A stretch of 64,000 nucleotides of DNA from Escherichia coli (GTDB taxonomy: Bacteria > Pseudomonadota > Gammaproteobacteria > Enterobacterales > Enterobacteriaceae). The stretch lies in the NCBI RefSeq assembly GCF_044647545.1, contig NZ_CP172818.1; one strand, given 5' to 3'. The notes below the pieces were generated by a model. The model was not told where the DNA came from. It was given only the letters and a program-made list of their open reading frames with translations, and made no database searches. Positions within the stretch are counted from its first letter, which is position 1. Each line of letters begins with the position of its first letter. This document shows positions 1 through 64,000 of this stretch, piece by piece. The position numbers and the translations under genes were made by a program.

Positions 1-249
1 GGTTTTGAACGGATTGTTGCCGGATGTCCGGTACCCATTGTTATTGCTGGCGGTAAAAAGTTACCGGAGCGCGAGGCGCTGGAAATGTGCTGGCAGGCTA
101 TCGATCAGGGCGCTTCTGGTGTGGATATGGGACGTAATATTTTCCAGTCTGACCATCCGGTGGCGATGATGAAAGCCGTACAGGCGGTGGTACACCATAA
201 CGAAACGGCTGATCGGGCATATGAACTCTATCTGAGTGAAAAACAGTAA
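1..249 (+). CDS. lsrF: 3' end of LsrF (autoinducer-2 processing thiolase/aldolase-like), partial at window edge
   Basis: Frame 1 is open from base 1 to TAA at 247-249 and ends ...[10 protein letters not shown]; lies directly upstream of lsrG as in the lsr operon. Confidence 0.8.
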
Positions 250-272
250 CTGCGGATTTAAGGAGAAGAATT

Positions 273-563
273 ATGCACGTCACACTGGTTGAAATTAACG
301 TTCATGAAGACAAGGTTGACGAGTTTATCGAAGTTTTTCGCCAGAACCACCTGGGCTCGGTACAGGAAGAAGGCAATTTGCGCTTCGATGTCTTACAGGA
401 CCCGGAAGTGAATTCGCGCTTTTATATCTACGAAGCTTATAAAGATGAAGACGCAGTGGCGTTCCATAAAACCACGCCCCACTACAAAACCTGTGTCGCA
501 AAACTGGAAGCTTTAATGACCGGGCCGCGTAAAAAACGTCTGTTCAATGGATTGATGCCGTGA
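273..563 (+). CDS. lsrG: LsrG, autoinducer-2 (phospho-DPD) isomerase, 96 aa
   Basis: 96-aa [13 protein letters not shown]... with AGGAG-like RBS upstream; position after lsrF and before tam. Confidence 0.9.
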
Positions 564-619
564 GGCGAATTTATCAGTTTTATCTACACTAGGGGTAACG
601 CGCTGACGGGAGTAAAAAT

Positions 620-1378
620 ATGTCTGACTGGAACCCCTCTTTATATCTGCACTTTGCCGCTGAACGATCGCGTCCGGCGATGGAGCTGCTTGCCAGAGTG
701 CCGCTGGAGAATATCGAATACGTTGCCGATCTTGGCTGTGGCCCAGGTAACAGCACCGCACTGCTGCATCAACGTTGGCCTGCTGCCAGAATAACGGGCA
801 TCGACTCGTCTCCGGCGATGATTGCTGAAGCGCGCAGTGCTTTGCCAGACTGCCAGTTCGTGGAAGCAGACATCCGCAACTGGCAACCGGAACAGGCACT
901 CGATCTGATTTTTGCTAATGCCTCACTGCAATGGCTGCCCGCCCACTACGAATTGTTCCCTCATCTGGTTTCTTTACTTAATTCGCATGGTGTGTTGGCA
1001 GTACAGATGCCAGATAACTGGCTAGAGCCAACCCATGTGCTCATGCGCGAAGTCGCCTGGGAACAAAATTATCCGGATCGCGGGCGTGAGCCGCTGGCTG
1101 GCGTTCATGCTTACTACGATATTTTGAGCGAAGCCGGATGTGAGGTCGATATCTGGCGAACCACTTACTATCACCAGATGCCGTCGCACCAGGCGATTAT
1201 CGATTGGGTGACCGCCACTGGATTACGTCCGTGGTTACAGGATCTGACCGAGAGCGAACAGCAGCATTTTCTTACGCGCTACCATCAGATGCTGGAAGAG
1301 CAGTATCCACTGCAAGAGAACGGAGAGATACTGCTGGCATTTCCGCGTCTGTTTATTGTTGCCCGGCGTACGGAGTAA
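620..1378 (+). CDS. tam: trans-aconitate 2-methyltransferase, 252 aa
   Basis: 252-aa ORF with SAM-binding motif [10 protein letters not shown]; recognised sequence. Confidence 0.9.
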
Positions 1379-1381
1379 ATA

Positions 1382-2296
1382 TTACGTCAGCTGGTAATGA
1401 CGATCGGGAAGAATTTTTGCTGGAATTTCTGCTTCATCGTTCATCTGTAACAGGTCAATTTCAATAGCGTTGCAGATGGCATCCAGCGGTAAATCATTGT
1501 TTTCAATACCGAAGGGATCTTCCAGTTCTTCCGCCAGACAATCCAGCGAAATAAAAGTGTAGGAAATCAGCACAGAGATAAAAGGCGTCATGTAATGCAG
1601 ATCCACGACCAGCGCGAACGGCAGCATGATACAAAACAGATAAACGGTACGATGCAAAATCAGGGTGTAGGCAAAGGGAATTGGCGTATAGGCAATGCGC
1701 TCGCAGCCTGCCAGAACCGCTGAAATATCGTTAAGCCGATCGTTGAGGCTAATAAACAGGATATCTGAAAGCTGCCCATTGCGGCGCTGAACCGCCAACC
1801 ACTCCCCCATTATTAACAAGATACGGTTAGCTGGAGAGTTCGAAGTCAGTACACGCTGAAGATCTTCCGTCTTGAGATATTGAGCCAGCACTTCCGCCTG
1901 TGGTTGTTTGCGTAATGTCATGCGTAAACAGTGAGCGAAGGCGATTTGCAGCCGGGCAAACTCCCTTACACTTGCCGAATCCGGCAATGTCGTTTTTACC
2001 TCGCGCAGTAACGACCGTGAGGCAATCATCAACTGCCCCCAAAGTTTTCGCGCTTCAACGTAACGGGCGTAACCGGCATTATTACGAAAACCAAGAAAAA
2101 TGGCGATGGCGACACCGAGAATGCTGAACGGTGCGAGGGTGAATTTGATGCCCAGATGCGTGTACCAGGGCAGCATGAAAATAACAGCGATAGAAAAGAG
2201 AAAATTGAGTAGTAAACGCGAGGATATCTTGGATAATACTGAGCCGTGCCAGACAAAAATACGGCGCAGCCAGTGTTGTTGTGGACGAACAATCAT
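1382..2296 (-). CDS. yneE: bestrophin-family membrane protein YneE, 304 aa
   Basis: 321-aa ORF; internal Met (MIVRPQQHWL...) gives the 304 aa I recall; hydrophobic segments. Confidence 0.8.
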   Translation of the reverse strand: MIVRPQQHWLRRIFVWHGSVLSKISSRLLLNFLFSIAVIFMLPWYTHLGIKFTLAPFSILGVAIAIFLGFRNNAGYARYVEARKLWGQLMIASRSLLREVKTTLPDSASVREFARLQIAFAHCLRMTLRKQPQAEVLAQYLKTEDLQRVLTSNSPANRILLIMGEWLAVQRRNGQLSDILFISLNDRLNDISAVLAGCERIAYTPIPFAYTLILHRTVYLFCIMLPFALVVDLHYMTPFISVLISYTFISLDCLAEELEDPFGIENNDLPLDAICNAIEIDLLQMNDEAEIPAKILPDRHYQLT

Positions 2297-2463
2297 GGTT
2301 ATCTTCAGGCGTGGAAAAGTCGCCCTATTAAACGTGATTACGATCACATTCTCAAGACACTACTTACAAATTACCTACAAGCTTACAACATTAACAGGTG
2401 CTGCATGTAGCACCTGTTAATGATAAAGGCACATAGGATGTTGTAACTAATATAGTGAAATAA

Positions 2464-2487
2464 GAAACCCGGTCGAAACCGGGTTCA
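2464..2487 (-). terminator. hairpin (cccggt/accggg stem) just downstream of uxaB stop
   Basis: Inverted repeat gaaacccggtcgaaaccgggttc followed on minus strand by T-rich tail. Confidence 0.5.
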
Positions 2488-2492
2488 GAGTA

Positions 2493-3944
2493 TTAGCACA
2501 ACGGACGTACAGCTTCGCGCATTCCTTTTTCGAGAATCGCATCCAGGTCATTAGCAACCTGCTCGACCAGACCAGGCACTTGCGTCAGGTCCTGCTCCCA
2601 GTGGTCTTTTTCTGCCAAAACAATCGCTACCAGTTCCTGGGTGCCGATAACACGGTTACGATGCTGGCTCCAGAGTTGCTGATAACGTTCCAGCCAGTGG
2701 GCATCGTCCTGTACCGGATATGTTTCTCCATTACGCTCACCGCGATAGAACGCAATCAATGCTGCTAATGCGAAAGTAAGGCGCGCCGGAAGTGTGCCGT
2801 TTGCCTTCTGCCCTGCCAGCAGCTGCGGCAGGATACGGGTGCGGAACTTGGTCATACCGTTGAGCGCGATAGACAGCAGCTGATGCTTAATGTACGGGTT
2901 ACGGAAACGCCCGGTGACAGCACTGGCGAAAGATTCCAGTTCATCACGAGGCAAATCCAGTACCGGAATAATCTCTTCGTAGATGGCTTTTTCAACGAAT
3001 GCGCAAATTTCAGCATCGTTCATCGCTTCACCTACGGTATCCAGCCCTGCCTGGAACGCCACCGGCACCAGCGCGGTGTGCGCACCGTTGAGGATTGCCA
3101 CTTTGCGCTCTTTATACGGTTTAATATCGTCAACAATCAGCACGTTGAGCGGATATTTGTCCAGACGCAGCTCAGTCGCTAAGGATTTCGGCCCCTGAAT
3201 CACAAACAGGTAAAAGTGTTCAGCGGTGTCGAGGAAACCATCGTGATAACCCAGTTCTTCTTCCAGTTTAGCCACTTCATCACGCGGATAGCCGGTAACG
3301 ATACGGTCCACCAGCGTAGAACAGAAGCTGTTAGCCTGATCCAGCCATTGAATAAATGCTTCTGGCAGTGCCCACTCTTGCGCGTAGCGCAGCACCAGTT
3401 CACGCAGTGCATCGCCGTTATAGTCGATCAGTTCACATGGTATGATGATCCAACCTTTATCCTGCGCTCCGTTGAAATGGCTAAAACGTTCGAACAGCAG
3501 ACGGGTCAGTTTTGCCGGATAACTTACCGCTGGCGCGTCATCGAATTTATCGCCCGCATGGTAGCTGATACCCGCTTCGGTGGTGTTAGAGAAAACAAAG
3601 CGCATTTCCGGGTTGTGCGCCAGTTTCAGGAATTCATCGTATTCACTGTAGACGCTGATTTCACGATTAACAGAGCGAATCAGACGCGCGTCGCTGACCG
3701 CTTCCCCCTTCTCGTTCAGACCACGGATAATGGTGGTGTACAGACCATCCTGCGTGCTCAGTGACGGCGGGAATGAAGTTTCAATCGGACGAACAACGAC
3801 CACGCCAGAATTCAGATCGGTGTGCTCATTCAGGAGATCGATTTGCCAGTCAACAAAGGCGCGCAGGAAGTTACCTTCACCAAACTGAATGATACGTTCT
3901 GGATACTGTGCACCGGGAAAATCGCGACGATTTAGTGTTTTCAC
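2493..3944 (-). CDS. uxaB: altronate oxidoreductase (tagaturonate reductase), 483 aa
   Basis: 483-aa [33 protein letters not shown]...; recognised. Confidence 0.95.
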
Positions 3945-4171
3945 AATGGGTTCCCTTCTGATTAGTCATACAACCTGTTTGAATTGGTACGACAGGTTAG
4001 CAAACTTTAATACGCCGAACCCCTGTTTTGATCAACTCCTGATGATTAATGAGCAGTTTTATGAGAAAAGTGTGGCGCGGATCATGGTTTAATCGAGGAA
4101 CTACGCCTTTTATTCGCTCAATAAAGTGGTAGAACACATTCCATTTAAATCGCTGTGAATGAATAAAGATG

Positions 4172-5119
4172 TCAGACAACTTCCTCACCGTAACGCATAG
4201 TGCTGGTACGGTTGCGCCCATCTTTCTTCGAGCGATACAGACATGTATCGGCTTCGACCATCAATTTATTAAAGTCATCGGTCAGCGTTCGGTACGATGC
4301 GCAACCACTACCGACGCCAATACTTACCGTGAGATAAAGCGTTTTTTGTTGCCAGGTGAACGGTTGCAGTTCAACGCCTTTACGGATTTTTTCCGCCATT
4401 AGCAGACCATCGACAGGATTCACCGATGGCACTGCAACAGCAAATTCCTCGCCGCCCATTCGCGCCACCAGCCCCTTATCACCGACAATCTTCTGAATAT
4501 GCTGGGCAAACACGCTTAACACTTTATCGCCACATTCATGTCCATAGTTATCGTTAATGCTTTTGAAATAGTCGATATCAAGCAGCATGACAGTCAGATG
4601 TTGTGTCTGTTTCAGCGATGGACTTTTCAGCGCCTCATAAAGACCGGACCGTGAGTAAACCTGAGTCAGAAAATCAAAGTCGGCTCGCAGCGCAACTTGC
4701 TTCATTAGCGAATTGATCGCTGCCACGCTAAAAGAAACCATAATTGGGCATATCGCCATCGTGGCAATACCGAGACGTGCGGAGAACATTTCTGGAATGG
4801 AGAATGGCGAACCGACCGAGATATCAATCACCGAATTTGCCACCAGTACGATTTCCACCGCACCGGTGACAAAGGTCAACAGACATGTTACCTGCGGCGT
4901 ATAGCGCACTGCACACCAGATTAATGCAGGCAGCGGGAACGCCAGACTCCCCGCTCCGCCAATGACTACCGAGGCAATAACCGACACAATAAGCGCGATG
5001 GCGGGCATCATCTGTTCTGCTTTAAAGCGCGGCAGCACTCCCGGAATAGCCAACGTCAGCATACAAGGCACGATCAACACGCCCGTTGAGAATTGCTCAC
5101 TGAACCAGTCCGCAAGCAA
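4172..5119 (-). CDS. dgcF: diguanylate cyclase DgcF (YneF), GGDEF-domain C-terminal portion; 5' region of the gene is disrupted in this window
   Basis: 315-aa ORF with GGEEF motif (RMGGEEFAVAV); ORF-track start is TTG at 5119; same frame stays open upstream to a stop at 5204-5206 and then runs into the A-rich tract. Confidence 0.8.
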   Translation of the reverse strand: MLADWFSEQFSTGVLIVPCMLTLAIPGVLPRFKAEQMMPAIALIVSVIASVVIGGAGSLAFPLPALIWCAVRYTPQVTCLLTFVTGAVEIVLVANSVIDISVGSPFSIPEMFSARLGIATMAICPIMVSFSVAAINSLMKQVALRADFDFLTQVYSRSGLYEALKSPSLKQTQHLTVMLLDIDYFKSINDNYGHECGDKVLSVFAQHIQKIVGDKGLVARMGGEEFAVAVPSVNPVDGLLMAEKIRKGVELQPFTWQQKTLYLTVSIGVGSGCASYRTLTDDFNKLMVEADTCLYRSKKDGRNRTSTMRYGEEVV

Positions 5120-5204
5120 AGGCCAGAAATCCAGACTATCAATACTGACCGAACCAATCCCCCAAATACCATAATAATCGGCAATCAGACAGTAATTAAA
5201 TACC

Positions 5205-5495
5205 TAACACTTACTCTCATACTTATTTTTCCCCAAACCTTATCCCCACGACCAAACGACAAAAATAAACATCATATAGAAATTGATACCAGAAACCCCC
5301 CCATCTTTACACATAAACCACACCCACAAACGACGCAAGAAGACGATAAACCAAAAAAGAAAACCCCCCAAACGAAAAAAAAAAAAAGGAAAACCAAAAA
5401 AAAAAAAAAAAAAAAAAAAAAAAGAAAAAAAAAAGAAAAAAAAAAAAAAAAGAAAGGGAAAAAAATAAAAAAGAAAAAAAAAAAAAAAAAGATAG
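5205..5495. repeat. low-complexity A-rich tract (plus strand); core 5381-5490 is roughly 90% A with an uninterrupted A28 run at 5396-5423
   Basis: Direct inspection; 5205-5380 is already nearly G-free A/C-rich sequence that degrades progressively into poly(A); normal composition resumes abruptly at about 5491 (gatagcatgttcgctgac). Confidence 0.9.
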
Positions 5496-5567
5496 CATGT
5501 TCGCTGACAGCGGCGGCAAATAAAGATACCTAATGAATGCCATTTTATCGATTTCCGTAATTATCAT
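5496..5567 (-). other. probable original 5' end of dgcF (ATG at 5567-5565 overlapping yneG stop as ATGA), now out of frame with the GGDEF part
   Basis: ORF 5307..5567 begins MIITEIDKMAFIRYLYLPPLSANMLS then reads poly-Phe through the A/T tract; its ATG shares bases with the yneG TGA. Confidence 0.4.
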
Positions 5568-5923
5568 GGCTGATTCATCTGTATAACCAGCCAGTGATAG
5601 ATTACCGTCACAATATAACGTTGTTGCTCCTCACTTAACGCTTCCCCTTGAGGAATGTTATGCCACTTAGCCAGACAACCGCGACAACAGGTCGCGGTGG
5701 CGTGTTGAGCGATAAAAACCGGATGCCCGCGCATGGGGGTTTGCTTACCGTCGTTAGCCGGTAATGCCGGAGCAAGACGTTTAGCGACAAAATCCGCCGC
5801 ATGTTGTTCGATGACTGGCGCACCTTTCTCCAGACAATACTGACGCTCTTTCATGCCCAAACGAAAGCGAGAGCGAAATTTTGAACGGGATAAACGCGCG
5901 AAGAGTGGATCGAGAGACTGCAT
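5564..5923 (-). CDS. yneG: YneG, uncharacterised, 119 aa
   Basis: 119-aa ORF; start overlaps glsB stop by 1 bp (same operon). Confidence 0.85.
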   Translation of the reverse strand: MQSLDPLFARLSRSKFRSRFRLGMKERQYCLEKGAPVIEQHAADFVAKRLAPALPANDGKQTPMRGHPVFIAQHATATCCRGCLAKWHNIPQGEALSEEQQRYIVTVIYHWLVIQMNQP

Positions 5924-6849
5924 TAATAAACTGAACGCCCTAATTGTTTCGTCAATTGTTCAAGGACAGCAATGCCCGCAAGCGAGTTACCGGCATCATC
6001 CAGTTCCGGGCTCCAGACTGCGATGGCCATTTCATGCGGAACAATCGCCACAATACCGCCACCAACGCCAGATTTTGCCGGTAGTCCCACCCGCCAGGCA
6101 AACTCCCCCGCGTTCTGGTACATACCACTGGTCGCCATCAGCGCGTTAATTTGCCGCGCCTGCATTGGCGTCACCACAGGTTCATCAATATGAATAGCTT
6201 TACCCTGATTAGCCAGAAAGACAAACGTCCGGGCCAGCTCTACACAGCTCATTTTCAGAGCGCAGTAATGAAAGTAGTTTTGCAGAACGGTTGTCACATC
6301 ATGATGGAAATTGCCAAACGACTTCATCAGCCAGGCGATAGCCGCATTTCGCGCGGAGTGTTCAAATTCGGAACGCGCTACCACCGTATCGTAGGAAATA
6401 TCAGACACACCGCTTAAGCCGCGCACGACTTCCAGCATACGTTGCCGAGGAGCGCTTAATCGCCCTTGCAACATATCGCAGACCACCAGCGCACCGGCAT
6501 TAATAAACGGATTACGCGGAATACCCTGCTCCATTTCCAGTTGCACTAAAGAATTGAACGGTGATCCAGACGGATCTTTGCCGACGCGTTGCCAGATTTC
6601 CTCTTCGGAGTAATGACGCATGGCGACAACGAGACTCAGCACTTTGGAAATAGACTGAATGGAAAAACGTTCTTGCGCGTCTCCGGCCTGAAAAAGCTGT
6701 CCGTCAACGGTACAGATAGCAATCCCCAATCGGGAACCGTCTACCGTAGCCAGCGCCGGAATATAATCCGCGACTTTACCCTGACCAATGAGCGGCCGCA
6801 CTTGCCGCAAGATGTTTTCTAAAATTGCATTATCCATGGCGACTGCCAC
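5923..6849 (-). CDS. glsB: glutaminase 2, 308 aa
   Basis: 308-aa ORF with serine-dependent glutaminase family features (QSISKV motif); recognised. Confidence 0.9.
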
Positions 6850-6912
6850 TTTCTACTCCTGGACCGCAGGTCTGAAAAGACCTGCGAGTATATCAGAGCT
6901 GAATATATAGCG

Positions 6913-8301
6913 TCAGACCCGGTCTTTCCACACCGTCTGGATATTACAGAATTCGTGTAAGCCAAAATGGGAAAGCTCACGCCCAAAGCCACTCTTCTTC
7001 ACACCACCAAAGGCGACTCGCGCGTCGCTGGCACAGTAACCATTGATAAACACCCCACCGCATTCCAGACGTGCCGCCATCTGTCTGGCCCGGGTTTCGT
7101 CGGTGGTGAAAATGGTCGCTGAAAGGCCGAACTCGCTATTATTAGCCAGTTCCAGTGCATGTTCTGCATCTTTCGCAATGGTGATTGCCGCAACGGGGCC
7201 AAACATTTCTTCCCGAAACGCGGTCATTTCTGGGGTAACATTCGCCAGAACCGTTGGCGGATAGTAGTTACCTGCCCCAGCCATCTTTTCCCCGCCCAGT
7301 AACAAACGCGCACCCTGCGCCAGGGTTTTCTCCACCTGATGATGCAGCTCATCACGTAAATCAAAACGAGCCATTGGTCCGAGAGTGTTCTCTTCGTCAC
7401 GGGGATCGCCCATTTTCAAGGCTGCCGCAGCTGCCACAAAACGTTCGGTAAATGCCGAAGCAATTCCCTCTTCGATGATAAAGCGTTTTGCCGCTGCACA
7501 AACCTGTCCGGTATTCTGATAACGTCCGGCTACCGCCGCTTTAACCGCCAGTTCCAGATCGGCATCGTTAAGCACAATAAATGGATCCGAACCGCCCAGT
7601 TCCAGTACGCATTTTTTCAGTGCCGCTCCAGCCTGTGCGCCAATAGCCGCTCCCGCACGAACACTTCCGGTCACCGTGACAGCAGCAATGCGCGAGTCTT
7701 TAATCATCTGACTGACGCCGTCGTTGTCGGCATTCAGCCAGCCATATACGCCTTGTGGGATACCCGCATCTTTAAACACCTGGGCAATGAGCTGTGCACA
7801 GCCCATCACATTCGGCGCATGTTTAAGTAAGTAGCCGTTACCTGCAAGAATGATGGGAACCGCGCCACGCATCACCTGCCATAACGGAAAATTCCACGGC
7901 ATAATCGCCAGAATTGTCCCCAACGGTCGATACTCAATAACTGCCTGCTGATTTTCCACCAGCGTAGGTTCCGCCTTCAGCATTGCCGGACCATGTTCTG
8001 CATACCAGTCACACAAATTCGCCGATTTCGCCACTTCAGCGCGCGCCTGGTTGATTGGTTTGCCCATTTCACGGGTGATCATTTGCGCCATTTCTTCGCT
8101 ACGGACACGCAGAGCCTTACCGATATCACGCAGTTTTTCAGCACGATAATCTATATTTGTCTCGCGCCAGTCGCGAAAGCCTGCTGCCGCCAGCTGAAGT
8201 GCGTTTTCGATATCATCAGCGCCAGCCCACGGCAGCACAGAAAGTTGTTCACCGGTGGCAGGATTTATCGAAATTGCATGAGTTGCCGGAGTAATGGTCA
8301 T
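6913..8301 (-). CDS. sad: NAD-dependent succinate-semialdehyde dehydrogenase Sad (YneI), 462 aa
   Basis: 462-aa ORF; aldehyde dehydrogenase motifs (ELGGSDP, catalytic Cys region QVCAAAKRF). Confidence 0.9.
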
Positions 8302-8401
8302 CGGGGTATCTCCTTTATGGGTTATGGTAAAAAGATACGCAGATTTACTCTTGCTTGAAAATGAATAATATTAAGCCACTTATTCACGAATCGAGAATAT
8401 T

Positions 8402-9283
8402 ATGGATCTGACCCAACTGGAGATGTTCAACGCGGTTGCCGAAGCTGGCAGCATTACCCAGGCTGCAGCAAAAGTGCATCGCGTGCCGTCGAATCTCACT
8501 ACCCGTCTACGCCAGCTGGAAACAGAACTGGGGGTTGATCTGTTTATTCGCGAGAATCAGCGTTTACGTCTCTCGCCTGCCGGGCATAACTTTTTACGCT
8601 ATAGCCAACAAATTCTCGCGTTAGTGGATGAAGCGCGGAGCGTTGTCGCTGGCGATGAGCCGCAAGGTTTATTTTCTCTTGGTTCGCTGGAAAGCACCGC
8701 TGCAGTGCGCATTCCGGCCACGCTGGCGGAATTTAACCGTCGTTATCCCAAAATTCAGTTTTCACTTTCCACCGGCCCTTCCGGCACTATGCTGGAAGGT
8801 GTGCTGGAGGGAAAACTGAATGCAGCGTTTATTGATGGGCCCATTAACCATACTGCCATTGACGGGATACCGGTGTACCGCGAGGAGCTGATGATCGTCA
8901 CGCCACAAGGACATGCGCCAGTAACCCGCGCCAGTCAGGTAAATGGCAGTAACATTTATGCCTTCCGCGCCAATTGTTCGTATCGTCGCCACTTCGAGAG
9001 CTGGTTTCATGCTGATGGTGCCGCTCCGGGAACTATTCACGAGATGGAGTCGTATCACGGGATGTTGGCCTGTGTGGTCGCAGGAGCAGGCATTGCGCTT
9101 ATTCCACGCTCTATGCTGGAAAGTATGCCGGGGCATCACCAGGTTGAAGCGTGGCCGTTAGCTGAGCAATGGCGTTGGTTAACAACCTGGCTGGTCTGGC
9201 GTCGCGGTGCGAAAACGCGTCCGCTTGAGGCATTTATTCAACTACTGGATGCGCCTGACTCGGCAAAACAGGGTTACCAATGA
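8402..9283 (+). CDS. yneJ: LysR-family transcriptional regulator YneJ, 293 aa
   Basis: N-terminal HTH ([23 protein letters not shown]); divergent from sad. Confidence 0.85.
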
Positions 9284-9360
9284 GCTATTTTTGATAGTTC
9301 TTGCGGCTAATATGCTCTATATAGTGATGTTCCGATGACTTATGACTATATGGGGCAAAT

Positions 9361-10476
9361 ATGGTTACGCCAGTAAGCATCAGCAATTACATATCTCTTC
9401 CTGATGATTTTCCCGTACGTAATATTGCACCGCAGGTAAAAGAAGTTTTAAAGGATTTCATTGATGCACTTAGTACAATAATATGTGATGAAGAATGGCG
9501 CACGTCTTTAAACATCAACTCAGCCACAAAAAAGATATTTAATAACCTTGACAACTTATCATATATTCAGAGGACTTCTTTTCGGGGTAACGACACGCTA
9601 TACAATGAAAAGGTTCAGTTTAAACTCACTTATCCCGTCAAGAATGGAAGACACAAAGAAAATATTGAATTTCAGGTAGTAATAAATTTAAGCCCTATTT
9701 ATTTAGATAATTTCCGCCATGATGGGGAAATTAATATTTTTTGCGCTCCCAACCCAAAGCCTGTCACTATGGGGCGCGTATTTCAGACCGGCGTCGAGCG
9801 TGTACTCTTTCTGTTTCTGAATGACTTTATAGAACAATTTCCAATAATCAACCCTGGCGTTCCTATCAAAAGAGCGCATACGCCACATATTGAACCCCTG
9901 CATCCGGATCACCATACCGCTGCAGATTACATACGCCAGTTTGATTTGCTTGTCCTGAATTTTATCTCTCGCGGTAATTTTGTCATACTCCCCCGATTAT
10001 GGAATAACTCTGAGGTTCACAGATGGTTCGGGAATAAAGAACCTAACTTGCTCACCGCTATTCTCGACATAACGGACAGCGAATTAAAAGAGGATTTATT
10101 GCAAAGTCTGATGGATTCACTAGGTTCTAACAAACATGTACTACCCGAAGTCTGCATCTGCTTTTTATCCCTTTTAGCAGAACAAGATTTTCCACATTTT
10201 CAGGAGTTGTTTTTATTTTTCGCCAATATGTTATTGCACTATCACCAATTTATGAAACCCAATGAAAGTGATTTGATTGACGTGTTGATGCCAGCATCAT
10301 TAAGTGATGATAAAATTATCAAACATATGGCGCGCAAGACCCTCAAACTTTTTGTAAAAAATGAAACGCCGCCAAAAGTTACTCATGAAGACCTGGTGAA
10401 AAACAGGCCTCGCTCCCCTGTCAGACCACCTATACCCGCAACCTCCAAAACGCCAGACCTCCCTGAACGTCATTAA
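9361..10476 (+). CDS. yneK: uncharacterised protein YneK, 371 aa
   Basis: 371-aa ORF in AT-rich DNA with atypical codon usage; position matches yneK. Confidence 0.75.
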   Translation: MVTPVSISNYISLPDDFPVRNIAPQVKEVLKDFIDALSTIICDEEWRTSLNINSATKKIFNNLDNLSYIQRTSFRGNDTLYNEKVQFKLTYPVKNGRHKENIEFQVVINLSPIYLDNFRHDGEINIFCAPNPKPVTMGRVFQTGVERVLFLFLNDFIEQFPIINPGVPIKRAHTPHIEPLHPDHHTAADYIRQFDLLVLNFISRGNFVILPRLWNNSEVHRWFGNKEPNLLTAILDITDSELKEDLLQSLMDSLGSNKHVLPEVCICFLSLLAEQDFPHFQELFLFFANMLLHYHQFMKPNESDLIDVLMPASLSDDKIIKHMARKTLKLFVKNETPPKVTHEDLVKNRPRSPVRPPIPATSKTPDLPERH

Positions 10477-10625
10477 ACCGTGATGTGACCGACTCTCTGA
10501 CGCGTGAAAGAATCAGCGTCAGAGAAACGGAAAACGCGATCCAGATCACAAATGCATTGTATTCACATCATTAACCGTTTTAAGATCATTTCATCACTTT
10601 TTCGCAACTCACCCGATAATCTGTT

Positions 10626-11816
10626 ATGACAACAAACACTGTTTCCCGCAAAGTGGCGTGGCTACGGGTCGTTACGCTGGCAGTCGCCGCCTTCATCTTC
10701 AACACCACCGAATTTGTCCCAGTTGGCCTGCTCTCTGACATTGCGCAAAGTTTTCACATGCAAACCGCTCAGGTCGGCATTATGTTGACCATTTACGCAT
10801 GGGTAGTAGCGCTAATGTCATTGCCTTTTATGTTAATGACCAGCCAGGTTGAACGGCGCAAATTACTGATCTGCCTGTTTGTGGTGTTTATTGCCAGCCA
10901 CGTACTGTCGTTTTTATCGTGGAGTTTTACCGTTCTGGTGATCAGTCGCATTGGTGTGGCTTTTGCACATGCGATTTTCTGGTCGATTACGGCGTCTCTG
11001 GCGATCCGTATGGCTCCGGCCGGGAAGCGAGCGCAGGCTTTGAGTTTAATAGCCACCGGTACAGCACTGGCAATGGTATTAGGTTTACCTCTCGGGCGCA
11101 TTGTGGGGCAGTATTTCGGTTGGCGAATGACCTTCTTCGCGATTGGTATCGGGGCGCTTATCACCCTTTTGTGCCTGATTAAGTTACTTCCCTTACTGCC
11201 CAGTGAGCATTCCGGTTCGCTGAAAAGCCTCCCGCTATTATTCCGCCGCCCGGCATTGATGAGCATTTATTTGTTAACTGTGGTGGTTGTCACCGCCCAT
11301 TACACGGCATACAGCTATATCGAGCCTTTTGTGCAAAACATTGCGGGATTCAGCGCCAACTTTGCCACGGCATTACTGTTATTACTCGGTGGTGCGGGCA
11401 TTATTGGCAGCGTGATTTTCGGTAAACTGGGTAATCAGTATGCGTCTGCGTTGGTGAGTACGGCGATTGCGTTGTTGCTGGTGTGCCTGGCACTGCTGCT
11501 ACCTGCGGCGAACAGTGAAATACACCTCGGGGTGCTGAGTATTTTCTGGGGGATCGCGATGATGATCATCGGGCTTGGTATGCAGGTTAAAGTGCTGGCG
11601 CTGGCACCAGATGCTACCGACGTCGCGATGGCGCTATTCTCCGGGATATTTAATATTGGAATCGGCGCGGGTGCGTTGGTAGGTAATCAGGTCAGTCTGC
11701 ACTGGTCAATGTCGATGATTGGTTATGTGGGCGCGGTGCCTGCTTTTGCCGCGTTAATATGGTCAATCATCATTTTTCGCCGCTGGCCAGTGACACTCGA
11801 AGAACAGACGCAATAG
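10626..11816 (+). CDS. sotB: MFS sugar efflux transporter SotB (YdeA), 396 aa
   Basis: 396-aa ORF with about 12 predicted TM segments; recognised. Confidence 0.9.
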
Positions 11817-11819
11817 TTG

Positions 11820-11844
11820 AAAGGCCCATTCGGGCCTTTTTTAG
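11820..11844 (+). terminator. rho-independent terminator after sotB
   Basis: aaaggcccattcgggcc hairpin followed by T6. Confidence 0.6.
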
Positions 11845-12506
11845 TGGTACGTTTTAATGATTTCCAGGATGCCGTTAATAATAAACTGCACCCCCATACA
11901 TACCAGCAGGAATCCCATCAGACGGGAGATCGCTTCAATGCCACCCTTGCCCACCAGCCGCATAATCGCGCCGGAGCTGCGTAGGCTTCCCCACAAAATA
12001 ACCGCCACCAGGAAAAAGATCAGCGGCGGCGCAACCATCAGTACCCAATCAGCAAAGGTTGAACTCTGACGCACTGTGGACGCCGAGCTAATAATCATCG
12101 CTATGGTTCCCGGACCGGCGGTACTTGGCATTGCCAGTGGTACAAAAGCAATATTGGCGCTGGGTTCATCTTCCAGCTCTTCCGACTTGCTTTTCGCTTC
12201 CGGTGAATCAATCGCTTTCTGTTGCGGAAAGAGCATCCGAAAACCGATAAACGCGACGATTAAGCCGCCTGCAATTCGCAGACCGGGAATCGAAATGCCA
12301 AATGTATCCATCACCAGTTGCCCGGCGTAATACGCCACCATCATGATGGCAAAGACGTACACCGAGGCCATCAACGACTGACGATTACGTTCGGCACTGT
12401 TCATGTTGCCTGCCAGGCCAAGAAATAACGCGACAGTTGTTAATGGGTTAGCTAACGGTAGTAACACCACCAGCCCCAGGCCAATTGCTTTAAATAAATC
12501 TAACAT
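11841..12506 (-). CDS. marC: MarC-family inner membrane protein, 221 aa
   Basis: 221-aa hydrophobic ORF divergent from marRAB. Confidence 0.9.
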
Positions 12507-12599
12507 TGGTGGTTGTTATCCTGTGTATCTGGTTTATCAGCGAAAAGTATAAGGGGTAAACAACGATAAAGTGTCACTCTTTAGCTAACCTTGCATCGC

Positions 12600-12717
12600 A
12601 CTGACCAAAACTTGAACCGATTTAGCAAAACGTGGCATCGGTCAATTCATTCATTTGACTTATACTTGCCTGGGCAATATTATCCCCTGCAACTAATTAC
12701 TTGCCAGGGCAACTAAT
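12600..12717 (+). promoter_or_regulatory. marO: marRAB promoter/operator with marbox (12619-12643) and two palindromic MarR sites (about 12662-12678 and 12697-12715)
   Basis: gatttagcaaaacgtggcatcggtc marbox; TTGCC..GGCAA palindromes tacttgcctgggcaata and ttacttgccagggcaacta immediately upstream of the GTG start. Confidence 0.8.
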
Positions 12718-13152
12718 GTGAAAAGTACCAGCGATCTGTTCAATGAAATTATTCCATTGGGTCGCTTAATCCATATGGTTAATCAGAAGAAAGATCGCCT
12801 GCTTAACGAGTATCTGTCTCCGCTGGATATTACCGCGGCACAGTTTAAGGTGCTCTGCTCTATCCGCTGCGCGGAGTGTATTACTCCGGTTGAACTGAAA
12901 AAGGTATTGTCGGTCGACCTGGGGGCGCTGACCCGTATGCTGGATCGCCTGGTCTGTAAAGGCTGGGTGGAAAGGTTGCCGAACCCGAATGACAAGCGCG
13001 GCGTACTGGTAAAACTTACCACCAGCGGCGCGGCAATATGTGAACAATGCCATCAATTAGTTGGCCAGGACCTGCATCAAGAATTAACAAAAAACCTGAC
13101 GGCGGACGAAGTGGCAACACTTGAGCATTTGCTTAAGAAAGTCCTGCCGTAA
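12718..13152 (+). CDS. marR: multiple antibiotic resistance repressor MarR, 144 aa, GTG start; carries E53, S103, H137
   Basis: Recognised sequence; codons 12874-12876 gag, 13024-13026 agc, 13126-13128 cat. Confidence 0.95.
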
Positions 13153-13172
13153 ACAAAAAAAGAGGTATGACG

Positions 13173-13556
13173 ATGTCCAGACGCAATACTGACGCTATTA
13201 CCATTCATAGCATTTTGGACTGGATCGAGGACAACCTGGAATCGCCACTGTCACTGGAGAAAGTGTCAGAGCGTTCGGGTTACTCCAAATGGCACCTGCA
13301 ACGGATGTTTAAAAAAGAAACCGGTCATTCATTAGGCCAATACATCCGCAGCCGTAAGATGACGGAAATCGCGCAAAAGCTGAAGGAAAGTAACGAGCCG
13401 ATACTCTATCTGGCAGAACGATATGGCTTCGAGTCGCAACAAACTCTGACCCGAACCTTCAAAAATTACTTTGATGTTCCGCCGCATAAATACCGGATGA
13501 CCAATATGCAGGGCGAATCGCGCTTTTTACATCCATTAAATCATTACAACAGCTAG
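13173..13556 (+). CDS. marA: AraC-family activator MarA, 127 aa
   Basis: [31 protein letters not shown]...; second ATG of the ORF chosen. Confidence 0.95.
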
Positions 13557-13587
13557 TTGAAAACGTGACAACGTCACTGAGGCAATC

Positions 13588-13806
13588 ATGAAACCACTTT
13601 TATCCGCAATAGCAGCTGCGCTTATTCTCTTTTCCGCGCAGGGCGTTGCGGAACAAACCACGCAGCAGTTTGTTACTTCCTGTGCCAATGTCGTGGTTGT
13701 TCCCCCATCGCAGGAACAACCACCGTTTGATTTAAATCACATGGGTACTGGCAGTGATAAGTCGGATGCGCTCGGCGTGCCCTATTATAATCAACACGCT
13801 ATGTAG
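13588..13806 (+). CDS. marB: MarB, periplasmic small protein, 72 aa
   Basis: 72-aa ORF with signal peptide after marA. Confidence 0.9.
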   Translation: MKPLLSAIAAALILFSAQGVAEQTTQQFVTSCANVVVVPPSQEQPPFDLNHMGTGSDKSDALGVPYYNQHAM

Positions 13807-13836
13807 TTTGTTCTGGCCCCGACATATCGGGGCTTA

Positions 13837-14736
13837 TTAACTTCCCACTTTTACCGCTTTACGCCACCGCAAGCCAAATACATTGATATACAGCCCGGTC
13901 ATAATGAGCACCGCACCGAAAAATTGCAGGCCCGTTAAGCGTTCATCCAGCAATAGTGCCGCACTTGCCAGTCCAACTACAGGCACCAGTAACGATAACG
14001 GTGCAACCCGCCAGGTTTCATAGCGTCCCAGTAACGTCCCCCAGATCCCATAACCAACAATTGTCGCCACAAACGCCAGATACATCAGAGACAAGATGGT
14101 GGTCATATCGATAGTAACCAGACTGTGAATCATGGTTGCGGAACCATCGAGAATCAGCGAGGCAACAAAGAAGGGAATGATTGGGATTAATGCGCTCCAG
14201 ATTACCAGCGACATCACCGCCGGACGCGTTGCGTGCGACATGATCTTTTTATTGAAGATGTTGCCACACGCCCAACTAAATGCTGCCGCCAGGGTCAACA
14301 TAAAGCCGAGCATCGCCACATGCTGACCGTTCAGACTATCTTCGATTAACACCAGTACGCCAAAAATCGCTAAGGCGATCCCCGCCAATTGTTTGCCATG
14401 CAGTCGCTCCCCGAAAGTAAACGCGCCAAGCACGATAGTAAAAAACGCCTGTGCCTGTAACACCAGCGAAGCCAGTCCAGCAGGCATACCAAAGTTAATG
14501 GCGCAGAACAGAAAGGCAAACTGCGCAAAACTGATGGTTAATCCATACCCCAGCAGCAAATTCAGTGGTACTTTCGGTCGTGCGACAAAAAAGATAGCCG
14601 GAAAAGCAACCAGCATAAAGCGCAAACCGGCCAACATCAGCGGTGGCATGTTATGAAGCCCCACTTTGATGACCACAAAATTTAGCCCCCATACGACCAC
14701 TACCAGTAGCGCCAACACCCCATCTTTTCGCGACAT
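13837..14736 (-). CDS. eamA: cysteine/O-acetylserine exporter EamA (YdeD), 299 aa
   Basis: ORF with internal Met MSRKDGVLALLVVVVWG...; drug/metabolite-transporter family features. Confidence 0.9.
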   Translation of the reverse strand: MSRKDGVLALLVVVVWGLNFVVIKVGLHNMPPLMLAGLRFMLVAFPAIFFVARPKVPLNLLLGYGLTISFAQFAFLFCAINFGMPAGLASLVLQAQAFFTIVLGAFTFGERLHGKQLAGIALAIFGVLVLIEDSLNGQHVAMLGFMLTLAAAFSWACGNIFNKKIMSHATRPAVMSLVIWSALIPIIPFFVASLILDGSATMIHSLVTIDMTTILSLMYLAFVATIVGYGIWGTLLGRYETWRVAPLSLLVPVVGLASAALLLDERLTGLQFFGAVLIMTGLYINVFGLRWRKAVKVGS

Positions 14737-14930
14737 TCTACCGCCTCTGAATTTCATCTTTTGTAAGCAATCAACTTAGCTGAATTTACTTTTCTTTAAC
14801 AGTTGATTCGTTAGTCGCCGATTACGACGGCATTAATGCGCAAATAAGTCGCTATACTTCGGATTTTTGCCATGCTATTCCTTTACATCTCTAAAACAAA
14901 ACATAACGAAACGCACTGCCGGACAGACAA

Positions 14931-16118
14931 ATGAACTTATCCCTACGACGCTCTACCAGCGCCCTTCTTGCCTCGTCGTTGTTATTAACCATCGGACGCG
15001 GCGCTACGCTGCCGTTTATGACCATTTACTTGAGTCGCCAGTACAGCCTGAGTGTCGATCTAATCGGTTATGCGATGACAATTGCGCTCACTATTGGCGT
15101 CGTTTTTAGCCTCGGTTTTGGTATCCTGGCGGATAAGTTCGACAAGAAACGCTATATGTTACTGGCAATTACCGCCTTCGCCAGCGGTTTTATTGCCATT
15201 CCTTTAGTGAATAACGTGACGCTGGTGGTGCTCTTTTTTGCCCTTATTAACTGCGCCTATTCCGTTTTTGCTACCGTGTTGAAAGCCTGGTTTGCCGACA
15301 ATCTTTCCTCCACCAGCAAAACGAAAATCTTCTCAATCAACTACACCATGCTCAACATTGGCTGGACCATCGGTCCGCCGCTCGGCACGCTGTTGGTGAT
15401 GCAGAGCATCAATCTGCCCTTTTGGCTGGCAGCTATCTGTTCCGCGTTTCCCATGCTTTTCATTCAAATTTGGGTAAAGCGCAGCGAGAAAATCATCGCC
15501 ACGGAAACAGGCAGTGCCTGGTCGCCGAAAGTTTTATTACAAGATAAAGCACTGTTGTGGTTTACCTGCTCTGGTTTTCTGGCTTCCTTTGTTAGTGGCG
15601 CATTTGCTTCATGCATTTCACAATATGTGATGGTGATTGCTGATGGGGATTTTGCCGAAAAGGTGGTCGCGGTTGTTCTTCCGGTGAATGCCGCCATGGT
15701 AGTTACGTTGCAATATTCCGTGGGCCGCCGACTTAACCCGGCTAACATCCGCGCGCTGATGACAGCAGGCACCCTCTGTTTCGTCATCGGTCTGGTTGGT
15801 TTTATTTTTTCCGGCAACAGCCTGCTAATGTGGGGTATGTCAGCTGCGGTATTTACTGTCGGTGAAATCATTTATGCGCCGGGCGAGTATATGTTGATTG
15901 ACCATATTGCGCCGCCAGGAATGAAAGCCAGCTATTTTTCCGCCCAGTCTTTAGGCTGGCTTGGTGCTGCGATTAACCCATTAGTGAGTGGCATAGTACT
16001 TACCAGTCTGCCGCCTTTCTCGCTGTTTATCATCTTAGCGTTGGTGATCGTTGCTGCGTGGGTGCTGATGTTAAAAGGAATTCGTGCAAGACCGTGGGGG
16101 CAGCCCGCGCTTTGTTGA
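14931..16118 (+). CDS. ydeE: MFS transporter YdeE, 395 aa
   Basis: 395-aa ORF, multiple TM segments. Confidence 0.9.
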   Translation: MNLSLRRSTSALLASSLLLTIGRGATLPFMTIYLSRQYSLSVDLIGYAMTIALTIGVVFSLGFGILADKFDKKRYMLLAITAFASGFIAIPLVNNVTLVVLFFALINCAYSVFATVLKAWFADNLSSTSKTKIFSINYTMLNIGWTIGPPLGTLLVMQSINLPFWLAAICSAFPMLFIQIWVKRSEKIIATETGSAWSPKVLLQDKALLWFTCSGFLASFVSGAFASCISQYVMVIADGDFAEKVVAVVLPVNAAMVVTLQYSVGRRLNPANIRALMTAGTLCFVIGLVGFIFSGNSLLMWGMSAAVFTVGEIIYAPGEYMLIDHIAPPGMKASYFSAQSLGWLGAAINPLVSGIVLTSLPPFSLFIILALVIVAAWVLMLKGIRARPWGQPALC

Positions 16119-16245
16119 TTTAAGTCGAACACAATAAAAATTTAATTCAGCCTTCGTTTAGGTTACCTCTGCTAATATCTTTCTCATTGAGATGAAAATT
16201 AAGGTAAGCGAGGAAACACACCACACCATAAACGGAGGCAAATAA

Positions 16246-16341
16246 TGCTGGGTAATATGAATGTTTTTATGGCCGTACTGGGAATAATTTTATTTTCTGG
16301 GTTTCTGGCCGCGTATTTCAGCCACAAATGGGATGACTAAT
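16246..16341 (+). CDS. mgtS: small membrane protein MgtS (YneM), 31 aa
   Basis: atgctgggtaatatgaatgtt... encodes MLGNMNVFMAVLGIILFSGFLAAYFSHKWDD; terminator hairpin follows. Confidence 0.8.
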
Positions 16342-16367
16342 GAACGGAGATAATCCCTCACCTAACC

Positions 16368-16407
16368 GGCCCCTTGTTACAGTTGTGTACAAGGGGCCTG
16401 ATTTTTA
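16368..16407 (+). terminator. rho-independent terminator of mgtS
   Basis: ggccccttgt...acaaggggcc stem followed by tgattttta. Confidence 0.6.
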
Positions 16408-16415
16408 TGACGGCG

Positions 16416-16513
16416 AAAAAAAACCGCCAGTAAACCGGCGGTGAATGCTTGCATGGATAGATTTGTGTTTTGCTTTTACGCTAACAGGCATTTTCCTGCA
16501 CTGATAACGGATC
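16416..16513 (-). ncRNA. mgrR: MgrR sRNA (PhoP-dependent, Hfq-binding); coordinates approximate
   Basis: Minus-strand PhoP box, candidate -10 TACTGT about 22 bp downstream, and a terminator (ccgccggtttactggcgg + T8) about 98 nt from the predicted start. Confidence 0.6.
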
Positions 16514-16546
16514 GTTGACACAGTAGCATCAGTTTTCTCAATGAAT

Positions 16547-16564
16547 GTTAAACGGAGCTTAAAC
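16547..16564 (-). promoter_or_regulatory. PhoP box (GTTTAA-N5-GTTTAA direct repeat) upstream of mgrR
   Basis: Minus strand reads gtttaagctccgtttaac. Confidence 0.6.
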
Positions 16565-17449
16565 TCGGTGAATCACGTTTTGTTCGTCAATAAACATACA
16601 GCGATTTCTTCCGGTTTGCTTACCCTCATACATTGCCCGGTCCGCTCTTCCAATGACCACATCCAGAGGCTCTTCAGGAAATGCGCGACTCACACCTGCT
16701 GTCACGGTAATGTTGATATGCCCTTCAGAATGTGTGATGGCATGGTTATCGACTAACTGGCAAATTCTGATACCTGCACGACATGCTTCTTCATCATTAT
16801 CCGCTTTGACAATAATGATAAATTCTTCGCCCCCGTAGCGATAAACCGTTTCGTAATCACGCGTCCAACTGGCTAAGTAAGTTGCCAGGGTGCGTAATAC
16901 TACATCGCCGATTAAATGCCCGTAGGTATCATTAACCAATTTAAATCGGTCAATATCCAACAACATTAAATAAAGATTCAGAGGCTCAGCGTTGCGTAAC
17001 TGATGATCAAAGGATTCATCAAGAACCCGACGACCCGGCAATCCCGTCAAAACATCCATATTGCTACGGATCGTCAGCAAATAAATTTTGTAATCGGTTA
17101 ATGCCGCAGTAAAAGAAAGCAACCCTTCCTGAAAGGCGTCGAAATGCGCGTCCTGCCAGTGATTTTCAACAATAGCCAACATTAATTCCCGACCACAGTT
17201 ATGCATATGTTGATGGGCAGAATCCATTAGCCGAACGTAAGGTAATTCATCGTTATCGAGTGGCCCCAGATGATCAATCCACCGACCAAACTGGCACAGT
17301 CCATAAGAATGGTTATCCGTTATTTCTGGCTTACTGGCATCTCTCGCGACCACGCTGTGAAACATACTTACCAGCCACTGGTAGTGGGCATCGATAGCCT
17401 TATTGAGATTTAACAAGATGGCATCAATTTCCGTTGTCTTCTTGATCAT
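16559..17449 (-). CDS. dgcZ: zinc-regulated diguanylate cyclase DgcZ (YdeH), 296 aa
   Basis: GGEEF motif (YRYGGEEFIIIV); internal Met MIKKTTEIDAILL... Confidence 0.9.
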   Translation of the reverse strand: MIKKTTEIDAILLNLNKAIDAHYQWLVSMFHSVVARDASKPEITDNHSYGLCQFGRWIDHLGPLDNDELPYVRLMDSAHQHMHNCGRELMLAIVENHWQDAHFDAFQEGLLSFTAALTDYKIYLLTIRSNMDVLTGLPGRRVLDESFDHQLRNAEPLNLYLMLLDIDRFKLVNDTYGHLIGDVVLRTLATYLASWTRDYETVYRYGGEEFIIIVKADNDEEACRAGIRICQLVDNHAITHSEGHINITVTAGVSRAFPEEPLDVVIGRADRAMYEGKQTGRNRCMFIDEQNVIHRV

Positions 17450-17703
17450 TGCCACTCCTTTTTCACAGTTCCTTGTGCGCGCTATTCTAACGAGAGAAAA
17501 GCAAAATTACGTCAATATTTTCATAGAAATCCGAAGTTATGAGCCATCTCTGAGATAACATTGTGATTTAAAACAAAATCAGTAGATAAAAAAGTGTTTA
17601 ATTCTGTAAATTAACTCTGCATTATCGCAATTAAAAGGATGACAAATAGCATAACCCAATACCCTAATGGCCCAGTAGTTCAGGCCATCAGGCTAATTTA
17701 TTT

Positions 17704-18096
17704 TTATTTCTGCAACTGAGTGACCCGAACGACGGCCGGCGCGCTTTTCTTATCCAGACTGCCGCTAATGTTGATCATCTGGTCCGGCTGAACTTCTCGT
17801 CCATCAAAGACGGCCGCAGGAATAACAACATTAATTTCACCGCTCTTATCGCGAAAAACGTAACGGTCCTCTCCTTTGTGAGAAATCAAATTACCGCGTA
17901 GTGAAACCGAAGCGCCATCGTGCATGGTTTTTGCGAAATCAACGGTCATTTTTTTTGCATCGTCGGTTCCGCGATAGCCATCTTCTATTGCATGAGGCGG
18001 CGGTGGCGCTGCATCCTGTTTTAAACCGCCCGGGTCATCTGCCAACGCATAAGGCATGACAAGAAAACTTGCTAATACAATGGCCTGAAATTTCAT
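17704..18096 (-). CDS. ydeI: OB-fold (BOF/YgiW family) periplasmic protein YdeI, 130 aa
   Basis: 130-aa ORF with signal peptide [19 protein letters not shown]. Confidence 0.85.
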
Positions 18097-18298
18097 ACTG
18101 ACTCCTTAATTGCGTTTGGTTTGACTTATTAAGTCTGGTTGCTATTTTTATAATTGACAATTAAGATTACTTCCAATTGTTATAAGGCATTTAAAATCAG
18201 GTAACTAGCTGTCAAATATTCAGAGAATTTAACTCACTAAGGTTAAGAAGAAGATTAAAGAGTCTTAAACATATTTCAGAATAATCAGATTTATAAAT

Positions 18299-18414
18299 TT
18301 GAAAATTATTATAACGGAAGGGTATACAAAAAAAGATTTTGCTGGCGACTGCGAAACGGCATTCGCATTAGCGGTGAAGTTTGCCCTCGCCCAGCTGCTG
18401 CAATTACTGCTATA
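18299..18414 (+). pseudogene. ydeJ: short remnant resembling the C-terminus of CinA-like YdeJ; most of the gene appears absent
   Basis: Frame ending ...DFAGDCETAFALAVKFALAQLLQLLL* 46 bp before the convergent dcp stop; only about 360 bp separate ydeI from dcp, no ATG and no upstream CinA-domain coding sequence. Confidence 0.4.
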
Positions 18415-18459
18415 ACGAGGCTGGTCTGGCGATAAATCCAGGCCAGCCATTGGTGGTGT

Positions 18460-20505
18460 TTATACGTTCAAGCCACGATGTTGCAGCATCGGCATAATCT
18501 GAGGTGCCTTACCGCGCCATTGTCGATACAGGCGTTCCAGATCCTCGCTGTTACCTCTGGAAAGGATCGCCTCGCGAAAACGCAGCCCATTTTCACGCGT
18601 TAATCCGCCCTGCTCAACAAACCACTGATAACCATCATCGGCCAACATTTGCGTCCACAGATAAGCGTAATAACCCGCGGCATATCCGCCACCAAAAATA
18701 TGGGCGAAATAACTGCTGCGATAGCGTGGCGGTATAGCGGGAAGATCCATATTTTCCGCCACCAGCGCCCGCAATTCGAAATCATCGACATCCTGCATTG
18801 CTTCGTTTTCTTCCAGGCAATGCCAGCGCATATCGAGAAGTGCGGCGCTAAGCAGTTCGCTCATCTCATACCCTTTATTGAACAGGCTGGCATTACGCAT
18901 TTTCTGTTGCAGTTCGTCAGGCATTGCTGCCCCGCTCTGATAATGCCGGGCGTAGCGAGCGAATACCTGCGGATGCGTTGCCCAGTGTTCGTTGATTTGC
19001 GACGGAAATTCGACAAAATCACGCGGCGTGTTGGTGCCGGAAAGCGTAGCATAACGCTGGCAGGCAAACAGGCCGTGCAGCGTATGACCAAATTCATGGA
19101 ATAAGGTTATTACATCATCCCAGAGTAACAACGCAGGCTCCCCAGCAGCGGGTTTCTGATAATTGCAGACGTTATAAATTACCGGATGCGTTTCATTAAG
19201 CGTTGATTGCTCAACAAAATTGCCCATCCATGCACCGCCGCTTTTTGAATCACGGGCGAAGAAATCACCGTAAAATAACGCCAGCCCCACGCCATTATGA
19301 TCAAAAATTTCCCACACCCGAACGTCAGGATGGTAGACAGGAATATCAAAACGTTCGACAAACTTAATACCGAAGAGCTGATTCGCAGTCCAGAATACAC
19401 CTTCATTCAACACCGTGTTTAATTCAAAATATGGCTTGAGCTGCGATTCATCGAGATCGAATTTCTCACGTCTTACCTGCTCGGCATAAAATGCCCAGTC
19501 CCACGGCTGCGCGCTAAACCCGCCCTGCTGCTTATCGATAACCGCCTGTATGGAGGCTAATTCATCGCTCGCACGTTGACGCGCCGCTGGAACAATTTCC
19601 CGCATAAAGTTGAGCGCTGCTTCTGGCGTTTTTGCCATCTGATCGGCGATTTTCCATGCGGCATAATGAGGAAAACCAAGCAGTTTCGCCTGCTGCGCGC
19701 GGATCTCCACCAGACGTTGAATGATAGCGCGGGTATCATTGGCATCATTTTTTTCCGCTCGCATCCAGCCCGCAGTAAACAGTTTTTCACGCGTCGCGCG
19801 ATCGCACAGTTCAGCAAGCGCTGGTTGTTGGGTGGTATTCAGCAGCGGAATCAGCCATTTGTTATACAGACCTTTCTCGCGAGCCGCCTCTGCCGCCAGC
19901 GCAATCTCTTGCTCACTCATTCCTGCCAGCTGCGCGATATCGTTCACAACCAGACCGCCGGATTTATTTGCTGCCAGTAACCGCTGGTTAAACTGGCTGG
20001 TCAGGGTCGCAGCTTCTGTATTCAGTACTTTTAATTTTGCTTTATCAGCTTGCTTAAGTTTGGCTCCGGCAAGGACAAAACGTTGATGAATCACCTCCAC
20101 CAGGCGGATGGATTCACTATCAAGCCCCAGGGATTCACGGCGCTGCCAGACAGCATCTACCCGCGCGAATAATTCCCCGTTCAGATAGATATCATTCGCA
20201 AGTTCCGCCAGTTCAGCGGAAAACTGTTCATCAAGACGCTGTAATTCATCATTGGTATGCGCCGCAGTCATCGCAAAAAAGACGCTGGTAACGCGGGTAA
20301 GTAATTCTCCGCTTTGTTCCAGTGCCAGAATAGTATTGTTGAAATCAGGTGTTTGCGGGTTAAGCGCGATGGCAGCAATTTCTGCCCGCTTTTGCTGCAT
20401 TCCCTCATCGAATGCCGGGCGATAGTGATGATTGGCAATTTGATCAAAATGGGGAGCCAGATACGGCAGTGTGCTTTGCACAAGGAAAGGATTCATTGTT
20501 GTCAT
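18460..20505 (-). CDS. dcp: peptidyl-dipeptidase Dcp, 681 aa
   Basis: M3 zinc-metallopeptidase motif HEFGH; start taken at MTTMNPFLVQ... Confidence 0.95.
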   Translation of the reverse strand: MTTMNPFLVQSTLPYLAPHFDQIANHHYRPAFDEGMQQKRAEIAAIALNPQTPDFNNTILALEQSGELLTRVTSVFFAMTAAHTNDELQRLDEQFSAELAELANDIYLNGELFARVDAVWQRRESLGLDSESIRLVEVIHQRFVLAGAKLKQADKAKLKVLNTEAATLTSQFNQRLLAANKSGGLVVNDIAQLAGMSEQEIALAAEAAREKGLYNKWLIPLLNTTQQPALAELCDRATREKLFTAGWMRAEKNDANDTRAIIQRLVEIRAQQAKLLGFPHYAAWKIADQMAKTPEAALNFMREIVPAARQRASDELASIQAVIDKQQGGFSAQPWDWAFYAEQVRREKFDLDESQLKPYFELNTVLNEGVFWTANQLFGIKFVERFDIPVYHPDVRVWEIFDHNGVGLALFYGDFFARDSKSGGAWMGNFVEQSTLNETHPVIYNVCNYQKPAAGEPALLLWDDVITLFHEFGHTLHGLFACQRYATLSGTNTPRDFVEFPSQINEHWATHPQVFARYARHYQSGAAMPDELQQKMRNASLFNKGYEMSELLSAALLDMRWHCLEENEAMQDVDDFELRALVAENMDLPAIPPRYRSSYFAHIFGGGYAAGYYAYLWTQMLADDGYQWFVEQGGLTRENGLRFREAILSRGNSEDLERLYRQWRGKAPQIMPMLQHRGLNV

Positions 20506-20641
20506 TTTCTTCTCCTGAACGCGAGGTGTTCCATAGCGTAGGCTTACTGATAACGGAGTGCAATCTTGCAAACCAGTATTACCCGCTCTTAAGCATCACG
20601 TGCTATGTTATTGACACACAAAAGCGTTGAGGAACAGTGAG

Positions 20642-21388
20642 ATGATCGTTTTAGTAACTGGAGCAACGGCAGGTTTTGGTGAATGCATTACTCGTCGTTT
20701 TATTCAACAAGGGCATAAAGTTATCGCCACTGGCCGTCGCCAGGAGCGGTTGCAGGAGTTAAAAGACGAACTGGGAGATAATCTGTATATCGCCCAACTG
20801 GACGTTCGCAACCGCGCCGCTATTGAAGAGATGCTGGCATCGCTTCCTGCCGAGTGGTGCAATATTGATATCCTGGTAAATAATGCCGGTCTGGCGTTGG
20901 GCATGGAGCCTGCGCATAAAGCCAGCGTTGAAGACTGGGAAACGATGATTGATACCAACAACAAAGGCCTGGTATATATGACGCGCGCCGTCTTACCGGG
21001 TATGGTTGAACGTAATCATGGTCATATTATTAACATTGGCTCAACGGCAGGCAGCTGGCCGTATGCCGGTGGTAACGTTTACGGTGCGACGAAAGCGTTT
21101 GTTCGTCAGTTTAGCCTGAATCTGCGTACGGACCTGCATGGTACGGCGGTGCGCGTCACCGACATCGAACCGGGTCTGGTGGGTGGCACCGAGTTTTCCA
21201 ATGTCCGCTTTAAAGGCGATGACGGTAAAGCGGAAAAAACCTATCAAAATACCGTTGCATTGACGCCAGAAGATGTCAGCGAAGCCGTCTGGTGGGTGTC
21301 AACGCTGCCTGCTCACGTCAATATCAATACCCTGGAAATGATGCCGGTTACCCAAAGCTATGCCGGACTGAATGTCCACCGTCAGTAA
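20642..21388 (+). CDS. ydfG: NADP-dependent short-chain dehydrogenase YdfG, 248 aa
   Basis: SDR glycine motif TGATAGFG, catalytic YxxxK region. Confidence 0.9.
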   Translation: MIVLVTGATAGFGECITRRFIQQGHKVIATGRRQERLQELKDELGDNLYIAQLDVRNRAAIEEMLASLPAEWCNIDILVNNAGLALGMEPAHKASVEDWETMIDTNNKGLVYMTRAVLPGMVERNHGHIINIGSTAGSWPYAGGNVYGATKAFVRQFSLNLRTDLHGTAVRVTDIEPGLVGGTEFSNVRFKGDDGKAEKTYQNTVALTPEDVSEAVWWVSTLPAHVNINTLEMMPVTQSYAGLNVHRQ

Positions 21389-21476
21389 TTTTTATACCCG
21401 GCGTAACTGCCGGGTTATTGCTTGTCACAAAAAAGTGGTAGACTCATGCAGTTAACTCACTCACAAGCAAGAACGA

Positions 21477-22163
21477 ATGACCGTCGAAACGCAACTTAAT
21501 CCCACACAGCCTGTCAATCAGCAGATTTATCGTATTCTTCGTCGCGACATTGTCCATTGCCTGATTGCTCCAGGCACACCGTTGTCGGAAAAAGAAGTTT
21601 CTGTTCGTTTCAATGTGTCACGCCAGCCGGTTCGTGAAGCCTTTATTAAACTGGCGGAAAACGGCCTGATTCAAATTCGTCCGCAGCGTGGCAGCTACGT
21701 CAACAAAATTTCCATGGCCCAGGTGCGCAACGGCAGTTTTATCCGTCAGGCCATTGAGTGCGCGGTGGCGCGTCGGGCGGCGAGCATGATTACCGAAAGC
21801 CAGTGCTACCAACTGGAACAAAATCTTCACCAGCAACGCATTGCCATTGAGCGCAAGCAACTGGATGATTTTTTTGAACTTGATGACAACTTCCATCAAC
21901 TCCTGACCCAGATTGCCGACTGTCAACTGGCGTGGGAAACCATTGAGAACCTGAAAGCGACCGTTGATCGCGTGCGCTATATGAGTTTCGACCACGTTTC
22001 TCCACCAGAAATGCTGTTACGCCAGCATCTTGAGATTTTCTCTGCCCTGCAAAAACGTGATGGCGATGCGGTAGAACGTGCAATGACGCAACATTTGCAG
22101 GAAATCAGCGAATCTGTGCGCCAGATCCGCCAGGAAAACAGCGACTGGTTTAGCGAAGAGTAA
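21477..22163 (+). CDS. ydfH: GntR/FadR-family regulator YdfH (RspR), 228 aa
   Basis: N-terminal GntR HTH plus FCD domain. Confidence 0.85.
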
Positions 22164-22339
22164 TTCATTTCCTCTCATCCCATCCGGGGTGAGAGTCTTT
22201 TCCCCCGACTTATGGCTCATGCATGCATCAAAAAAGATGTGAGCTTGATCAAAAACAAAAAATATTTCACTCGACAGGAGTATTTATATTGCGCCCGTTA
22301 CGTGGGCTTCGACTGTAAATCAGAAAGGAGAAAACACCT

Positions 22340-22543
22340 ATGACGACCTACGATCGTAACCGTAACGCAATCACCACTGGCAGCCGTGTTATGGTTAGCG
22401 GCACCGGTCACACTGGCAAGATCCTGTCGATTGATACTGAAGGTCTGACCGCTGAGCAAATCCGCCGCGGAAAAACCGTAGTTGTTGAAGGTTGTGAAGA
22501 GAAACTGGCACCTCTGGACCTGATTCGTCTCGGCATGAACTAA
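22340..22543 (+). CDS. ydfZ: YdfZ, small protein, 67 aa
   Basis: 67-aa ORF with strong terminator immediately downstream. Confidence 0.85.
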
Positions 22544-22550
22544 GCGTGTG

Positions 22551-22580
22551 AATGCCGCCGATGGCGGCATTGCTTTTTTT
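22551..22580 (+). terminator. rho-independent terminator after ydfZ
   Basis: aatgccgccgatggcggcatt hairpin followed by T7. Confidence 0.7.
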
Positions 22581-24039
22581 ACTTCACGGAATATTTCGCC
22601 ACGGTCGCTTTCGCACCATGCGCTAATAAAGACAAGTACGCTTCCGTCACTTTTGCAGTAAACAAGCTATTGTCTGGCAAATCATCACCAAAGATCGCCT
22701 TAATCGCCAGCAATGACTGGACGCGCGCTTTCCCTTCGGCACTACTTTGTACAGCCTTCTGAATAACAGGTAACAGTGGGTCACTGATTTCTATCGGATT
22801 TCCCTGTTCATCAACACCACCGACATAACGCATCCAACCCGCGACGCCTAGCGCCAGCAGATCGAACTTGCTGTCATGCGCCAGATGCCAGCGAACAGAA
22901 TCCAACATCCGCTGTGGCAATTTCTGGCTGCCATCCATCGCAATCTGCCAGGTTCGATGACGTAGCGCCGGGTTGCTATAGCGTTCAATTAATCGGTTAG
23001 CGTAATCTTGCAAATCAACGCCCTGCACTTTCAACGTCGGCGCTTGTTCATGCAACATCAAGGCATACGCTGCATGACGATAATGTTCATCTTCCATGCA
23101 GTCATTAATGTGCTGATATCCGGCAAGATAACCCAGATACGCCAGGAATGAATGACTGCCGTTGAGCATGCGCAACTTCATCTCTTCATAAGGCAGCACA
23201 TCACTAACCAGTTCGGCTCCCGCTTTTTCCCATTCCGGACGTCCGGCAACAAAGTTATCTTCTATTACCCACTGGCGGAAAGGTTCACAGGCAACGCCAG
23301 CAGGATCGCGCACACCGGTAAGTTGTTCGATTTTCGCCAGCGTATCCTCTGTCACTGCGGGCACAATACGGTCCACCATTGTTGATGGGAAAGTCACGTT
23401 TTCTTCGATCCATTGTGCCAGTTTTACATCAACAGCTTGCGCGTAGGAAGTGACAACGTCACGCATAACATGACCGTTTTCTGGCATGTTGTCACATGAC
23501 ATGACGGTAAATGCGGGAAGTCCTGCCGCTTTACGGCGAGCCAGCGCCTCGACAATCACCCCTATTGCAGTTTTCGGCTGGTGGGGATTTTGTACATCGG
23601 CAACGACCATCGGGTGATCGGGCATTAACTGTCCGGTCGCCGGAGAGTGGAAATACCCTTTTTCGGTGATTGTCAGAGAGACAATCGCGATTTGCGGTTC
23701 ACACATCGCAGCCAACACGGTTTCTAAGCCATCAATCTGTACGTGCAAGGCTTTTTTAACGACGCCAACGACGCGAGCCGTCCACGCATCGGCCGACATT
23801 TCCGCAACGGTATAAAGATTATCTTGCTGTTGTAAATCGGCAATTTGCTGTTCGCCGCCGATTAAATTGACCTCATAATATCCCCAGTCACTGAAATGTT
23901 CCGTAGCAAGAATATCGGCATACACACCCTGATGCGCACGGTGAAATGCACCAAAGCCTAAATGAACAATTCTTGGGGCCAGGTTATTACGATCATAAAC
24001 AGGGAGCGTCGCTTTTGCTGATAACAAATTATTTCCCAT
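22579..24039 (-). CDS. ydfI: mannitol/mannonate dehydrogenase-family oxidoreductase YdfI, 486 aa
   Basis: 486-aa ORF, paralogous to UxaB/UxuB-type enzymes. Confidence 0.9.
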
Positions 24040-24128
24040 AACAATTCCTTAAATTTAAATATGGCAAGCTGCATGTTTTGTTATATGAATAAAAAATCCC
24101 CTCTCCGGTAAGAGAAGGGATGGAGGAT

Positions 24129-25412
24129 TTACAGACTTCTTGAAGGTTGCGCTGCTGTTACAACACGCGGTTGATCTTCCGCGGCATCTTCCAGTGCACT
24201 TAAATCACGGTCTTTCACTTCTGGCATTTTCAGCGCAGAGATTAAACCAATCACTGAATATGCCATGATCATAATGGCGATCGGATACCAGGATTCCGTC
24301 ATGGTGCAGAAAATACCCGCCAGGATAGGACCAAAACCGGAAGCGATAAGACCACCAATTTCTTTAGAAATAGCCATCCGGGTAAAGCGGTTTTTACAGC
24401 CGAACATTTCTGCCATGGTAATGTTTTCCAGAGCAAATAATCCCAGCACCGCACAGTTATGAATCACAATCAGTGCAACCATAATGGTGCTCGGGGCATA
24501 GCTTTTATCTACGATGATAGAAAGCATTGGCCACGCCAGCACAATCGCAGAGGTATTCATAATAATATACGGGATCCGGCGACCTATTTTATCGGATAAC
24601 CAACCAAGGAACGGAATGGTCATAAAGCCGAGAATCGAACTGATCATCAATGCATCTGTTGGAATTGCTTTGTTAAACAATAACGTCTGCACTAAATAGC
24701 CTGCAAGGAAAGTCTGAATTAAACCTGAGTTACCAGCCTGACCAAAACGCAGCCCTGTTGCCAGCCAGAAGGATTTGCTCTGGAACATGCTACCAGCAGG
24801 TGCAGGTTTTGCTGTCGGTTGATTGCTGTCGTTAACCTTCTCAAAGACCGGGCTTTCTTTCAGATTCATACGCAACCAGATAGCAAAGACCATCACGACA
24901 ACGCTCGCCAGGAACGGTATACGCCATCCCCACGCCAACAGTTCCTCTTTACTGAGAATGAAGAACATAAAGGCCCAGATTGCCGTTGCGCTCAAGGTTC
25001 CGCAGTTAGTCCCCATAGCAACAAATGAGGAGATAATTCCGCGCTTACCTTTTGGCGCATATTCCGCCAGCATCGTACCGGCACCGGAAATTTCCGCACC
25101 TGCACCCAATCCCTGAATAATACGCAGCGTCACCAGCAAGATGGGTGCAAAAACACCAATCTGTGCATAGGTCGGTAACACACCAATTAAGGTGGTACAG
25201 ATCCCCATCATGGTGATGGTAATAAAGAGTACTTTTTTACGCCCTATTCTGTCGCCCATTTTGCCGAAAATAAATGCTCCGACAATACGCGCCACATAAC
25301 CTGCACCGTAGGTTCCCATTGCCAGAATTAACGCCATTGCCGTTGATGATTCAGGAAAAAATATTTCATGAAACACTAACGCTGCGCCGAGCGAATATAA
25401 CTGGAAATCCAT
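24129..25412 (-). CDS. ydfJ: MFS transporter YdfJ, N-terminally truncated by prophage insertion (427-aa remainder)
   Basis: ORF starts at MDFQLYSLGAALVF, inside the first TM region; the missing N-terminus (MTIEKHERSTKDLVKAAVSGWLGTALEFMDF) lies at 46250-46342 on the far side of the prophage. Confidence 0.85.
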   Translation of the reverse strand: MDFQLYSLGAALVFHEIFFPESSTAMALILAMGTYGAGYVARIVGAFIFGKMGDRIGRKKVLFITITMMGICTTLIGVLPTYAQIGVFAPILLVTLRIIQGLGAGAEISGAGTMLAEYAPKGKRGIISSFVAMGTNCGTLSATAIWAFMFFILSKEELLAWGWRIPFLASVVVMVFAIWLRMNLKESPVFEKVNDSNQPTAKPAPAGSMFQSKSFWLATGLRFGQAGNSGLIQTFLAGYLVQTLLFNKAIPTDALMISSILGFMTIPFLGWLSDKIGRRIPYIIMNTSAIVLAWPMLSIIVDKSYAPSTIMVALIVIHNCAVLGLFALENITMAEMFGCKNRFTRMAISKEIGGLIASGFGPILAGIFCTMTESWYPIAIMIMAYSVIGLISALKMPEVKDRDLSALEDAAEDQPRVVTAAQPSRSL

Positions 25413-25416
25413 AATT
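25403..25416. repeat. attL core copy
   Basis: gaaatccataattc; 11 identical bases plus TTC shared with the right-end copy. Confidence 0.6.
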
Positions 25417-26198
25417 CACAGGTGTTTTTTCCCATCCTGTGGTTTCCTTGGCGTTTTCTAGGTTTTTTCAGATAGTTGCATTTTTTAAAAAGCATCCTAA
25501 GTTCGATCTCAGTGTCTATCTGGGGCCTATTTCTGTCCCATATATGCCCCAAAAAAAACTCCCCAACAGATAAGTAGTTTTTTCATGGATTTATGCGTAA
25601 AATCAAGAACGGCTGGAAATCATTCAATACTCACACTATCGAAAAATTTACCAGCCAACCGCAGCACGTTCTTGCATAAGGCGTGTCTGCGGTTTTTCAA
25701 CTATTCAGATACATCACTCCCATCACATTCATTCCTCCGCATCAAAGGCATATAGGCTATATCACCTTGATATTTTTCTTTTTCAGATAAAAACTGTTAT
25801 CTATGTATACTTTTAAACCCAATCCGTGTAGAGTCTCTGCATAAGATAGTTTACAGTTGCCGCTTCAGCTTGCGCCATAAACCGCCTGATTTTTGCTGCC
25901 ACCTGTTAGCATTCCTGTATACCTGAAACGACAATGTTTATCTACGAACTTTAAGAACACCCAAGATAAAAATTGTCAACTATATCATATATAACACATT
26001 ACTAATTCGAGGCTATATGAACAGCATACTGATAATCACATCTCTCCTTATCATATTCAGCATTTTTAGTCATGCCCTAATAAAATTAGGGATTGGCATA
26101 TCCAATAACCCAGACAAAACCGATGTATAAGTCAACATATCCTGAATCAGACATACAATATCGCAATGAAAATCAATAATATTTTAAGGAATATCTTC

Positions 26199-26432
26199 AT
26201 GAAATCAAAAGACACCCTAAAGTGGTTCCCTGCGCAGCTTCCTGAAGTAAGAATTATCCTAGGGGATGCTGTAGTGGAAGTAGCAAAACAGGGAAGACCT
26301 ATCAATACCAGAACATTGCTTGATTACATTGAAGGAAACATAAAGAAAAAATCATGGCTGGATAACAAAGAATTATTACAAACAGCGATATCAGTTCTTA
26401 AAGACAACCAAAATTTAAATGGTAAAATGTAA
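26199..26432 (+). CDS. ydfK: Qin prophage protein YdfK, 77 aa
   Basis: MKSKDTLKWFPAQLPEVRIILGDAVVEVAKQGRP... Confidence 0.8.
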   Translation: MKSKDTLKWFPAQLPEVRIILGDAVVEVAKQGRPINTRTLLDYIEGNIKKKSWLDNKELLQTAISVLKDNQNLNGKM

Positions 26433-26748
26433 TATAATAAACTTACTTTTTTATCATTTTTCCACTTTAACAACATTTTGCTCCACTTTTCCACGACCAA
26501 ACAACTTGAAATCTGGTTAAAATAACACGCAACACTATTCTTCTTCCTTGAGTCCGCCCGGAACTCGAAAAACAAACCGAGTTAAAGCCTTTTTTCACAA
26601 AATCGATTTTGGGTCTCACCAAAATTACGGGGTTGCATACGCATTCGTTTATTTTCGAACGTGTACATACAAATATGCACAAAAATAATCATAATTATTT
26701 TCTGAGATGCATTATGATATGAACACCAATTTCGTATAGAGTCTCACT

Positions 26749-27339
26749 ATGTCTCGAATTTTTGCTTACTGTCGGATATCAACGCTGGATCAGACCACCG
26801 AAAATCAACGCCGGGAAATCGAAAGTGCAGGTTTTAAAATCAAACCTCAGCAAATAATCGAAGAACACATTAGCGGCTCAGCAGCAACCAGTGAGCGTCC
26901 TGGTTTTAACCGGTTGCTTGCTCGCCTGAAATGTGGTGATCAATTGATTGTGACAAAACTGGATCGCCTTGGTTGTAATGCAATGGATATCAGGAAAACA
27001 GTGGAACAACTGACCGAAACAGGTATCAGAGTGCATTGCTTAGCATTGGGTGGCATTGACCTGACCAGTCCAACAGGAAAAATGATGATGCAAGTAATTT
27101 CAGCAGTCGCTGAATTTGAACGAGACCTTTTACTTGAACGCACTCATTCCGGGATAGTAAGAGCCCGCGGCGCAGGGAAACGTTTTGGTCGACCACCTGT
27201 GTTAAATGAAGAACAGAAACAGGTGGTATTCGAACGAATTAAGTCAGGTGTAAGTATAAGTGCCATTGCCCGGGAATTCAAAACCTCGCGGCAAACCATT
27301 TTAAGAGCCAAAGCAAAACTTCAGACACCTGACATATAA
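26749..27339 (+). CDS. pinQ: serine DNA invertase PinQ (Hin/Gin/Pin family), 196 aa
   Basis: N-terminal resolvase catalytic region ([17 protein letters not shown]) and C-terminal HTH. Confidence 0.95.
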
Positions 27340-27436
27340 AAAATAATCTCGGTGTGAGATGCTTTACGTCTTCCAAGCCCCCTTCCTTGCCGTAAATGGA
27401 AAGATACATCTAATTATAGAATTTATATGTTTTACC

Positions 27437-28011
27437 CTACGGCAGTGCTGGCCATTCAATATCCTGTGCAGTTGACGTATCAACACGGTTCAGCAATACC
27501 CGATACTTTTTCCATGCTTCCAGCAACGGGGTTTCTTCCTCCGTTGCAATTTCCAGATCTGCAGCATCCTGAAGCGGCGCAATATGCTCACTGGCTACCT
27601 GCATCAGGTTGTTTTTTTTTCTTCCGCTTCCCGTATCCGAAACAGTTTTTCTGCTTCCTCATCATTCACCCAGGATACGCCGTCCCACTTCTGATACTCC
27701 CCTGCTGGCGACAACCAGGTGACATTCTCTGGTAGCGGTCCGAGTTCAGAAATAAACAATGCGTCCCCCGACGCCACGTCATAGACCGTTTTACCACGAT
27801 GGTCTTCAACAATATTCCACGATTCATTTTCACTGTTAAAAACTGCCACAAAGCCAGCAGGAATTTCCGGTGGGGCGATATCTGTAGAATTAGCTGGCAG
27901 CCCTGTATGAGGTGGAATATATGCGTCACCTTCACCAATAAACTCATTAGTTCCGGCCAGCAGGTTATAAATTTTTACGGTACGTGATTGTTCACTCATT
28001 CTGAATGCCAT
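27437..28011 (-). pseudogene. tfaQ: tail fibre assembly protein TfaQ, frameshifted at a 9-nt homopolymer (27612-27620)
   Basis: N-terminal frame stops after ...EAEEKKTT at 27604; the C-terminal part ([22 protein letters not shown]...DIEWPALP*) continues in another frame to a stop at 27437-27439. Confidence 0.7.
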
Positions 28012-28934
28012 TATGCAAGCCTCACAATATAATTAAATGCGATGTTTTTAACGGTGTTTTCCGCGTTACCAGCAGCGTTAACGGTGATGGTGTGTCCATG
28101 TGAACCAATCTTAACAGAGTGCGTATGAGCGCCAATACCAACAGTGTGTGCATGTGCCCCAGCACTTGTAGCGGTACCTGATACTGAGTGGGTATGTGCG
28201 CCAGAAGAAGGCACAGTTCCATTCCCCACCACCGTGCCACTTGATGAACCATCCAGCCAGTCGAAATTCATACCGCCACTGTTTGGTCTCCTTAATGGAA
28301 CGGTATGAGTATGTGCGCCAGCACTATTTGCAGTACCAGATACATTGTGGGTATGTGCACCTGTGTTATTCGTTGATTTAGTACCGTAATCAAACGACGA
28401 TGTGGTTTTCGTACCCAAATCCGTACTGGATGCGCTGGCACTGTGGGTGTGCGATTTAATGCCATCCTGTTCCTGAGACAATACGGCCCGACCACTGGCG
28501 GGTTTGCCCTTGATTGTCCAGCCGCGCATATCTGGAATAACACCAGAAGGATAGGCAATAGCCAGTTTCGGATATGCTGCCTTATCAAACGTCTGCCCCT
28601 GCATGATTGCATAACCTGCAGGTGGCGTATCTGATGGCCACGGGATTGGTGCACCGACTGGATAAAACTCTGCAGGAGGATGAGCCGAGGTGTAAAGCTG
28701 CGCCCACGGCGACCAGTTTGCGTCGGTCGTATCCCGTCGTGAACGAATAAATGCCGGAGCATGAGCACCGCTTGTACCACTCCAGCCGATGAGTAACTCA
28801 CCTTCGCCAACGGCTGTCATCCCTTTCAGGTGAATGATATTTCCATACGCTGTTGGATATCCGTTGTTATACACCTCGTATAACTCAAGACCTGCTGCCC
28901 CCTGCGTATTGTCTGTCAGCGCGGTTATATTCAC
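28011..28934 (-). CDS. stfQ: side tail fibre protein fragment StfQ (YdfN); Gly/His-rich repeats
   Basis: 307-aa ORF with repeated [11 protein letters not shown]-type units; stop overlaps tfaQ start (TAATG); the 5' end overlaps nohQ so the true start is uncertain. Confidence 0.65.
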
Positions 28935-29454
28935 TCAGCAACCCCGGTATCAGTTCATCCAGCGCGGCTGCTTTGTTCATGGCTTTGATAATATCCCGTT
29001 TCAGGAAATCAACATGTCGGTTTTCCAGTTCCGGAAAACGCCGCTGCACCGACAGGGGGAGCCCGTCGAGAATACTGGCAATTTCACCTGCGATCCGCGA
29101 CAACACGAAAGTACAGAATGCGGTTTCCACCACTTCAGCGGAGTCTCTGGCATTCTTCAGTTCCTGTGCGTCGGCCTGCGCACGCGTAAGTCGATGGCGT
29201 TCGTACTCAATAGTTCCTGGCTGGAGATCTGCCTCGCTGGCCTGCCGCAGTTCTTCAACCTCCCGGCGCAGCTTTTCGTTCTCAATTTCAGCATCCCTTT
29301 CGGCATACCATTTTATGACGGCGGCAGAGTCATAAAGCACCTCATTACCCTTGCCACCGCCTCGCAGAACGGGCATTCCCTGTTCCTGCCAGTTCTGAAT
29401 GGTACGGATACTCGCACCGAAAATGTCAGCCAGCTGCTTTTTGTTGACTTCCAT
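28885..29454 (-). CDS. nohQ: terminase small-subunit (Nu1) homologue NohQ, 189 aa with altered C-terminus
   Basis: [46 protein letters not shown]... as in lambda Nu1; C-terminal residues diverge, consistent with a deletion junction. Confidence 0.85.
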
Positions 29455-29630
29455 TGTTCATTCCACGGACAAAAACAGAGAAAGGAAACGACAGAGGCCA
29501 AAAAGCTCGCTTTCAGCACCTGTCGTTTCCTTTCTTTCAGAGGGTATTTTAAATAAAAACATTAAGTTATGACGAAGAAGAACGGAAACGCCTTAAACCG
29601 GAAATTTTTCATAAATAGCGAAAACCCGCG

Positions 29631-29642
29631 AGGTCGCCGCCC
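29631..29642. other. cosN cohesive-end site, within a lambda-like cos region (about 29455-29700)
   Basis: aggtcgccgccc is the reverse complement of lambda cosN GGGCGGCGACCT; flanks match my recollection of the lambda left end (cosB) and right end (cosQ side). Confidence 0.75.
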
Positions 29643-29841
29643 CGTAACCTGTCGGATCGCCGGAAAGGACCCGCAAAATGATAATAATTATCATCTGCAT
29701 GTCACAACGTGCATCTACGCCATCAAACCACGTCAAATAATCAATTATGACGCAGGTATCATATTAATTGATCTGCATCAACTTAACGTAAAAACAACTT
29801 CAGACAATACAAATCAGCGACACTAAATACGGGACAACCTC

Positions 29842-30075
29842 ATGTCAACGAAGAACAGAACCCGCAGAACAACAATCCGCAACATCCGCTTTCCTAACCA
29901 AATGATTGAACAAATTAACATCGCTCTTGATCAAAAAGGGTCCGGGAATTTCTCAGCCTGGGTCATTGAAGCCTGCCGCCGGAGACTGTGCTCAGAAAAA
30001 AGAGTTTCTCCTGAAGCAAACAAAGAAAAGAGTGACATTACTGAATTGCTCAGAAAACAGATCAGACCAGATTGA
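29842..30075 (+). CDS. ynfO: Qin prophage protein YnfO, 77 aa
   Basis: 77-aa ORF MSTKNRTRRTTIRNIRFPNQMIEQ... Confidence 0.75.
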   Translation: MSTKNRTRRTTIRNIRFPNQMIEQINIALDQKGSGNFSAWVIEACRRRLCSEKRVSPEANKEKSDITELLRKQIRPD

Positions 30076-30131
30076 AGCAATTTAGATAATCGTGCAGACT
30101 ACGCCCCTCATATCACATGGAAGGTACCACA

Positions 30132-30542
30132 ATGGCTCAGGTTGCCATTTTTAAACAAATATTCGATAAAGTGCGAAATAATTTAAACTATCACTGGTTT
30201 TATTCTGAACTAAAACGTCACAATGTCTCACATTACATTTACTATTTAGCTACAGAGAATATTCATCTTGTTCTTGAAAACGATAATACGGTTTTAATAA
30301 AAGGACAGGGTAAGGTTGTAAATGTAAGATTTTCAAAAAATAAATGCCTTATAGAAGCCACCTTAAAAGGATTCAAATCAGGAGAGTTATCATTTTACGA
30401 ATACAGGAAAAATCTTGCTACAGCAGGGGTTTTCAGATGGATTACAAATATCCACGAAAACAAAAGGTATTACTATACCTTTGATAATTCATTACTCTTT
30501 ACTGAGAACATTCAGAACACTACACAAATATTTCCGCACTAA
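30132..30542 (+). CDS. ydfO: Qin prophage protein YdfO, 136 aa
   Basis: Start at [13 protein letters not shown]... Confidence 0.8.
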
Positions 30543-30731
30543 ATCATAACGTCCGGTTTCTCTCACTCCTGAGCCGGACTGCATTGGTTTAATAAAAACC
30601 ATCGACAATCGAGATTTATATCTATTCGGTAATGTTTAAATATAACAAAACCCCGTAAAAACGAGGTTTATGGGTAATTTGTATTGTTGAATAGCATCTG
30701 ATGAGAAATTGATGCTAATACTATAAACATG

Positions 30732-30905
30732 CTAGATTAAATCAATCTTGATATCATAGCTTTCAAGACCAGTCATTTTTTCCCGTGCAGTAAACTGGAT
30801 ACTGGTAACTTCTTTCCCGGTCTTTTTCTTAAGCTCAATGATTTTTTTTGTTATATATTCAGAAATATCTGCTTCTGTTTTTGTTTTTAACTCTTCAATG
30901 TTCAT
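30732..30905 (-). CDS. gnsB: GnsB (GnsA/GnsB family), 57 aa
   Basis: MNIEELKTKTEADISEYITKKIIELKKKTGKEVTSIQFTAREKMTGLESYDIKIDLI. Confidence 0.85.
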   Translation of the reverse strand: MNIEELKTKTEADISEYITKKIIELKKKTGKEVTSIQFTAREKMTGLESYDIKIDLI

Positions 30906-31077
30906 CATTTCCTCTTTTAGTCTGTTATGACTGTCCTGGTACACAGTAGTGTCAATTATATGGAGCAAACGTATAAAAGATAAGATGAAACATCGCAATA
31001 ATCAACATACGACGGTCTAAATTTCACACAAACAGATAAAGATGATTATCATTTATTATCAATGCATTAGAATCAAA

Positions 31078-31308
31078 TCAATTCAAGAGTCTCATTGCTG
31101 CTTCCAGAATTTCTTCTGAAGTTACATGTCGATCCGCTGCTACATAAATGACTTTATGATCTCCGGTCAGAGATGGAAACCCTGCAGCCATTACAGTGAG
31201 GTGTGTTGTTTCGCCATTTGGATATTCACGCATGATGGTGTTAACTCCGGTCATCACTGGCACTACCATTGCTGGTTCAGAGTTAAAAAAAACTATTATT
31301 TTTTTCAT
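31078..31308 (-). CDS. ynfN: Qin prophage small protein YnfN; start uncertain
   Basis: 89-aa ORF; several in-frame Met candidates (MKKIIVFF..., MREYPNG...). Confidence 0.5.
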   Translation of the reverse strand: MKKIIVFFNSEPAMVVPVMTGVNTIMREYPNGETTHLTVMAAGFPSLTGDHKVIYVAADRHVTSEEILEAAMRLLN

Positions 31309-31579
31309 AATGTTACCGTAATATGTGAGTATCCATCGACTAGACACTAAGCAAAAAAGCTCCCGAAGGAGCCTTCATTTTCACTTTCTTAAATCTAACG
31401 ACAGATGGCTAACATTTAAGTATTGTGAAATATTATCAAATGTAATCATCATTGATTTACAAAAGATACATTTTGCCCCGAAAGGATTTCTGTCAGAAAC
31501 ATCAAAAGATGATGTTCTATACTGAGAACCATGGCAACACGGGCATCTAAAGTGAATATGGTTTGTAATATTTTCTACC

Positions 31580-31792
31580 TCAAAGTGCCACTACATGAAC
31601 AGCTGCAGGGCCTTTAGGTCCGTTCTCAATACCAAATTCGACTTCCTGATTCTCAGTTAACGTTTTGAAATCGTTGCTCTGAATAGCTGAGAAATGCACA
31701 AACACATCTTTGCTACCATCTTTCGGCGTGATGAAACCAAAACCTTTTTCAGGGTTAAACCATTTCACTAAACCAGTCATTTTGTTAGACAT
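31580..31792 (-). CDS. cspI: cold-shock protein CspI, 70 aa
   Basis: [38 protein letters not shown]...; long AT-rich upstream leader. Confidence 0.9.
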
Positions 31793-32156
31793 CATTATTA
31801 CCTTTTGAAGAAGTTAGCCCTTGGGCAGAATGGTCCGAAAAAAAAATATCAGAGAGAAAAACCAACAAGGAAATCTCAAGAGGTACAAATAATAAAATTA
31901 TAACAATGACTGCTTCAGATAATTTTGTAACAAACCAGAACACCATTAACGCATGATTAACCAACCATAGCAAGGATTACTTTTGTAAAGAAAAACACAC
32001 GAATGAAACAATAGCTTTATTTATTAATAAAACGTGTCATTCTGTCTAATGACCTTTTATCTTACCCTTAAGATTTCAAGGATTTTGACTCATGGAAGAG
32101 TCCTTTTTATTTAAATTTCACATTCAGCGCTAAAAATAATCCGATTTAATATTAAT

Positions 32157-33180
<1,024 letters not shown>

Positions 33181-33184
<4 letters not shown>

Positions 33185-33492
33185 AGATATTTATGATGAG
33201 GACGCTCGTGCTTATTGGCAGGATTTTCAATCTTAAAGGAGTACTGATGCTGCAGATAAGACTCAACTTTTTCTGACAATTTTTCTGCTACTTCCAGGAA
33301 GACTTGCCGGACGCTCATTCTGGCTGCTGCCTCATAAAACTCCAGCGCAGCTCCTTCAACACGGTCCATGGCGACATCCAGGCCAAAAATTTCACCGTCA
33401 AAGCGTTCTTTGTCCTGTAAGGCTACAGTTACCGTAACTTTATTCTCAAAATTACGGACTCCTTTCACAACCAGTTCATAGTATTGAGTCAT
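33181..33492 (-). CDS. ydfR: Qin prophage protein YdfR, 103 aa
   Basis: 103-aa ORF between holin and endolysin. Confidence 0.75.
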
Positions 33493-33496
33493 TGGA

Positions 33497-33712
33497 TTAC
33501 TCTCCTCTCGCAGCCTTACGCCTGTCTTCTTTAATCTTGAAATAAAGATTTGTCAGGTACGTCAGCAGGCCAAATACCAGGCTACCCAGCACACCTATTG
33601 CTGCCCACTGTGAGGGCGTGACTTTATCGAGCAGCTGTAAAAACCAGTAGCCAGCACTGCCTGCGGAGGTGCCGTAGGCAATGCCTGTTGAAATTTTGTC
33701 CATGGATTTCAT
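33497..33712 (-). CDS. essQ: holin EssQ, 71 aa
   Basis: [31 protein letters not shown]... with TM segments and charged C-terminus. Confidence 0.8.
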
Positions 33713-33932
33713 AGCCTCACCTCCGCACGGAACGGATGGTGCAATATGTTTGAAAAGATCGGAGTCTACGGGGTAGTTTTGACAGCACACGTTGTTCTCA
33801 ACGGCGCTAAAAAAACATACACATTAAAAATGTGGGTAATTATTTTGAAAGAAAGTCATATATAAAATAATAATACGAGAAATGTTTTCATATTTAGTGT
33901 ACTGTATACGGCCATTTATACAGGAAAAGCCT

Positions 33933-34103
33933 ATGTCAGAACGTAAAAACTCAAAATCACGCCGTAATTATCTCGTTAAATGTTCCTGCCCAAACTGCAC
34001 CCAAGAGTCAGAACACAGTTTTTCAAGAGTACAAAAAGGTGCCCTTTTGATCTGCCCTCATTGCAACAAAGTATTCCAGACAAATCTTAAAGCTGTAGCC
34101 TGA
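33933..34103 (+). CDS. 56-aa zinc-ribbon small protein (two CxxC pairs); possibly the ribosome-profiling-identified small protein of this region
   Basis: AGGAAAA RBS 6 nt upstream of ATG; MSERKNSKSRRNYLVKCSCPNCTQESEHSFSRVQKGALLICPHCNKVFQTNLKAVA; hairpin downstream. Confidence 0.45.
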   Translation: MSERKNSKSRRNYLVKCSCPNCTQESEHSFSRVQKGALLICPHCNKVFQTNLKAVA

Positions 34104-34466
34104 TTGATTTTATTAGTAACAAGTATTTTTTATATTTTAATAATATATTTAAAGCAGATAATAAAAAACCCGCCTGAGCGGGTTTGAGATTGTGGTGCTT
34201 TTTGTGGGAGTCATCCACTTACGCACTTTGTTTTGCCATGCCAGCAGTTAGCTTCTGCTGTAAAACTATTCATGCAGCAAACCTGCACTTCACCACAATG
34301 GTTAGCATACTTTTCCTGATTAAGATTTTGCCAAATATGCTAGCCATTGTTTCATGTATTGGACCTCCTTACTTTTTATTAAAGAGATCCAATATTCACT
34401 ACTCTGTCCGTATCTCTACTCAGGCATCAGCCTTCTTCGTTATCGTATACAGACGAGCGATGAATT

Positions 34467-34682
34467 TTAATCAGTAATGATGACATTTGCTGCTGCAGGA
34501 CCTTTAGCACCACTCTCTATAGAGAAGGTAACCTTTTGACCTTCAAATAAGGTTCGATAATTATCATTCTGAATCGCAGAAAAATGCACAAACACATCTT
34601 TACTACCATCAACAGGAGAAATAAAGCCGAAACCTTTATCAGCGTTAAACCATTTTACTAAACCAGTCATTTTATTTGACAT
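34467..34682 (-). CDS. cspB: cold-shock protein CspB, 71 aa
   Basis: [38 protein letters not shown]... Confidence 0.9.
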
Positions 34683-34982
34683 TCTACATTCCTTAACTTG
34701 AGCCTTTCGGCATAAATGGTTTGCATAACAGAAACGACTTCGTACTTAATTGGAGAGACTCAAAGAAGGAATAAGTGAATAACACCTGAAATGAGAACTG
34801 CTTTAGTAAACTACTTCGTATATCGTCTGTTCTTCAAACCGACGCAATCATTAACGCATAGTTGAACATATGAAGCAATGTTTATTTTAGACATCCAGCC
34901 ATCTTCAACCCCATCAAAAAACTATAGCTTTCTTCAGGAACGTGTGTATAGTGCGCCAAGTTATCAGTATTAAGGAATTTTT

Positions 34983-35195
34983 TTGTCCCGTAAAATGACA
35001 GGAATTGTCAAAACCTTTGACGGCAAAAGCGGCAAGGGTCTTATCACCCCATCCGATGGTCGTATCGATGTCCAGCTTCATGTTTCAGCGCTCAATCTCC
35101 GCGATGCAGAAGAAATTACCACCGGATTACGCGTGGAATTTTGCCGGATAAATGGTCTGCGTGGCCCTTCAGCTGCCAATGTTTACCTTTCATGA
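34983..35195 (+). CDS. cspF: cold-shock-like protein CspF, 70 aa (TTG start as reported by the ORF track)
   Basis: [37 protein letters not shown]...; divergent from cspB. Confidence 0.85.
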
Positions 35196-35616
35196 GCTAT
35201 ATTAAAGCTTTAATTTCAGGCCCCATCGGATCACACATGGAGAGTTTTTATGAATAACCCCGTCTGTCTTGATGACTGGTTGATTGGCTTTAAAAGCTTA
35301 TGCTGTACTTTGGCCGTAATAGCTCTGCTAATAATATAATAAGCAGACTCATTGTGTTTAGGGACATTGTACTGGAAGAAAACATTTTAAACATCAGGCA
35401 AATAACCAAGTCACCAGCTAAATAATAAGTTAACAGACATGAGTCCCGGGATGAGATTCAACATTACCATTGCCCCATTTAAAGCACAAAACCCGCTCAT
35501 CAGCGGGTTTTCTACTTTTTCTTAACGTCGGGTATACAAAGCCCATCGTTAGGAGAATCCTAACCAAATTTTTTGAAAAATGCAAGAATCATGTCGCCAT
35601 CTTCGGCGAAAATCAT

Positions 35617-36369
35617 TTATCTCGTCACTTTTCTTAATTGCGCCTCAGCATATGCTTCTTCCTGCCAGCACTTTGTCACCAGTTTATCAATGACATCTGC
35701 ATATCCTTTGTACCACTGATAATCCGTCAGGTCTGGTACCAGCTTCTGGACATGATGCCGCGCCAGTGTGGTTGGTAAACGGCTAAACCGATTTCCATTG
35801 CAACGCCCACAAATCTTATAAACAGGCGTGCCATGAAGCCGGGTCCTTTTTTCATCCAGGACAATACCTTTACCCTTACACCCTCTGCACGCTGTGCTGA
35901 CTTCTCCCTTACCATGACAATGCTGACATAGTTCCTTCACCCACTCTTCCTTGATAACAGATTCCCCGCTTCTGGAGTGTTTCACCACTTCGCGCAATAC
36001 ATTATGAAATCCAGTACCAGCACAATGCTCACAGCGAGCCTTACTTGCCGCAGACCTGGAATAATCAGCAAAGGCAAAATTCACAAGGTAAGGGATGATC
36101 TGTAACCGGGTTTCTTCACTCAATTTGTTCAATGTCGGGTTATCCAGTGCCATCGCGTAATTGAGCAGACCTTCAATCGCAAATTGAGGATCCTGAACAC
36201 CAACTTTTGCCAGGAATAAGGCAAACCCAAGCGGTGCTTTCGACTGCACCATCCCCTGCGCAGCCATCACATCCGTAATCGTTAAACCACCTGAGCCTGT
36301 CGCCGGTGCGTCATCGCTCAATTTTGGAGATTTTGGGGAGTAATATTTTGGTAAGGCTTCAAGGTTCAT
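35617..36369 (-). CDS. quuQ: late-gene antiterminator Q homologue QuuQ, 250 aa
   Basis: 250-aa ORF with Cys-rich zinc-binding region upstream of the lysis cassette. Confidence 0.85.
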   Translation of the reverse strand: MNLEALPKYYSPKSPKLSDDAPATGSGGLTITDVMAAQGMVQSKAPLGFALFLAKVGVQDPQFAIEGLLNYAMALDNPTLNKLSEETRLQIIPYLVNFAFADYSRSAASKARCEHCAGTGFHNVLREVVKHSRSGESVIKEEWVKELCQHCHGKGEVSTACRGCKGKGIVLDEKRTRLHGTPVYKICGRCNGNRFSRLPTTLARHHVQKLVPDLTDYQWYKGYADVIDKLVTKCWQEEAYAEAQLRKVTR

Positions 36370-36564
36370 GCTCGTTCTCCACTTACGCCAGTACGCCTAT
36401 TGCCAGCGCACGATCGATAAAACGAAATATCAGCTCCAGCTGGGAACCATACATCTCTTCAAATGCCACGGTATCCGCATGCAGCTCGTCGTGATGCTTT
36501 CTGCACAAAGGCAACACGAAGAGGTCATGCGCTTTTGTACCCATTCCACCCTGACCGTGGCCTA

Positions 36565-37470
36565 TCAGGTGATGGGGATCATCGGCAGGCTTACCACAAC
36601 ACGCACACGGCTGTGTCTTAACCCAGCGCGTGTACTTCTCATTAACCCAGCGGCGACGTTTAGGCGCTTCATAAAAGATTCCGGCGACTCTGGATCAACG
36701 GCAATGCTGACCACCGTCTTTTCCTGTGGTGGGTTCTGTTGCTGGTGGGCGTGAGGCAGCGGCGCAAGATTTTTTGTGCGCTGTTTCAGTATGCTGGTGG
36801 CGGTCTGCTCTCCCGGTACGATGTCGCTTTCGCGGTACACCGAGCAGATTTTTTCCGCTGGTAATCCCAGCGAACGACGCGATACAGCCTCAGGTAGTGC
36901 ATCCACCACCTGATTGCAGACCGCCCACCAGGATAATTCAGCCAAAGATAATTCCCGCTCCTGCGTACCGCTTATTGCGTGACGGATGACGTCAATCACC
37001 CATGCTGTCAGATTTTGTTGAGCAAGCAGCTCCAGTGATTCCGATGTCTGGTCACGCAGTTGGTTGTCGCAGTGCCAACACAACACCATTGCGCCGGTAC
37101 CATAACGGTGAATGACTGTTTCAGTGTGATGGTAATCTCCATTAGGCCACTGGCAGGATGTAACATGACGTAATAGCCAGTCAGACAATGCGCCAACGCC
37201 GCCAGCAGCACGAATCACCCGTTCGTTACTAAAAAACGGCAGCAATGTTTTGTCTTCCGCCAGCGGCTGGCCAACGGCAGGAACGACTCCGGATGGCAGA
37301 TTACGCATGCTTTTTGGTTCCGGTTCCACCAGCACTCGAGGATTATGAAATATCTGTATGGATTCACGGCCCGGCTTAAGGACCACCAGCCCAAGCTCAG
37401 GCACCAGAACAGGTCTAAGTAATACCCGCACGTTACCTCCAGATCCGTTGCTGGAAAGTGCGGGACGCAC
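36565..37470 (-). CDS. ydfU: DUF968-type prophage protein YdfU (301-aa frame, GTG start per ORF track)
   Basis: Long minus-strand ORF; its 5' end overlaps the adjacent 92-aa ORF by 38 bp in a different frame. Confidence 0.7.
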   Translation of the reverse strand: MRPALSSNGSGGNVRVLLRPVLVPELGLVVLKPGRESIQIFHNPRVLVEPEPKSMRNLPSGVVPAVGQPLAEDKTLLPFFSNERVIRAAGGVGALSDWLLRHVTSCQWPNGDYHHTETVIHRYGTGAMVLCWHCDNQLRDQTSESLELLAQQNLTAWVIDVIRHAISGTQERELSLAELSWWAVCNQVVDALPEAVSRRSLGLPAEKICSVYRESDIVPGEQTATSILKQRTKNLAPLPHAHQQQNPPQEKTVVSIAVDPESPESFMKRLNVAAGLMRSTRAGLRHSRVRVVVSLPMIPIT

Positions 37471-37711
37471 GTGGTGGGCGTTCGGAGTAAGGCAATCTGA
37501 CTGAGATTATCCAGTGACGGTAGTCGAGACTAAGGGCTTTCTTAACCTCGTATCCGCGCCTGCGGTAACACTGAATTATCCATTCAGCCTGCTCTTCAGT
37601 GCATGGAGGGTGTTGGAACCATTCAGACTTGAATGCGTGAGAATACCGCTCGTGCGTGCAGGCAAGAACGGGCGAATTATCAGAATTGTAATATTTTACG
37701 TTGCGTGCCAT
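37433..37711 (-). CDS. 92-aa Cys-containing prophage ORF upstream of ydfU (separate gene or frameshifted N-terminus of ydfU)
   Basis: MARNVKYYNSDNSPVLACTHERYSHAFKSEWFQHPPCTEEQAEWIIQCYRRRGYEVKK... Confidence 0.45.
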   Translation of the reverse strand: MARNVKYYNSDNSPVLACTHERYSHAFKSEWFQHPPCTEEQAEWIIQCYRRRGYEVKKALSLDYRHWIISVRLPYSERPPRASRTFQQRIWR

Positions 37712-37777
37712 CGGTTTTCTCCGGTGGCACGGTGTTACTCAGCGGGAGTTCAGCCCCGCGCAAGATTGTAGATGAGT

Positions 37778-38029
37778 TTATTCTTCTGCAAAAGCTGAAA
37801 AGCCTGCTTTTATTCCGATCTCTTTCAGTGCCTGTAATGAAGTGACAAACTCACCTTCGCGCAAGATAAATCCGTCTGTCACTCGACCATCCACAAAATT
37901 AATTAACGCAGCCCCATTCTTTCGCAAACACATAATGCGGTAATGACTAACAAGATTTCCATTTTCAACGCACACCGCATAGAGGCCATCTTCACAAAAA
38001 ATTTTACGCAGTTCTTCGATGTTCATCAT
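37778..38029 (-). CDS. rem: Rem, Qin prophage protein, 83 aa
   Basis: 83-aa ORF MMNIEELRKIFCEDGLYAVCVENGNLVSHYRIMCL... Confidence 0.75.
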   Translation of the reverse strand: MMNIEELRKIFCEDGLYAVCVENGNLVSHYRIMCLRKNGAALINFVDGRVTDGFILREGEFVTSLQALKEIGIKAGFSAFAEE

Positions 38030-38245
38030 CAGAATCCTTCCGGATAATTAGCTCTCCCCTTTAAGGGACCATCCCTCTTATCCCTGCGCGCTACTTAAGT
38101 ATTTTTGATTCTATTCCGGCACCGTCCAGAACTTCAAACGCGTTGAAAATAAAAACAAAAACCCGCCGAAGCGGGTTAAGTGCGGGTGCGTTGAGGATGC
38201 CTGCCACATCAGAGGTGGCGAGGGATTTCTCCCTCGCCGGGTCTC

Positions 38246-38401
38246 TTACTCCTCAGGTTCGTAAGCTGTGAAGACAGCGACCTCCGTCTGCCCGGTTCGG
38301 ATTCGTACCTCGCAGAGGTCTTTCCTCGTTACCAGTGCCGTCACTATGACGGTTAAACAGATGACGATCAGGGCGATTAACATCGCCTTTTGCTGCTTCA
38401 T
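38246..38401 (-). CDS. hokD: Hok-family membrane toxin HokD (RelF), 51 aa
   Basis: Minus strand encodes MKQQKAMLIALIVICLTVIVTALVTRKDLCEVRIRTGQTEVAVFTAYEPEE. Confidence 0.85.
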   Translation of the reverse strand: MKQQKAMLIALIVICLTVIVTALVTRKDLCEVRIRTGQTEVAVFTAYEPEE

Positions 38402-38472
38402 AGCCTGCTTCTCCTGTCAACGCAAAGCAGAAGTGTCACCTTCGGTGCGAAACAGAGATGTCATGCTTTGGT

Positions 38473-38760
38473 TCAGAGAATGCGTTTGACCGCCTCGCTA
38501 TATACTTCCGAGCGTTCTCTTTTCCCAACAGAAATCACGAAAACGACAACTTTCTCGTCTATAACCTGGTATACAAGGCGATAGCCTGAAGACCGGAGCT
38601 TAATCTTGTAACAATCAGGCATACCACGGAGCTTGTTTGCTTCAATCCGGGGTGACTCAAGTACTTCAACCAGCTTCTTTTTCAACTGTTCACGTACCGT
38701 CGAGCCCAGCTTTCGCCATTCCTTTAGTGCCCGCTCGTCAAAATCCAGAAAATACGCCAT
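38473..38760 (-). CDS. relE: mRNA interferase toxin RelE, 95 aa
   Basis: MAYFLDFDERALKEWRKLGSTVREQLKKKLVEVLESPRIEANKLRG... Confidence 0.95.
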   Translation of the reverse strand: MAYFLDFDERALKEWRKLGSTVREQLKKKLVEVLESPRIEANKLRGMPDCYKIKLRSSGYRLVYQVIDEKVVVFVISVGKRERSEVYSEAVKRIL

Positions 38761-38999
38761 CAGAGTTCATCCAGCGTCACACGTACTGGCTTAGGATTAC
38801 GAAGCCGTTCTTTCACTATCTCCACAAGTTCAGCATCTTCATCACTCAGGAGTGTCTGTTTGAACGGCAAGCGTTCATTGTCAGCGATATACTCGAGCAT
38901 GAGACGAAGCGCTTCAGAAGGAGTTACACCCATTTTTTCAAGCGCGGCGTAAGAACGCGCTTTAAGTTCATCGTCAATACGCAGGTTAATGCTACCCAT
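38760..38999 (-). CDS. relB: antitoxin RelB, 79 aa
   Basis: MGSINLRIDDELKARSYAALEKMGVTPSEALRLML...; stop overlaps relE start. Confidence 0.95.
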   Translation of the reverse strand: MGSINLRIDDELKARSYAALEKMGVTPSEALRLMLEYIADNERLPFKQTLLSDEDAELVEIVKERLRNPKPVRVTLDEL

Positions 39000-39023
39000 G
39001 TCTTACACCTCTTGTAATTACAA

Positions 39024-39329
39024 ATGTCATTACAAGTATCGCACTACAACATGCTTAGGGCAAGTCACGAAGGAAGTCAGAAAGTAGTCGTAAGAACGGT
39101 GATCACTGTCCGCTTTGTGCCAGGAGCAGCCATTGCTAAGTCCATCCTGTATTGTGCAGGTCAGCTCGTTTTTAAAGAGTCCGGCCATCATCTTACTGGT
39201 ACAGACACCATATACTTTGTGACGGTCAGGCTACATATGCACAACTCAACTTATTCATCTATTTTTTGCTTTAGCATGTCAGTGTTGCTTTCTCGTCGGC
39301 GGGTGAGCGGTGACCTGACCTGTCGATAA
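39024..39329 (+). CDS. ydfV: Qin prophage protein YdfV, 101 aa
   Basis: 101-aa ORF; weak coding signal. Confidence 0.6.
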   Translation: MSLQVSHYNMLRASHEGSQKVVVRTVITVRFVPGAAIAKSILYCAGQLVFKESGHHLTGTDTIYFVTVRLHMHNSTYSSIFCFSMSVLLSRRRVSGDLTCR

Positions 39330-39531
39330 AGGAACGTAACACGTTTTATGCAACACCCGCATGCGGCAGAAAATTATTGCCGAACGTTTACCCCTGTCAA
39401 CAAGCTTTACTTTCTGAGGCGCGCCAGCCCGCGAGGAAAACAATCTGAACATCAAACAATTAATGACACAAGAAATACGATTAAAGATTTTTTTGTGCAT
39501 GCCGATAGTGCTTTTTTAAAAGGAGAAATCT

Positions 39532-39864
39532 ATGTCTGTCACAATTCAGGGAAATACCTCAACCGTTATTTCAAACAACTCCGCCCCGGAAGGAACATCA
39601 GAAATAGCCAAAATCACAAGACAAATTCAGGTGCTGACTGAAAAGCTTGGGAAAATCTCATCGGAAGAGGGGATGACGACACAGCAGAAAAAAGAAATGG
39701 CTGCATTGGTACAGAAGCAAATTGAAAGCCTCTGGGCTCAACTGGAGCAGTTGTTAAGGCAGCAGGCAGAGAAAAAGAATGAAGACGCGACAGTTCAGCC
39801 TGATAAAAAAGAAGAGAAAAAAGACGATACAAATACCGCTGGCACCATTGATATTTACGTCTAA
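39532..39864 (+). CDS. flxA: FlxA (flagellar-regulon sigma-28-dependent protein), 110 aa
   Basis: 110-aa Lys/Glu-rich ORF; GGAG RBS; terminator follows. Confidence 0.85.
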   Translation: MSVTIQGNTSTVISNNSAPEGTSEIAKITRQIQVLTEKLGKISSEEGMTTQQKKEMAALVQKQIESLWAQLEQLLRQQAEKKNEDATVQPDKKEEKKDDTNTAGTIDIYV

Positions 39865-39877
39865 GTGACAGCCGTAT

Positions 39878-39902
39878 TGTGGCCCTCATCGGGCCACTTT
39901 TC
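39878..39902 (+). terminator. rho-independent terminator after flxA
   Basis: gtggccctcatcgggccac hairpin followed by ttttc. Confidence 0.6.
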
Positions 39903-40248
39903 GCCATCAGCCTTTTCTTTAAAGACATATTATCTTTGTATCATTTCTGATAGTTAACATTACAAGATATAAGTAATGGACGCACTCCCAATTAGTCTAT
40001 TTAAATCGCCACGAGTTTAACTGACAACCCATGATCAATTATGAATTGCAACTATTTCTGTAGTCACTTTTGTGGGGACAGTCCACAAAACTGCCAACTT
40101 CCGCTTCTTGCTCTTAGCGGACATTAGCATAGGCTATTTACCATAACGCCTCATTACGCGCACCGCCCAGACTGACTCAGCGCGTTTCTGGCATATCCCC
40201 GGTAAAACAAGTAACAAACCACCCGAAAATGAACACCAGAAACGCGAC

Positions 40249-40476
40249 TTAAGAATCTACCCTATGAATGGATATGCACTCAACCGAATCGATCTTGGTT
40301 TCAATCTTTTTTATCGGGATCAGGCTTCTTTTTAGGTAACTTCGGGGGCTTAACTTGCTGATGACTTTGCGTTCGGCGCGTAAGCCAGGGATGGTCAGCT
40401 TTAGGTTTAACATAGTATTTTGAGCGTAAATCAATACGGGCATTATCCACTCGTTCATGGACACTCTTTTCATCAT
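40249..40476 (-). pseudogene. ydfW: integrase-like fragment YdfW (IntK remnant)
   Basis: 75-aa ORF with weak similarity to the C-terminal end of tyrosine recombinases; far too short to be functional. Confidence 0.55.
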
Positions 40477-40763
40477 CCAGTGGTAGCCTCCATAATTGCA
40501 GGCACTAGCGCCGTGAACTTTTCACGCTTATCCCTAGTGTCGATAGCCTTCCAGCGTTCGAATATCTTCACTCGATTAACGCCAAGCGCTCGCTGATCAA
40601 CCGCGCCACCTTCATCTGTGACACGCTGAACATCGATGTTCGGGCGCTCTTTCAAAGCCCAGAATGCTTCAGTGATTAATATCGTCGCCTGCTCCTGTGT
40701 CATTCCTGGTCGACATATCCAGGCATCCAGAGCCTCACGAGCCTGTTCAGGAGTGATTTTCAT
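40473..40763 (-). CDS. ydfX: Qin prophage protein YdfX, 96 aa
   Basis: 96-aa ORF overlapping dicC stop. Confidence 0.7.
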   Translation of the reverse strand: MKITPEQAREALDAWICRPGMTQEQATILITEAFWALKERPNIDVQRVTDEGGAVDQRALGVNRVKIFERWKAIDTRDKREKFTALVPAIMEATTG

Positions 40764-40974
40764 TGTTCAACCGCCCCGCCCGCTTCGTCTTACGATATTC
40801 GTCATAAACCTTGGGATCATACAGAAGCTCGCCGCCAGATGCCTCCTGTAGACGCATCGCGCGACCTTCAGGAACCAGCTCTTGCCATTGAGAAACAGCA
40901 GATGGGTCAACGCCAGCAGCTTTCGCTACTTTGGCTTTCGTACCGTAAAAATTAATTACGTCTGATTTAAACAT
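40747..40974 (-). CDS. dicC: Cro-like repressor DicC
   Basis: Small ORF divergent from dicA; C-terminal ...LQEASGGELLYDPKVYDEYRKTKRAGRLNNENHS. Confidence 0.8.
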   Translation of the reverse strand: MFKSDVINFYGTKAKVAKAAGVDPSAVSQWQELVPEGRAMRLQEASGGELLYDPKVYDEYRKTKRAGRLNNENHS

Positions 40975-41049
40975 CGCACCTCCAATATTGGTTTTCTCAA
41001 TGCTAATCACTCAAGAATCTCAAGTCAAGGGTTATTAAGATATCTAAAT

Positions 41050-41457
41050 ATGAACGAGAAAACTTTAGGTCAACGCATTAGAGAAAGACGTAAGCAGGTA
41101 GGCTTAAGTCAAAACGGTTTAAGCAAAGCTGCTGGCGTATCTGGCTCATCAATTTCATTATGGGAAAGTGACCATACAGCCCCGCGCGGGCAAAATTTGC
41201 ATCGCCTCGCCGAGGTATTGCAATGTTCACCAACCTGGATACTGTTTGGCGACGAGGACAAAACACCAGCTCCCCCTGTTTCACTCGATAGTGCCTTAGA
41301 CTTATCGGAAGATGAGTTAGAGATGCTGCGTTTGTATCGCGCACTTCCTAAATCAGAGCAACAAGCACAACTCAGCGAACTCCGCGCCCGCGTTGAGAAT
41401 TTTAATCGCCTGTTCACCGAGCTATTAGAGGCTCGCAAACGCTACAAGCATCAATAA
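41050..41457 (+). CDS. dicA: HTH-XRE repressor DicA, 135 aa
   Basis: MNEKTLGQRIRERRKQVGLSQNGLSKAAGVSGSSISLWES... Confidence 0.9.
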   Translation: MNEKTLGQRIRERRKQVGLSQNGLSKAAGVSGSSISLWESDHTAPRGQNLHRLAEVLQCSPTWILFGDEDKTPAPPVSLDSALDLSEDELEMLRLYRALPKSEQQAQLSELRARVENFNRLFTELLEARKRYKHQ

Positions 41458-41649
41458 TCATCCCTTCACAAAATTTTAAAGCCTTACATTTCAATGTATT
41501 GGCTTTATCTTGCGCCAATACTTGAGTTTTCTCATCAAAAAACCTTGACGAAAAATAATGAGAAAACTAAATTACTTCCATCAAGACACCGCACGGTGTT
41601 CTCAGCAAACAGTTCCGCTACCCCGGCGTTAAGGGGAAATGAGGTCAGC

Positions 41650-41802
41650 ATGGATACTATCGATCTTGGCAACAGCGAATCTCTGGTATGTGGCGTGTTC
41701 CCCAACCAGGACGGTACGTTCACCGCGATGACATATACCAAAAGCAAAACGTTTAAAACCGAATCTGGCGCGCGTTGCTGGTTAGCCAGAAACACTGACT
41801 GA
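41650..41802 (+). CDS. ydfA: YdfA, 50 aa
   Basis: MDTIDLGNSESLVCGVFPNQDGTFTAMTYTKSKTFKTESGARCWLARNTD. Confidence 0.75.
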   Translation: MDTIDLGNSESLVCGVFPNQDGTFTAMTYTKSKTFKTESGARCWLARNTD

Positions 41803-41813
41803 TGAGGCTGACG

Positions 41814-42179
41814 ATGGAATTTAAAGATTTACCGTCTGATGTACAGAAAACAGCAGCTCATACATTGCATTCTGTGCTGCGAGAAATCGGGAAAGATATT
41901 GCAAGCGAGCCAGCAAAAGATCTGGCCCGGAAAATCAAGACCGCTTTCGTTGAGCTTTATAATGTTGGCACTGACTCTGAAACTGTCGAGACCAAGACCG
42001 TAAGTTCACCAATATTCTCACTTGAGCCAGGCGTATTATCAGGTGAAATATGCACCGAGATTTCCAGCGAACTGCTTCCGGTAATACGAGAAGCAATTTG
42101 CCGTCGCGGTTTGGATGGAAGTTACGATCATGACGTCCTGCAAGTTCTCAGGACAATGGTGACTTCACTGGGGATTTGA
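41814..42179 (+). CDS. single 121-aa ORF covering the region I recall as two small genes (ydfB and ydfC) in K-12
   Basis: GAGG RBS then ATG (MEFKDLPSDVQKTAAHTLHSVLREIG...); uninterrupted frame to 42179. Confidence 0.55.
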   Translation: MEFKDLPSDVQKTAAHTLHSVLREIGKDIASEPAKDLARKIKTAFVELYNVGTDSETVETKTVSSPIFSLEPGVLSGEICTEISSELLPVIREAICRRGLDGSYDHDVLQVLRTMVTSLGI

Positions 42180-42621
42180 TCCCTGCGTCCTCTAACCTTT
42201 TGATATAGCGGTCCTCCAAGAAGCGGTAAATTTTGTCGAAATCATCTTTCCCCTCTGTTTATTCAGAGGATTACAGGACCCGTAAGTAGCGGCATACATT
42301 TCAACCGTTTTATCAAAAATATAAGAGACAAATTCTTCTTTAGTCATATAGATTTCCTTCAATGGGTTATTCGGAAAGAAGGATACCACTTCGCCTGACG
42401 TGTTAAAAGCAGGCATACAACACGAAAGCGCACGGCGAAGTTCGTCTCACTGTACGGTGTCGTTAAATTTAATTCGACCGTGCGCTTCCGGTTGTGGCAA
42501 CCCGCGAAATGGCGCGGCGGTAAGTATGGCGGGGTTATTCCTTCCCCGTTGAGGACACCGAGTTGTCAGGTTGACCATACGCTTAAGTGACAACCCCGCT
42601 GCAACGCCCTCTGTTATCAAT

Positions 42622-42679
42622 TTTCTGGTGACGTTTGGCGGTATCAGTTTTACTCCGTGACTGCTCTGCCGCCCTTTTT
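42622..42679 (+). ncRNA. dicF: DicF sRNA (53 nt) plus its terminator U-tail
   Basis: tttctggtgacgtttggcggtatcagttttactccgtgactgctctgccgccc followed by ttttt. Confidence 0.8.
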
Positions 42680-42848
42680 AAAGTGAATTTTGTGATGCGG
42701 TGAATGCGGCTGAGCGCACGCGGAACAGTTAAAACCAAAAACAGTGTTATGGGTGGATTCTCTGTATCCGGCGTTAATTGTTAACTGGTTAACGTCACCT
42801 GGAGGCACCAGGCACCGCATCACAAAATTCATTGTTGAGGACGCGATA

Positions 42849-43037
42849 ATGGAAACGTTATTACCAAACGTTAATACGTCTGAAGGTTGTTTTGAAATTG
42901 GTGTCACTATCAGTAACCCTGTATTTACTGAAGATGCCATTAACAAGAGAAAACACGAACGGAAGCTATTAAATAAAATATGCATTCTTTCAATGTTGGC
43001 CCGTTTACGTCCGATACAAAAAGGATGCTGGCAATGA
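42849..43037 (+). CDS. dicB: cell-division inhibitor DicB, 62 aa
   Basis: METLLPNVNTSEGCFEIGVTISNPVFTEDAINKRK... Confidence 0.9.
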   Translation: METLLPNVNTSEGCFEIGVTISNPVFTEDAINKRKHERKLLNKICILSMLARLRPIQKGCWQ

Positions 43038-43225
43038 ATACAGCATTTGCACTTGTTCTGACAGTTTTTCTTGTTTCCGGAGAGCCAGTTGATATTGCAG
43101 TCAGTGTTCACAGGACAATGCAGGAGTGTGTGACTGCAGCAACCGAACAGAAAATTCCCGGTAACTGTTACCCGGTCGATAAAGTTATTCACCAGGATAA
43201 TAACGAAATCCCGGCAGGTCTTTAA
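43034..43225 (+). CDS. ydfD: YdfD, 63 aa small membrane (lysis-associated) protein
   Basis: MNTAFALVLTVFLVSGEPVDIAVSVHRTMQEC...; ATGA overlap with dicB stop. Confidence 0.8.
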   Translation: MNTAFALVLTVFLVSGEPVDIAVSVHRTMQECVTAATEQKIPGNCYPVDKVIHQDNNEIPAGL

Positions 43226-43317
43226 AACAGTTCCGTAATAAACATCCGATTTCATTCTTATATGCCAGCAATGGCAGGGATTTGTTCACCCTTAAATCTG
43301 TAATGAGGTAAAACAAA

Positions 43318-44232
43318 ATGAGTAAAGTCTTTATTTGCGCCGCCATTCCGGACGAACAGGCAATAAAGGAAGAAGGTGCCGTCGCTGTAGCCACTGCCAT
43401 TGAAGCCGGTGATGAACGTCGCGCCCGCGCAAAATTTCACTGGCAATTCCTGGAACATTATCCGGCTGCTCAGGACTGCGCTTATAAATTTCTTGTTTGC
43501 GAGGATAAACCCGGTATACCCCGCCCTGCCCTCGATTCCTGGGATGCTGAATATATGCAGGAAAACCGCTGGGATGAGGCGTCTGCTTCCTTTGTCCCGG
43601 TCGAGACTGAATCCGATCCGATGAACGTCACTTTTGACAACCTAGCCCCTGAAGTACAGAACGCTGTCATGGTTAAGTTCGACACATGTGAAAACATCAC
43701 TGTTGATATGGTGATTAGCGCACAGGAATTGTTGCAGGAAGACATGGCAACATTCGACGGCCATATCGTTGAAGCGTTGATGAAAATGCCAGAAGTTAAC
43801 GCTATGTATCCGGAGCTTAAGCTGCATGCCATCGGGTGGGTTAAGCATAAATGTAAGCCTGGTGCCAAATGGCCCGAAATTCAGGCAGAGATGCGCATCT
43901 GGAAAAAACGTCGCGAAGGTGAACGCAAGGAAGCCGGAAAATACACGTCTGTTGTTGATCTCGCCCGCGCCAGAGCCAATCAACAGCACACTGAAAATTC
44001 AACAGGAAAAATCAACCCGGTCATTGCTGCCATTCATCGCGAATACAAGCAGACATGGAAAACACTGGATGACGAACTGGCCTACGCTCTCTGGCCTGGT
44101 GATGTGGATGCCGGAAACATTGACGGCAGCATCCATCGCTGGGCAAAAAATGAAGTTATCGACAACGACCGCGAAGACTGGAAGCGTATCTCGGCATCAA
44201 TGCGCAAACAGCCTGATGCCCTTCGCTCACGA

Positions 44233-44256
<24 letters not shown>
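43318..44256 (+). CDS. ydfE: Qin prophage protein YdfE; last few codons read into the IS2-like remnant
   Basis: 312-aa ORF; from about 44233 the DNA is IS2 insD-like (cgccagaatgcgctgttgcttga...), so the C-terminus is insertion-derived. Confidence 0.75.
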
Positions 44257-44917
<661 letters not shown>

Positions 44918-45417
44918 GTGATAAGAGAAGTCTGAAAGAGAAATATCCGACAGGCGTGGAAAACCATGGAGGGAAATTACGTATCTGTTTTTTATAAAGG
45001 CGTAAGAGCAGGGAAAACCTGGGGGTCGAAAAAGGAAAAAAAAGGCGCGTTGCAGGTGAGCTACGCGCCTCTGTTTGTTACGCAATAAAAACTGGTGTTT
45101 TCGACTATGCAAAACAGTTTCCCTCCTCACGCAATCTGGAAAAATTTGGTGAGGCCCGACAAGATTTAACCATAAAAGAACTGGCTGAAAAATTTCTGGC
45201 ACTGAAAGAAACTGAAGTCGCAAAAACATCACTCAACACATACCGTGCCGTCATCAAAAATATCCTGAGCATAATCGGTGAAAAAAATCTTGCCTCATCG
45301 ATTAATAAAGAAAAATTACTGGAGGTTCGTAAAGAGCTACTGACTGGATACCAGATCCCCAAAAGTAACTATATTGTTACACAACCAGGGAGATCGGCTG
45401 TAACTGTAAATAATTAC

Positions 45418-46212
45418 ATGACAAATCTTAACGCCGTGTTCCAGTTTGGTGTTGATAACGGTTACCTGGCAGATAACCCGTTTAAGGGGATCTCGCCATT
45501 AAAGGAATCAAGAACCATTCCGGATCCTCTTTCGCGGGAGGAATTCATCCGTCTTATCGATGCGTGCAGAAATCAGCAAGCCAAAAATTTATGGTGTGTT
45601 TCTGTTTATACTGGCGTTCGCCCTGGTGAGCTGTGTGCACTTGGATGGGAGGACATAGATCTGAAAAATGGAACAATGATGATCAGGAGAAATTTAGCAA
45701 AAGACCGTTTCACGGTACCAAAAACACAGGCGGGAACCAATCGGGTCATTCATCTTATTAAGCCAGCAATCGACGCTCTCCGGAGTCAGATGACATTAAC
45801 GAGACTGAGCAAAGAGCATATCATTGATGTTCACCTCAGAGAGTATGGCAGAACAGAAAAACATAAATGCACCTTTGTTTTTCAACCTGAAGTGTCAGCG
45901 AGAGTAAAAAATTATGGTGACCATTTTACCGTTGACTCAATAAGGCAGATGTGGGACGCAGCGATAAAACGTGCCGGACTCCGCCATCGAAAATCATATC
46001 AGTCGAGACATACTTATGCCTGCTGGTCGCTGACAGCTGGTGCTAACCCGGCATTTATAGCAAACCAGATGGGCCATGCAGATGCGCAAATGGTATTTCA
46101 GGTATACGGAAAATGGATGTCTGAAAACAATAATGCACAGGTAGCTTTGTTAAATACACAGTTAAGCGAGTTTGCCCCAACCATGCCCCATAACGAAGCA
46201 ATGAAAAATTAA
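45418..46212 (+). pseudogene. intQ: defective prophage integrase IntQ (C-terminal catalytic domain only)
   Basis: 264-aa ORF with tyrosine-recombinase features (...HLIKPAIDALR..., ...RHTYACW...); upstream 44950-45417 has integrase-like N-terminal coding potential broken across frames. Confidence 0.8.
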
Positions 46213-46213
46213 T

Positions 46214-46342
46214 TTAATATTTATCAAATAGTTGACACGTATGACTCTTGAAATCCATAAATTCAAGCGCAGTGCCCAGCCATCCCGATACTGCTGCTTT
46301 CACCAAATCCTTAGTGCTTCTTTCGTGTTTTTCTATTGTCAT
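46214..46342 (-). pseudogene. ydfJ: N-terminal fragment of ydfJ separated from the gene body by the prophage
   Basis: Minus strand encodes MTIEKHERSTKDLVKAAVSGWLGTALEFMDF then prophage-derived residues; the EFMDF coding core is the repeated att sequence (46250-46264). Confidence 0.55.
46250..46264. repeat. attR core copy
   Basis: gaaatccataaattc, matching 25403-25416 apart from one extra A. Confidence 0.6.
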
Positions 46343-46399
46343 AATGGTTATCTCTAAAAAAGAGGTAAGATGCGTACTACTTACTCGCCGTTATTGGTA

Positions 46400-47419
46400 T
46401 TATTCAGAAAAAGTGAGTAAGACTTTGCAGCAATGCTTTTGATCCTGTTCAAATAAACTAATGGCATCAGCAACATGCTGGAAATCAAACGTATGGGTAA
46501 TTAGTTTTTCTGGTTTAATTAACCCTTTACTTAACCAGTCGATAACGACCGGGAATTTATTTGCATTTAAGCGTGAAGAGAAAATAGAGAGTTCTTTTCC
46601 GGTAATTCCTTGCTGAATCACTTCAGACGGTTCACTGGAGAAGCCCATCAATACAATACGTGCCGCTGGAGAAGCCAGCGTTACGGCCTCTTTCAGGATA
46701 GAAGGATGACAAGCCGCATCGATAATTAATGTCGGCTTTATGCCTTTTTCAGCGAAAATCTCGCCAAGCGGTGTCTGGCTGTTATTAATCGCCCAGTCTG
46801 CCCCGCTCTCTTTCGCTTTTTCCAGTCGTTCATCAATGCGATCGGCAACAATCACATTCTTAACGTTATAGACGCCTTTTAATACCTGAACGATCGTCAG
46901 GCCGATTGGACCGGCACCATAAACCAGAACGGTATCATTTTCAGTCGGTTGACCATGTCCGGTTACGTTAGCCGCAATGGTAAAAGGTTCGATCATTACC
47001 GCATATTGATCGGCCACTGCTTCAGGAATTTTCCACGCATTTTTTGCCGGAACCACGGCATATTCACTGAAACCACCGTCAGCGTGCACACCTAATACAG
47101 CCAGTGTCGTACAAACGTTCGGTTTACCTATAGAGCACGGATAGCAATGCCCACAGCTGACCACCGGATCGACAGCAACACGTTCACCGACTCTGGCGCT
47201 TTCCACGCCTTCACCCACTGCATCAATGACGCCAAAGAATTCATGACCAATGACGCGCGGATATTTCGCAAAAGGATTATGCCCACGATAAATATGGCTA
47301 TCTGAACCACAAATTCCGGCAAGTTTCACTTTTACTCGTACTTCACCCGCTGACGGGGTGGGTATTTCGCGTTCGATAATTGCCAGTTGATTCGGTTTTT
47401 CAATTAAAATGCTTTTCAT
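46400..47419 (-). CDS. rspB: zinc-dependent alcohol dehydrogenase-family starvation-sensing protein RspB, 339 aa
   Basis: GHEFFG and Cys-rich zinc sites; start at MKSILIEKPNQ... Confidence 0.9.
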   Translation of the reverse strand: MKSILIEKPNQLAIIEREIPTPSAGEVRVKVKLAGICGSDSHIYRGHNPFAKYPRVIGHEFFGVIDAVGEGVESARVGERVAVDPVVSCGHCYPCSIGKPNVCTTLAVLGVHADGGFSEYAVVPAKNAWKIPEAVADQYAVMIEPFTIAANVTGHGQPTENDTVLVYGAGPIGLTIVQVLKGVYNVKNVIVADRIDERLEKAKESGADWAINNSQTPLGEIFAEKGIKPTLIIDAACHPSILKEAVTLASPAARIVLMGFSSEPSEVIQQGITGKELSIFSSRLNANKFPVVIDWLSKGLIKPEKLITHTFDFQHVADAISLFEQDQKHCCKVLLTFSE

Positions 47420-47430
47420 TATCTTACTCC

Positions 47431-48645
47431 TTACCAGTTCCACAGCGTGCCATCTTCCAGACGTGCGACTGGCAGATAAGCAGGTTCATAGGGATATTTC
47501 GCCGCCAGCTTTTCATCGAATTCGATGCCAAGACCCGGTTTGTCTCCCGGATGCATATAGCCGTTATCAAAAGTCCAGTTGTGCGGGAAGACTTCAAGCA
47601 TTTGTTCGGAATAACCCATGTATTCCTGGACACCGAAATTGGGGACCCACAGATCAAAGTGCAGCGCCGCAGCCATGCAGACTGGCGACAAATCGGAAGG
47701 ACCGTGTGAGCCAGTACGTACCTGATACAACGAAGCAAAATCGGCAATCCGGCGCATACCGGTAATCCCCCCCGCGTGAGTCAGCGTGGTGCGGATATAG
47801 TCGATAAGTTGTTCTTCAATCAGCTGTTTGCAGTCCCAGATGCTGTTGAAGACTTCACCCACTGCAATTGGCGTGACGGTGTGTTGGCGAATCAGGCGGA
47901 AACACTCCTGGTTTTCCGCAGGCGTCGGATCTTCCATCCAGAACATGCGATAATCTTCAATGCTTTTACCAAAGCGTGCTGCTTCAATAGGCGTTAAGCG
48001 ATGGTGCATGTCATGCAGCAAATGTTCATTAAAACCAAACTTGTTACGTACCGCGTCAAACAATTTCGGCATGAAATCGAGGTATTTCTCCGTCGACCAC
48101 AGCTGCTCTTCCGGCCACTGTCCTTTGGTTGCGGGTTCATAAGCCAGACCTTTACCTTTCGACATGCCATAGGTGGTTTTCATACCAGGGATTCCGCACT
48201 GCACGCGGATGGCTTTGAATCCCAGCTCCTGATGACGGGCATAATCATCCAGAGCTTCATCAATACTGTGACCGGTGGTATGGCAATAAACCATCACCCC
48301 TTCACGAGACGCGCCGCCGAGTAACTGGTAAAGCGGCATGTTGGCAGCTTTGGCTTTAATATCCCACAGCGCCATATCAACCGCTGAAATGGCCGACATC
48401 GTAACCGGACCGCGACGCCAGTAAGCACCTTTATAGAAAAACTGCCAGATATCTTCGATACGGTGCGCATCGCGACCAATAAGCTGCGGACAAAGGTGAT
48501 CCTGCAAATAAGAGGCCACGGAAAGCTCACGTCCATTGAGGGTGGCATCCCCAAGGCCCGTAATACCGTCCTCAGTGGTGATTTTTAATGTGACGAAATT
48601 ACGCCCCGGACAGGTAACAAAAACTTCAGCCTTTACGATCTTCAT
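47431..48645 (-). CDS. rspA: enolase-superfamily mannonate dehydratase-like protein RspA, 404 aa
   Basis: Start at [40 protein letters not shown]... Confidence 0.9.
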
Positions 48646-48850
48646 GTTCGATTCCTTGCATCGCTTGTCGTGATGCATGAAATCTACGCAACTGAGCTAC
48701 TACCATACAAGTATGAAGATCAAAAAAAGCCGGAGTGATCACAAAAAAAGGCGTATATTTGCGCCGTGAATGGTTGACAAAAGATGAAATAGAATACCTT
48801 TTGTCAGCTGACACTTCCCCGTATCTTATTGATAAAATGGATTTATGTTC

Positions 48851-49177
48851 CTACGTGCGCCCCCAGCCCGCAACAATGATCAACATGCCGCAAAGCGCAA
48901 TCAACGCCCCCGTCCAGTCATAAAGAGTCAGTTTCACGCCATCCACAACGCGCAGCCAAATCAACGCCGTGCAGACATAAACGCCACCATAAGCCGCGTA
49001 AACACGCCCACTCGCCGCAGGATGCAACGTTAACAACCAGACAAACAGCGCCAGTGAAATCCCTGCCGGAAGCAACAGCCAGATACTGGCGTTTCGCTTC
49101 AACCACAGCCAGGGCAAAAAGCACCCAATAATTTCACACAGCGCAGTAGCAAAAAATAGTAACGTTGTTTTAATCAT
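48851..49177 (-). CDS. ynfA: UPF0060 membrane protein YnfA, 108 aa
   Basis: Hydrophobic 4-TM small ORF. Confidence 0.85.
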
Positions 49178-49311
49178 CTTTGTCACTTATTGACATCATG
49201 TATAGTTATAGGACGACATAATATCATCAATATAAACACCCTCCTTGAACGTTTTGCGTTCGCAGTGGATGGTGTAGAATCAGCTTTAATCATTCATACA
49301 GGGAATGAATT

Positions 49312-49653
49312 ATGAAAATCACTCTCAGCAAACGAATCGGCCTGCTCGCTTTTCTGCTGCCTTGCGCACTGGCATTGAGCACAACTGTTCATGCCGAAAC
49401 TAACAAACTGGTGATTGAGTCTGGCGACAGTGCACAAAGCCGCCAGCACGCCGCTATGGAAAAAGAGCAATGGAATGACACGCGCAATCTGCGCCAGAAA
49501 GTGAATAAACGCACTGAAAAAGAGTGGGATAAAGCCGACGCCGCTTTTGATAACCGCGATAAATGTGAGCAAAGCGCCAACATCAATGCCTACTGGGAGC
49601 CAAATACTTTGCGCTGCCTGGACCGTCGAACTGGCCGCGTTATTACCCCCTAA
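49312..49653 (+). CDS. ynfB: YnfB (UPF0482), secreted small protein, 113 aa
   Basis: Signal peptide [28 protein letters not shown]. Confidence 0.8.
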
Positions 49654-49687
49654 CCTGTTATTGATTTAAGGAATGTAAGGACACGTT

Positions 49688-50248
49688 ATGCCAAGCGCCC
49701 ACAGTGTTAAGCTACGCCCGCTGGAGCGTGAAGATTTACGCTATGTACATCAACTCGACAATAACGCCAGTGTGATGCGTTACTGGTTTGAGGAACCCTA
49801 CGAAGCCTTTGTTGAACTCTCTGATCTGTACGATAAGCATATTCACGATCAGAGCGAACGGCGCTTTGTGGTGGAATGTGACGGCGAAAAAGCCGGTCTG
49901 GTGGAGCTGGTGGAAATTAACCATGTTCATCGCCGCGCAGAATTTCAGATAATTATCTCCCCGGAATATCAGGGGAAAGGTCTGGCAACGCGTGCCGCAA
50001 AATTAGCAATGGACTATGGCTTCACCGTTCTCAATCTCTATAAGCTGTATCTGATCGTCGATAAAGAGAATGAAAAAGCGATTCACATTTACCGCAAGCT
50101 TGGCTTTACGGTTGAAGGTGAATTGATGCATGAGTTCTTTATTAATGGTCAATATCGGAATGCCATTCGCATGTGCATATTCCAGCATCAGTATCTGGCA
50201 GAGCACAAAACACCGGGTCAGACTCTCCTGAAGCCGACCGCACAATAG
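49688..50248 (+). CDS. speG: spermidine N1-acetyltransferase SpeG, 186 aa
   Basis: GNAT fold motifs; recognised. Confidence 0.95.
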
Positions 50249-50250
50249 CA

Positions 50251-50961
50251 TTAATAATAATCGATAGTATTTTTGATGGTGTAAACCCGTTCGACGGCGG
50301 GTTTTACTCCTTCATCAACAATGATTAGCTGACAGTCTACCGGATTGGCGTGACTGTCATATTCACAGCTCTGTTTTACATTACCAACCCGTTGATTATT
50401 CAGTAAAGTAACCGCTGTGTAATCTAATTTTTTGATCGGATCCGTTGATGGCGTAGCGCTAACAGATAATGTTTTGTCGTTACTTTTCGTGGTTTTACCC
50501 AGCGGATAACCCTGATCATCATAGCGATATTCCATCTGCATCTGTTTGCTGCTGGCTTTAATCACAAAGCCATTATCATCGGTTTCCCAACTCACCCCGG
50601 CAGAAGGTAATTCTGCTAGCTGGCATTTTCCCTGCAAACGAACTCTTTTCTCCAGTGTCTGGGCATCACGGTAATAATTGGCGTCCAGTACCAGGGCAAC
50701 CACGGTATTATTTTCCAGATCCAGTAATTCGAGAGAATCAAAACAGCCTTCTTCCGACAAAGTCCCCGAAACACGTTTCGTCACTTCACCTTGCTCATCC
50801 ATTAATGTCTGAGTGAAATCTTTTACGGGACCACGCAGCGGATCAAAATCGAATTCATTAGAGAAACTGGCCATCTCCGGGGTAAATGAAAGTGTTACTT
50901 CTGTGCGGTCACATCCTGTGAGGAATATCGCGAGTAAGCATGGCAGTAATTTGTATTTCAC
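50251..50961 (-). CDS. ynfC: UPF0257 lipoprotein YnfC, 236 aa (GTG start inferred)
   Basis: Lipobox LTGC in KYKLLPCLLAIFLTGCDR. Confidence 0.8.
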   Translation of the reverse strand: MKYKLLPCLLAIFLTGCDRTEVTLSFTPEMASFSNEFDFDPLRGPVKDFTQTLMDEQGEVTKRVSGTLSEEGCFDSLELLDLENNTVVALVLDANYYRDAQTLEKRVRLQGKCQLAELPSAGVSWETDDNGFVIKASSKQMQMEYRYDDQGYPLGKTTKSNDKTLSVSATPSTDPIKKLDYTAVTLLNNQRVGNVKQSCEYDSHANPVDCQLIIVDEGVKPAVERVYTIKNTIDYY

Positions 50962-51068
50962 AACAGTCACCTGAGAGTAGAGATGATTCTCAATCATAGT
51001 AGCAAATACAGTACTTTACACGTTAAATGCTATGCTTAAAGAAGTTATCTTCGCGTAAGGAGCTTATG

Positions 51069-51374
51069 ATGAAACTCTCAACCTGCTGTGCCGCGCTTCT
51101 GCTCGCCCTCGCCTCACCCGCGGTACTCGCCGCGCCGGGATCCTGCGAGCGCATACAGAGCGATATATCACAGCGCATTATCAATAATGGCGTACCCGAA
51201 AGCAGCTTCACGTTAAGTATTGTACCCAATGACCAGGTTGATCAGCCTGATTCCCAGGTCGTCGGGCATTGCGCTAATGATACGCATAAAATTCTCTACA
51301 CCCGTACCACCAGCGGTAACGTCTCTGCTCCCGCGCAGTCTACCCAGGATGGCGCGCCTGCCGAACCGCAGTAA
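51069..51374 (+). CDS. ynfD: YnfD, secreted small protein, 101 aa
   Basis: Signal peptide MKLSTCCAALLLALASPAVLA. Confidence 0.8.
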   Translation: MKLSTCCAALLLALASPAVLAAPGSCERIQSDISQRIINNGVPESSFTLSIVPNDQVDQPDSQVVGHCANDTHKILYTRTTSGNVSAPAQSTQDGAPAEPQ

Positions 51375-51459
51375 CACATTATCGACTGAACGCCGGATAC
51401 GACACATCCGGCGATTTGAACATACAACATAATCCCACCTTATTACTCATACCCTTCTA

Positions 51460-51473
51460 TTGATATGGATTAA
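51460..51473 (+). promoter_or_regulatory. candidate FNR-type site (TTGAT-N4-ATTAA) upstream of ynfE
   Basis: ttgatatggattaa about 100 bp upstream of the ynfE start; one mismatch to TTGAT-N4-ATCAA. Confidence 0.35.
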
Positions 51474-51572
51474 TAATTCTTAACCCAAAATAGGTAGACT
51501 CCCTCTATTGTTAGCGCGCTAAATATTCAATATATAAACTTTTATATAACGATAAAGAACAGGGAGTGAGTT

Positions 51573-53999
51573 ATGTCCAAAAATGAACAAATGGTGGGCA
51601 TCAGCCGCAGAACACTCGTTAAATCTACCGCGATAGGTTCTCTGGCGCTGGCTGCAGGTGGTTTTTCTTTACCGTTCACCCTGCGCAGTGCAGCGGCAGC
51701 GGTACAACAGGCCAGCGAGAAAGTGGTCTGGGGTGCCTGTTCCGTCAACTGTGGTAGCCGCTGTGCACTTCGTCTGCATGTTAAAGATAATGAAGTGACC
51801 TGGGTGGAAACTGACAACACCGGCAACGACGAGTATGGCAATCATCAAGTACGTGCCTGTTTGCGCGGTCGCTCCATCCGTCGGCGTATTAATCATCCCG
51901 ATCGCTTGAATTACCCAATGAAACGCGTGGGCAAACGCGGCGAAGGCAAATTCGAACGGATTAGCTGGGATGAAGCCCTGGATACTATCGCCAGTAGCCT
52001 GAAAAAAACCGTCGAACAATATGGCAATGAGGCTGTATATATTCAGTACTCTTCAGGGATCGTTGGCGGCAATATGACCCGCTCTTCACCATCAGCCTCG
52101 GCGGTCAAACGCCTGATGAACTGCTACGGCGGTTCACTCAATCAGTATGGCTCCTACAGCACCGCGCAAATTTCCTGTGCCATGCCCTACACCTACGGCA
52201 GTAATGATGGCAACAGCACCACGGATATTGAAAACAGCAAGCTGGTCGTGATGTTTGGTAACAACCCGGCAGAAACCCGCATGAGCGGCGGTGGCATCAC
52301 TTATCTTCTTGAAAAAGCGCGCGAGAAATCGAACGCAAAAATGATTGTTATCGATCCGCGATATACCGATACGGCTGCTGGTCGTGAAGACGAATGGCTA
52401 CCTATTCGCCCGGGCACCGATGCCGCGCTGGTTGCGGGTATTGCCTGGGTATTGATTAACGAAAATCTCGTTGATCAACCTTTTCTCGATAAATACTGCG
52501 TCGGCTATGACGAAAAAACCTTACCCGCAGATGCACCAATAAATGGTCACTATAAAGCCTATATTCTTGGTGAAGGTGATGATAAAACAGCGAAAACGCC
52601 GCAGTGGGCTTCGCAAATTACCGGTATCCCGGTGGACCGTATCATCAAGCTGGCGCGTGAAATTGGCACAGCAAAACCCGCTTATATCTGCCAGGGCTGG
52701 GGGCCGCAACGCCAGGCAAACGGTGAGCTGACCGCACGCGCTATTGCTATGTTGCCTATTTTGACGGGCAATGTCGGCATCAGCGGCGGAAATAGTGGCG
52801 CGCGTGAATCGACCTATACCATTACCATAGAACGCCTGCCGGTGCTGGATAATCCGGTCAAAACGTCAATCTCCTGCTTCAGCTGGACGGATGCTATCGA
52901 TCATGGCCCGCAAATGACGGCAATCCGCGACGGCGTCCGGGGCAAAGATAAACTGGATGTGCCCATTAAGTTCATCTGGAACTACGCGGGAAATACCCTG
53001 GTTAATCAGCATTCTGACATCAACAAAACGCATGAAATTCTGCAGGACGAATCGAAATGCGAAATGATTGTGGTCATCGAAAACTTTATGACCTCATCGG
53101 CAAAATATGCCGACATTCTGCTGCCAGACCTGATGACCGTTGAGCAGGAAGATATTATTCCTAACGATTACGCCGGTAACATGGGATATCTCATTTTCCT
53201 TCAGCCAGTCACCAGCGAAAAATTCGAACGCAAACCGATTTACTGGATCCTGAGTGAGGTCGCGAAACGTCTTGGACCTGACGTCTATCAAAAGTTCACT
53301 GAAGGTCGCACTCAGGAACAATGGTTACAACATCTGTACGCCAAAATGCTTGCCAAAGATCCGGCGTTACCGTCTTACGACGAACTGAAAAAAATGGGTA
53401 TCTATAAGCGTAAAGATCCCAATGGTCATTTTGTCGCCTACAAAGCATTTCGTGACGACCCCGAGGCAAATCCACTTAAAACGCCTTCCGGTAAGATCGA
53501 AATTTACTCCAGCAAGCTGGCGGAAATTGCCCGTACCTGGGAACTGGAAAAAGATGAAGTGATAAGCCCACTGCCGGTTTATGCCTCAACCTTTGAAGGC
53601 TGGGACTCCCCTGAACGTAGTACCTTTCCACTGCAACTGTTTGGTTTCCATTACAAATCCCGTACTCACTCGACCTACGGCAATATTGATGTCCTGAAGG
53701 CAGCCTGCCGTCAGGAAGTGTGGATCAACCCTATAGATGCACAGAAACGTGGGATTGCCAACGGCGATATGGTGCGGGTGTTTAACCATCGTGGCGAAGT
53801 TCGGCTACCAGCCAAAGTGACACCACGCATTCTCCCTGGGGTTAGCGCTATGGGCCAGGGAGCCTGGCACGAGGCCAATATGTCTGGCGATAAAATCGAC
53901 CATGGCGGCTGTGTGAATACGCTAACCACTCTGCGCCCCTCACCACTGGCGAAGGGAAACCCGCAGCACACTAATCTGGTCGAGATCGAAAAAATATAA
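51573..53999 (+). CDS. ynfE: Tat-exported molybdopterin oxidoreductase YnfE (DmsA paralogue; selenate reductase catalytic subunit), 808 aa
   Basis: Twin-arginine signal ISRRTLVK, N-terminal Cys cluster C-x2-C-x3-C, DmsA-like throughout. Confidence 0.95.
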   Translation: MSKNEQMVGISRRTLVKSTAIGSLALAAGGFSLPFTLRSAAAAVQQASEKVVWGACSVNCGSRCALRLHVKDNEVTWVETDNTGNDEYGNHQVRACLRGRSIRRRINHPDRLNYPMKRVGKRGEGKFERISWDEALDTIASSLKKTVEQYGNEAVYIQYSSGIVGGNMTRSSPSASAVKRLMNCYGGSLNQYGSYSTAQISCAMPYTYGSNDGNSTTDIENSKLVVMFGNNPAETRMSGGGITYLLEKAREKSNAKMIVIDPRYTDTAAGREDEWLPIRPGTDAALVAGIAWVLINENLVDQPFLDKYCVGYDEKTLPADAPINGHYKAYILGEGDDKTAKTPQWASQITGIPVDRIIKLAREIGTAKPAYICQGWGPQRQANGELTARAIAMLPILTGNVGISGGNSGARESTYTITIERLPVLDNPVKTSISCFSWTDAIDHGPQMTAIRDGVRGKDKLDVPIKFIWNYAGNTLVNQHSDINKTHEILQDESKCEMIVVIENFMTSSAKYADILLPDLMTVEQEDIIPNDYAGNMGYLIFLQPVTSEKFERKPIYWILSEVAKRLGPDVYQKFTEGRTQEQWLQHLYAKMLAKDPALPSYDELKKMGIYKRKDPNGHFVAYKAFRDDPEANPLKTPSGKIEIYSSKLAEIARTWELEKDEVISPLPVYASTFEGWDSPERSTFPLQLFGFHYKSRTHSTYGNIDVLKAACRQEVWINPIDAQKRGIANGDMVRVFNHRGEVRLPAKVTPRILPGVSAMGQGAWHEANMSGDKIDHGGCVNTLTTLRPSPLAKGNPQHTNLVEIEKI

Positions 54000-54056
54000 C
54001 CCTCTACAACCATAAATTCTGGCATGACATTTTGTTTGAAAAGCAATAAGTGAGTA

Positions 54057-56483
54057 ATGATGAAAATCCATACCACAGAGGCGCTCATGAAGGCTGAAAT
54101 CAGCCGTAGAAGTCTGATGAAAACCTCCGCACTTGGCAGTCTTGCGCTGGCAAGCAGTGCTTTCACTCTGCCATTTTCCCAAATGGTCCGAGCGGCAGAG
54201 ACACCGGTAGAAGAGAAAGCGGTCTGGAGTTCCTGCACCGTTAACTGCGGGAGCCGCTGTCTGTTACGTTTGCATGTGAAAGATGACACCGTGTACTGGG
54301 TGGAGTCTGATACGACAGGAGACGACGTTTACGGTAATCATCAGGTTCGGGCATGTTTACGCGGGCGCTCTATCCGCCGACGGATGAATCATCCTGACAG
54401 GTTGAAATATCCCATGAAGCGCGTCGGCAAGCGCGGTGAAGGTAAATTTGAACGGATAAGTTGGGATGAAGCCCTGGATACCATCAGTGATAATCTTCGG
54501 CGGATCCTTAAAGATTACGGCAATGAGGCTGTACATGTCCTGTACGGAACAGGCGTAGATGGCGGAAACATCACCAACTCGAACGTCCCGTACCGTCTGA
54601 TGAACTCATGCGGTGGTTTTCTCAGTCGCTATGGTAGCTACAGTACCGCACAGATCAGTGCCGCGATGAGTTATATGTTCGGTGCCAATGATGGCAACAG
54701 CCCGGATGATATCGCCAATACGAAACTGGTCGTTATGTTCGGAAATAACCCGGCAGAAACCCGGATGAGCGGCGGTGGTGTCACTTACTACGTCGAGCAA
54801 GCCCGCGAACGTTCAAATGCACGCATGATCGTCATCGATCCACGTTATAACGACACTGCTGCCGGGCGTGAAGATGAATGGCTGCCCATTCGCCCTGGCA
54901 CCGATGGCGCACTGGCCTGTGCGATTGCCTGGGTACTGATTACTGAAAACATGGTCGATCAGCCATTTCTCGACAAATATTGTGTTGGTTACGATGAAAA
55001 AACGCTGCCCGCCAACGCACCTCGTAACGCGCATTATAAAGCCTATATTCTGGGCGAAGGGCCTGACGGCATAGCTAAAACGCCGGAATGGGCAGCAAAA
55101 ATCACCAGCATCCCGGCAGAAAAAATTATCCAGTTGGCACGAGAGATCGGTTCAGCAAAACCGGCTTATATTTGTCAGGGTTGGGGGCCACAACGACATT
55201 CCAACGGCGAGCAAACATCCCGCGCTATTGCCATGCTTTCCGTTCTCACCGGTAACGTCGGCATAAACGGCGGCAACTCAGGTGTACGCGAAGGTAGCTG
55301 GGATCTGGGAGTAGAATGGTTCCCGATGCTCGAGAATCCTGTTAAAACGCAGATTTCCGTCTTTACATGGACAGATGCCATCGACCATGGTACGGAAATG
55401 ACCGCGACCCGTGATGGTGTTCGTGGAAAAGAAAAACTGGATGTCCCCATCAAGTTTTTATGGTGCTACGCCAGTAACACATTGATCAATCAACATGGCG
55501 ACATCAATCACACCCATGAGGTGCTTCAGGATGACAGCAAGTGCGAGATGATTGTTGGCATTGACCACTTCATGACTGCCTCGGCTAAGTATTGCGATAT
55601 CCTGTTGCCCGACCTGATGCCAACAGAGCAAGAAGACCTTATCTCTCATGAATCTGCAGGGAATATGGGATATGTGATCCTCGCCCAACCCGCAACCTCA
55701 GCAAAATTTGAACGCAAACCCATCTACTGGATTCTGAGTGAAGTCGCCAAACGCTTAGGACCAGACGTTTATCAAACCTTTACTGAAGGTCGCAGTCAGC
55801 ATGAATGGATCAAATATCTCCATGCGAAAACGAAGGAACGTAACCCTGAGATGCCCGACTACGAGGAGATGAAAACGACCGGGATCTTTAAGAAAAAATG
55901 CCCGGAAGAACACTACGTCGCTTTCCGCGCATTCCGTGAAGATCCACAGGCAAACCCGTTGAAAACACCTTCGGGGAAAATCGAAATTTATTCTGAACGA
56001 CTGGCGACGATTGCGGATACCTGGGAATTGAAAAAAGATGAAATTATTCATCCCCTTCCTGCATATACCCCAGGTTTTGATGGCTGGGACGATCCCCTGC
56101 GGAAAACCTATCCACTGCAGTTAACGGGCTTCCACTACAAAGCGCGTACCCACTCCAGCTACGGCAATATTGATGTGTTACAGCAGGCCTGCCCACAAGA
56201 GGTGTGGATCAACCCTATTGATGCTCAGGCACGCGGTATCCGTCATGGCGATACCGTGCGGGTATTTAACACTAATGGAGAAATGCTGATTGCCGCAAAA
56301 GTGACTCCGCGTATTCTGCCTGGCGTTACCGCCATCGGGCAAGGTGCGTGGCTTAAAGCGGATATGTTTGGTGACCGGGTCGATCACGGCGGCAGTATCA
56401 ATATTCTGACCTCTCACCGCCCTTCACCGCTGGCAAAGGGAAACCCGTCGCACAGCAATCTCGTCCAGATCGAAAAGGTTTAA
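54057..56483 (+). CDS. ynfF: Tat-exported molybdopterin oxidoreductase YnfF (DmsA paralogue), 808-aa ORF
   Basis: Twin-arginine signal ISRRSLMK; close tandem paralogue of ynfE. Confidence 0.95.
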   Translation: MMKIHTTEALMKAEISRRSLMKTSALGSLALASSAFTLPFSQMVRAAETPVEEKAVWSSCTVNCGSRCLLRLHVKDDTVYWVESDTTGDDVYGNHQVRACLRGRSIRRRMNHPDRLKYPMKRVGKRGEGKFERISWDEALDTISDNLRRILKDYGNEAVHVLYGTGVDGGNITNSNVPYRLMNSCGGFLSRYGSYSTAQISAAMSYMFGANDGNSPDDIANTKLVVMFGNNPAETRMSGGGVTYYVEQARERSNARMIVIDPRYNDTAAGREDEWLPIRPGTDGALACAIAWVLITENMVDQPFLDKYCVGYDEKTLPANAPRNAHYKAYILGEGPDGIAKTPEWAAKITSIPAEKIIQLAREIGSAKPAYICQGWGPQRHSNGEQTSRAIAMLSVLTGNVGINGGNSGVREGSWDLGVEWFPMLENPVKTQISVFTWTDAIDHGTEMTATRDGVRGKEKLDVPIKFLWCYASNTLINQHGDINHTHEVLQDDSKCEMIVGIDHFMTASAKYCDILLPDLMPTEQEDLISHESAGNMGYVILAQPATSAKFERKPIYWILSEVAKRLGPDVYQTFTEGRSQHEWIKYLHAKTKERNPEMPDYEEMKTTGIFKKKCPEEHYVAFRAFREDPQANPLKTPSGKIEIYSERLATIADTWELKKDEIIHPLPAYTPGFDGWDDPLRKTYPLQLTGFHYKARTHSSYGNIDVLQQACPQEVWINPIDAQARGIRHGDTVRVFNTNGEMLIAAKVTPRILPGVTAIGQGAWLKADMFGDRVDHGGSINILTSHRPSPLAKGNPSHSNLVQIEKV

Positions 56484-56493
56484 GGAGTAGCCC

Positions 56494-57111
56494 ATGACCA
56501 CACAATATGGATTTTTTATCGATTCCAGCCGCTGTACTGGCTGTAAAACCTGCGAACTGGCGTGCAAAGATTTTAAAGATCTTGGCCCGGAAGTCAGTTT
56601 CCGCCGTATTTATGAATATGCTGGCGGCGACTGGCAGGAAGATAATGGCGTCTGGCACCAGAACGTGTTCGCTTATTATCTCTCCATCTCCTGTAACCAT
56701 TGCGATGACCCCGCATGTACAAAAGTCTGCCCCAGCGGCGCAATGCATAAGCGTGAAGATGGCTTTGTGGTGGTTGATGAAGATGTTTGTATCGGCTGCC
56801 GCTACTGCCACATGGCTTGTCCGTACGGCGCACCACAGTACAATGCTGAAAAAGGGCACATGACGAAGTGCGATGGTTGTTATTCGCGCGTCGCCGAGGG
56901 GAAACAACCCATATGTGTCGAATCCTGCCCGCTGCGTGCACTTGAATTCGGTCCAATTGAAGAGCTGCGCCAGAAGCACGGCACTCTGGCTGCCGTTGCG
57001 CCACTGCCGCGCGCGCATTTCACAAAACCCAATATCGTTATCAAACCTAACGCCAACAGCCGCCCGACCGGCGATACCACTGGTTATCTGGCTAATCCGG
57101 AGGAAGTGTAA
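56494..57111 (+). CDS. ynfG: 4Fe-4S ferredoxin-type subunit YnfG (DmsB paralogue), 205 aa
   Basis: Four Cys clusters (CTGCKTCELAC, CNHCDDPACTKVC, CIGCRYCHMAC, CDGC...). Confidence 0.95.
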   Translation: MTTQYGFFIDSSRCTGCKTCELACKDFKDLGPEVSFRRIYEYAGGDWQEDNGVWHQNVFAYYLSISCNHCDDPACTKVCPSGAMHKREDGFVVVDEDVCIGCRYCHMACPYGAPQYNAEKGHMTKCDGCYSRVAEGKQPICVESCPLRALEFGPIEELRQKHGTLAAVAPLPRAHFTKPNIVIKPNANSRPTGDTTGYLANPEEV

Positions 57112-57112
57112 A

Positions 57113-57967
57113 ATGGGAAATGGATGGCATGAATGGCCACTGGTTATCTTTACCGTATTGGGTCAATGCGTAGTAGGCGCGCTGATTGTTAGCGGAATTG
57201 GCTGGTTCGCCGCCAAAAATGACGCAGACCGTCAGCGTATTGTCCGTGGCATGTTTTTCCTCTGGCTGTTGATGGGCATCGGGTTTATTGCCTCTGTCAT
57301 GCACCTGGGGTCGCCACTGCGGGCGTTTAACTCGCTGAATCGAATCGGAGATTCTGGTCTGAGTAACGAGATTGCTGCCGGTTCCATATTTTTTGCCGTT
57401 GGCGGATTATGGTGGCTGGTGGCAGTCATCGGTAAAATGCCGCAAGCGTTGGGGAAACTCTGGTTACTTGTCAGCATGGCGCTCGGCGTCATTTTCGTCT
57501 GGATGATGACCTGCGTGTATCAAATCGACACAGTGCCAACCTGGCATAACGGTTACACTACGCTGGCTTTCTTCCTGACAGTATTGTTGAGCGGTCCAAT
57601 ACTTGCTGCCGCAATTCTGCGAGCAGCCCGCGTTACATTTAATACCACACCATTTGCCATCATTAGCGTTCTGGCGCTGATCGCTTGTGCCGGGGTGATT
57701 GTGCTGCAAGGTTTGTCTCTGGCGTCTATTCACTCATCCGTACAACAAGCCAGCGCACTGGTACCAGATTACGCCTCCTTACAGGTCTGGCGTGTGGTAT
57801 TGTTATGCGCAGGTCTAGGATGCTGGCTTTGTCCGCTCATTCGTCGCCGTGAACCTCACGTTGCCGGACTTGTTCTGGGGCTAATCCTCATACTTGGCGG
57901 TGAGATGATCGGGCGTGTGCTCTTTTATGGCCTGCACATGACGGTAGGAATGGCTATTGCAGGTTAA
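57113..57967 (+). CDS. ynfH: membrane anchor subunit YnfH (DmsC paralogue), 284 aa
   Basis: MGNGWHEWPLVIFTVLGQ..., about 8 TM segments. Confidence 0.9.
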   Translation: MGNGWHEWPLVIFTVLGQCVVGALIVSGIGWFAAKNDADRQRIVRGMFFLWLLMGIGFIASVMHLGSPLRAFNSLNRIGDSGLSNEIAAGSIFFAVGGLWWLVAVIGKMPQALGKLWLLVSMALGVIFVWMMTCVYQIDTVPTWHNGYTTLAFFLTVLLSGPILAAAILRAARVTFNTTPFAIISVLALIACAGVIVLQGLSLASIHSSVQQASALVPDYASLQVWRVVLLCAGLGCWLCPLIRRREPHVAGLVLGLILILGGEMIGRVLFYGLHMTVGMAIAG

Positions 57968-58009
57968 CAAATTGGTGCGGGGCAACCCGCACATTTCAGG
58001 ATGTTAGGA

Positions 58010-58624
58010 ATGACCCATTTTTCACAGCAAGATAATTTTTCTGTCGCGGCGCGCGTGTTGGGCGCGCTGTTTTATTACGCTCCAGAGAGTGCGGAAGCCG
58101 CACCTCTGGTTGCGGTACTCACCAATGACAGCTGGGAAACTCAGTGGCCTCTACCAGAAGCGTCATTAGCGCCGCTGGTGACTGCTTTTCAGACACAGAG
58201 TGAAGAGACTCACGCCCAGGCCTGGCAGCGTTTGTTTGTCGGCCCGTGGGCACTGCCGTCACCGCCGTGGGGATCGGTCTGGCTGGATCGCGAATCTGTG
58301 CTGTTTGGCGATTCAACATTGGCACTTCGTCAGTGGATGCGCGAGAAAGGCATTCAGTTTGAAATGCAGCAAAACGAACCGGAAGATCATTTTGGTTCAC
58401 TGCTGTTGATGGCTGCGTGGTTGGCGGAGAATGGTCGCCAGACAGAATGCGAAGAATTGCTGGCATGGCACCTTTTTCCGTGGTCAACACGTTTTCTTGA
58501 CGTTTTTATCGAAAAAGCAGAACACCCTTTCTACCGTGCACTGGGTGAACTCGCTCGCTTAACGCTGGCGCAATGGCAATCACAACTGTTGATTCCTGTC
58601 GCGGTTAAACCGCTGTTTCGATAG
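58010..58624 (+). CDS. dmsD: Tat proofreading chaperone DmsD, 204 aa
   Basis: MTHFSQQDNFSVAARVLGALFYYAPESAEAAPLVA... Confidence 0.95.
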   Translation: MTHFSQQDNFSVAARVLGALFYYAPESAEAAPLVAVLTNDSWETQWPLPEASLAPLVTAFQTQSEETHAQAWQRLFVGPWALPSPPWGSVWLDRESVLFGDSTLALRQWMREKGIQFEMQQNEPEDHFGSLLLMAAWLAENGRQTECEELLAWHLFPWSTRFLDVFIEKAEHPFYRALGELARLTLAQWQSQLLIPVAVKPLFR

Positions 58625-58818
58625 GATCACCGTAATATTGCCGGATGGTGACGATTACGCGCGATTCGGCAATAATACGTTACAGTGTCACGTTTTTTTA
58701 TCTCTTAAAGCACGCACTGCTTTTGCGGCTGGCCTCTTTTGCCGCAAAATAGTCGCCCGTGTTTCATTGCCCATTTCTGCTCATGCATCATCTACACATC
58801 TATCCGGATCTGCGCACT

Positions 58819-60075
58819 ATGTTCCGCCGTCTGCTTATCGCAACAGTCGTCGGTATTCTCGCGGCCTTTGCCGTTGCCGGGTTTCGTCATGCAATGCTGC
58901 TACTGGAGTGGTTGTTCCTCAATAATGACTCCGGCAGTCTGGTCAATGCAGCGACAAATCTTTCCCCATGGCGACGGCTGCTAACTCCGGCGCTCGGCGG
59001 ACTGGCGGCGGGTTTGTTGCTGATGGGCTGGCAGAAATTTACCCAGCAACGCCCTCATGCGCCGACCGATTACATGGAAGCGTTGCAAACCGATGGTCAG
59101 TTCGATTACGCAGCAAGCCTGGTTAAATCGCTTGCCTCTCTGCTGGTAGTAACCAGCGGCAGTGCAATTGGTCGCGAAGGTGCGATGATTCTTTTAGCTG
59201 CCCTTGCCGCCTCCTGTTTTGCCCAACGTTTTACGCCACGCCAGGAGTGGAAATTATGGATCGCCTGTGGAGCTGCGGCGGGAATGGCTGCGGCCTATCG
59301 CGCCCCGCTTGCTGGCAGTTTATTTATAGCCGAAGTGCTGTTTGGCACTATGATGTTGGCCTCTCTCGGCCCGGTGATTATTTCCGCCGTCGTGGCGTTG
59401 CTGGTTAGCAATCTGATTAATCATAGCGACGCGTTACTCTACAGCGTACAACTCTCAGTGACGGTTCAGGCTCGTGACTATGCGCTGATTATCAGTACAG
59501 GTGTGCTGGCAGGTCTGTGCGGACCACTGTTGTTAACGTTAATGAACGCCTGTCATCGTGGATTTGTAAGTCTCAAACTTGCGCCGCCCTGGCAACTGGC
59601 ACTGGGCGGGTTGATCGTGGGTCTGCTTTCCCTGTTCACACCTGCAGTGTGGGGCAACGGCTATAGCACCGTACAATCCTTTTTAACCGCCCCGCCACTG
59701 TTAATGATCATTGCCGGGATCTTCCTCTGTAAACTGTTTGCCGTGCTGGCGAGTAGTGGTTCTGGCGCGCCCGGTGGTGTCTTTACACCGACGCTATTTA
59801 TCGGTCTTGCCATTGGCATGTTGTATGGTCGTAGCCTGGGATTATGGTTCCCTGATGGCGAAGAAATTACGCTTTTACTCGGATTGACCGGGATGGCGAC
59901 ACTGTTGGCGGCAACCACGCACGCGCCGATTATGTCGACGTTGATGATATGTGAAATGACCGGGGAGTATCAGCTACTCCCCGGTTTATTGATTGCCTGC
60001 GTAATTGCGTCGGTAATTTCGCGGACGTTACACCGTGACTCTATCTACCGCCAGCACACTGCGAAGCATAGCTAA
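58819..60075 (+). CDS. clcB: voltage-gated ClC-type chloride channel ClcB, 418 aa
   Basis: ClC selectivity motifs GSAIGREGA and GVFTPT; start at [11 protein letters not shown]... Confidence 0.9.
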
Positions 60076-60723
60076 GCGGATGTATTGCCCCAGTTCACGC
60101 TGTTCGGCGCGCGGCAGATAAGGCAGTTCACCAATGAGCGGTGCCGGAAGTTTTTTACCGAGCACATCAATGATTTCCGCATAATGCGCCAGTCCTGGAT
60201 TGATTCGGTTAGCCACCCAGCCAATGAGCGGTAGCCCGTCGTTGGCGATCGCCTGAGCTGTTAGCAGTGCATGGTTAATGCAACCTTCCTGAATACCGAC
60301 AACCATCAACACCGGCAGTTGTTCCTGCACCACCCATTCAGAGAGCGGACGCAAATCATTCATCAGACTGCGCCAGCCGCCAGTCCCTTCTACCACCACA
60401 TGATCGACTTTATCGGTCAGGTTTGCCAGGCCGTTTGAAATGAGGGTGTAATTGATTGGGCAACTGTGCGCCACGCTACTTTCTTCTTCGCTTAACGCGA
60501 TAGGATTAACTGCTTCATAAGGCAGTTCGATGGTTGAAACACTCTGCAACACCAGGGCATCTTTATTACGCAGCCCTTCGGGTGTCTCTTTGCTCCCCTT
60601 CGCTACGGGTTTATATCCCGCAACCGTTTTTCCCTGGGAGGCTAACGCTTGTAGCAATGCGCGGGAAACCACCGTTTTCCCTACAGAAGTGTCTGTACCG
60701 GTAATAAAGAAACGCTTCAGCAT
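60028..60723 (-). CDS. ynfK: dethiobiotin synthetase paralogue YnfK (BioD2), 231 aa
   Basis: P-loop GTDTSVGKT; 3' end overlaps the convergent clcB 3' end by 48 bp. Confidence 0.9.
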
Positions 60724-60847
60724 CACTAACTCCACCGTTATGCTTCACAAATATAAACCAGGAAAATAATTAACCTTGAAAGTCTAAGTTATGCTTTCCT
60801 GGCCCAAATTGAGATAGCGCAAATTTTGGTAGAACAGTTAAAAAATG

Positions 60848-62068
60848 TTAACCCTGCAACAGACGAATCAACAAAGAACCGTTATACATCGCGTCTTTTA
60901 CTAGCGCAGCCCCTGCCATCGTACCCTGGTTAGAAAATTGAGTACTCTCAACGCTAATGTGCTGACTATACGCAGGAAGGGCCTGCTGACGGATGCTATC
61001 TGAGATGACCGGGAAGAGGATATCTGCCGCTTTACTTAACGGTGAGCCAATCAGTATTTTTTGTGGGTTAAATAAATTCACCATGATGGCAAGAATGCGC
61101 CCGACATGCGCGCCCACCCCGGTAATGATGTCTTTTGCCAGTAGATCGCCGCGCAATGCCGCCTGACACAATGAGTCCACGGTTAACGGCTGTCCATGTA
61201 ACATCGAGCTCATGGATTGATTGAGACGCAGCTGTGCCAGCTCAAGAATACTGTCCACACTGGCGATGGTTTCGAGGCAGCCGTGATTCCCGCAATAACA
61301 GCGTTTCCCATACGGGTCGACCTGCGTGTGACCTATTTCCACGAGGCTACTGCTGCCGGCGTGTAGCAGATGACCATCGGTAATGACGCCCGCCCCCACG
61401 TTGTGATCGATAACCACCTGAATCACATCGCGCGCCCCGCGTGAGGCACCAAACAAGGCCTCTGCCATCGTCCATGCGCTGATATCATGCTGGATATAAA
61501 CCGGTACGCCGGTATGCTGCTCCAGCGCCTCGCCGAGCGGCATCTCTTTTACATCCTCGTAGAACGGCATGCGATGTACAATGCCATTTTCCGTATCAAT
61601 AATTCCCGGCAAGGTTATGGCAATCGAAGTTAGACGCTCAAGTTTTTTCTGGTGGCGGATAAAAAACTGATCGATATGGGAAATGATACGATCCAGCAAT
61701 GGTGAGTCATCTTTTAACGCCAGTTCCTGCGCCTCCTCCACCACCAGTTTGCTGCTCAGATCGCGCAGAGCAAGGAAAATCTCCCCGCGACTAATGCGCA
61801 GAGAAAGATAGTGCCAGGCTTCAGTTTCAACCACCAGCCCCACCGCCGGACGGCCACGGTTCCCCGCTTCTTTGATTTCCAGCTCTTGCACCAGGTGTGC
61901 TTCGAGCATCTCACGGACAATTTTAGTGATACTGGCAGGAGCCAGTTGCGCCAGACGGGAAAGATCGATACGCGAGACTGGACCAAGCTGATCAATCAGG
62001 CGATAAACCGCGCCCGCGTTGGTCTGCTTTATTTGATCAATGTGCCCAGGCTGATTTTCAGCAACCAC
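60848..62068 (-). CDS. mlc: ROK-family global repressor Mlc (DgsA), 406 aa
   Basis: N-terminal HTH plus ROK sugar-kinase-like domain with the CxCGxxGC zinc motif (CYCGNHGC). Confidence 0.95.
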   Translation of the reverse strand: MVAENQPGHIDQIKQTNAGAVYRLIDQLGPVSRIDLSRLAQLAPASITKIVREMLEAHLVQELEIKEAGNRGRPAVGLVVETEAWHYLSLRISRGEIFLALRDLSSKLVVEEAQELALKDDSPLLDRIISHIDQFFIRHQKKLERLTSIAITLPGIIDTENGIVHRMPFYEDVKEMPLGEALEQHTGVPVYIQHDISAWTMAEALFGASRGARDVIQVVIDHNVGAGVITDGHLLHAGSSSLVEIGHTQVDPYGKRCYCGNHGCLETIASVDSILELAQLRLNQSMSSMLHGQPLTVDSLCQAALRGDLLAKDIITGVGAHVGRILAIMVNLFNPQKILIGSPLSKAADILFPVISDSIRQQALPAYSQHISVESTQFSNQGTMAGAALVKDAMYNGSLLIRLLQG

Positions 62069-62202
62069 CGCATACTCCCTATATTTTCGCGCTCCGAAAT
62101 AATCTGTAGGCTATGGTGAAGCACTTCAATACGTGTCGTCAAATTTTTACTTAGGCATGTGATTAACAGCACATTTTTCGGGCTTTTTCGCTGAAATTTC
62201 CC

Positions 62203-63096
62203 TCACCTGAGAGCATTCAGCAGATGAATACGAAAGTTTCGCGCAGCTGGACTTTGTTCATGATGTTTCGGCCAGACCAACCACATTTCAGAAACCGCAT
62301 CCTCTTCAGCAATCGGCACCCAGCGCATTTCGTTGAGCTGAACTCGTTTAAATGACGCAGGCAAAATTGAGACACCCAGACCGGCGGAAACCAGACCGAT
62401 GATGGTCATTGCCTCGCCCACCTCCTGAGTGATGACGGGCGTCAAATGGTAACGTCGCATCAGTCCGAGAATATCGTCATACAGCCCTGTCCCGACGTGC
62501 GGATCAAAAAAGACAAAGGGTTCTTTCGCCAGTTCAGCCAGCGTTACATTCGGGTTATTTGCCAGGGGATGATCGTGCGGGATCATCGCCATAAGCGGTT
62601 CATGGACGATGACTGCGTGTTCAAGCGTCTCCGGTAACGCTGTGTTACGCAGCAATCCCATATCCAGCGTTCCTTCAATGAGCGGAGCGATTTGCTCGCG
62701 AGTGTTCATTTCGCGGGTTTGTAAATGGACATCAGGATAATCACGGCGAAACAGCGATAACGTATCGGACACCGCCCGAATAAAAGGAGCGGACGAAGTA
62801 AAACCAATACGCAACTCCCCCGCTTCACCCTGATGCAGTCTTTCAGCGCGAGCGGCAGCGTCATCCACCATAGACAGGATTTGCCGACTATCTGCAAGAA
62901 ACTGTTTTCCTGCTGCCGTCAGCAATACACTGCGATTGGTTCGTGCCAGCAGTCGGGCACCAATTTGTTGTTCCAGCGCCTGAATCTGCTGGCTTAGCGG
63001 CGGTTGCGAAATATTCAGGCGGGCAGCGGCGCGCCCGAAATGCAGCTCTTCTGCAACAGCAACAAAGTAACGCAGATGACGAAGTTCAATATTCAT
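62203..63096 (-). CDS. ynfL: LysR-family transcriptional regulator YnfL, 297 aa
   Basis: N-terminal HTH MNIELRHLRYFVAVAEELHFGRAAARLNISQPPLSQQIQ; divergent from ynfM. Confidence 0.85.
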   Translation of the reverse strand: MNIELRHLRYFVAVAEELHFGRAAARLNISQPPLSQQIQALEQQIGARLLARTNRSVLLTAAGKQFLADSRQILSMVDDAAARAERLHQGEAGELRIGFTSSAPFIRAVSDTLSLFRRDYPDVHLQTREMNTREQIAPLIEGTLDMGLLRNTALPETLEHAVIVHEPLMAMIPHDHPLANNPNVTLAELAKEPFVFFDPHVGTGLYDDILGLMRRYHLTPVITQEVGEAMTIIGLVSAGLGVSILPASFKRVQLNEMRWVPIAEEDAVSEMWLVWPKHHEQSPAARNFRIHLLNALR

Positions 63097-63202
63097 ATTT
63101 AAAACATCTTATTTGAGATTATTAATATATTAGACAGAACAATTCCATTTTCCTAATCTATTCATAAGCCTGATCCACAGGCATATTTAGCAAGGATTTC
63201 AA

Positions 63203-64000
63203 GTGAGCCGTACTACAACTGTTGATGGCGCTCCGGCAAGCGACACTGACAAGCAAAGCATTTCTCAGCCAAATCAATTTATTAAACGCGGTACGCCGCA
63301 ATTTATGCGCGTCACCCTGGCGCTGTTCTCTGCCGGACTGGCAACCTTCGCACTTCTCTATTGTGTGCAACCTATCCTTCCGGTGCTTTCGCAGGAGTTT
63401 GGCTTAACGCCCGCGAACAGTAGTATTTCACTGTCCATTTCAACGGCGATGTTGGCTATCGGTTTGCTGTTTACTGGCCCGCTATCCGATGCCATTGGTC
63501 GCAAACCAGTGATGGTCACGGCGCTACTGTTGGCCTCCATTTGTACGTTACTTTCGACAATGATGACCAGCTGGCACGGCATTTTGATTATGCGCGCCTT
63601 GATTGGGCTTTCGTTAAGTGGCGTGGCAGCCGTTGGCATGACTTATCTTAGCGAGGAAATCCACCCCAGTTTCGTGGCCTTTTCGATGGGGTTGTATATC
63701 AGCGGCAACTCAATTGGCGGCATGAGCGGACGCTTAATTAGCGGTGTCTTCACGGACTTTTTCAACTGGCGAATTGCGCTGGCGGCAATCGGTTGTTTCG
63801 CGCTGGCCTCGGCGTTGATGTTCTGGAAAATCCTCCCGGAATCACGCCATTTTCGCCCGACTTCGCTGCGACCTAAGACGTTGTTTATCAACTTTCGTCT
63901 GCACTGGCGTGACCGGGGATTACCGTTATTGTTCGCAGAAGGCTTTTTGCTGATGGGGTCGTTCGTCACGCTGTTTAATTACATCGGCTATCGGTTGATG
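63203..64000 (+). CDS. ynfM: MFS transporter YnfM, 5' portion (runs off window end), GTG start
   Basis: Frame open from GTG at 63203 to the window end; hydrophobic TM segments (LALFSAGLATFALLYCVQPILPV...). Confidence 0.8.
   Translation, partial: MSRTTTVDGAPASDTDKQSISQPNQFIKRGTPQFMRVTLALFSAGLATFALLYCVQPILPVLSQEFGLTPANSSISLSISTAMLAIGLLFTGPLSDAIGRKPVMVTALLLASICTLLSTMMTSWHGILIMRALIGLSLSGVAAVGMTYLSEEIHPSFVAFSMGLYISGNSIGGMSGRLISGVFTDFFNWRIALAAIGCFALASALMFWKILPESRHFRPTSLRPKTLFINFRLHWRDRGLPLLFAEGFLLMGSFVTLFNYIGYRLM

Follow-up and report, generated by a model that had tools for sequence, protein, structure and literature searches.

Full-length dgcF of Escherichia coli, as found in FDAARGOS_497 (NZ_CP033850.1), the genome with a normal locus that was used for comparison, is a gene of 1,419 nt that encodes a 472-aa 'sensor domain-containing diguanylate cyclase'. 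In Pfam, the GGDEF domain was placed at residues 303-461 of the 472-aa protein, and no family was returned for its N-terminal membrane 'sensor' region of about 300 residues. E. coli K-12 MG1655, on the other hand, has a clean deletion of exactly 498 bp in this gene (at MG1655 1,611,892/1,611,893), with the junction ...CTGACCGAACCAA joined to GATAGCATG... (GAACCAA followed directly by GATAGC). The deletion takes away codons 1-144 plus 65 nt upstream, and because of it the annotated K-12 protein (b1522, yneF) begins at a TTG and has a length of 315 aa. Set against the 472-aa form of most strains, the much-studied DgcF of K-12 is therefore an N-terminally truncated, promoter-less allele.

Among 5,426 complete genomes, the locus was present in 5,414 and its 5' segment in 4,197; therefore about 1,200 genomes are without the segment (~1,217, a figure that comes from the presence counts, as the 60-nt K-12 junction query was not clean, its 30-nt halves also being joined across the 498 bp). 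Judged from these genome sequences, the 498-bp deletion is a common natural allele. The literature searched on dgcF in K-12 yielded work on Shigella, in which the deletion is not discussed.

Bacterial assemblies built on a reference are subject to reference bias and carry-over: they adopt the architecture of the reference, retain uncovered reference sequence verbatim and miss large insertions of the sample, and their anomalies cluster at structural differences from the reference. All of these features recur in the window, the 64,000-nt stretch of DNA that was analysed here at its full length. An insertion of 498 bp is usually omitted or soft-clipped in such assemblies, whereas that of the window is partly rebuilt and decays into poly-A, a combination which suggests that a pileup or polishing step on long reads was involved. 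Insertions are encoded in offset-indexed columns by pileup-based long-read consensus tools and polishers. Such columns are predicted to give a loss of register that starts at the left anchor, calls that drift toward 'gap' or the most frequent base, an abrupt recovery on the right and a plus-strand direction, as is seen in the window.

The A-rich tract and its relation to the dgcF 5' segment

The 3' part of dgcF (4172-5157, minus strand; codons about 145-472, including GGDEF) is intact in the window and matches the FDAARGOS_497 allele. The sole open GGDEF frame, which the first-pass annotation had correctly described as an ORF at 4172-5119 (minus) without ATG, is of 315 aa and begins at the TTG at 5119, which is the start annotated for K-12 b1522 and not the full-length start. 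In this respect the window resembles the K-12-type truncated gene, yet it differs from it by a degraded 333-nt insert at the junction and by flanking alleles of the FDAARGOS_497 type: instead of the clean K-12 junction, 333 nt lie between the halves CTGACCGAACCAA and GATAGCATG. The full-length gene, as in FDAARGOS_497 and in about 4,200 complete genomes, is matched over its 3' 986 nt and over the spacer, but its 5' end is represented in the window by a degraded copy, a difference that we ascribe to assembly and not to the organism.

The degraded A-rich tract (5158-5490, minus strand with respect to dgcF; 333 nt), which was delimited by alignments, exact anchors and the error spectrum, is placed between uxaB and yneG. 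The last normal base is 5157, and in the alignment the first wrong base is the third after it. Along the plus strand G is lost first, then T and then C, followed by runs of A (13, 28, 10, 16 and 17 nt, all within 5375-5490; the A28 run is at 5396-5423). Normal composition comes back abruptly at 5491, at GATAGCATGTTCGC. Across 5350-5499 the GC content is 0.11-0.17 and the AT skew reaches about 1.0. With an A content of 0.27 in the window, the expected number of runs of at least 28 A per 64 kb is 5.6e-12, and chance cannot explain the tract. Thus the A-rich collapse with its A28 run, as reported in the first-pass annotation, is borne out by the sequence, but the limits given there (5205-5567) were misplaced: the tract starts at 5158 and ends at 5490, while 5491-5567 is normal. 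The normal remainder of the dgcF-yneG intergenic spacer (5491-5563) belongs to a block (5487-27548) in which identity to FDAARGOS_497 is 99.986% and which contains one mismatch over its 22 kb. Beyond the spacer comes an intact yneG (DUF4186; 5564-5923, minus).

Translated on the minus strand, the tract yields poly-Phe and stops, among them the stop at 5204-5206 (both as described previously), and the record's version of dgcF is untranslatable. Two spurious ORFs arise at the tract: one of 146 aa on the plus strand (5093-5533), which is Lys-rich, and one of 86 aa on the minus strand (5307-5567), which is poly-Phe. The latter opens with the ATG at 5567-5565 that had been taken for the original dgcF start; it is an ORF in the dgcF-yneG spacer, and the true ATG is 66 nt to the left of 5491, within the destroyed stretch. 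Either of the two ORFs could be called as a gene by automated annotation.

Alignment to FDAARGOS_497 revealed flanks that are identical and a tract in which the normal sequence is reproduced position for position, but in degraded form. The window holds 333 nt, against 498 nt of true sequence, between the exact anchors and is thus 165 nt (33%) shorter. The 498 nt so replaced consist of dgcF codons 1-144 plus 65 nt upstream, and they are exactly the segment deleted in K-12 MG1655, both ends coinciding (the MG1655 deletion site corresponds to window 5157/5491). The number of matches per 50 true nt, from left to right, is 44, 43, 38, 36, 33, 24, 22, 18, 22 and 18. The errors are of nearly one kind: true A's were retained at 164 of 167 positions, while for C, G and T, 162 were deleted and 34 replaced by A, with one other substitution. 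Of the true segment 33.5% is A, more than any other base; G, the least frequent, is the first to vanish in the tract. The earlier description of real sequence degraded toward A therefore fits the tract itself, which is a base-for-base degraded dgcF 5' region.

In the alignments to FDAARGOS_497 and to K-12, neither foreign sequence nor a target-site duplication was found at the tract. As nothing foreign was inserted, the other reading offered by the first-pass annotation, that of a dgcF pseudogene bearing some bizarre insertion or replacement, is unsupported. Comparison with K-12 and other E. coli, which that annotation had called for, identified the tract with 498 nt that are missing from MG1655 and intact elsewhere: 4,191 of the 5,426 complete genomes contain the intact reference stretch (521 nt) over 80% or more of its length, and nearly all records that match this stretch are at least 95% identical to it. 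When the tract alone was used as query (megablast and blastn), one record, BS-04, covered at least 80% of it, and otherwise its first 110 nt matched normal dgcF. Of the 5,426 complete genomes, one (BS-04) thus carries such a tract, and it has a K-12 mosaic pattern too.

Mosaic relation of the window to MG1655 and FDAARGOS_497

At about 97-98% identity, the window is collinear with MG1655 1,606,727-1,670,496, and the collinearity extends through the Qin remnant and the truncated IS2E. Its alleles are those of FDAARGOS_497: four clean blocks are common to both at 99.88-99.99% identity, and 213 of 256 bins of 250 nt are at least 99.5% identical. Nevertheless the window is without the 24-kb prophage morphogenesis block of FDAARGOS_497 and without the distal part of its exonuclease-xis region. 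Two stretches, at 33751-35500 and 38501-40500, are absent from FDAARGOS_497 and, by binned identity, 100.0% identical to MG1655, although outside them the window is 2-3% diverged from MG1655. On the strength of this comparison, both stretches are read as reference sequence carried over verbatim, in which case the sample may lack the genes of the cspB/cspF and relBE/hokD/flxA regions of Qin that they contain. Horizontal transfer could in principle have given a natural strain Qin segments identical to those of K-12, which would run counter to the artefact reading.

Two further stretches of the prophage region, 27501-30750 and 35501-36500, share 66-98% identity with K-12, show no bias in their substitutions and are without a counterpart in the FDAARGOS_497 region. 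Reads of other lambdoid prophages, mapped onto tfaQ/stfQ/nohA and ydfT/ydfU of K-12, probably gave rise to the consensus here, and the gene sequences in these stretches are unreliable. Separately, at 18335/18336, the window is short of 478 bp that K-12 has in its ydeJ region. The same truncation of ydeJ exists in FDAARGOS_497, where the gene is annotated as a partial 2-oxo-tetronate isomerase; the deletion is probably a genuine one of the sample strain that was handled correctly.

A second tract of the same A-decay kind is located at 44241-44452 (A34 at 44406-44439), downstream of the ydfE/IS2E junction of K-12, whose counterpart in the window is position 44084. Up to about 44240 the sequence is that of the intact prophage exonuclease allele, and it then passes into IS2 at a CGCCAGA heptamer common to both. 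Past this switch, a blend of the exonuclease allele and IS2 is followed by a collapse into poly-A and then by noisy IS2 that recovers gradually (44453-44937, plus strand; 89.7% identity to K-12 with 14 gap openings), in which 32 of the 50 differences from K-12 are toward A. At this second site the decay sets in only after about 156 nt past the K-12 junction that are almost free of errors. Both poly-A tracts are located at structural differences from K-12, and both decay along the K-12 plus strand.

The record that shares the dgcF tract, BS-04 (NZ_CP172819.1, assembly GCF_044648255.1; 4.52 Mb, 'complete' in RefSeq), has K-12-type dgcF flanks with alleles that differ from those of the window. 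Its dgcF decay spans the interval affected in the window, and normal sequence resumes at the identical base, with matches per 50 nt falling from 48 to 26 and with C11 and G9 runs in the tract. The early errors are partly common to both records, in that the same G's were dropped. BS-04 also has the exact Qin/IS2E layout of K-12, together with many frameshifted genes, and 19 of 100 of its bins are 100% identical to MG1655 (including a 7-kb run) within a core that is 1-3% diverged. According to the first-pass annotation, the same tract in independent high-quality E. coli genomes would have indicated a real conserved feature. A similar tract does occur in BS-04, but given the same K-12 mosaic pattern and the many frameshifted genes, that record is not an independent high-quality genome and does not confirm a real tract. 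On sequence grounds it would therefore be a second example of the process that shaped the window. The account of how BS-04 was assembled was searched for in the literature and was not found.

A probable reference-guided consensus and alternative origins of the tract

Taken together, the window and its tract are, with high probability, an artefact of a reference-guided consensus on K-12 MG1655 and not biology. The footprint left in the sequence suggests that the record was not assembled de novo, and it is from this footprint that we infer the pipeline. Gene order and structural variants follow MG1655, and alleles follow FDAARGOS_497 (at least 99.9%). Segments missing from FDAARGOS_497 are identical to MG1655, while shared segments are diverged from it. 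Finally, tract 1 corresponds to the 498-bp K-12 deletion and tract 2 to the ydfE/IS2E junction. The preference for an artefact that had been expressed from the letters alone is thus upheld, both by the falling fidelity with which the tract aligns to normal dgcF and by the marks of a K-12-guided consensus across the window.

Under this explanation, reads of an E. coli essentially identical to FDAARGOS_497 in this region would have been laid onto the MG1655 chromosome and a consensus called. Where sequence was shared, the consensus would reproduce the sample strain; where K-12 sequence was missing from the sample, so that no reads mapped, the reference would have been kept verbatim; and where sample sequence was missing from K-12, the inserted bases would have been badly rebuilt and large insertions lost. 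Because K-12 has its natural 498-bp deletion, the dgcF 5' segment is an insertion relative to the reference. Its bases may have been piled up according to their distance from the left anchor, with no re-alignment to one another, and therefore indel differences from read to read would push the insertion columns progressively out of register. The call at each column would then tend toward 'gap' or toward A, the base most frequent locally, so that G, T and C vanish and the tract shortens, until register is regained instantly at the right anchor. On this reading, the sample itself most likely carries an ordinary full-length dgcF of 472 aa.

Observations on fidelity agree with such an offset pileup, as it declines along the reference plus strand, starting at the left anchor, and is restored at once where the right anchor is reached. 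In a naive simulation with left-justified majority voting, A enrichment (to 0.45-0.57), G depletion and blurred homopolymer runs were reproduced, but the 33% shortening, the end state of roughly 90% A and the slow initial decay were not. The simulated columns gave blurred C and T runs with almost no shortening, whereas the errors of the window are nearly purely deletions or changes to A; the tract of BS-04, with its C11 and G9 runs, is nearer to the simulation than that of the window. In addition, the ~156 clean nt past the second junction are not predicted by a pure offset-pileup model. As the naive simulation fits only in part, no specific program is named. A neural polisher, the consensus function of a mapper or an iterative extension acting on such columns is a plausible engine. 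The literature was searched for a published description of this poly-A decay artefact, and none was found.

Of the other origins considered, a synthetic or computational one, in which the window would be the output of a generative model or a deliberately corrupted or imputed sequence, is improbable. The first-pass annotation had listed this possibility, none of the complete E. coli genomes of RefSeq is an exact match to the window, and the second site does resemble an interpolation between two alleles ahead of a low-complexity collapse. However, 22 kb with a single mismatch to one strain, set beside blocks of 100% identity to K-12, look like a product of read mapping and would not be expected from model sampling. 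Moreover, a deposited RefSeq genome of a real isolate, BS-04, has the same phenomenon, which makes a synthetic origin unnecessary.

A failure of sequencing or basecalling specific to this locus (through DNA modification, a signal problem or secondary structure, for instance), within a record otherwise assembled de novo, is also quite improbable. The window and BS-04 fail over the same interval and drop the same G's early, so the defect could be a property of the sequence. Yet its limits correspond to no feature of the full-length sequence but to the breakpoints of the K-12-type deletion, the intact reference stretch is present over at least 80% of its length in the 4,191 complete genomes mentioned above, and the second tract is in unrelated sequence, again at a K-12 breakpoint. 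Nor would the K-12 architecture and the K-12-identical stretches be expected from a de novo assembly of an FDAARGOS_497-like strain. A basecalling failure intrinsic to the locus was dropped for the coincidence of the tract with the K-12 deletion breakpoints and for the chimeric make-up of the window.

It is very improbable that the tract is real DNA and dgcF a pseudogene in which, for instance, slippage during replication, a retroelement tail or targeted mutagenesis has replaced or hypermutated the 5' part, even though the tract stands in the record and a related one in a RefSeq genome. The erosion toward A is graded and one-directional, preserves A's and ends abruptly, and we know of no mutational mechanism that removes G, T and C in this manner while keeping A. 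Its limits match the deletion of a different allele, the same pattern recurs in a genome of a different lineage (BS-04), the alignments contain neither a target-site duplication nor foreign sequence, and the rest of the window is no faithful picture of any one genome. Least credible of all is a directional process that erodes non-A bases at the dgcF 5' end, recurs in unrelated lineages and is bounded by the K-12 deletion sites; were the tract physically present, both dgcF breakpoints would form a hotspot prone to recombination or repair.

Specific elements were considered as well. A homopolymeric or contingency tract, or the poly(A) tail of a retroelement, was rejected, since the tract replaces homologous sequence base for base with no duplication and is absent from all but one of the 5,426 complete genomes, that one being a K-12 mosaic. 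A diversity-generating retroelement was likewise rejected: it would alter positions that are A in the template, and here the opposite is seen, with A kept and C, G and T lost or changed to A.

Implications for records of this kind

If the window is indeed a K-12-guided consensus, the tract is a data-quality problem with no new biology, and the strain almost certainly has an ordinary full-length dgcF. As a K-12-scaffolded chimera, the window would be an unreliable basis for inferring gene presence or absence, prophage content, pseudogenes or structure, and this extends to the Qin region at 27.5-45 kb. A quality flag appears warranted for the record of the window and for RefSeq entries built in a similar way, as at least one 'complete genome' (BS-04) has the same artefact. 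Such records could be screened for by two marks, namely poly-A tracts exactly at indels relative to MG1655 and blocks of 100% identity to MG1655 in an otherwise diverged genome. On the garbled tract of BS-04, a Lys-rich 'hypothetical protein' (WP_400165721.1) has been annotated by PGAP/RefSeq.

One further record was encountered in these comparisons. BHUCD02 (NZ_CM183444.1, assembly GCF_059511115.1), from human stool in India, measures 4,641,766 bp against the 4,641,652 bp of MG1655 and carries the exact ydfE/IS2E/intQ pseudogene layout of K-12. It is the best match to the IS2 region of the window (96.6%) and may be another K-12-scaffolded or K-12-derived record.

Follow-up and report, generated by a model that had tools for sequence, protein, structure and literature searches.

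The DNA element considered here, marO, the operator-promoter of the E. coli marRAB operon, is already known: it is a textbook element, among the best-characterised of bacterial promoters, and occurs here in its commonest allele. In the published description two MarR dimers are bound on two direct repeats. Site I is located between the -35 and -10 hexamers and site II near the translation start (PMC3920692), while the wild-type marR start is GTG and one of the operators extends to the marR coding region (PMC10359894). In a ChIP-seq study of MarR this promoter was the single genomic target (PMC5684230), a PmarR reporter promoter is stated to have two MarR-binding sites (PMC8614764), and mutational scanning of the K-12 marR promoter by Reg-Seq recovered the MarA site together with both MarR sites (PMC7567609). 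The mar DNA used with MarA is a 30-bp fragment, GAACCGATTTAGCAAAACGTGGCATCGGTC (PMC11633057), and Fis binds upstream of the marbox, providing further enhancement (PMC6003448). A 20-nt unit, TACTTGCCAGGGCAACTAAT, has been found duplicated in resistant mutants (PMC8757474, PMC3920692).

In the window, i.e. the whole 64-kb stretch of DNA analysed, marO is the marC-marR intergenic region of an E. coli strain of the ST648 lineage (Table 1). Its placement, with the divergent marC on one side and marR-marA-marB on the other, follows from the open reading frames and from the annotation of matching genomes, and K-12 MG1655 has these genes in the same order (ydeA-marC / marR-marA-marB-eamA). A 281-bp query across marO matches 5,416 of the 5,426 complete E. 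coli genomes, with marC and marR annotated under the match. The first 25 kb of the window are 99.9% identical to ST648-lineage genomes (strain ST648, IMT16316, ECONIH1 and FDAARGOS_497), and over 12480-12760 the identity to members of this lineage (e.g. FDAARGOS_497, NZ_CP033850.1, strain ST648, IMT16316 and ECONIH1) is 100%, so that their marO does not differ from that of the window. Between 5490 and 27548 the sole difference from FDAARGOS_497 is a 2-bp indel at 18336. A 41-aa ORF with a TTG start at 12591-12716, within marO, was discarded as a mechanical, unsupported ORF.

Table 1. Features of the mar locus in the window, with the conservation of promoter elements among 43 Enterobacteriaceae species
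Feature	Position	Strand	Description	Per-base identity to window (43 species)
marC	11841..12506	-	221-aa ORF, annotated marC in 5,400+ matching E. coli genomes; divergent; bounds marO on the left	
marO	12507-12717		marC-marR intergenic region	
marC-proximal part of marO				0.33
SNP 12601	12601..12601	.	C in window, T in K-12; ~-90; 2 bp beyond the edge of the putative Fis core	
Putative Fis accessory site core	12603..12617	.	GACCAAAACTTGAAC, 15-mer, consensus match; K-12 version GAACAAAACTTGAAC	0.35
marbox	12619-12638	+	GATTTAGCAAAACGTGGCAT; 20 bp, asymmetric; binding site of MarA, SoxS, Rob; exact, K-12-identical	0.80
-35 hexamer of marRAB promoter	12655..12660	+	TTGACT; promoter scan	0.98
MarR site I	12663..12683	+	TACTTGCCTGGGCAATATTAT; palindrome TTGCCTGGGCAA at 12666-12677; K-12-identical	0.90 (inflated by palindrome-requiring retrieval)
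-10 hexamer	12678..12683	+	TATTAT; promoter scan	
MarR site II	12698..12717	+	TACTTGCCAGGGCAACTAAT; palindrome TTGCCAGGGCAA at 12701-12712; in 5' leader	0.86 (inflated by palindrome-requiring retrieval)
marR	12718..13152	+	GTG start, 144 aa; K-12 MarR plus A53E, G103S, Y137H	
marA	13173..13556	+	127 aa, identical to K-12 MarA; cognate activator of marbox	
marB	13588-13806		downstream of marA	

Two other parts of the window depart from FDAARGOS_497, the closest genome compared. The sequence at 5160-5487 degenerates into an A-rich tract of low complexity: the segment 5160-5298 has 29 gapped bases, 21 of which are missing G, followed by ~180 nt of near-poly-A in place of ~320 bp of normal FDAARGOS_497 sequence, namely the 5' end of a minus-strand sensor diguanylate cyclase gene and its upstream region. 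This tract is more suggestive of an error in assembly or base calling, or of damaged sequence, than of biology. Further downstream, colinearity stops at 27548, inside a Qin-like lambdoid prophage region beside ydfJ, and past that point only fragments align (30595-33739, 36412-38415 and 40484-40619); the prophage content over 27548-64000 therefore differs from that of FDAARGOS_497.

A preliminary description of this DNA had called the marO control region at 12600-12717 intact. Comparison with marO of K-12 MG1655 (NC_000913.3, upstream of marR, b1530) reveals 130/130 identity over 12606-12735. This segment spans the marbox, the 16-bp spacer, the -35 hexamer, site I, the -10 hexamer, the leader, site II, the GTG and the first six codons of marR. 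Because the MarR, MarA and Fis footprints of the primary papers were reportedly made on K-12 DNA, identity to K-12 serves as a test of the operator, with the presumed footprint borders and position of Fis on marO following secondary sources. Judged in this way, the operator has no base-level differences from the reference at positions footprinted by MarR or MarA. The rest of the intergenic region contains five single-base differences (window/K-12: 12533 T/G, 12564 C/G, 12588 A/G, 12601 C/T and 12605 C/A). The description of the region as intact thus holds for all MarR and MarA positions but not for 12601 and 12605, both of which lie upstream of the marbox; the accompanying statement, that the MarR variants of this strain sit in a canonical operator context, is not undermined by these two differences.

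The promoter scan returned a sigma-70 promoter, TTGACT-17-TATTAT, at 12655-12683, and site I therefore fills the spacer between the -35 and -10 hexamers and abuts or overlaps the latter. Transcription presumably starts at ~12690-12691, as judged from the position of the -10 hexamer and the K-12 annotation. The two palindromes, TTGCCTGGGCAA and TTGCCAGGGCAA, are the sole exact matches to TTGCCNNGGCAA in the 64-kb window (0.14 expected; two matches in 0 of 100 shuffles), and they form the cores of a 15-nt direct repeat, TACTTGCC(T/A)GGGCAA, with a spacing of 35 bp. Their presence had been noted before as TTGCC-N-GGCAA, a spacing that needs correction, as the half-sites are 2 nt apart and not separated by a single N. 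Site II, of which the 20-nt unit is present as a single copy in the window, overlies the weak Shine-Dalgarno motif AGGG and extends up to the start codon, its palindrome ending 5 nt before the GTG. The GTG start proposed earlier for marR is borne out by the codon at 12718-12720, one base past the end of the region originally described (12717), which opens an ORF of 144 codons.

The marbox had likewise been recognized correctly: the 25-nt string given for it, gatttagcaaaacgtggcatcggtc, is found at 12619-12643 and contains the canonical 20-bp element, the 3' end of which is located 16 bp upstream of the -35 hexamer. Even when up to 3 mismatches are allowed (<=3), the 20-bp marbox occurs only once in the 64 kb, with 0.01 occurrences expected. 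Two published DNA constructs can be placed directly on the window, as 12614-12643, with the marbox inside, equals the 30-mer GAACCGATTTAGCAAAACGTGGCATCGGTC used with MarA (PMC11633057), and 12614-12717 is base-for-base equal to the region bounded by the primers of the PmarR reporter (PMC8614764). A search of the literature for printed sequences of the Fis site or of sites I and II yielded primers and mutation tables only. We also considered two candidate elements, neither of which was retained. The minus-strand promoter-like sequence CTGGCA-17-GATAAT (12707..12679), which overlaps the MarR sites, scores 9/12, and since the two hits in the region do not exceed the chance expectation of 2.1, it provides no evidence for a marC promoter. 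The marbox-like direct repeat TTTAGCTAACCTTG at 12580-12593, which includes the polymorphic position 12588 (A in the window, G in K-12), is 79% identical to the marbox core TTTAGCAAAACGTG and is located 41 bp upstream of the marbox; it is not conserved outside Escherichia and its resemblance is probably due to chance.

The layout of the region, the absence of any base change from K-12 in the elements for MarR, MarA and RNA polymerase, and the conservation within E. coli and among other enteric bacteria (see below) lead us to regard it as the standard control region, marO, of marRAB in E. coli, which most likely works as in K-12 (with a probability of roughly 95%). By analogy with the published K-12 work, from which the binding and regulation by these proteins in the present strain are extrapolated, MarR dimers would occupy the two near-identical palindromes. 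On site I, between and over the -35 and -10 hexamers, MarR would exclude RNA polymerase, and on site II it would sit over the short leader and ribosome-binding region just before the GTG of marR, so that the operon would be kept low. Inducers or oxidation would release MarR and permit transcription, whereupon MarA (or SoxS or Rob) would bind the marbox, which ends 16 bp before the -35 hexamer, in an auto-activating manner, and Fis, bound immediately beyond the marbox on its upstream side, would add a modest boost. The locus is of value as a control, as altered mar expression in this strain would not be attributable to mutations of the operator, marbox or core promoter; attention is therefore directed to the MarR variants, A53E especially, or to other regulators.

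Both cognate regulators, MarR and MarA, are encoded in cis. MarA is 100% identical to its K-12 counterpart, MarR is identical at 141/144 positions (the MarR of FDAARGOS_497 is WP_022645711.1), and MarB differs at 4/72 residues (S5L, P27Q, V28F and H44Q). The MarR repressor is the only component that differs meaningfully from K-12, and its occupancy could differ even on an identical operator, given the three substituted residues, including A53E. This leaves room for a reading in which the operator is canonical and the circuit is not, with the lineage-specific A53E, on the common G103S/Y137H background, weakening MarR at sites I and II and leaving marRAB partly derepressed. Residue 53 is near the DNA-binding region, just before the winged-helix region, in the MarR structures, which would be in line with such an effect. 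Moreover, the combination A53E/G103S/Y137H, together with AcrR H115Y, has been reported in three highly ciprofloxacin-resistant isolates (PMC5177599). These isolates, however, also carry gyrA S83L/D87N, the effect of an efflux inhibitor on them was only additive, and the MarR triple was reported there without a functional test (PMC5177599). The distribution of the substitution also speaks against this reading: the codon haplotype of A53E is exact in 86 records, a number close to the 82 records that match the 25-kb flank at >=99%, and the closest matches to this flank include a wild-bird isolate, a pattern more suggestive of an inherited marker of the lineage than of a mutation that has been selected repeatedly. 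We consider partial derepression through MarR unlikely, and the assessment of the DNA element itself is unaffected by these substitutions.

A pattern scan of species representatives for two TTGCCNGGGCAA palindromes 20-26 nt apart returned 72 loci, of which 43 are marO of Enterobacteriaceae (Escherichia, Salmonella, Citrobacter, Enterobacter, Raoultella, Pluralibacter, Atlantibacter, Trabulsiella, Mangrovibacter and others), and the remainder have no relation to marO, coming for the most part from actinobacterial genomes of high GC content and from metagenome bins. The identities listed in Table 1 for sites I and II are inflated because the retrieval pattern required both palindromes, whereas the values for the marbox, the -35 hexamer and the start codon are independent of this ascertainment. 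The start codon of marR is GTG in 39/43 species and TTG in 4/43, and never ATG; a non-ATG start in all 43/43 species suggests that weak translation initiation of the MarR repressor is itself conserved.

The sequence upstream of the marbox, where the differences from K-12 are located, requires separate consideration. The 15-mer GACCAAAACTTGAAC conforms to the consensus for Fis binding: G occupies -7 and C occupies +7, Y-4/R-3 and Y+3/R+4 are present, and the centre is rich in A/T. It would be centred at ~-81 if +1 is 12691. As a putative core of the Fis accessory site, it agrees with the location of this site in mar, which is centred near -81 and was reportedly mapped by Martin & Rosner in 1997. 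On this putative placement, 12605 (C in the window, A in K-12) corresponds to position -5 of the core, which would be a weakly specified and non-critical one. The base 12605C is shared by the five remaining E. coli genomes of the sample (K-12 and ST648 apart) and by the E. coli species representative, and 12588A is found in 4/5 of the sampled non-K-12, non-ST648 genomes in an eight-sequence alignment, so among the sampled genomes it is K-12 that is unusual at 12588 and 12605. At 12601, C is common only to the window and FDAARGOS_497 in the same alignment, with T in K-12 and the other five E. coli. The 85-bp haplotype 12566-12650, which includes 12601C, is exact in 144/5402 matching records; outside E. 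coli, C is present at this position in E. whittamii and Escherichia sp. E1V33, and T in E. albertii. The haplotype count exceeds that of A53E (86), as would be expected if both were inherited markers of nested clades, and 12601C is best interpreted from its distribution as a lineage marker or polymorphism.

It could be argued that C in place of T at 12601 (~-90) affects how Fis binds or how the DNA bends, and thereby changes the boost to the promoter once MarA, SoxS or Rob has bound. The position is only 2 bp from the 15-bp Fis-consensus core, flanking DNA influences Fis affinity, and the C allele is rare in E. coli. On the other hand, 12601 is outside the core, and C occurs naturally in the two other Escherichia species mentioned above. 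The region is also unconserved across genera, with identities of 0.33-0.35 that place 12601 and 12605 in freely evolving sequence. Furthermore, the Fis site was the one high-evidence site of the marR promoter left undetected by Reg-Seq mutagenesis (PMC7567609), which suggests small effects of substitutions there under those conditions, and the role ascribed to Fis is only that of "further enhancement" (PMC6003448). An effect of 12601 through Fis is accordingly very improbable, and the differences at 12601 and 12605 are most likely natural, neutral polymorphisms. We mention separately that the hexamer at 12601-12606 (TTGACC in the majority allele, CTGACC in the window) was rejected as part of a promoter, as inspection by eye revealed no usable -10 hexamer 15-17 bp downstream. 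In addition, GTAAACAACGATAAA at 12556-12570 resembles a CpxR box (GTAAA-N5-GTAAA), for which EcoCyc reportedly lists a site in the marR promoter, and the difference at 12564 (C, as opposed to G in K-12) falls within the N5 spacer.

A combination of the two departures may also be envisaged, in which MarR A53E and the rare T>C next to the Fis site (~-90) jointly retune the basal or induced expression of marRAB in ST648. If true, this would constitute a lineage-level regulatory adaptation that aids the multidrug-resistance success of the clone despite an apparently canonical operator, yet we regard it as a highly speculative proposition with little chance of being correct. Finally, the notion that the motifs are a chance resemblance in a region that is not a functional marO is refuted by the 130/130 identity to K-12, the marC/marRAB synteny, the occurrence of the motifs far above the shuffled expectation and the presence of the region in 5,416/5,426 E. 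coli genomes.

With the standard marO thus retained as the preferred reading, the locus can be compared with the known variants. Allele frequencies in E. coli were taken from counts of exact matches and identity bands: the 95-bp core 12606-12700 is exact in 3806/5418 E. coli records, and the 91 bp 12645-12735 are exact in 4003/5418. At each element used by MarR, MarA or RNA polymerase the window therefore carries the allele of the E. coli majority, with the addition of a lineage marker beside the Fis site. Among the marO lesions seen in other genomes or known from the literature (e.g. the 20-bp duplication of site II and the 35-bp deletion between sites I and II), none is present in the window. 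The variants absent from it comprise 12652 C>T in E. coli O103 RM8385, 12643 C>T in BL21, 12641 G>T together with 12717 T>C in E. coli SM107, and a 35-bp deletion between the repeats of sites I and II in UPEC957C. In the last of these (NZ_CM177858.1, 360911-361282) a single hybrid site remains after the deletion, the -10 hexamer and the beginning of the leader are lost, and marC is annotated as a partial pseudogene. In BL21 Star(DE3) (NZ_CM137359.1) the alignment with the marC-proximal sequence of other E. coli is lost upstream of the equivalent of ~12590, which suggests a rearrangement or insertion beside marO. Compared with marO of other Enterobacteriaceae, the window differs upstream of the marbox, the region of the Fis site included, and the leader and the spacer between the marbox and the -35 hexamer are variable, whereas the two TTGCCNGGGCAA palindromes 20-26 nt apart, the TTGACT -35 hexamer, the TTTAGCA...GTG core of the marbox and the GTG or TTG start of marR are shared.

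Follow-up and report, generated by a model that had tools for sequence, protein, structure and literature searches.

The closest described relative of the protein considered here is the MarR repressor of E. coli K-12 (P27245; structures 1JGS, 3VOD, 3VOE, 4JBA, 3VB2 and 5H3R). Its DNA-binding region comprises aa 55–100, and the marbox of the marRAB promoter lies at −80 to −99 relative to the marR start (PMC5890708). Cys80 is the only sensor of Cu2+ and other oxidants in MarR, and the protein carrying C47S/C51S/C54S/C108S/C111S still binds DNA and responds (PMC8614764, PMC12017873). The marR alleles of clinical isolates are mostly single low-cost substitutions that combine high fitness with small MIC gains (PMC5890708), and R77H, when engineered into clinical isolates, raises ciprofloxacin resistance (PMC11110942). 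The validated resistance alleles, such as R77H, R94C and frameshifts, either alter DNA-binding residues that do not vary or yield a truncated protein. In a survey of isolates 75.7% had MarR substitutions, G103S together with Y137H being the commonest (PMC7082582), and this pair showed no association with the level of levofloxacin resistance (PMC4317672).

The MarR genotype that combines A53E with these two substitutions is already known. It was published as 'G103S, Y137H, A53E', relative to NP_416047, for isolates E23, E34 and 26N, all three of which are highly ciprofloxacin-resistant, and the genotype was listed descriptively (PMC5177599). This descriptive paper was the one relevant report returned by a literature search for marR A53E and for A53E/G103S/Y137H, which yielded no functional assay of A53E. 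The literature on marR and ST648 did not yield this allele, and the main text of a paper on the marR mutation spectrum mentions neither A53 nor G103S nor Y137H.

The stretch of DNA analysed here, termed the window, covers 64,000 nucleotides of E. coli contig NZ_CP172818.1 (assembly GCF_044647545.1) and contains a marR gene encoding this genotype. The gene and its differences from MG1655 marR (NC_000913.3, 1619120-1619554), compared base by base, are as follows:

12718..13152, plus strand: marR coding sequence, 144 codons, GTG start (from the open reading frame list, the MG1655 comparison and the annotation as marR in every match)
12874..12876, plus strand: codon 53, GAG (Glu); GCG (Ala) in K-12 and in 98% of E. 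coli genomes
12875, plus strand: C158A, GCG>GAG, A53E
marR nt 207 and 210, plus strand: A207G and A210G, silent
13024..13026, plus strand: codon 103, AGC (Ser), the majority E. coli state; GGC (Gly) in K-12
13024, plus strand: G307A, GGC>AGC, G103S
marR nt 360, plus strand: C360T, silent
13126..13128, plus strand: codon 137, CAT (His), the majority E. coli state; TAT (Tyr) in K-12
13126, plus strand: T409C, TAT>CAT, Y137H

The encoded protein has the same length as K-12 MarR, lies in the same marC/marO/marRAB context and is identical to it at 141 of 144 residues; it differs in having E53, S103 and H137 where K-12 has A53, G103 and Y137, and the six base differences divide equally into three missense and three silent ones. 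The preliminary description had named the same three substitutions at the same codons (gag, agc and cat), and the comparison with MG1655 bore them out, as the reference indeed has A53/G103/Y137. The window's protein is RefSeq WP_022645711.1. Neither the open reading frame list nor the MG1655 comparison revealed a truncation, frameshift, insertion or deletion, and the 144-codon frame is intact. The winged-helix domain is present, the 99%-identical cluster representative of the protein having precomputed PF01047/PF12802/PF22381 assignments, while the PDB chains of MarR are matched over the full length (E=1.9e-91) and the predicted fold follows the expected order of helix, helix, strand, wing and strand. 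All 40 columns that are invariant in an alignment of 40 orthologous sequences are kept, R73, R77 and R94 being among the residues tested, and Cys80 is retained. Unlike the validated resistance alleles, the window's allele has an intact frame and its substitutions fall at variable positions.

The surroundings of the gene are those of the K-12 locus, with marC diverging upstream, two MarR sites in marO, and marA and marB following marR:

11841..12506, minus strand: marC, divergently transcribed from marRAB
12619..12638, plus strand: marbox, the activator site for MarA, SoxS and Rob, gatttagcaaaacgtggcat; identical to K-12
12655..12715, plus strand: marRAB promoter and operator marO, sequence read directly; identical to K-12
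12655-12660, plus strand: −35 element of the marRAB promoter, TTGACT
12663-12680, plus strand: MarR site I of marO, tacttgcctgggcaatat
12678-12683, plus strand: −10 element of the marRAB promoter, TATTAT
12698-12715, plus strand: MarR site II of marO, tacttgccagggcaacta
13173..13556, plus strand: marA, protein identical to K-12 MarA
13588..13806, plus strand: marB, with S5L, P27Q, V28F and H44Q relative to K-12 (4 of 72 residues); WP_000803527.1, as in IAI39 and CE10

The positions of the marO elements in the window follow the legend of Figure 1 in PMC5890708, together with the general layout of marO. Across 12606-12717 there is no difference from MG1655, and the marC-marR spacer upstream of the marbox has five SNPs relative to K-12. 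Among the compared strains marB is far more polymorphic than marA or marR. In every respect that lends itself to testing on the sequence, the locus is that of E. coli MarR/marRAB, the repression of marRAB and its relief by salicylate, Cu2+ or oxidants being predicted.

The frequency of each allele was counted in 5,426 complete E. coli genomes with 55-base queries that carried the variant at base 28; since every required 28-base seed word spans the variant, matches are restricted to genomes having the queried allele. At position 53, E53 was found in 86 genomes (1.6%) and A53 in 5,326. At position 103 the counts were 4,222 (78%) for S103 and 1,190 for G103, and at position 137 they were 4,220 (78%) for H137 and 1,194 for Y137. 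At each position the window and K-12 alleles sum to about 5,415, the number of genomes having any marR. S103 and H137, which were also seen in O157:H7 and phylogroup F strains, are thus the majority state of E. coli and K-12 is the minority form; the two look like mutations because K-12 is used as the yardstick. The genome counts agree with the survey of isolates (PMC7082582) and, with the reported lack of association with levofloxacin resistance (PMC4317672), sustain the earlier view of G103S and Y137H as common natural variants.

The distribution of E53 is a different one. When an E-value cut-off that passes perfect 435-base matches only was applied, the 435-nt marR gene proved identical to the window's in 82 of the 86 E53 genomes among the complete E. 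coli genomes. These come from humans, dogs, pigs, a calf, chickens, wild birds, a dolphin, cheese and wastewater, in many countries on several continents, and they include strain ST648 (CP008697) and MS6198, both typed as phylogroup F, ST648 (PMC8281228). In a direct pairwise comparison, window positions 5487-25418 are 99.98% identical to strain ST648, whereas the mar region is 98.3% identical to MG1655, in line with the early suspicion that the source is not MG1655 itself. None of the seven MLST loci mapped inside the window. The phylogroup F strains IAI39, SMS-3-5 and CE10 carry A53, and the window's allele, identical in the typed ST648 genomes, is absent from all three. When the C at nt 158 is restored (E53 to A53), the gene becomes 100% identical to the marR of these three strains and of APEC O78:H4. 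The phylogroup F/G allele, whose product WP_000843419.1 is the common S103/H137 MarR of most E. coli and Shigella, therefore differs from the window's by C158A alone, one base and one residue, and A53E is a single C>A change derived from the F-type haplotype. This distribution makes A53E a marker that the ST648 lineage has inherited and no new mutation of this isolate.

Two flank haplotypes carry the F-type E53, one ST648-like (ST648, DFL.5) and the other WB61-like (WB61, Z30, CFSAN061771, BroCaecum-55, HCM-24C-3). Within the 14-kb flanks, the WB61-like haplotype differs from the window at 33 sites, all of them upstream of 11778 (5848-11777, from yneG to ydeA), whereas the 8.1-kb block from 11778 to 19900 is identical or has a single-base difference in all six E53 genomes with long flanks. 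This pattern points to a single origin of the F-type E53 that was probably followed by recombination nearby, and it implies a putative breakpoint within ydeA or immediately past it. The lineage has a second change of its own between marC and marR, T>C at 12601, which precedes the marR start by 117 nt and the marbox by a short distance. Position 12601 is T in K-12, IAI39, SMS-3-5, CE10, APEC E12049 and 2017.04.03CC, so that the phylogroup F/G allele genomes lack this change; the exact 475-nt upstream haplotype (12400-12874) occurs in only 80 genomes, and T>C at 12601 is near-completely linked to E53. The site is, we presume, roughly where Fis binds.

The comparison with strain ST648 also revealed several features of the window away from the mar locus. 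Between 5160 and 5490 most G residues are first lost (29 one-base gaps), and the sequence then turns into near-pure poly-A (about 5340-5490), which replaces some 320 bp from the 5' portion of a sensor diguanylate-cyclase gene and the region upstream of it; from 5487 on the sequence is normal again. An artefact of the reads or the assembly, or some corruption of the stretch, seems a better account of it than biology. From 25418 to 46247 a 20.8-kb lambdoid prophage remnant, flanked by the repeat GAAATCCATAA, is inserted in ydfJ. Its genes specify a DNA invertase, tail fibre, Rz spanin, endolysin, Q antiterminator, HNH endonuclease, RecE-like exonuclease and integrase. Strain ST648 (CP008697) lacks the remnant, which splits the window's sequence match to ST648 genomes. 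In K-12 the same target gene is presumably occupied by the Qin prophage. At about 18336 the window has a one-base length difference from all compared ST648-type genomes, beside a remnant of the 2-oxo-tetronate isomerase gene (ydeJ) that is annotated as a pseudogene fragment in the ST648-type lineage.

The three substituted residues occupy the most variable positions of the protein. In a set of 94 full-length MarR representatives, at least 68% identical, position 137 ranks first in variability among the 144 positions, position 53 second and position 103 third. Orthologues have V, G, A, E, T, S, K, Q or I at position 53; Glu53 is native in eight other representatives, three Buttiauxella species included, and Enterobacter-type MarR has Glu at position 52. 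In the AlphaFold model (mean pLDDT 83), which places helices at 40-52, 57-64 and 68-80, residue 53 caps α2 where the α2–α3 loop begins, residue 103 stands at the beginning of α5 and residue 137 belongs to the last helix. The latter is the C-terminal dimerisation helix, yet H137 is the majority allele. Residues 53 and 103 are both outside aa 55-100, residue 53 by two positions, and the three substitutions spare the conserved residues both of the DNA-binding region and of the dimer interface.

A53E places a negatively charged side chain four residues ahead of Pro57, with which helix α3 starts. The preliminary description had placed the substitution next to Cys51 and Cys54 and considered that it could affect repressor function and hence multiple antibiotic resistance. 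The position is right, as residue 53 lies between the two cysteines; a change of repressor function is not the likely consequence, since both cysteines are dispensable, the site is variable and the allele is inherited by a lineage, a mild effect being conceivable but unlikely. The concern over the cysteines finds no support because only Cys80 senses oxidants and Cys-substituted MarR binds DNA (PMC8614764, PMC12017873).

Four E53 genomes have a marR that is not identical to the window's: 2017.04.03CC, WP5-S18-ESBL-08, E17 and isolate 624. The first, a human isolate from Viet Nam with 4.56 Mb (NZ_AP025205.2, marR 6871-7305), carries A53E on a K-12-type haplotype, with G103, Y137 and the K-12 silent markers, and the MarR protein with A53E on the K-12 type occurs on eight contigs of a large collection. 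A single origin of all E53 was therefore rejected. In 2017.04.03CC, E53 would be either an independent mutation or a gene-conversion tract (under about 320 nt) from an ST648-type donor, two possibilities that sequence does not distinguish.

The other three genomes have acquired further marR changes on top of A53E, namely L135V in WP5-S18-ESBL-08, R77H in E17, and A41T with a one-base deletion in isolate 624. The deletion matches window position 13063 and causes a frameshift at about codon 116. The aligned orthologues show no variation at R77 or L135, and both R77H and the frameshift are lesions of the validated type that here occur secondarily within the E53 lineage. No silent marR change was seen within the lineage, the secondary changes all being protein-altering in this small sample. 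There are four such changes in 3 of 85 E53-lineage genomes, compared with about one expected by a rough hand estimate from the SNP density of the flanks, the sample being small and partly picked as non-identical, so that no significance is claimed. With three genomes only, the secondary lesions suggest ongoing selection for marR lesions on an E53 MarR that would still repress.

Taken together, the window very probably holds an intact, working marRAB locus with the natural marR allele of the ST648 lineage (phylogroup F), in which A53E most likely leaves MarR a functional, inducible repressor. One C>A change on a phylogroup-F marR haplotype produced E53, which a globally spread lineage has since inherited. 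With E53 placed in the loop that joins α2 and α3, ahead of the DNA-binding region and at a freely variable site, MarR should still repress marRAB and remain inducible, and with MarR functional A53E alone would give no multiple-antibiotic-resistance phenotype. Comparison of sequences, orthologues and literature revealed no sign that A53E disables the repressor. The sequence itself, the allele frequencies, the lineage distribution and the variability among orthologues are observed, and from them we infer the functional neutrality of the substitution.

Among the alternatives, the one that survives best holds that A53E is a mild, low-cost partial loss of function. Slight derepression of marRAB would raise AcrAB-TolC and lower OmpF, and the allele would have become fixed in ST648 as a stepping stone toward fluoroquinolone and multidrug resistance. 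We consider this unlikely, though it is not without grounds. The clinical marR alleles favour just such high-fitness single substitutions with small MIC gains (PMC5890708), ST648 is a multidrug-resistant lineage in which a mild allele could fix, and recurrence of the same C>A on the unrelated K-12-type haplotype could hint at selection; moreover, residue 53 is two positions before the DNA-binding region and gains a negative charge. However, only one position varies more among orthologues than 53, where several genera natively have Glu, DNA binding survives replacement of the neighbouring cysteines, and the allele is unchanged in isolates from wild birds, a dolphin and food. If repression were already lost, the R77H and frameshift gained within the E53 lineage would add little. 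The high ciprofloxacin resistance of the three published A53E isolates, which might be taken as further support, is explained by gyrA S83L/D87N (PMC5177599). These isolates share the three MarR substitutions of the window and may belong to the E53 ST648 lineage; they also have AcrR H115Y, which, like the gyrA changes, concerns a locus outside the window.

A bolder variant, which we regard as distinctly unlikely, is that A53E, perhaps with the linked T>C at 12601, would be a low-cost tuning allele that slightly raises basal marRAB expression. It would have been fixed early in ST648, would have arisen independently in a phylogroup-A-like strain and would aid the multidrug-resistant success of the clone.

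De novo selection of A53E as a resistance mutation in this isolate, under antibiotics, is highly improbable: fluoroquinolones and other drugs are known to exert selection on marR, but the lineage-wide distribution, the 82 genomes with the identical allele and the 8.1-kb block (11778-19900) shared by six E53 genomes refute it. A sequencing or assembly error in one or more of the three MarR differences, which the corrupted stretch decaying into poly-A elsewhere in the window (about 5160-5490) might bring to mind, is next to impossible, as 82 independent complete genomes show exactly the same six marR differences from K-12.

If it were true that A53E mildly derepresses marRAB, a regulatory resistance allele would have become fixed in a global clone, and nothing in the present analysis points there. 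A caution follows for the reading of marR in E. coli as a whole. G103S and Y137H are still reported as possible causes of efflux-mediated resistance (e.g., PMC7082582), and with K-12 as the reference 78% of E. coli genomes seem to carry these "marR mutations". A53E, in turn, should in the first instance be taken to mark the ST648 lineage.

Follow-up and report, generated by a model that had tools for sequence, protein, structure and literature searches.

The convergent, PhoP-activated transcription units mgtS-mgtT and mgrR of Escherichia coli

Which genes lie in the short interval between ydeE and dgcZ of this E. coli DNA, and do they form one functional module or are they simply neighbours that answer to the same regulator? 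A first-pass annotation, made from the letters of the sequence, placed the 31-residue ORF mgtS opposite the small RNA MgrR and described the two as a compact PhoP-responsive module. Within the window (the whole stretch of DNA analysed, 64 kb in length) we find that positions 16100-16700 are the E. coli ydeE-mgtS-mgtT-mgrR-dgcZ locus, and we regard it as close to certain that mgtS-mgtT and mgrR are two transcription units that converge and are both activated by PhoP. Both gene identifications were correct, with HMM, Rfam and K-12 mapping in agreement, but that account of the locus lacked mgtT, located between the two genes with an overlap on each side. Reading raw sequence can evidently pick out tiny regulators to the base, yet miss a small ORF that overlaps them out of frame.

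Nothing here is new as a discovery. All three genes are curated in K-12, and the experimental literature on them dates to 2008-2009. Convergent, PhoQP-dependent transcription of mgtS and mgrR has been described (bioRxiv 10.1101/2021.06.30.450655), and the K-12 literature reports direct activation of both yneM (mgtS) and mgrR by PhoP. The sequence elements required for the published functions are all intact in the window.

Genes of the ydeE-dgcZ interval

The 601-bp region was matched in 5416 of the 5426 complete E. coli genomes of our genome collection search, where the annotation around the matches reads ydeE, mgtS, mgtT and dgcZ. Five of these matches are plasmid-borne and a few genomes carry two or three copies; a PIRT-Seq study also places the operon elsewhere in a subset of isolates (PMC12350097). 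In the curated K-12 record mgtS occupies 1622646-1622741, mgtT 1622741-1622845 and mgrR 1622817-1622914, which after subtraction of an offset of 1,606,401 correspond to window positions 16245-16340, 16340-16444 and 16416-16513, respectively. Over 521 aligned bases the window and K-12 differ at seven positions: 16139 upstream of the mgtS promoter, 16301 in mgtS (synonymous), nucleotide 4 of MgrR, and four at the dgcZ end. Relative to K-12, one base is therefore changed in MgrR and none in the MgtS or MgtT proteins.

The gene mgtS (yneM), encoding a 31-residue inner-membrane protein, is placed on the plus strand at 16245..16340 by K-12 mapping, HMMs and its coding signal. Its product is MLGNMNVFMAVLGIILFSGFLAAYFSHKWDD. 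The ORF length first given for it was right, while the start (16246) was one base past the true ATG at 16245. The protein has the sequence of K-12 b4599 unchanged and shares its upstream and downstream context; the differences from the K-12 gene are GGG in place of GGT (both Gly) at 16301 and the upstream SNP at 16139. It scores 80.6 bits against NCBIfam NF033842 (cut-off 35; residues 1-31 of 31) and 88.2 bits against Pfam PF22865 (cut-off 27). Across genera, the ratio of amino-acid to codon entropy, H(aa)/H(codon), at orthologous loci is 0.31 in the mgtS frame versus 0.89-0.91 off frame, and single-step codon variants divide into 93 synonymous and 49 non-synonymous changes in frame, as against 22:122 and 16:134 in the other two frames. 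These comparisons argue strongly for coding constraint, with the MgtS amino-acid sequence under purifying selection.

MgrR, a 98-nt sRNA, lies on the minus strand at 16416..16513, as indicated by Rfam, the terminator scan, K-12 mapping and its predicted fold. This is exactly the interval predicted at first pass, and exactly K-12 mgrR once the offset is applied. Of the checks suggested there, a covariance-model search over the whole window matched RF01407 (STnc560/MgrR) at 16334-16547(-) with 281.9 bits, where the threshold is 55 (E = 1.8e-64; model positions 1-214, full-length), and alignment to annotated mgrR gave a coincident interval with 97 of 98 nucleotides identical. In Salmonella MgrR goes by the name STnc560. 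With its 214 nt the Rfam model covers more than the sRNA itself: it takes in 34 nt of the promoter on one side and, in the downstream direction, crosses the mgtS hairpin and reaches into the stop codon of mgtS. Compared with K-12 mgrR (b4698), position, strand, length, seed, terminator and flanking genes are the same, and the single difference is a C instead of U at the unpaired nucleotide 4. In E. coli the allele of the window is the commoner one, being present exactly in about 4145 of the 5416 records.

From its 5' end MgrR comprises a hairpin (16509..16479), an A-rich Hfq site, the seed U55-A68 (16459..16446), and a terminator with its U8 tail (16442..16416). The terminator, ACCGCCGG-TTTA-CTGGCGGT followed by T8, was called by the terminator scan and accounts for the one proposed about 98 nt downstream, the RNA running from 16513 to 16416. 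The stretch AAAAGCAAAACACAAA, followed by the terminator hairpin and U8, has the architecture of Hfq-dependent sRNAs (an internal A-rich ARN site and a Rho-independent terminator with a U-tail), in keeping with the Hfq-dependent features described for MgrR (PMC6239178; bioRxiv 10.1101/2021.06.30.450655). In the predicted fold (z = -2.9) a hairpin at the 5' end is followed by an open, A-rich central part that includes the seed and then by the terminator, in agreement with the probed structure in PMC6239178, from which the seed positions U55-A68 are also taken.

Homologues of MgrR were collected by an exact-match scan of species-representative genomes with a 19-nt seed block, which recovered 107 loci, nearly all in Enterobacteriaceae and from about 30 genera. 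RNAalifold on 42 diverse homologues recovered the terminator helix alone, with 2 compensatory pairs; the 5' hairpin was lost because divergence in sequence and length defeats the MAFFT alignment, and it folds individually in 100 of 101 homologues. By MFE folds the seed is accessible in 30 of 101, a count that is uninformative. Three of the 107 loci, all enterobacterial in sequence, sit in assemblies labelled as a Caldithrix MAG (L008), a Bacteroidetes MAG (L103) and Chryseobacterium sp. 18061 (L106). In the Caldithrix MAG the stretch from mgtS to the MgrR seed is identical to the window, with both small proteins the same and two base changes upstream of the mgtS promoter. These three loci are probably bin or assembly contamination.

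The suggestion that such regulators are easily missed holds for the sRNA but not for the small proteins. RefSeq E. coli genomes annotated by PGAP (e.g. NZ_CP033850.1, 4076919-4080519) list mgtS and mgtT and lack the mgrR ncRNA, which is annotated in the curated K-12 record only; annotation of the sRNA is thus systematically missing from thousands of E. coli genomes, and automated RefSeq annotation of this species still omits it.

PhoP sites and promoters of the two units

For mgtS, alignment of 48 upstream regions predicts a PhoP box, ATTCAgccttcGTTTA, at 16145..16160 on the plus strand, in the form ATTCA-N6-GTTTA with half-sites 11 bp apart and the proximal GTTTA strongly conserved. Twelve nucleotides separate this box from the -10 hexamer TAATAT (16173..16178, plus strand), conserved as TAnnnT/TAnTAT in the same 48 regions. 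PhoP dependence of yneM/mgtS is published, including in work from the Yadavalli laboratory (PMC11429745); we infer the location of the site from the alignment. Transcription probably starts near 16187, and the position of the hexamer is consistent with the 58-nt mgtS 5'UTR that has been used experimentally (bioRxiv 10.1101/2021.06.30.450655).

Within this leader, translation and PIRT-Seq point to a candidate upstream ORF, CDS58 (16192..16245, plus strand; 17 residues, MKIKVSEETHHTINGGK), whose start is only about 5 nt from the inferred 5' end of the mRNA. CDS58 was a candidate in the 2025 transposon-reporter (PIRT-Seq) work, where it gave the faintest western signal of the study (PMC12350097). 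Its TAA stop overlaps the mgtS ATG (TAATG) as at the mgtS-mgtT junction, so that in E. coli three small ORFs (CDS58, mgtS and mgtT) are chained via stop/start overlaps and converge on MgrR. Among the orthologous loci CDS58 is intact in E. coli only, which makes its function doubtful. The leader also carries a purine-rich block, AAGGTAAGCGAGG, at 16200-16214 (plus strand) that is conserved across genera; in Kluyvera its GAGG equivalent is the Shine-Dalgarno sequence, and elsewhere an insertion separates the block from a second Shine-Dalgarno sequence.

At mgrR, attention had been drawn to a perfect repeat, GTTTAAGCTCCGTTTAA, at 16564..16548 on the minus strand. The repeat is present, and it is the sole such site in the 64 kb. 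By chance 0.12 exact PhoP cores are expected in 64 kb, and one was present in 10 of 100 shuffles; the repeat is thus only modestly improbable on its own, and the case rests on its location, the combination of features and homology. Relative to the canonical PhoP box, (T/G)GTTTA-N5-(T/G)GTTTA in a -35 placement (PMC7667037), it fits all 10 core bases but is shifted upstream by one helical turn, to -51 to -35. Its distal GTTTAA half-site (16559..16564, minus strand), which completes the perfect repeat, is the last Val codon and stop of dgcZ (GTT TAA), and this half is not conserved outside Escherichia, with 98 of 102 loci having at least 2 mismatches in 5.

A position matrix built from 102 distinct MgrR loci instead identifies a conserved PhoP box, GTTTAAcattcATTGAG, at 16537..16553 (minus strand; -40 to -24), 12 nt upstream of the -10. 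Only the proximal half of the perfect repeat is retained in it: this GTTTA (16553..16549) is invariant across the 102 loci except for 3 with G at the fourth base, and its conserved partner is (A/G)TTGA, 11 bp downstream at 16542..16538 (ATTGA in 41 loci and GTTGA in 27, with TT invariant and GA dominant). Compared with the canonical box the conserved pair holds the position that replaces the -35 but has a degenerate second half-site, ATTGA. Three phased half-sites are accordingly present at E. coli mgrR, and from sequence either pair could serve as the PhoP site. The textbook-looking repeat is in part the dgcZ stop and specific to the lineage, while the conserved site is one half-site nearer the -10. 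That element, a candidate -10 at first pass, is an extended -10, TGcTACTGT (16520..16528, minus strand), conserved as TGnTAnnnT with TG, TA and the final T near-invariant in the 102 loci. A consensus scan called no sigma-70 promoter, as expected of PhoP-activated promoters lacking a -35. Between the dgcZ stop and the start of MgrR there are only 45 nt, in which no terminator-like site was called, so dgcZ transcripts probably continue into mgrR and end at the MgrR terminator.

The mgtS box and the conserved mgrR box share the same geometry. In each promoter a conserved pair of GTTTA-type half-sites stands 12 nt upstream of a -10 that is likewise conserved. By published accounts low Mg2+, acting through PhoQ/PhoP, switches on both. 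MgtS binds the P-type Mg2+ importer MgtA and raises its level (bioRxiv 10.1101/2021.06.30.450655), and it also acts on the phosphate symporter PitA, on which MgtS and MgrR both act according to Yin et al. 2019 as cited in PMC11429745. MgrR, a class II Hfq-dependent sRNA that represses eptB and ygdQ via U55-A68 (PMC6239178; bioRxiv 10.1101/2021.06.30.450655), pairs through this central seed with the eptB, ygdQ and pitA mRNAs and represses them; pitA is an MgrR partner in Salmonella RIL-seq.

Linkage of mgtS and mgrR across Enterobacteriaceae

Co-regulation of the two units does not make them an obligate module. A convergent mgtS was found no more than 330 nt from mgrR in 49 of the roughly 107 loci, so the word module, right as regards co-regulation, overstates the linkage, which holds in about half of MgrR loci. 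The genera with linked genes include Escherichia, Citrobacter, Salmonella, Kosakonia, Kluyvera, Atlantibacter, Phytobacter, Yokenella and Pluralibacter, whereas mgtS is not adjacent to mgrR in Klebsiella, Raoultella, Lelliottia, Leclercia, most Enterobacter and others. One genome, Enterobacteriaceae bacterium RIT691 (L020), has two MgrR seed blocks 1.6 kb apart (1436-1454 and 3030-3048 of the extracted locus), one adjoining mgtS and the other not, which suggests a duplicated MgrR.

Within the conclusion that these are convergent PhoP-activated units, we consider it fairly probable that mgtS and mgrR are independent neighbours, i.e. two genes in the PhoP regulon which came to be adjacent in some lineages and whose convergence has no function. 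The unlinked genera listed above fit this explanation well, as does the presence of a separate promoter and terminator for each gene, and synthetic constructs show that each works alone (bioRxiv 10.1101/2021.06.30.450655). It sits less easily with the retention of adjacency in at least nine genera with the two terminators close together, with a spacing that in Kluyvera collapses to a few bases, and with two products that act on the same process and, in the account of Yin et al. given in PMC11429745, on PitA as a shared target.

Facing terminators and the mgtT reading frame

The mgtS gene had been credited with its own terminator, and a conserved hairpin with a tail is indeed present, although it sits inside the mgtT ORF. 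On the plus strand at 16368..16408, folding and comparison support an intrinsic terminator with a 13-bp interrupted stem: the hairpin GGCCCCTTGT...ACAAGGGGCC (16368-16398; dG about -21 kcal/mol) is followed by the tail TGATTTTTAT. The consensus terminator scan did not call this hairpin, since its perfect stem encloses an 11-nt 'loop' that falls foul of the loop-length rule, and it was confirmed by folding instead. An equivalent hairpin with a T-rich tail occurs in 41 of 41 orthologous loci with a spacer between the genes, at -19 to -30 kcal/mol and beginning about 25-30 nt past the mgtS stop, with compensatory stem changes among them (e.g. GGCCCTTTACG/CGTAAAGGGCC and GCTTCTTACA/TGTAAGAAGC). 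The mgtS and MgrR terminators are nearly back to back, the mgtS tail as delimited here ending at 16408 and MgrR at 16416, about 8 nt away.

Between and across these elements runs mgtT (16340..16444, plus strand), a 34-residue small protein, MNGDNPSPNRPLVTVVYKGPDFYDGEKKPPVNRR, assigned by K-12 b4775, PGAP annotation and Pfam PF23498 (96.3 bits; cut-off 27). One base is common to its ATG and the stop codon of mgtS (gacTAATGaac; TAATG at 16338-16342), and the ORF crosses the mgtS hairpin, its last 29 nt lying antisense to the 3' end of MgrR. The 105-nt ORF, the TAATG overlap and the 29-nt antisense overlap with mgrR are all identical to those of K-12. Ribosome profiling revealed MgtT and tagging confirmed it (bioRxiv 10.1101/511675; Weaver et al. 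2019); the protein is described as PhoQ-dependent, encoded in an operon with mgtS and not membrane-associated (PMC11429745). As the frame has, from its sequence, no stop codon on E. coli transcripts that end at the mgtS hairpin, full reading to the stop would need transcripts that pass the hairpin; mgtT, coupled to mgtS by TAATG, is probably translated by termination-reinitiation from mgtS on this read-through fraction.

Purifying selection on the MgtT peptide was not apparent in ORF length, frame comparison or comparison with a divergent E. coli. The frame varies from 7 to 83 residues across genera and is truncated or extended outside Escherichia; H(aa)/H(codon) for the conserved start region is 0.70 in frame versus 0.72-0.84 off frame; and the window and the divergent E. 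coli locus (L023) differ by about 7 non-synonymous changes to 1 synonymous, as counted by eye. The peptide would thus appear to be under little or no selection. An N-terminal octapeptide, MNxD(N/S)PxP, was considered as a case of protein-level conservation and set aside as a weak lead, the frame comparison giving it no support.

Might the overlap itself be the point of the arrangement? In a scheme of cis-antisense and terminator control, termination at the mgtS hairpin would be modulated by mgtT translation running into or through it, the read-through mgtS-mgtT RNA would be antisense to at least 29 nt of the MgrR 3' end, and the two PhoP outputs would interact via transcriptional interference, an RNA duplex or decay of non-stop mRNA. 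We consider this improbable. Its appeal lies in the geometry, with mgtT overlapping both the mgtS hairpin and the mgrR terminator and lacking a stop on hairpin-terminated E. coli transcripts, together with the retention of the ATG at the mgtS stop in 41 of the 49 linked loci, an ORF end that is always just before, inside or beyond the hairpin whatever the length of the frame, and third-position variation in Pro codons 6 and 8. Yet the N-terminal region of mgtT has no clear coding-frame signal, and retention of the ATG may equally stem from a tandem stop (TAA-TGA) or from constraint on the 3'UTR sequence. Neither deletion nor overexpression of mgtT gave a phenotype (PMC11429745), many genera carry mgrR without an adjacent mgtS, and eight Kluyvera-type loci have mgtS beside mgrR with neither an mgtT start nor a separate mgtS hairpin. 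No usable data on mgtS read-through or from Term-seq turned up in the literature searched.

The more specific proposal, that mgtT matters through the act of translation and not through its peptide, with reinitiating ribosomes meeting the mgtS hairpin and setting the read-through into the mgrR terminator, strikes us as a shade less probable still. If it were true, there would be an antisense link between mgtS mRNA and MgrR that responds to low Mg2+, and the terminated transcripts would be non-stop messages that expose mgtS mRNA to tmRNA-dependent decay.

The eight Kluyvera-type loci (L026, L053, L055, L063, L071, L090, L091 and L095) are labelled Kluyvera apart from one, an unclassified Enterobacteriaceae isolate. 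In seven of them only 1-3 nt lie between the mgtS stop and the A-run of the MgrR terminator, and in the remaining one (L063) the spacer is about 20 nt. In these loci the tail that follows the shared hairpin on the plus strand is not rich in T, so that mgtS mRNA may extend antisense into mgrR.

Lastly, the idea that the locus is a chance assortment of a short ORF, hairpins and a repeat without gene function, for which one could cite the shuffle frequency of the PhoP core and the lack of a called sigma-70 consensus promoter, is refuted by the Rfam E value, HMM matches well above curated cut-offs, the curated K-12 annotation, conservation in more than 100 species and an extensive experimental literature.

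Four other Rfam matches in the window were above threshold: IS009 at 27471-27668 (-), two cspA-type thermoregulator leaders of cold-shock paralogues at 31534-31951 (-) and 34451-34843 (-), and DicF at 42623-42674 (+). Together they suggest that a Qin-type cryptic prophage region lies downstream of the mgtS-mgrR locus.

Follow-up and report, generated by a model that had tools for sequence, protein, structure and literature searches.

YdeJ is a CinA/PncC-domain-only paralogue without NMN deamidase activity (PMC3855486). In Salmonella, ydeJ is present as STM14_1830 (PMC7387798) and has been renamed RdsA, regulator of DNA supercoiling (Duprey and Groisman 2020, PMC7387798). The Salmonella rdsA promoter is anticorrelated with negative supercoiling, and deletion of the rdsA open reading frame leaves cells that are viable and whose DNA is more negatively supercoiled (PMC7387798). 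We treat RdsA of Salmonella Typhimurium and YdeJ as the same gene by name, with the orthology taken from that work rather than from an alignment. In E. coli K-12 MG1655, ydeJ (b1537, 172 aa, 1624773-1625291, plus strand) lies between ydeI (1624105-1624497, minus strand) and dcp (from 1625335, minus strand). The ydeI-ydeJ spacer of K-12 is bound by RcdA, whose box reads TTGTnnACA (PMC3535384). RefSeq and NCBIfam (family NF002972) call YdeJ a '2-oxo-tetronate isomerase'; the MG1655 annotation calls it 'PF02464 family protein YdeJ'. In the literature, it is b2739 of E. coli that is assigned 2-oxo-tetronate isomerase activity (EC 5.3.1.35, OtnI). The name may have been mis-assigned for YdeJ, and a search for a paper supporting it returned none.

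The ydeI-dcp interval and the ydeJ remnant

We investigated this locus in a 64,000-nucleotide stretch of E. coli DNA, referred to throughout as the window. An earlier note, made from the letters of the window alone, had placed a gene of about 170 codons between ydeI and dcp in K-12 and had estimated that only about 360 bp separate the two genes here. That order matches MG1655, where ydeJ occupies an 837-bp interval, and the interval in the window measured 363 bp (18097-18459). The features of the locus, with ydfG as the gene beyond dcp in the order of open reading frames, are as follows.

16559-17455, minus strand: dgcZ, the flank of ydeI in the window.
17704-18096, minus strand: ydeI, intact, 130 aa, a YdeI family OB-fold stress-tolerance protein (open reading frame listing; DNA identical to ydeI of strain FDAARGOS_497, WP_022645713.1).
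18097-18335, no strand: retained part of the divergent ydeI-ydeJ spacer, 239 of about 275 bp, 26.8% GC (alignment to MG1655).
18335-18336, no strand: deletion junction, at which MG1655 1624735-1625211 (477 bp) is absent and the TA of the common allele is missing too.
18336-18415, plus strand: 3' remnant of ydeJ, a pseudogene with two bases of codon 147, codons 148-172 (FAGDCETAFALAVKFALAQLLQLLL) and TAA.
18299-18415, plus strand: mechanically called 38-codon open reading frame from TTG, overlapping the ydeJ remnant (open reading frame listing).
18419-18448, no strand: hairpin with an 11-bp stem (GGCTGGTCTGG / CCAGGCCAGCC) between the convergent stops of ydeJ and dcp.
18460-20505, minus strand: dcp, peptidyl-dipeptidase Dcp, intact, 681 aa from MTTMNPF (open reading frame listing).

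Comparison of window positions 17600-18700 with MG1655 by blastn gave two collinear blocks with 477 bp missing between them. The left block pairs window 17600-18335 with MG1655 1624001-1624734 at 95.5% identity, and the right block pairs window 18336-18700 with MG1655 1625212-1625575 at 96.2% identity. The absent stretch, MG1655 1624735-1625211, comprises 38 bp of leader, the GTG start codon (1624773), codons 1-146 and the first base of codon 147; the native start codon and ribosome-binding site of ydeJ both lie within it and are absent from the window. A four-way alignment placed the break identically in the window, in FDAARGOS_497 and in strain 81009. What is left occupies the orthologous position of ydeJ, on the plus strand between ydeI and dcp and convergent with dcp. 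Homology to ydeJ starts at 18336, the phenylalanine codon lies at 18338-18340, and codons 148-172 with the stop span 18338-18415; the TAA itself is at 18413-18415, one base downstream of where it had been placed before (18412-18414). Over these last 25 codons the protein identity to K-12 YdeJ is 88%, with four nucleotide changes of which three alter the amino acid, and the stub of strain 81009 carries an additional L-to-R change.

The 38-codon frame that starts at TTG 18299 ends in DFAGDCETAFALAVKFALAQLLQLLL and the stop. Its first part, from TTG to KKD (18299-18337), is not ydeJ coding sequence, while the frame as a whole matches positions 144-172 of the 175 of NF002972 with an E value of 4e-7. 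NF002972 is an NCBIfam equivalog for YdeJ (CinA/PncC domain, PF02464) with a curated cut-off of 201 bits; the 38-residue product scores 29.9 bits and therefore falls short of family membership, against 329 bits for a full K-12-type YdeJ. A tblastn search found a single ydeJ-like coding signal in the whole window, at 18317-18382. Alignment, family match and tblastn thus bear out the earlier proposal that ydeJ survives here solely as a C-terminal remnant. Such a relic cannot make YdeJ and presumably has no function of its own.

The DNA upstream of the stub had been described as AT-rich and, next to the remnant, A-rich. The composition is as described, with 26.8% GC in the spacer of the window and 28.4% in that of K-12. 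By alignment, the AT-rich DNA is the native ydeI-ydeJ spacer: positions 18097-18335 hold the upstream region of ydeI together with the DNA that preceded the last 38 bp before the former ydeJ start. Beside the junction, the A-run ACAAAAAAAG is likewise native and is present in all 1786 genomes with the deletion allele described below; K-12 reads ACAGAAAAAG at this place. A consensus scan of 17600-18600 returned one promoter-like match on the plus strand (TTGACT at 18121 and TATTTT at 18148) and one terminator-like site, neither of which was better than those found in shuffled sequences. No Rfam family matched between 17000 and 19000 at E values up to 1, and the RcdA box TTGTnnACA had no exact match in the spacer of either the window or K-12, only sites with one mismatch.

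Downstream of the stub, the hairpin at 18419-18448 begins 3 bp past the ydeJ stop and 11 bp past the dcp stop on the opposite strand. The 71 nt from 18405 to 18475 fold with -26.6 kcal/mol on the plus strand (z -2.7) and -22.3 kcal/mol on the minus strand (z -3.0), which beats almost all shuffled sequences. The hairpin is conserved in K-12, has no strong U-tract and was passed over by the consensus terminator scan. It is probably, as a prediction, a transcript-end structure shared by ydeJ and dcp.

Distribution of the deletion among E. coli genomes

We compared window positions 17600-18700 with a set of 5426 complete E. coli genomes by megablast, and the matches fell into three length classes. 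Annotated examples are strain 8A for the class with full ydeJ, FDAARGOS_497 for the form seen in the window and strain 81009 for a shorter form. The interior of ydeJ was found in 3618 genomes and the junction of the window, searched with an 80-bp probe, in 1786, or about a third; together these account for 5404 of the 5426. At least 80% of the junction probe was covered in 1785 genomes, which aligned at 95-99% identity. The same junction was also recovered, with its TA, from four metagenome contigs. Since an identical break recurs in 1786 complete genomes and four metagenome contigs, we regard the gap of about 475 bp as a natural allele, a real and common polymorphism of the species and not a sequence error. 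A natural deletion had been one of the two options left by the earlier note.

The deletion is already on record, genome by genome, in RefSeq annotation, which also supports its being natural. In both FDAARGOS_497 and 81009, the stub stands in the PGAP annotation as a pseudogene of 81 bp, 'incomplete; missing N-terminus', and an older annotation lists a hypothetical protein with the same missing-N-terminus flag. A search of the literature on ydeJ, including ydeJ as a pseudogene, did not return a paper describing the deletion. The closest annotated counterpart is EGY17_RS28010 of FDAARGOS_497 (NZ_CP033850.1 4080656-4080736), which has the same locus, flanking genes and break point as the window. 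However, that locus keeps the TA at the junction; the window lacks it, and as a result TTG 18299 is in frame with the stub.

The shorter form proved to contain a second deletion, whose junction is found in 1123 of the 5426 genomes and which also truncates ydeI. In strain 81009 (NZ_CP021179.1), 505 bp are lost, corresponding to window 17793-18297. The spacer is gone, as are 304 bp from the 5' end of ydeI, and two pseudogene stubs are left back to back; in the window ydeI is intact. The ydeJ junction of the nested allele is identical to the common form, TA included, and the second deletion therefore arose in an allele that already had the first. Subtraction leaves about 663 genomes with the arrangement of the window, in which ydeI is intact and ydeJ is a stub. 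Carriers of the nested allele are presumably mostly of B2/ExPEC lineages, an assumption that we make from the strain identities 81009, DSM 30083 and ExPEC XM.

Sequence irregularities and the short open reading frame

The junction in the window differs from the common one by two bases. The common allele reads AAAAAAAG-TA-ATTTTGC, that is AAAAAAAGTAATTTTGC, and the window reads AAAAAAAGATTTTGC. Among the matches listed, all of the best junction matches stood at 97.6% (80/82), with the TA as the sole difference, and none of the 5426 complete genomes reached 99% identity to the junction probe of the window. The TA-less sequence AAAAAAAGATTTTGC had no exact match in the 5426 genomes or in metagenome contigs, whereas a control containing the TA was found. 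Over 22,064 aligned positions (window 5487-27548), comparison with FDAARGOS_497 yielded one mismatch, at 5490, and one 2-bp gap, at 18335/18336. The mismatch is at the edge of a corrupted stretch, and the TA loss is the only indel in 22 kb that are otherwise identical.

Whether the absence of TA is a sequence or assembly error or a real mutation private to this strain is, in our estimate, evenly balanced. An error would account for a form seen in none of the 1786 allele-carrying genomes and in no metagenome contig, and for its being the sole indel against FDAARGOS_497 at a site that adjoins a run of seven A and a run of four T, in a window that has other corrupted stretches. Those stretches, however, keep their A (a single A among 184 lost bases), unlike a loss of one T and one A. 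The source strain is also not among the genomes compared, since the window departs from FDAARGOS_497 at 27548, so that this strain may have a variant of its own in a neutral pseudogene.

The earlier note's second option for the missing gene itself was a corrupted or collapsed segment. In favour of this reading, degenerate segments do occur elsewhere in the window, at 5159-5487 and at about 44390-44450. The pattern of those segments, in which G, T and C drop out progressively into poly-A, is absent from 18097-18459, which is identical to FDAARGOS_497 except for the TA. Together with the native A-run beside the junction and a break point shared by 1786 independent complete genomes and four metagenome contigs, this makes an artefactual origin of the missing ydeJ highly improbable, and only the 2-bp detail could be an error.

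The degenerate segments are observations in their own right. The stretch 5159-5487 lies in a sensor diguanylate cyclase gene (EGY17_RS21580 in FDAARGOS_497), and compared with the otherwise identical FDAARGOS_497 it lacks 74 G, 66 T, 43 C and 1 A, 184 bases in all. The loss begins with G and goes on to T and C until the sequence is near-pure poly-A, and it becomes normal again abruptly at about 5488; it looks like a sequence artefact and not like biology. The region at about 44340-44450 resembles it in look, with a rising A content followed by some 60 bases of poly-A with isolated C's (about 44390-44450) and then normal sequence (cgcctgcgtg). At 27548, within what is left of a tail fibre assembly gene that follows pinQ, the near-identity to FDAARGOS_497 ends; the next stretch, a prophage region (rspA/rspB, ydfU and others), is about 96% like the Qin region of K-12. 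No genome among the 5426 complete ones matched the whole window. Given the poly-A degenerations and the unique 2-bp difference, other oddities of the window should not be interpreted until they have been compared with a close reference.

The missing TA also bears on the short open reading frame. TTG 18299 had been named as the only start candidate for the remnant. In the frame as it stands in the window this is correct, but the candidate is peculiar to the window: it is the missing TA alone that brings TTG into frame with the stub, and in the common allele the frame from TTG ends in TKKVILLATAKRHSH and a stop before it reaches the remnant. We considered whether the 38 codons at 18299-18415 might be a functional micropeptide gene built on the C-terminal helix of YdeJ. 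The frame does exist, and the regulatory DNA upstream of it is largely kept. Against such a gene stand the shift of frame that the TA imposes in the 1786 common-allele genomes, the lack of a Shine-Dalgarno-like motif upstream of TTG on inspection of the sequence, the predominance of amino acid-altering changes in the stub, to which 81009 adds another, and the loss, in 1123 of the 1786 carriers, of the DNA immediately upstream, up to 18297. A micropeptide gene is therefore very hard to credit, and we continue to regard the remnant as a pseudogene.

Origin and meaning of the deletion

With the gap taken as a natural allele, its direction can be considered. A scan of contigs for YdeJ, of which the best 80 of 600 matched stretches were used, gave Enterobacter, Lelliottia and distant CinA proteins, with no Escherichia or Salmonella loci. 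A YdeJ homologue (56%) and a YdeI homologue (62%) are divergent neighbours about 1.1 kb from each other in both Enterobacter chuandaensis (L007, 1475-3468) and Lelliottia nimipressuralis (L008, 1478-3471); dcp was not found in these ydeI-ydeJ loci. The divergent pair in these genera indicates that the pairing is older than the Escherichia arrangement. Since the 3' end of ydeJ is kept in place and orientation in the short form and the gene is present in Salmonella, Enterobacter and Lelliottia, ydeJ is, on comparative grounds, ancestral and the short form derived. The opposite, in which a short ancestral form gained ydeJ by insertion in K-12-like lineages, has nothing in its favour beyond the 4-5% by which the flanks of the two allele classes diverge, and its probability is negligible given that the stop of ydeJ and the 25 codons before it sit in the right place and orientation and that the gene is found in Salmonella (PMC7387798) and adjoins ydeI in Enterobacter and Lelliottia.

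The break points in the intact alleles of K-12, ZH142 and O157:H7 read AAAAAG/CAAATCACC on the left and GGTTATGCA/TTTTGC on the right, where the slash marks the break. Direct repeats of at least 4 bp at both break points were found in none of the three, which share 1-2 bp at most. One reading of the common junction, AAAAAAAG-TAA-TTTTGC, joins the left flank as far as CAA, its C changed to T, to TTTTGC. We therefore envisage that ydeJ was removed by illegitimate, essentially homology-independent recombination. Very probably, one ancient deletion of about 475 bp took codons 1-146 with their GTG start, together with the ribosome-binding site and the last 38 bp of the leader. The identity of the junction across genomes argues for a single origin, after which the allele would have become common in E. 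coli, whether by spread or by inheritance. The residue, consisting of an AT-rich spacer, 25 terminal codons and a hairpin shared with dcp, would then be a neutral leftover.

For the locus itself, these results mean that the short ydeI-dcp interval is biology and that the stub is a correctly recognised pseudogene, which matters little alone. The comparison with Salmonella, where RdsA acts back on DNA supercoiling (PMC7387798), gives it a wider context. There the rdsA null was engineered, and the window holds what, by analogy, would amount to a natural one. Roughly one in three of the complete E. coli genomes lacks YdeJ/RdsA. It is conceivable, if unlikely, that these natural rdsA (ydeJ) nulls, among which major extraintestinal pathogenic lineages apparently figure, have a different supercoiling set-point, in which case the retained upstream region would drive only a 25-codon stub. 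In either case, strains with the allele offer a knock-out made by nature in which the role of YdeJ/RdsA in E. coli could be tested.

Follow-up and report, generated by a model that had tools for sequence, protein, structure and literature searches.

YnfT, a 37-residue small protein of Qin-type prophages already on record, and its recurrent neighbor YdfK

The window considered here, a 64,000-nucleotide stretch of Escherichia coli DNA (RefSeq assembly GCF_044647545.1, contig NZ_CP172818.1), carries a 37-codon open reading frame at positions 26017-26130 of its plus strand. It begins with ATG, and its position and translation are exactly as a preliminary description had given them. That description called the frame unannotated-looking, a view that is outdated: RefSeq places a coding sequence at exactly window 26017-26130 in strain FDAARGOS_497, and the counterpart in K-12 MG1655 is ynfT (b4748, 1632890-1633003). 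A megablast query spanning 25800-26500 matched 2807 of 5426 complete E. coli genomes, in which the feature is annotated as either ynfT or ynaM. The translated peptide belongs to the YnaM/YnfT family, scoring 63.9 bits over residues 2-34 against the NCBIfam model NF041477 (cutoff 35) and 96.2 bits over residues 1-37 against the Pfam model PF23676, "YnaM" (cutoff 27). It also matches phrog_35882, and its matches in PHROGs are confined to families of unassigned function. Consistent with family membership, the gene lies in a lambdoid (Qin/Rac-type) prophage, directly upstream of ydfK/ynaE and pin. The frame is almost certainly a genuine and already known small protein-coding gene; ynfT is annotated, is described by curated family models, and has a detected product, such that singling it out was correct but not new. 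The window itself comes from a non-K-12 E. coli, sharing 97.4% identity with K-12 over 6 kb and 100% identity with FDAARGOS_497 over 4.7 kb.

The setting of ynfT is largely as first described. The host MFS transporter gene ydfJ (24129-25412, minus strand) is truncated by the prophage insertion and marks the left junction; by K-12 annotation the boundary lies at about window 25404, which puts the frame some 610 bp inside Qin and thus near the prophage left end. The surroundings are indeed AT-rich (32-36% GC across 25800-26700, compared with 46-51% in ydfJ), and ydfK, a conserved neighbor encoding the 77-residue "cold shock protein YdfK" (26199-26432, plus strand), starts just downstream, after a 68-nt spacer. 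The GAGG noted ahead of the ATG is present at 26009-26012 on the plus strand, but it is separated from the ATG by 4 nt (CTAT) and not by 6; this Shine-Dalgarno sequence is kept in phage 2H10 and in Salmonella phage 118970_sal3. The next gene of the phage block ynfT-ydfK-pin-tfa-stf is a pinQ-type serine invertase (26749-27339, plus strand). Further 3', the tail-fibre-assembly region is unlike that of K-12, with a tfa frame of 135 residues at 27604-28011 on the minus strand; K-12 ceases to align at about 28203-28312, as might be expected if tail-fibre cassettes had recombined or been shuffled by Pin.

Several candidate expression signals surround the two genes. A sigma-70-like site (TTCAGA-18-TATACT; 25782-25811, plus strand), about 200 nt 5' of ynfT, may act as a promoter for ynfT-ydfK with a long leader. 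Phage 2H10 has the whole site unchanged, and RNAP peaks published from gSELEX fall, after conversion, at approximately window 25741-25843, 5' of ynfT (PMC5493296); the offset used, +1976, was taken from published Fur-site coordinates. A second sigma-70-like sequence in the spacer between the genes (TCAACA-16-TACAAT; 26132-26159, plus strand) could, as a consensus match, be ydfK's own promoter; distant ydfK-like genes carry a TGnTATACT-type -10 element about 20 nt before their ATG. Promoter-like sites are no commoner in this region than in shuffled sequences, and the same holds for the antisense strand. The TTGTCA at 25974-25979 was discarded as a promoter element, having no acceptable -10 at a distance of 16-18 nt. 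The ynfT-ydfK spacer contains no predicted terminator, and the ynfT leader no cspA-type cold box. A direct repeat of 20 nt, AGATAAAAAYTGTYAWCTAT, occupies 25785-25804 of the plus strand and recurs, with 17 of 20 positions identical, at 25964-25983, ending 33 nt before the ynfT ATG. The two copies lie 179 nt apart, and homology with the Salmonella phage copy starts at the proximal one; the repeat could be a site for a regulator or of the IHF type, or it could reflect chance in AT-rich DNA.

Published data add a regulatory context. A predicted Fur-box cluster in the spacer, at 26160-26195 by our conversion of coordinates, overlies the ydfK ribosome-binding region; it scores 17.1 bits, is centred at about window 26174 after conversion, and is identical at ynaE (PMC2189734). 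Both ydfK and ynaE have been reported as "Fur-activated". One RNA-seq study recorded a 5.7-fold rise of ynfT, at an adjusted p of 0.067, and a 5.3-fold rise of ydfK, together with cspI, cspG, cspB, ymcE, deaD, and rhlE (PMC13058169). Both ydfK and ynaE are also strongly elevated in long-term stationary phase (PMC7406224).

That the protein is made has been known since VanOrsdel et al. (2018) SPA-tagged 80 short ORFs on the chromosome and detected 36 of the products (PMC6001520). This exact sequence is among them, at the ydfJ/ydfK locus 1632890-1633003, and the identical protein YnaM of the Rac prophage is listed in the same table of new small proteins (PMC6001520). The suggestion that the frame encodes a small single-TM protein, such as screens for small proteins turn up, is therefore borne out by the family models and by SPA detection, with its membrane location being a prediction. 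Nomenclature at the locus is inconsistent: Table 1 of VanOrsdel 2018 assigns 1632890-1633003 the name ynfQ (PMC6001520), whereas RefSeq, EcoCyc, and the later y-ome paper use ynfT, with ynfQ being a different Qin gene. The y-ome paper has the Qin cluster begin at 1632890, with ynfT as its first member.

The Rac copy deserves particular attention. YnaM (b4744) of K-12 Rac and YnfT are identical in protein sequence, both were detected as SPA fusions (PMC6001520), and their genes lie in like surroundings (ynaE/ydfK, pinR/pinQ, tfa, and stf), within about 2.2 kb of near-identical DNA. The three coding differences between the two copies are all synonymous and at third positions; the insertion sites differ, Rac residing near ttcC/uspF and Qin at ydfJ. 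Tagged YnaM/YnfT reaches a comparatively high level in ordinary LB (PMC6001520; bioRxiv 10.1101/511675). Nonetheless, Weaver 2019 noted no start peak for YnaM with retapamulin/Onc112 although the tagged protein was abundant (bioRxiv 10.1101/511675). That work mapped reads to unique positions only, at up to two mismatches, and in K-12 no base distinguishes the Rac copy from the Qin copy between -53 and +23 relative to the ATG. We infer that initiation footprints of ynaM and ynfT would have been thrown out at the mapping step. Because the start region is duplicated and reads were uniquely mapped, the absent YnaM peak is uninformative, and the absence of an initiation signal in profiling data, which the preliminary description would have held against the gene, is not a valid argument in K-12. 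A missing start-site peak should not weigh against translation of ynfT or ynaM.

Comparative evidence for the reading frame comes from four copies: this window, K-12 Rac ynaM, phage 2H10, and Salmonella phage 118970_sal3. None of the four is open in either of the remaining sense frames, and all keep the Shine-Dalgarno sequence, ATG, and stop codon. Relative to the Salmonella phage copy, with which DNA identity is 79%, differences fall 4/4/15 across the three codon positions and pN/pS is 0.15; across all pairwise comparisons pN/pS ranges from 0.00 to 0.19. This pattern of substitution indicates that the frame is under purifying selection and is no chance ORF. The conservation in Qin-like prophages raised in the preliminary description is present, and it extends to free phages. 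Searching IMG/VR with the tail motif recovered 22 loci, and in every one the 37-residue frame is intact. The gene order int-attP-ynfT-ydfK-pin-tfa-stf is found in mEp460, 2H10, Tritos, Kati, Turner, and other lambdoid phages, while Salmonella phage 118970_sal3 retains ynfT-ydfK without pin. These phage homologs were collected by DNA search; tblastn matched residues 23-37 only, with the hydrophobic half masked by the low-complexity filter. The two genes may thus be viewed as an accessory module of lambdoid phages, set between attP and the pin/tail-fibre genes, a position that puts the module at the extreme end of the prophage in a lysogen.

The layout of the peptide is simple: three uncharged residues lead into one hydrophobic helix, in which small residues abound, and a short acidic tail follows. 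A single TM helix is predicted at approximately residues 4-28, followed by a conserved 10-residue tail. The best 19-residue stretch (residues 4-22) has a Hessa sum of -1.83 and a mean Kyte-Doolittle hydropathy of 2.52, and the Hessa sums of the 19-residue core range from -1.2 to -3.0 among seven homologs. The single predicted TM helix of the preliminary description thus finds support in a negative value for every homolog. YnfT is, judging from these predictions, probably an integral membrane protein. Lysine and arginine occur on the C-terminal side only, and because all of them (two lysines only) lie there, insertion into the inner membrane would most likely be N-out/C-in. The most conserved part of YnfT is the polar tail and not the helix; the tail's invariant SNNxD motif may serve as the functional surface of the protein.

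YdfK, the partner candidate, has a predicted structure that is all-helical, comes nearest to YmgB/AriR, and matches the fold of PDB 2oxl, and it probably has the YmgB/AriR connector fold. The YmgB/AriR protein is a connector that binds signaling proteins such as RcsC. Counting against this link are its basis in a predicted structure and the weakness of the sequence signals. YdfK is just 13% identical in sequence to the YmgB/AriR, YcgZ, and YmgA connectors (PDB 2oxl); hhalign gives an E of 0.0015 and a probability of 17% against YcgZ, and an E of 0.027 against AriR. By the NF040640 model YdfK is not in the YcgZ sequence family (YcgZ_fam; 15.9 bits against a cutoff of 80), and a search of PDB sequences with the YdfK profile returned no significant match. 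The loci differ as well, in that the ycgZ-ymgAB operon is without a YnfT-like membrane peptide, unlike the ydfK locus.

How closely YnfT is tied to YdfK can be gauged from loci that carry one or both. Among the 22 viral loci, YdfK lies immediately 3' of YnfT in 20, showing that ynfT is inherited together with ydfK. In two others (L077 and L078), an intact YnfT directly adjoins tfa and YdfK is missing; YnfT may therefore not need YdfK. YdfK in turn does not need YnfT, since, of 39 YdfK-like loci at species level, about 30 lack any YnfT-like ORF within 2.5 kb, several of them with a divergent YnfU instead. The sequence comparisons thus depict a pairing that is recurrent but not obligate.

Searches with YnfT itself suggest a very narrow family: phmmer over 1.84 billion representatives returned only four clusters at 50% identity, all of them close relatives or fragments. 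YdfK-like proteins of 55-73% identity, by comparison, are spread across Enterobacterales, and more distant YnfT-like peptides were found by way of YdfK-like loci, with a three-sequence HMM and the tail motif. Upstream of ydfK-like genes, a peptide of the form MNFP[GC]WIAI..ALVKIASQVSNNNDEKEP is encoded in a metagenome contig (L015, 2805-2924) and in Pantoea eucrina (L023, about 2305-2424). Downstream of a ydfK-like gene, an Enterobacterales MAG (L038, about 2888-3004) encodes a peptide ending in ...GNDVSNNQDDKEE, and three Raoultella species (L045, about 3240-3359; L046 and L047, about 3215-3334) encode one ending in ...LWIAVSNNPD[AN]TDI downstream of a second YdfK paralog. The neighboring YdfK-like genes of these loci (L015, L023, L038, and L045-47) stand at 57-60% identity. 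Each distant peptide has 37-39 residues and one TM helix, is uncharged before the helix, and closes with [IV]SNNxD and then four further residues, no more and no fewer. Across the 506,296 residues translated from these loci, nine of ten SNNxD matches take the form of a hydrophobic stretch, SNNxD, four residues, and a stop, a configuration that occurred in none of 20 shuffles. Most of these distant peptides fall below the PF23676 threshold or have no match at all, and the YnfT family is, by these motif matches, broader than present models capture.

Other small-protein genes gather at the same loci. A second and far more divergent YdfK paralog sits beside ynfT/ydfK in the Salmonella-type viral loci (L064-L076, at about 750-1040 in each), and another beside the YnfT-like/YdfK-like pair of Raoultella (L045, 2970-3206). 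These paralogs match the YdfK profile with E of about 1e-12, and a three-gene cluster results. A homolog of YnfU, a small zinc-ribbon protein (PF23499), is encoded in the present prophage at window 31393-31587 on the minus strand, about 5 kb away, and in five distant Enterobacterales loci (L010, L011, L013, L014, and L045) a YnfU gene divergently adjoins a YdfK-like gene. Families of the YnfT, YdfK, and YnfU type thus tend to cluster. Separately, in Enterobacter a TCTGTT hexanucleotide microsatellite (L007-L009, about 2740-2765; L008, about 2700-2767) lies about 240 nt 5' of the ydfK-like gene. Its length varies between strains, being longer in L008, and it may be a contingency-type repeat.

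The best overall explanation, to which we would give roughly even odds, is that the known gene ynfT belongs to a phage module and acts with YdfK; the functional partnership of the two proteins, considered on its own, falls somewhat below that mark. By this account ynfT and ydfK would probably be co-transcribed and rise with the cold-shock gene set, and YnfT, inserted in the inner membrane, would work with cytoplasmic YdfK through its SNNxD tail and small-residue helix. YnfT might tether or modulate YdfK, or else modulate a host membrane signaling protein. The promoter-like site that ydfK has to itself in the spacer counts against such coupling. A working model for YnfT action is offered by the small E. 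coli regulators of the MgrB-PhoQ, AcrZ-AcrB, MgtS-MgtA, and SafA-PhoQ pairs, which resemble YnfT in size class (31-65 residues), in having one predicted TM helix, in stress-linked expression, and in having been found in small-ORF screens. YnfT shares no sequence similarity with MgrB, AcrZ, MgtS, or SafA, and unlike them it is phage-borne, very narrowly distributed, and equipped with an invariant C-terminal SNNxD tail.

The nearest competitor to a partnership dispenses with YdfK altogether. YnfT might be a factor for lysogenic conversion or exclusion in its own right, modulating a host transporter, sensor kinase, or phage-entry component from the inner membrane, with its adjacency to ydfK reflecting nothing more than a shared "moron" location. 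Between attP and the tail-fibre genes, where ynfT lies, lambdoid phages carry further accessory genes (lom, bor, and cor, for example), and many characterized small membrane proteins of E. coli (MgrB, AcrZ, and MgtS among them) modulate host membrane proteins. A helix rich in small residues would suit helix-helix packing with such a target, and the loci described above fit as well, both the two viral ones that keep an intact YnfT alone and the majority of YdfK-like genes that do without it. Location alone, however, hardly explains why YnfT and YdfK adjoin in four sequence-divergent lineages with differing gene orders, and the defence models of PADLOC match neither YnfT nor YdfK. We consider independent action of this kind unlikely, if still a serious contender.

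A role as a membrane-damaging peptide in the manner of the type I toxins Hok, Ldr, Ibs, TisB, and PepG1, normally repressed and serving prophage maintenance or abortive infection, is less probable again. YnfT has the typical size and composition of this class, with 37 residues, one hydrophobic helix, and a short polar C-terminus; such toxins are often found on mobile elements, as ynfT is on a prophage, and the PepG1 model yields a sub-threshold match (E = 0.055). That match amounts to 13.1 bits against a cutoff of 70, PADLOC gives none, and no toxin family is hit. No Rfam antitoxin sRNA reaches its gathering score in 25000-27200, where the scan yielded sub-threshold chance matches only (CssrB, 25.3 bits against 76, and mir-263); antisense promoter-like sites, as noted, do not exceed their frequency in shuffles. 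The leader is neither structured nor occluded, the mRNA of the start region being not unusually folded (z = -1.08) with its Shine-Dalgarno sequence free in the centroid structure. Conservation peaks in the polar tail and not in the helix, and the tagged protein builds up in ordinary LB, in healthy cells, unlike repressed toxins. On balance we judge toxicity of this sort improbable.

Least credible of all, and in our view very improbable, is that ynfT is a regulatory leader whose translation controls ydfK while the peptide itself has no function: although ynfT lies 68 nt 5' of ydfK, is separated from it by no predicted terminator, is co-induced with it (PMC13058169), and has codons that pair with the ydfK ribosome-binding region in the MFE fold, the idea is defeated by the position of homologs 3' of ydfK-like genes in Raoultella (L045-47) and the MAG (L038) and by selection on the peptide itself (pN/pS 0.15), and it sits poorly with an intact ynfT copy that exists without ydfK, with a stable tagged protein that accumulates, and with an RNA fold of 25990-26210 that is no better than shuffles. 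A specific version, in which ynfT translation unmasks the ydfK Shine-Dalgarno sequence, was dropped on the same z of -1.08 for 25990-26210.

Returning to the favored account, in which YnfT acts with YdfK, it is tempting to take it one step further. The pair may constitute a hitherto unrecognized phage-borne signaling module, in which a 37-residue, SNNxD-tailed membrane anchor or sensor combines with a cytoplasmic AriR-fold connector. With it, lambdoid prophages would redirect an envelope or stress pathway of the host (Rcs, or a SpoT-like target) at low temperature; in Pantoea, Raoultella, and other Enterobacterales, the wider family with SNNxD tails would then play the corresponding part on the chromosome. 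We put this forward as a speculative idea that is considerably more likely to be wrong than right.

For small-protein discovery, the locus serves as a calibration point, at which a reading of sequence alone correctly singled out a genuine small membrane protein gene. To what was on record, the present analysis adds the mapping caveat for duplicated start sites, the occurrence of SNNxD peptides with YdfK-like genes in several lineages and gene orders, and a predicted fold for YdfK. Two genes of the "y-ome" thereby gain a concrete hypothesis: that they may encode a cold-responsive pair, made up of a membrane peptide and a connector.

Follow-up and report, generated by a model that had tools for sequence, protein, structure and literature searches.

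The split tail-fibre-assembly gene found in this Escherichia coli record is, with a probability that we put at about 85%, a consensus or join artefact of a reference-templated assembly and not a mutation. The window, meaning here the whole 64,000-nt stretch of DNA that was analysed, belongs to a record of 4,499,902 bp and, judged by its pattern of identities, has the appearance of a consensus built on a K-12 template from an ST648-like isolate. The gene in question is pieced together from chromosomal, K-12 and phage-plasmid sequence, it loses its reading frame within a dozen nucleotides of a point where two of these sources meet, and it is most likely not a genuine tfaQ of this strain. Below we describe the gene and its tract, the mosaic that it forms part of, the way in which such a sequence could have come about, and the other explanations that have to be weighed.

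In place of one uninterrupted ORF of about 191 aa, the window holds a gene of 575 nt that is split into ORFs of 135 and 55 aa, the second lying in the -1 frame relative to the first (Table 1). The longer ORF ends in ...EAEEKKTT followed by TGA, and the ATG that opens the shorter one overlaps this stop codon by a single base (TGATG). Their products match consecutive parts of the 131-position Pfam profile Caudo_TAP (PF02413), positions 1-73 with E = 6.9e-10 in the 135-aa ORF and positions 76-130 with E = 3.4e-25 in the 55-aa ORF, and are therefore halves of one gene and not a chance pair. The exact products of both ORFs are on record for one single contig. A preliminary description of this DNA had placed the end of the first ORF after ...EAEEKKTT at 27604, beside a T9 run at 27612-27620, and had the C-terminal part of the protein run on in another frame to 27437; the sequence is as described in the first respect, and the 55-aa ORF with its profile match bears out the second. 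The same description took the gene for a tail-fibre-assembly gene, tfaQ, split by a single-base frameshift, and a 1-nt shift relative to the reference tfaQ is indeed what is found, in a locus of the order pinQ-tfaQ-stfQ'-nohA. The gene is placed as a Tfa-type gene would be, with a tail-fibre gene immediately upstream and a Pin-type invertase for a neighbour, and this invertase, together with the truncated fibre ORF, the Nu1/NohA homologue and a truncated ydfJ gene, marks the locus as Qin-type. The stfQ'-like ORF is a chimera too, of plasmid type as far as 28626 and of K-12 type from 28644 on. Elsewhere in the region, ynfN has an A8 run at 31285-31292 in the window and in ECONIH1 and an A7 run in K-12; the gene is annotated as frameshifted in K-12 and as intact in ECONIH1, so that in this case it is K-12 that has the pseudogene.

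Table 1. Features of the split gene, its neighbours and the source blocks of the region, in window coordinates.
Feature	Coordinates	Strand	Description
Chromosomal block	25000-27548	.	Exact match to ECONIH1 (ST648-type): ydfJ', ynfT, ydfK, pinQ and a 111-nt 3' tfa remnant
pinQ, Pin-type invertase	26749-27339	+	Pfam Resolvase and HTH_7
3' ORF of the split gene	27437-27604	-	55 aa, MQVASEH...WPALP; -1 frame relative to the 5' ORF
K-12 block	27549-27616	.	68 nt without a difference from K-12 tfaQ; interval has no counterpart in ST648 chromosomes
5' ORF of the split tail-fibre-assembly gene	27604-28011	-	135 aa; Caudo_TAP profile positions 1-73
A9 run, the frameshift site	27612-27620	- (T9 on + strand)	Lacks the C of K-12 GAAGAAA[C]AAAAAAC
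Phage-plasmid block	27620-28626	.	About 1 kb matching pECO-b75; spans tfa (5' part) and the tail-fibre gene (3' part)
Truncated tail-fibre ORF, stfQ'-like	28011-28934	-	307 aa; Collar and Phage_fiber domains
K-12 exact	28644-28989		
Nu1/NohA homologue	28885-29454		
K-12 peppered with SNPs	28990-30557		
ECONIH1 exact	30604-33739		
K-12 exact	33740-35550		1811 nt
K-12 peppered with SNPs	35551-36685		
ECONIH1 exact	36702-38415		
K-12 exact	38416-40535		2120 nt
ECONIH1 with private 1-nt indels	40536-44227		

The K-12 tfaQ gene is intact (576 nt, 191 aa) and reads GAAG-AAACAAAAAA-CAACC across the tract at which the window gene, one nucleotide shorter, reads GAAG AAAAAAAAA CAACC. The A9 run thus reflects the absence of the base that interrupts the A3-C-A6 of K-12 (a G on the plus strand, at about 27616-27617). 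This comparison of run lengths had been proposed in the preliminary description, together with the outcome that would have told against its reading, namely a reference tfaQ with the same run and the same divided frames; the K-12 gene has neither. The BS-01 and HS-01 genomes likewise carry A3CA6, and a scan of IMG/VR for the tract within its conserved flanks returned 120 related viral loci, all except one of which have a tract of the same length as that of K-12 and in frame (A3-C-A6 in 115, and a T in place of the C in the other four). The remaining locus has A3CA5, and neither A9 nor A10 occurs among the 120. The notion of an indel in a homopolymer, put forward in the preliminary description, consequently finds no support, the reference having an interrupted tract here and not a homopolymer.

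Elsewhere among public E. coli assemblies, too, tfaQ- and tfaR-type genes come apart at this A-rich tract, in most cases into 135 and 55 aa, and a search with the 55-aa product retrieved among them the variants A2CA6, A4CA6, A8, A3CA7 and A3CA5. Many ‘partial’ products of 54-56 aa correspond to contig ends at the tract, where thousands of short contigs stop. The tract marks the point at which a variable 5' module gives way to a 3' module common to prophages, and it is a frequent spot for assembly breaks and for differences of plus or minus one nucleotide, real or erroneous.

Were the window gene simply a tfaQ allele, a uniform near-identity to its K-12 counterpart over the full length might be expected; what is found is a mosaic of three sources. 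The window matches ECONIH1 at 100% up to 27548, which is the exact end of the tfa remnant of that chromosome, and no further; the short block that follows is K-12 sequence without a single difference, and beyond it the match is to the phage-plasmid pECO-b75, exact over 27620-28110 and at 99.8% onward to 28626. The 5' part of the gene (27621-28011, 391 nt) is accordingly 100% identical to the tfa of pECO-b75 and only about 88% identical to that of K-12. In a three-way alignment of the window, pECO-b75 and K-12, scored at the sites where pECO-b75 differs from K-12, the window agrees with the plasmid at 230 of 232 informative sites between 28626 and 27628, and with K-12 from 27619 down to 27300 at all except two columns, that of the deletion and 27531. 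The switch from plasmid to K-12 allele falls inside GCGGAAGA, 3-12 nt from the missing C. Nothing among 5,426 complete E. coli genomes, 50,697 phage records and 72,556 plasmids matches the sequence across the junction (27520-27740) over its length at more than 92%. A natural parent with the same chimeric junction in frame was considered as well, and none above 92% came to light among complete E. coli genomes, phages and plasmids. Six strains (ECONIH1, EC488, 806883-9-2019, IR53017, 4973 and WP5-S18-ESBL-08) appear both among the matches to the core chromosome and among those to the phage-plasmid.

The patchwork is not confined to this gene but takes in the whole ‘Qin’ region (25000-45100). The core flank at 46000-64000 is 100.0% identical to ST648-type genomes such as ECONIH1, and that at 1-25405 is identical to ECONIH1 save at two structural-variant junctions (5159-5490, and 2 nt at 18335), the core of the window diverging from K-12 by about 2.5%. 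At the site between these flanks ECONIH1 carries a complete lambdoid prophage of 46 kb, with tfa present only as the 111-nt remnant beside pinQ. Segmentation of the window by exact identity and its painting against ECONIH1, K-12 and pECO-b75 yielded the succession of blocks listed in Table 1, in which K-12-exact blocks of 68, 1811 and 2120 nt, with zero differences, abut ECONIH1-exact blocks with no base between them. Comparison with the orthologous locus of ECONIH1 shows that these blocks fill exactly those intervals in which that locus has no homologous DNA. The two K-12 stretches peppered with SNPs (28990-30557 and 35551-36685) have the look of a template overlain by reads from paralogous prophages. 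A genetic hybrid of K-12 and an ST648 strain was also considered as the origin of the patchwork and set aside, in that recombination can neither switch at every homology boundary nor decay into poly-A.

Such decay is seen at structural junctions of the window. Over 5159-5490 the window follows the diguanylate-cyclase gene of ST648 (ECONIH1), which a deletion truncates in K-12; bases are lost progressively, G first on the plus strand, the sequence then turns into poly-A runs (A13, A28, A10, A16 and A17), and it resumes exactly at the end-point of the K-12 deletion. This decay is not biological. At 44241-44452, where ydfE of K-12 is cut by an IS2 fragment, a garbled version of the ECONIH1 exonuclease gene decays, after a like progressive loss of bases, into A34 and A9, and the sequence resumes exactly where homology to K-12 does. 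A slighter flaw of the same order is seen at 18335, the junction of a deletion of ydeJ relative to K-12, at which the window lacks 2 nt (TA) that are present in ECONIH1. To these are added private 1-nt indels at 36665, 40990, 41014, 42256, 42361-42401 and 44228, which are absent from the 5,426 complete E. coli genomes and break the frames of ydfU (at 36665), of a small hypothetical gene and of the exonuclease gene; the deletions among them mostly take out a G on the plus strand, and that in ydfU again sits at a source switch, where identity to ECONIH1 passes from divergent to exact. Measured against many mutually identical ST648 genomes, the segment 40484-44240 has eight private indel events and three substitutions, a ratio that suggests error and not divergence, and the private indels probably arose, like the one in tfaQ, as errors of the consensus. 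Repeats that short reads cannot polish were entertained as the cause of the indels at 40990-42401, a weak proposal given that the segment is single-copy in most ST648 genomes.

These features can be brought together if the window is taken for a K-12-templated consensus. The isolate would probably have carried, to judge from the identities, an ECONIH1-like full-length lambdoid prophage with its 111-nt tfa remnant and, separately, a phage-plasmid resembling pECO-b75. Positions 27437-27548 would then be the chromosomal tfa remnant of the isolate, the 68 nt that follow a piece of uncovered K-12 template left unchanged, and 27620-28626 the 5' part of K-12 tfaQ and its stfQ' overwritten by the paralogous tail-fibre alleles of the phage-plasmid. 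On aligning to K-12 tfaQ, plasmid-type sequence could open a 1-nt deletion at the C of the tract and a compensating insertion 10 nt downstream, and acceptance of the deletion alone, with the insertion and the nearby SNPs discarded, would give the window sequence and its false frameshift. The feasibility of this step was examined with simulated pECO-b75 reads of 100-250 nt, aligned locally to K-12 tfaQ under two scoring schemes. With scores of 2/-3/-5/-2 (match, mismatch, gap open, gap extend), the alignment places a 1-nt deletion opposite the C of GAAGAAA[C]AAAAAAC and an insertion 10 nt downstream; with bwa-like scores (1/-4/-6/-1), the reads are soft-clipped and no deletion is called. K-12 tfaQ from which only that C is deleted is the window sequence. 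The actual pipeline and its variant-filtering step we infer from these results: a filter of the SnpGap/IndelGap kind, which would remove SNPs close to indels and let through one indel of a cluster, is assumed, the plasmid-type SNPs that lie 3-10 nt from the deletion being absent from the window. Two further features are those to be expected of a template artefact, the alternation of sample-exact blocks with template-exact ones where the sample lacks the DNA, and the imprecise rendering of structural differences, as in the two instances of poly-A decay and the 2-nt error at 18335. Points against this reading are the outcome with bwa-like scores, the need for the assumed filter, and the fact that part of the region (40536-44227) keeps to ECONIH1 although K-12 can be aligned there only weakly, so that the procedure must have been more than a simple substitution of SNPs on a template.

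Other readings of the split gene deserve to be set against this one. It could, with a small probability, be a real chimeric pseudogene, that of a Qin-like cryptic prophage into which a patch of about 1 kb was recombined from a resident pECO-b75-like phage-plasmid, with the C deleted at or near the crossover and an A9 run that might permit leaky expression. Tail-fibre modules are exchanged among phages, the frameshift is there in a gene that is otherwise well preserved, core genes are free of frameshifting indels when set against K-12 or ECONIH1, further Qin-type genes are disrupted (for example, ydfU at 36665), and other public assemblies have variants of plus or minus one nucleotide in the same tract that likewise give 135 and 55 aa. 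Yet the crossover would have to sit in the last 8 nt of homology, and natural homologous recombination leaves precise joints; K-12-identical blocks abut ECONIH1 blocks exactly and fill the intervals that ECONIH1 lacks; the poly-A decay at two structural junctions can have no biological origin; the junction recurs in none of the genomes, phages and plasmids searched; and an excess of private indels over substitutions, such as that in 40484-44240, is atypical of natural divergence. The genuine inactivating mutation in a cryptic prophage that the preliminary description had offered as one of two possibilities is hence unlikely, faced with a three-source chimera joined no more than 12 nt from the frameshift. 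A bolder variant, in which a real chimera received the tail-fibre and chaperone 5' module of a resident phage-plasmid by an imprecise, microhomology-level join that created the A9 run, RNA polymerase slippage or a -1 shift on this run yields some full-length hybrid TfaQ, and A3CA6, lying between the variable N-terminal and the conserved 55-aa C-terminal part of Tfa proteins, switches the genes of E. coli prophages on and off by recurrent indels, we regard as very unlikely.

The second possibility, a sequencing error typical of nanopore or 454 data, fares better in one part than in the other: the sequence is indeed likely to be an artefact, but a homopolymer miscall does not fit a reference tract in which a C breaks the run, and the artefact is better described as an error of reference-guided consensus or of joining. 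Under the miscall, a true A10, in frame, would have been read as A9 by a platform such as nanopore, 454 or Ion Torrent. The window run is one base short of an in-frame A10, which would read ...EEKKNNLMQ..., the neighbouring A6 run varies to A5 or A7 in other assemblies, and several differences between the window and K-12 elsewhere are changes of run length. That these nonetheless add up to something highly improbable follows from several observations: an A10 allele was not found, K-12, BS-01 and HS-01 having A3CA6; 119 of the 120 IMG/VR loci have a 10-nt tract interrupted by C or T, with no A9 or A10; and on its 3' side the run adjoins 68 nt that do not differ from K-12, where the tract is interrupted. 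Changes of run length against K-12 elsewhere in the window are moreover intergenic or in prophage DNA and never in core coding genes, which over about 45 kb are free of frameshifting indels relative to K-12 and ECONIH1, and at the core sites 13155, 22574 and 24091 the window agrees with ECONIH1, which makes them lineage differences. Programmed recoding, lastly, would have a -1 shift at A_AAA_AAA, or RNA polymerase slippage that adds one A, produce full-length TfaQ at a set ratio to the 135-aa product. Runs of nine A or T are prone to slippage, and many bacterial genomes show selection against them (PMC1088944), and C-AAA-AAA has given 25-60% of -1 frameshifting in E. coli expression constructs (PMC1851650). 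The tract GAA GAA AAA AAA ACA does hold A_AAA_AAA in the 0 frame and continues as AAC AAC CTG ATG CAG in the -1 frame, so that a -1 shift or one added A restores a reading that matches K-12 TfaQ. The split, however, is not conserved, 119 of the 120 related IMG/VR loci being in frame, the arrangement occurs in one assembly only, the partner tail-fibre gene is a truncated remnant, and the sequence itself is probably artefactual; recoding can be almost dismissed.

The biological weight of the split is small, for even if it were real it would only add a pseudogene to a defective prophage that already has a truncated tail-fibre gene. It matters rather for the use of the record, which, probably over the whole of its 4.5 Mb, appears to mix K-12 template, ST648-like alleles and reads from paralogous mobile elements, and whose apparent pseudogenes, mosaic genes, prophage structures and low-complexity stretches should be distrusted unless checked against reads. 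The case may also serve as a warning that a paralog carried by a plasmid can leave a template gene with a false frameshift.

Comparison with known systems helps to place each of these elements. Slippage sites such as those of dnaX, IS elements and Shigella mxiE resemble the tract in having an A9 run within coding sequence, an in-phase heptamer and a frame that can be restored (PMC1088944; PMC5009743; PMC1851650), and differ from it in that the window run is unconserved among homologues and probably absent from the organism. Closer at hand are BS-01 (NZ_CP172816, 4.49 Mb) and HS-01 (NZ_CP172817, 4.51 Mb), which, like the window, have a Qin region collinear with that of K-12 and filled with non-K-12 alleles; theirs are the only records that match the window contiguously at 98% or more across the stretch stfQ'-nohA-ynfO-ydfO, and BS-01 is essentially identical to it over about 28800-30500, with the difference that in both genomes tfaQ is in frame. 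Both are RefSeq ‘complete’ genomes with many frameshifted genes and of much the same size as the 4,499,902-bp record. They may have been built in the same way as the window, though this is a guess; a literature search on the assembly method of these genomes (Sukabumi) brought up nothing relevant. As regards the gene itself, K-12 Qin tfaQ (b1546; WP_000885611.1, 191 aa; PF02413) occupies the same position, in the order ydfJ'-ynfT-ydfK-pinQ-tfaQ-stfQ'-nohA, and is nearly identical to the window over the 3' 180 nt, exactly so over 27549-27616. It differs in being one base longer, the loss of the C of AAACAAAAAA leaving the window with 135 and 55 aa, and in the 5' 391-392 nt, where the identity of about 88% gives way to an exact match elsewhere, to the phage-plasmid gene. 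That gene, the tfa of pECO-b75 (NZ_CP009861), an E. coli phage-plasmid type of about 47 kb, encodes a protein of 205 aa (WP_001523080.1) and is 100% identical to the window over 27621-28011; it is intact, and its own 3' half (...EEKKARLIQEATDN...) shares with the 3' part of the window gene an identity of only about 60-70%.
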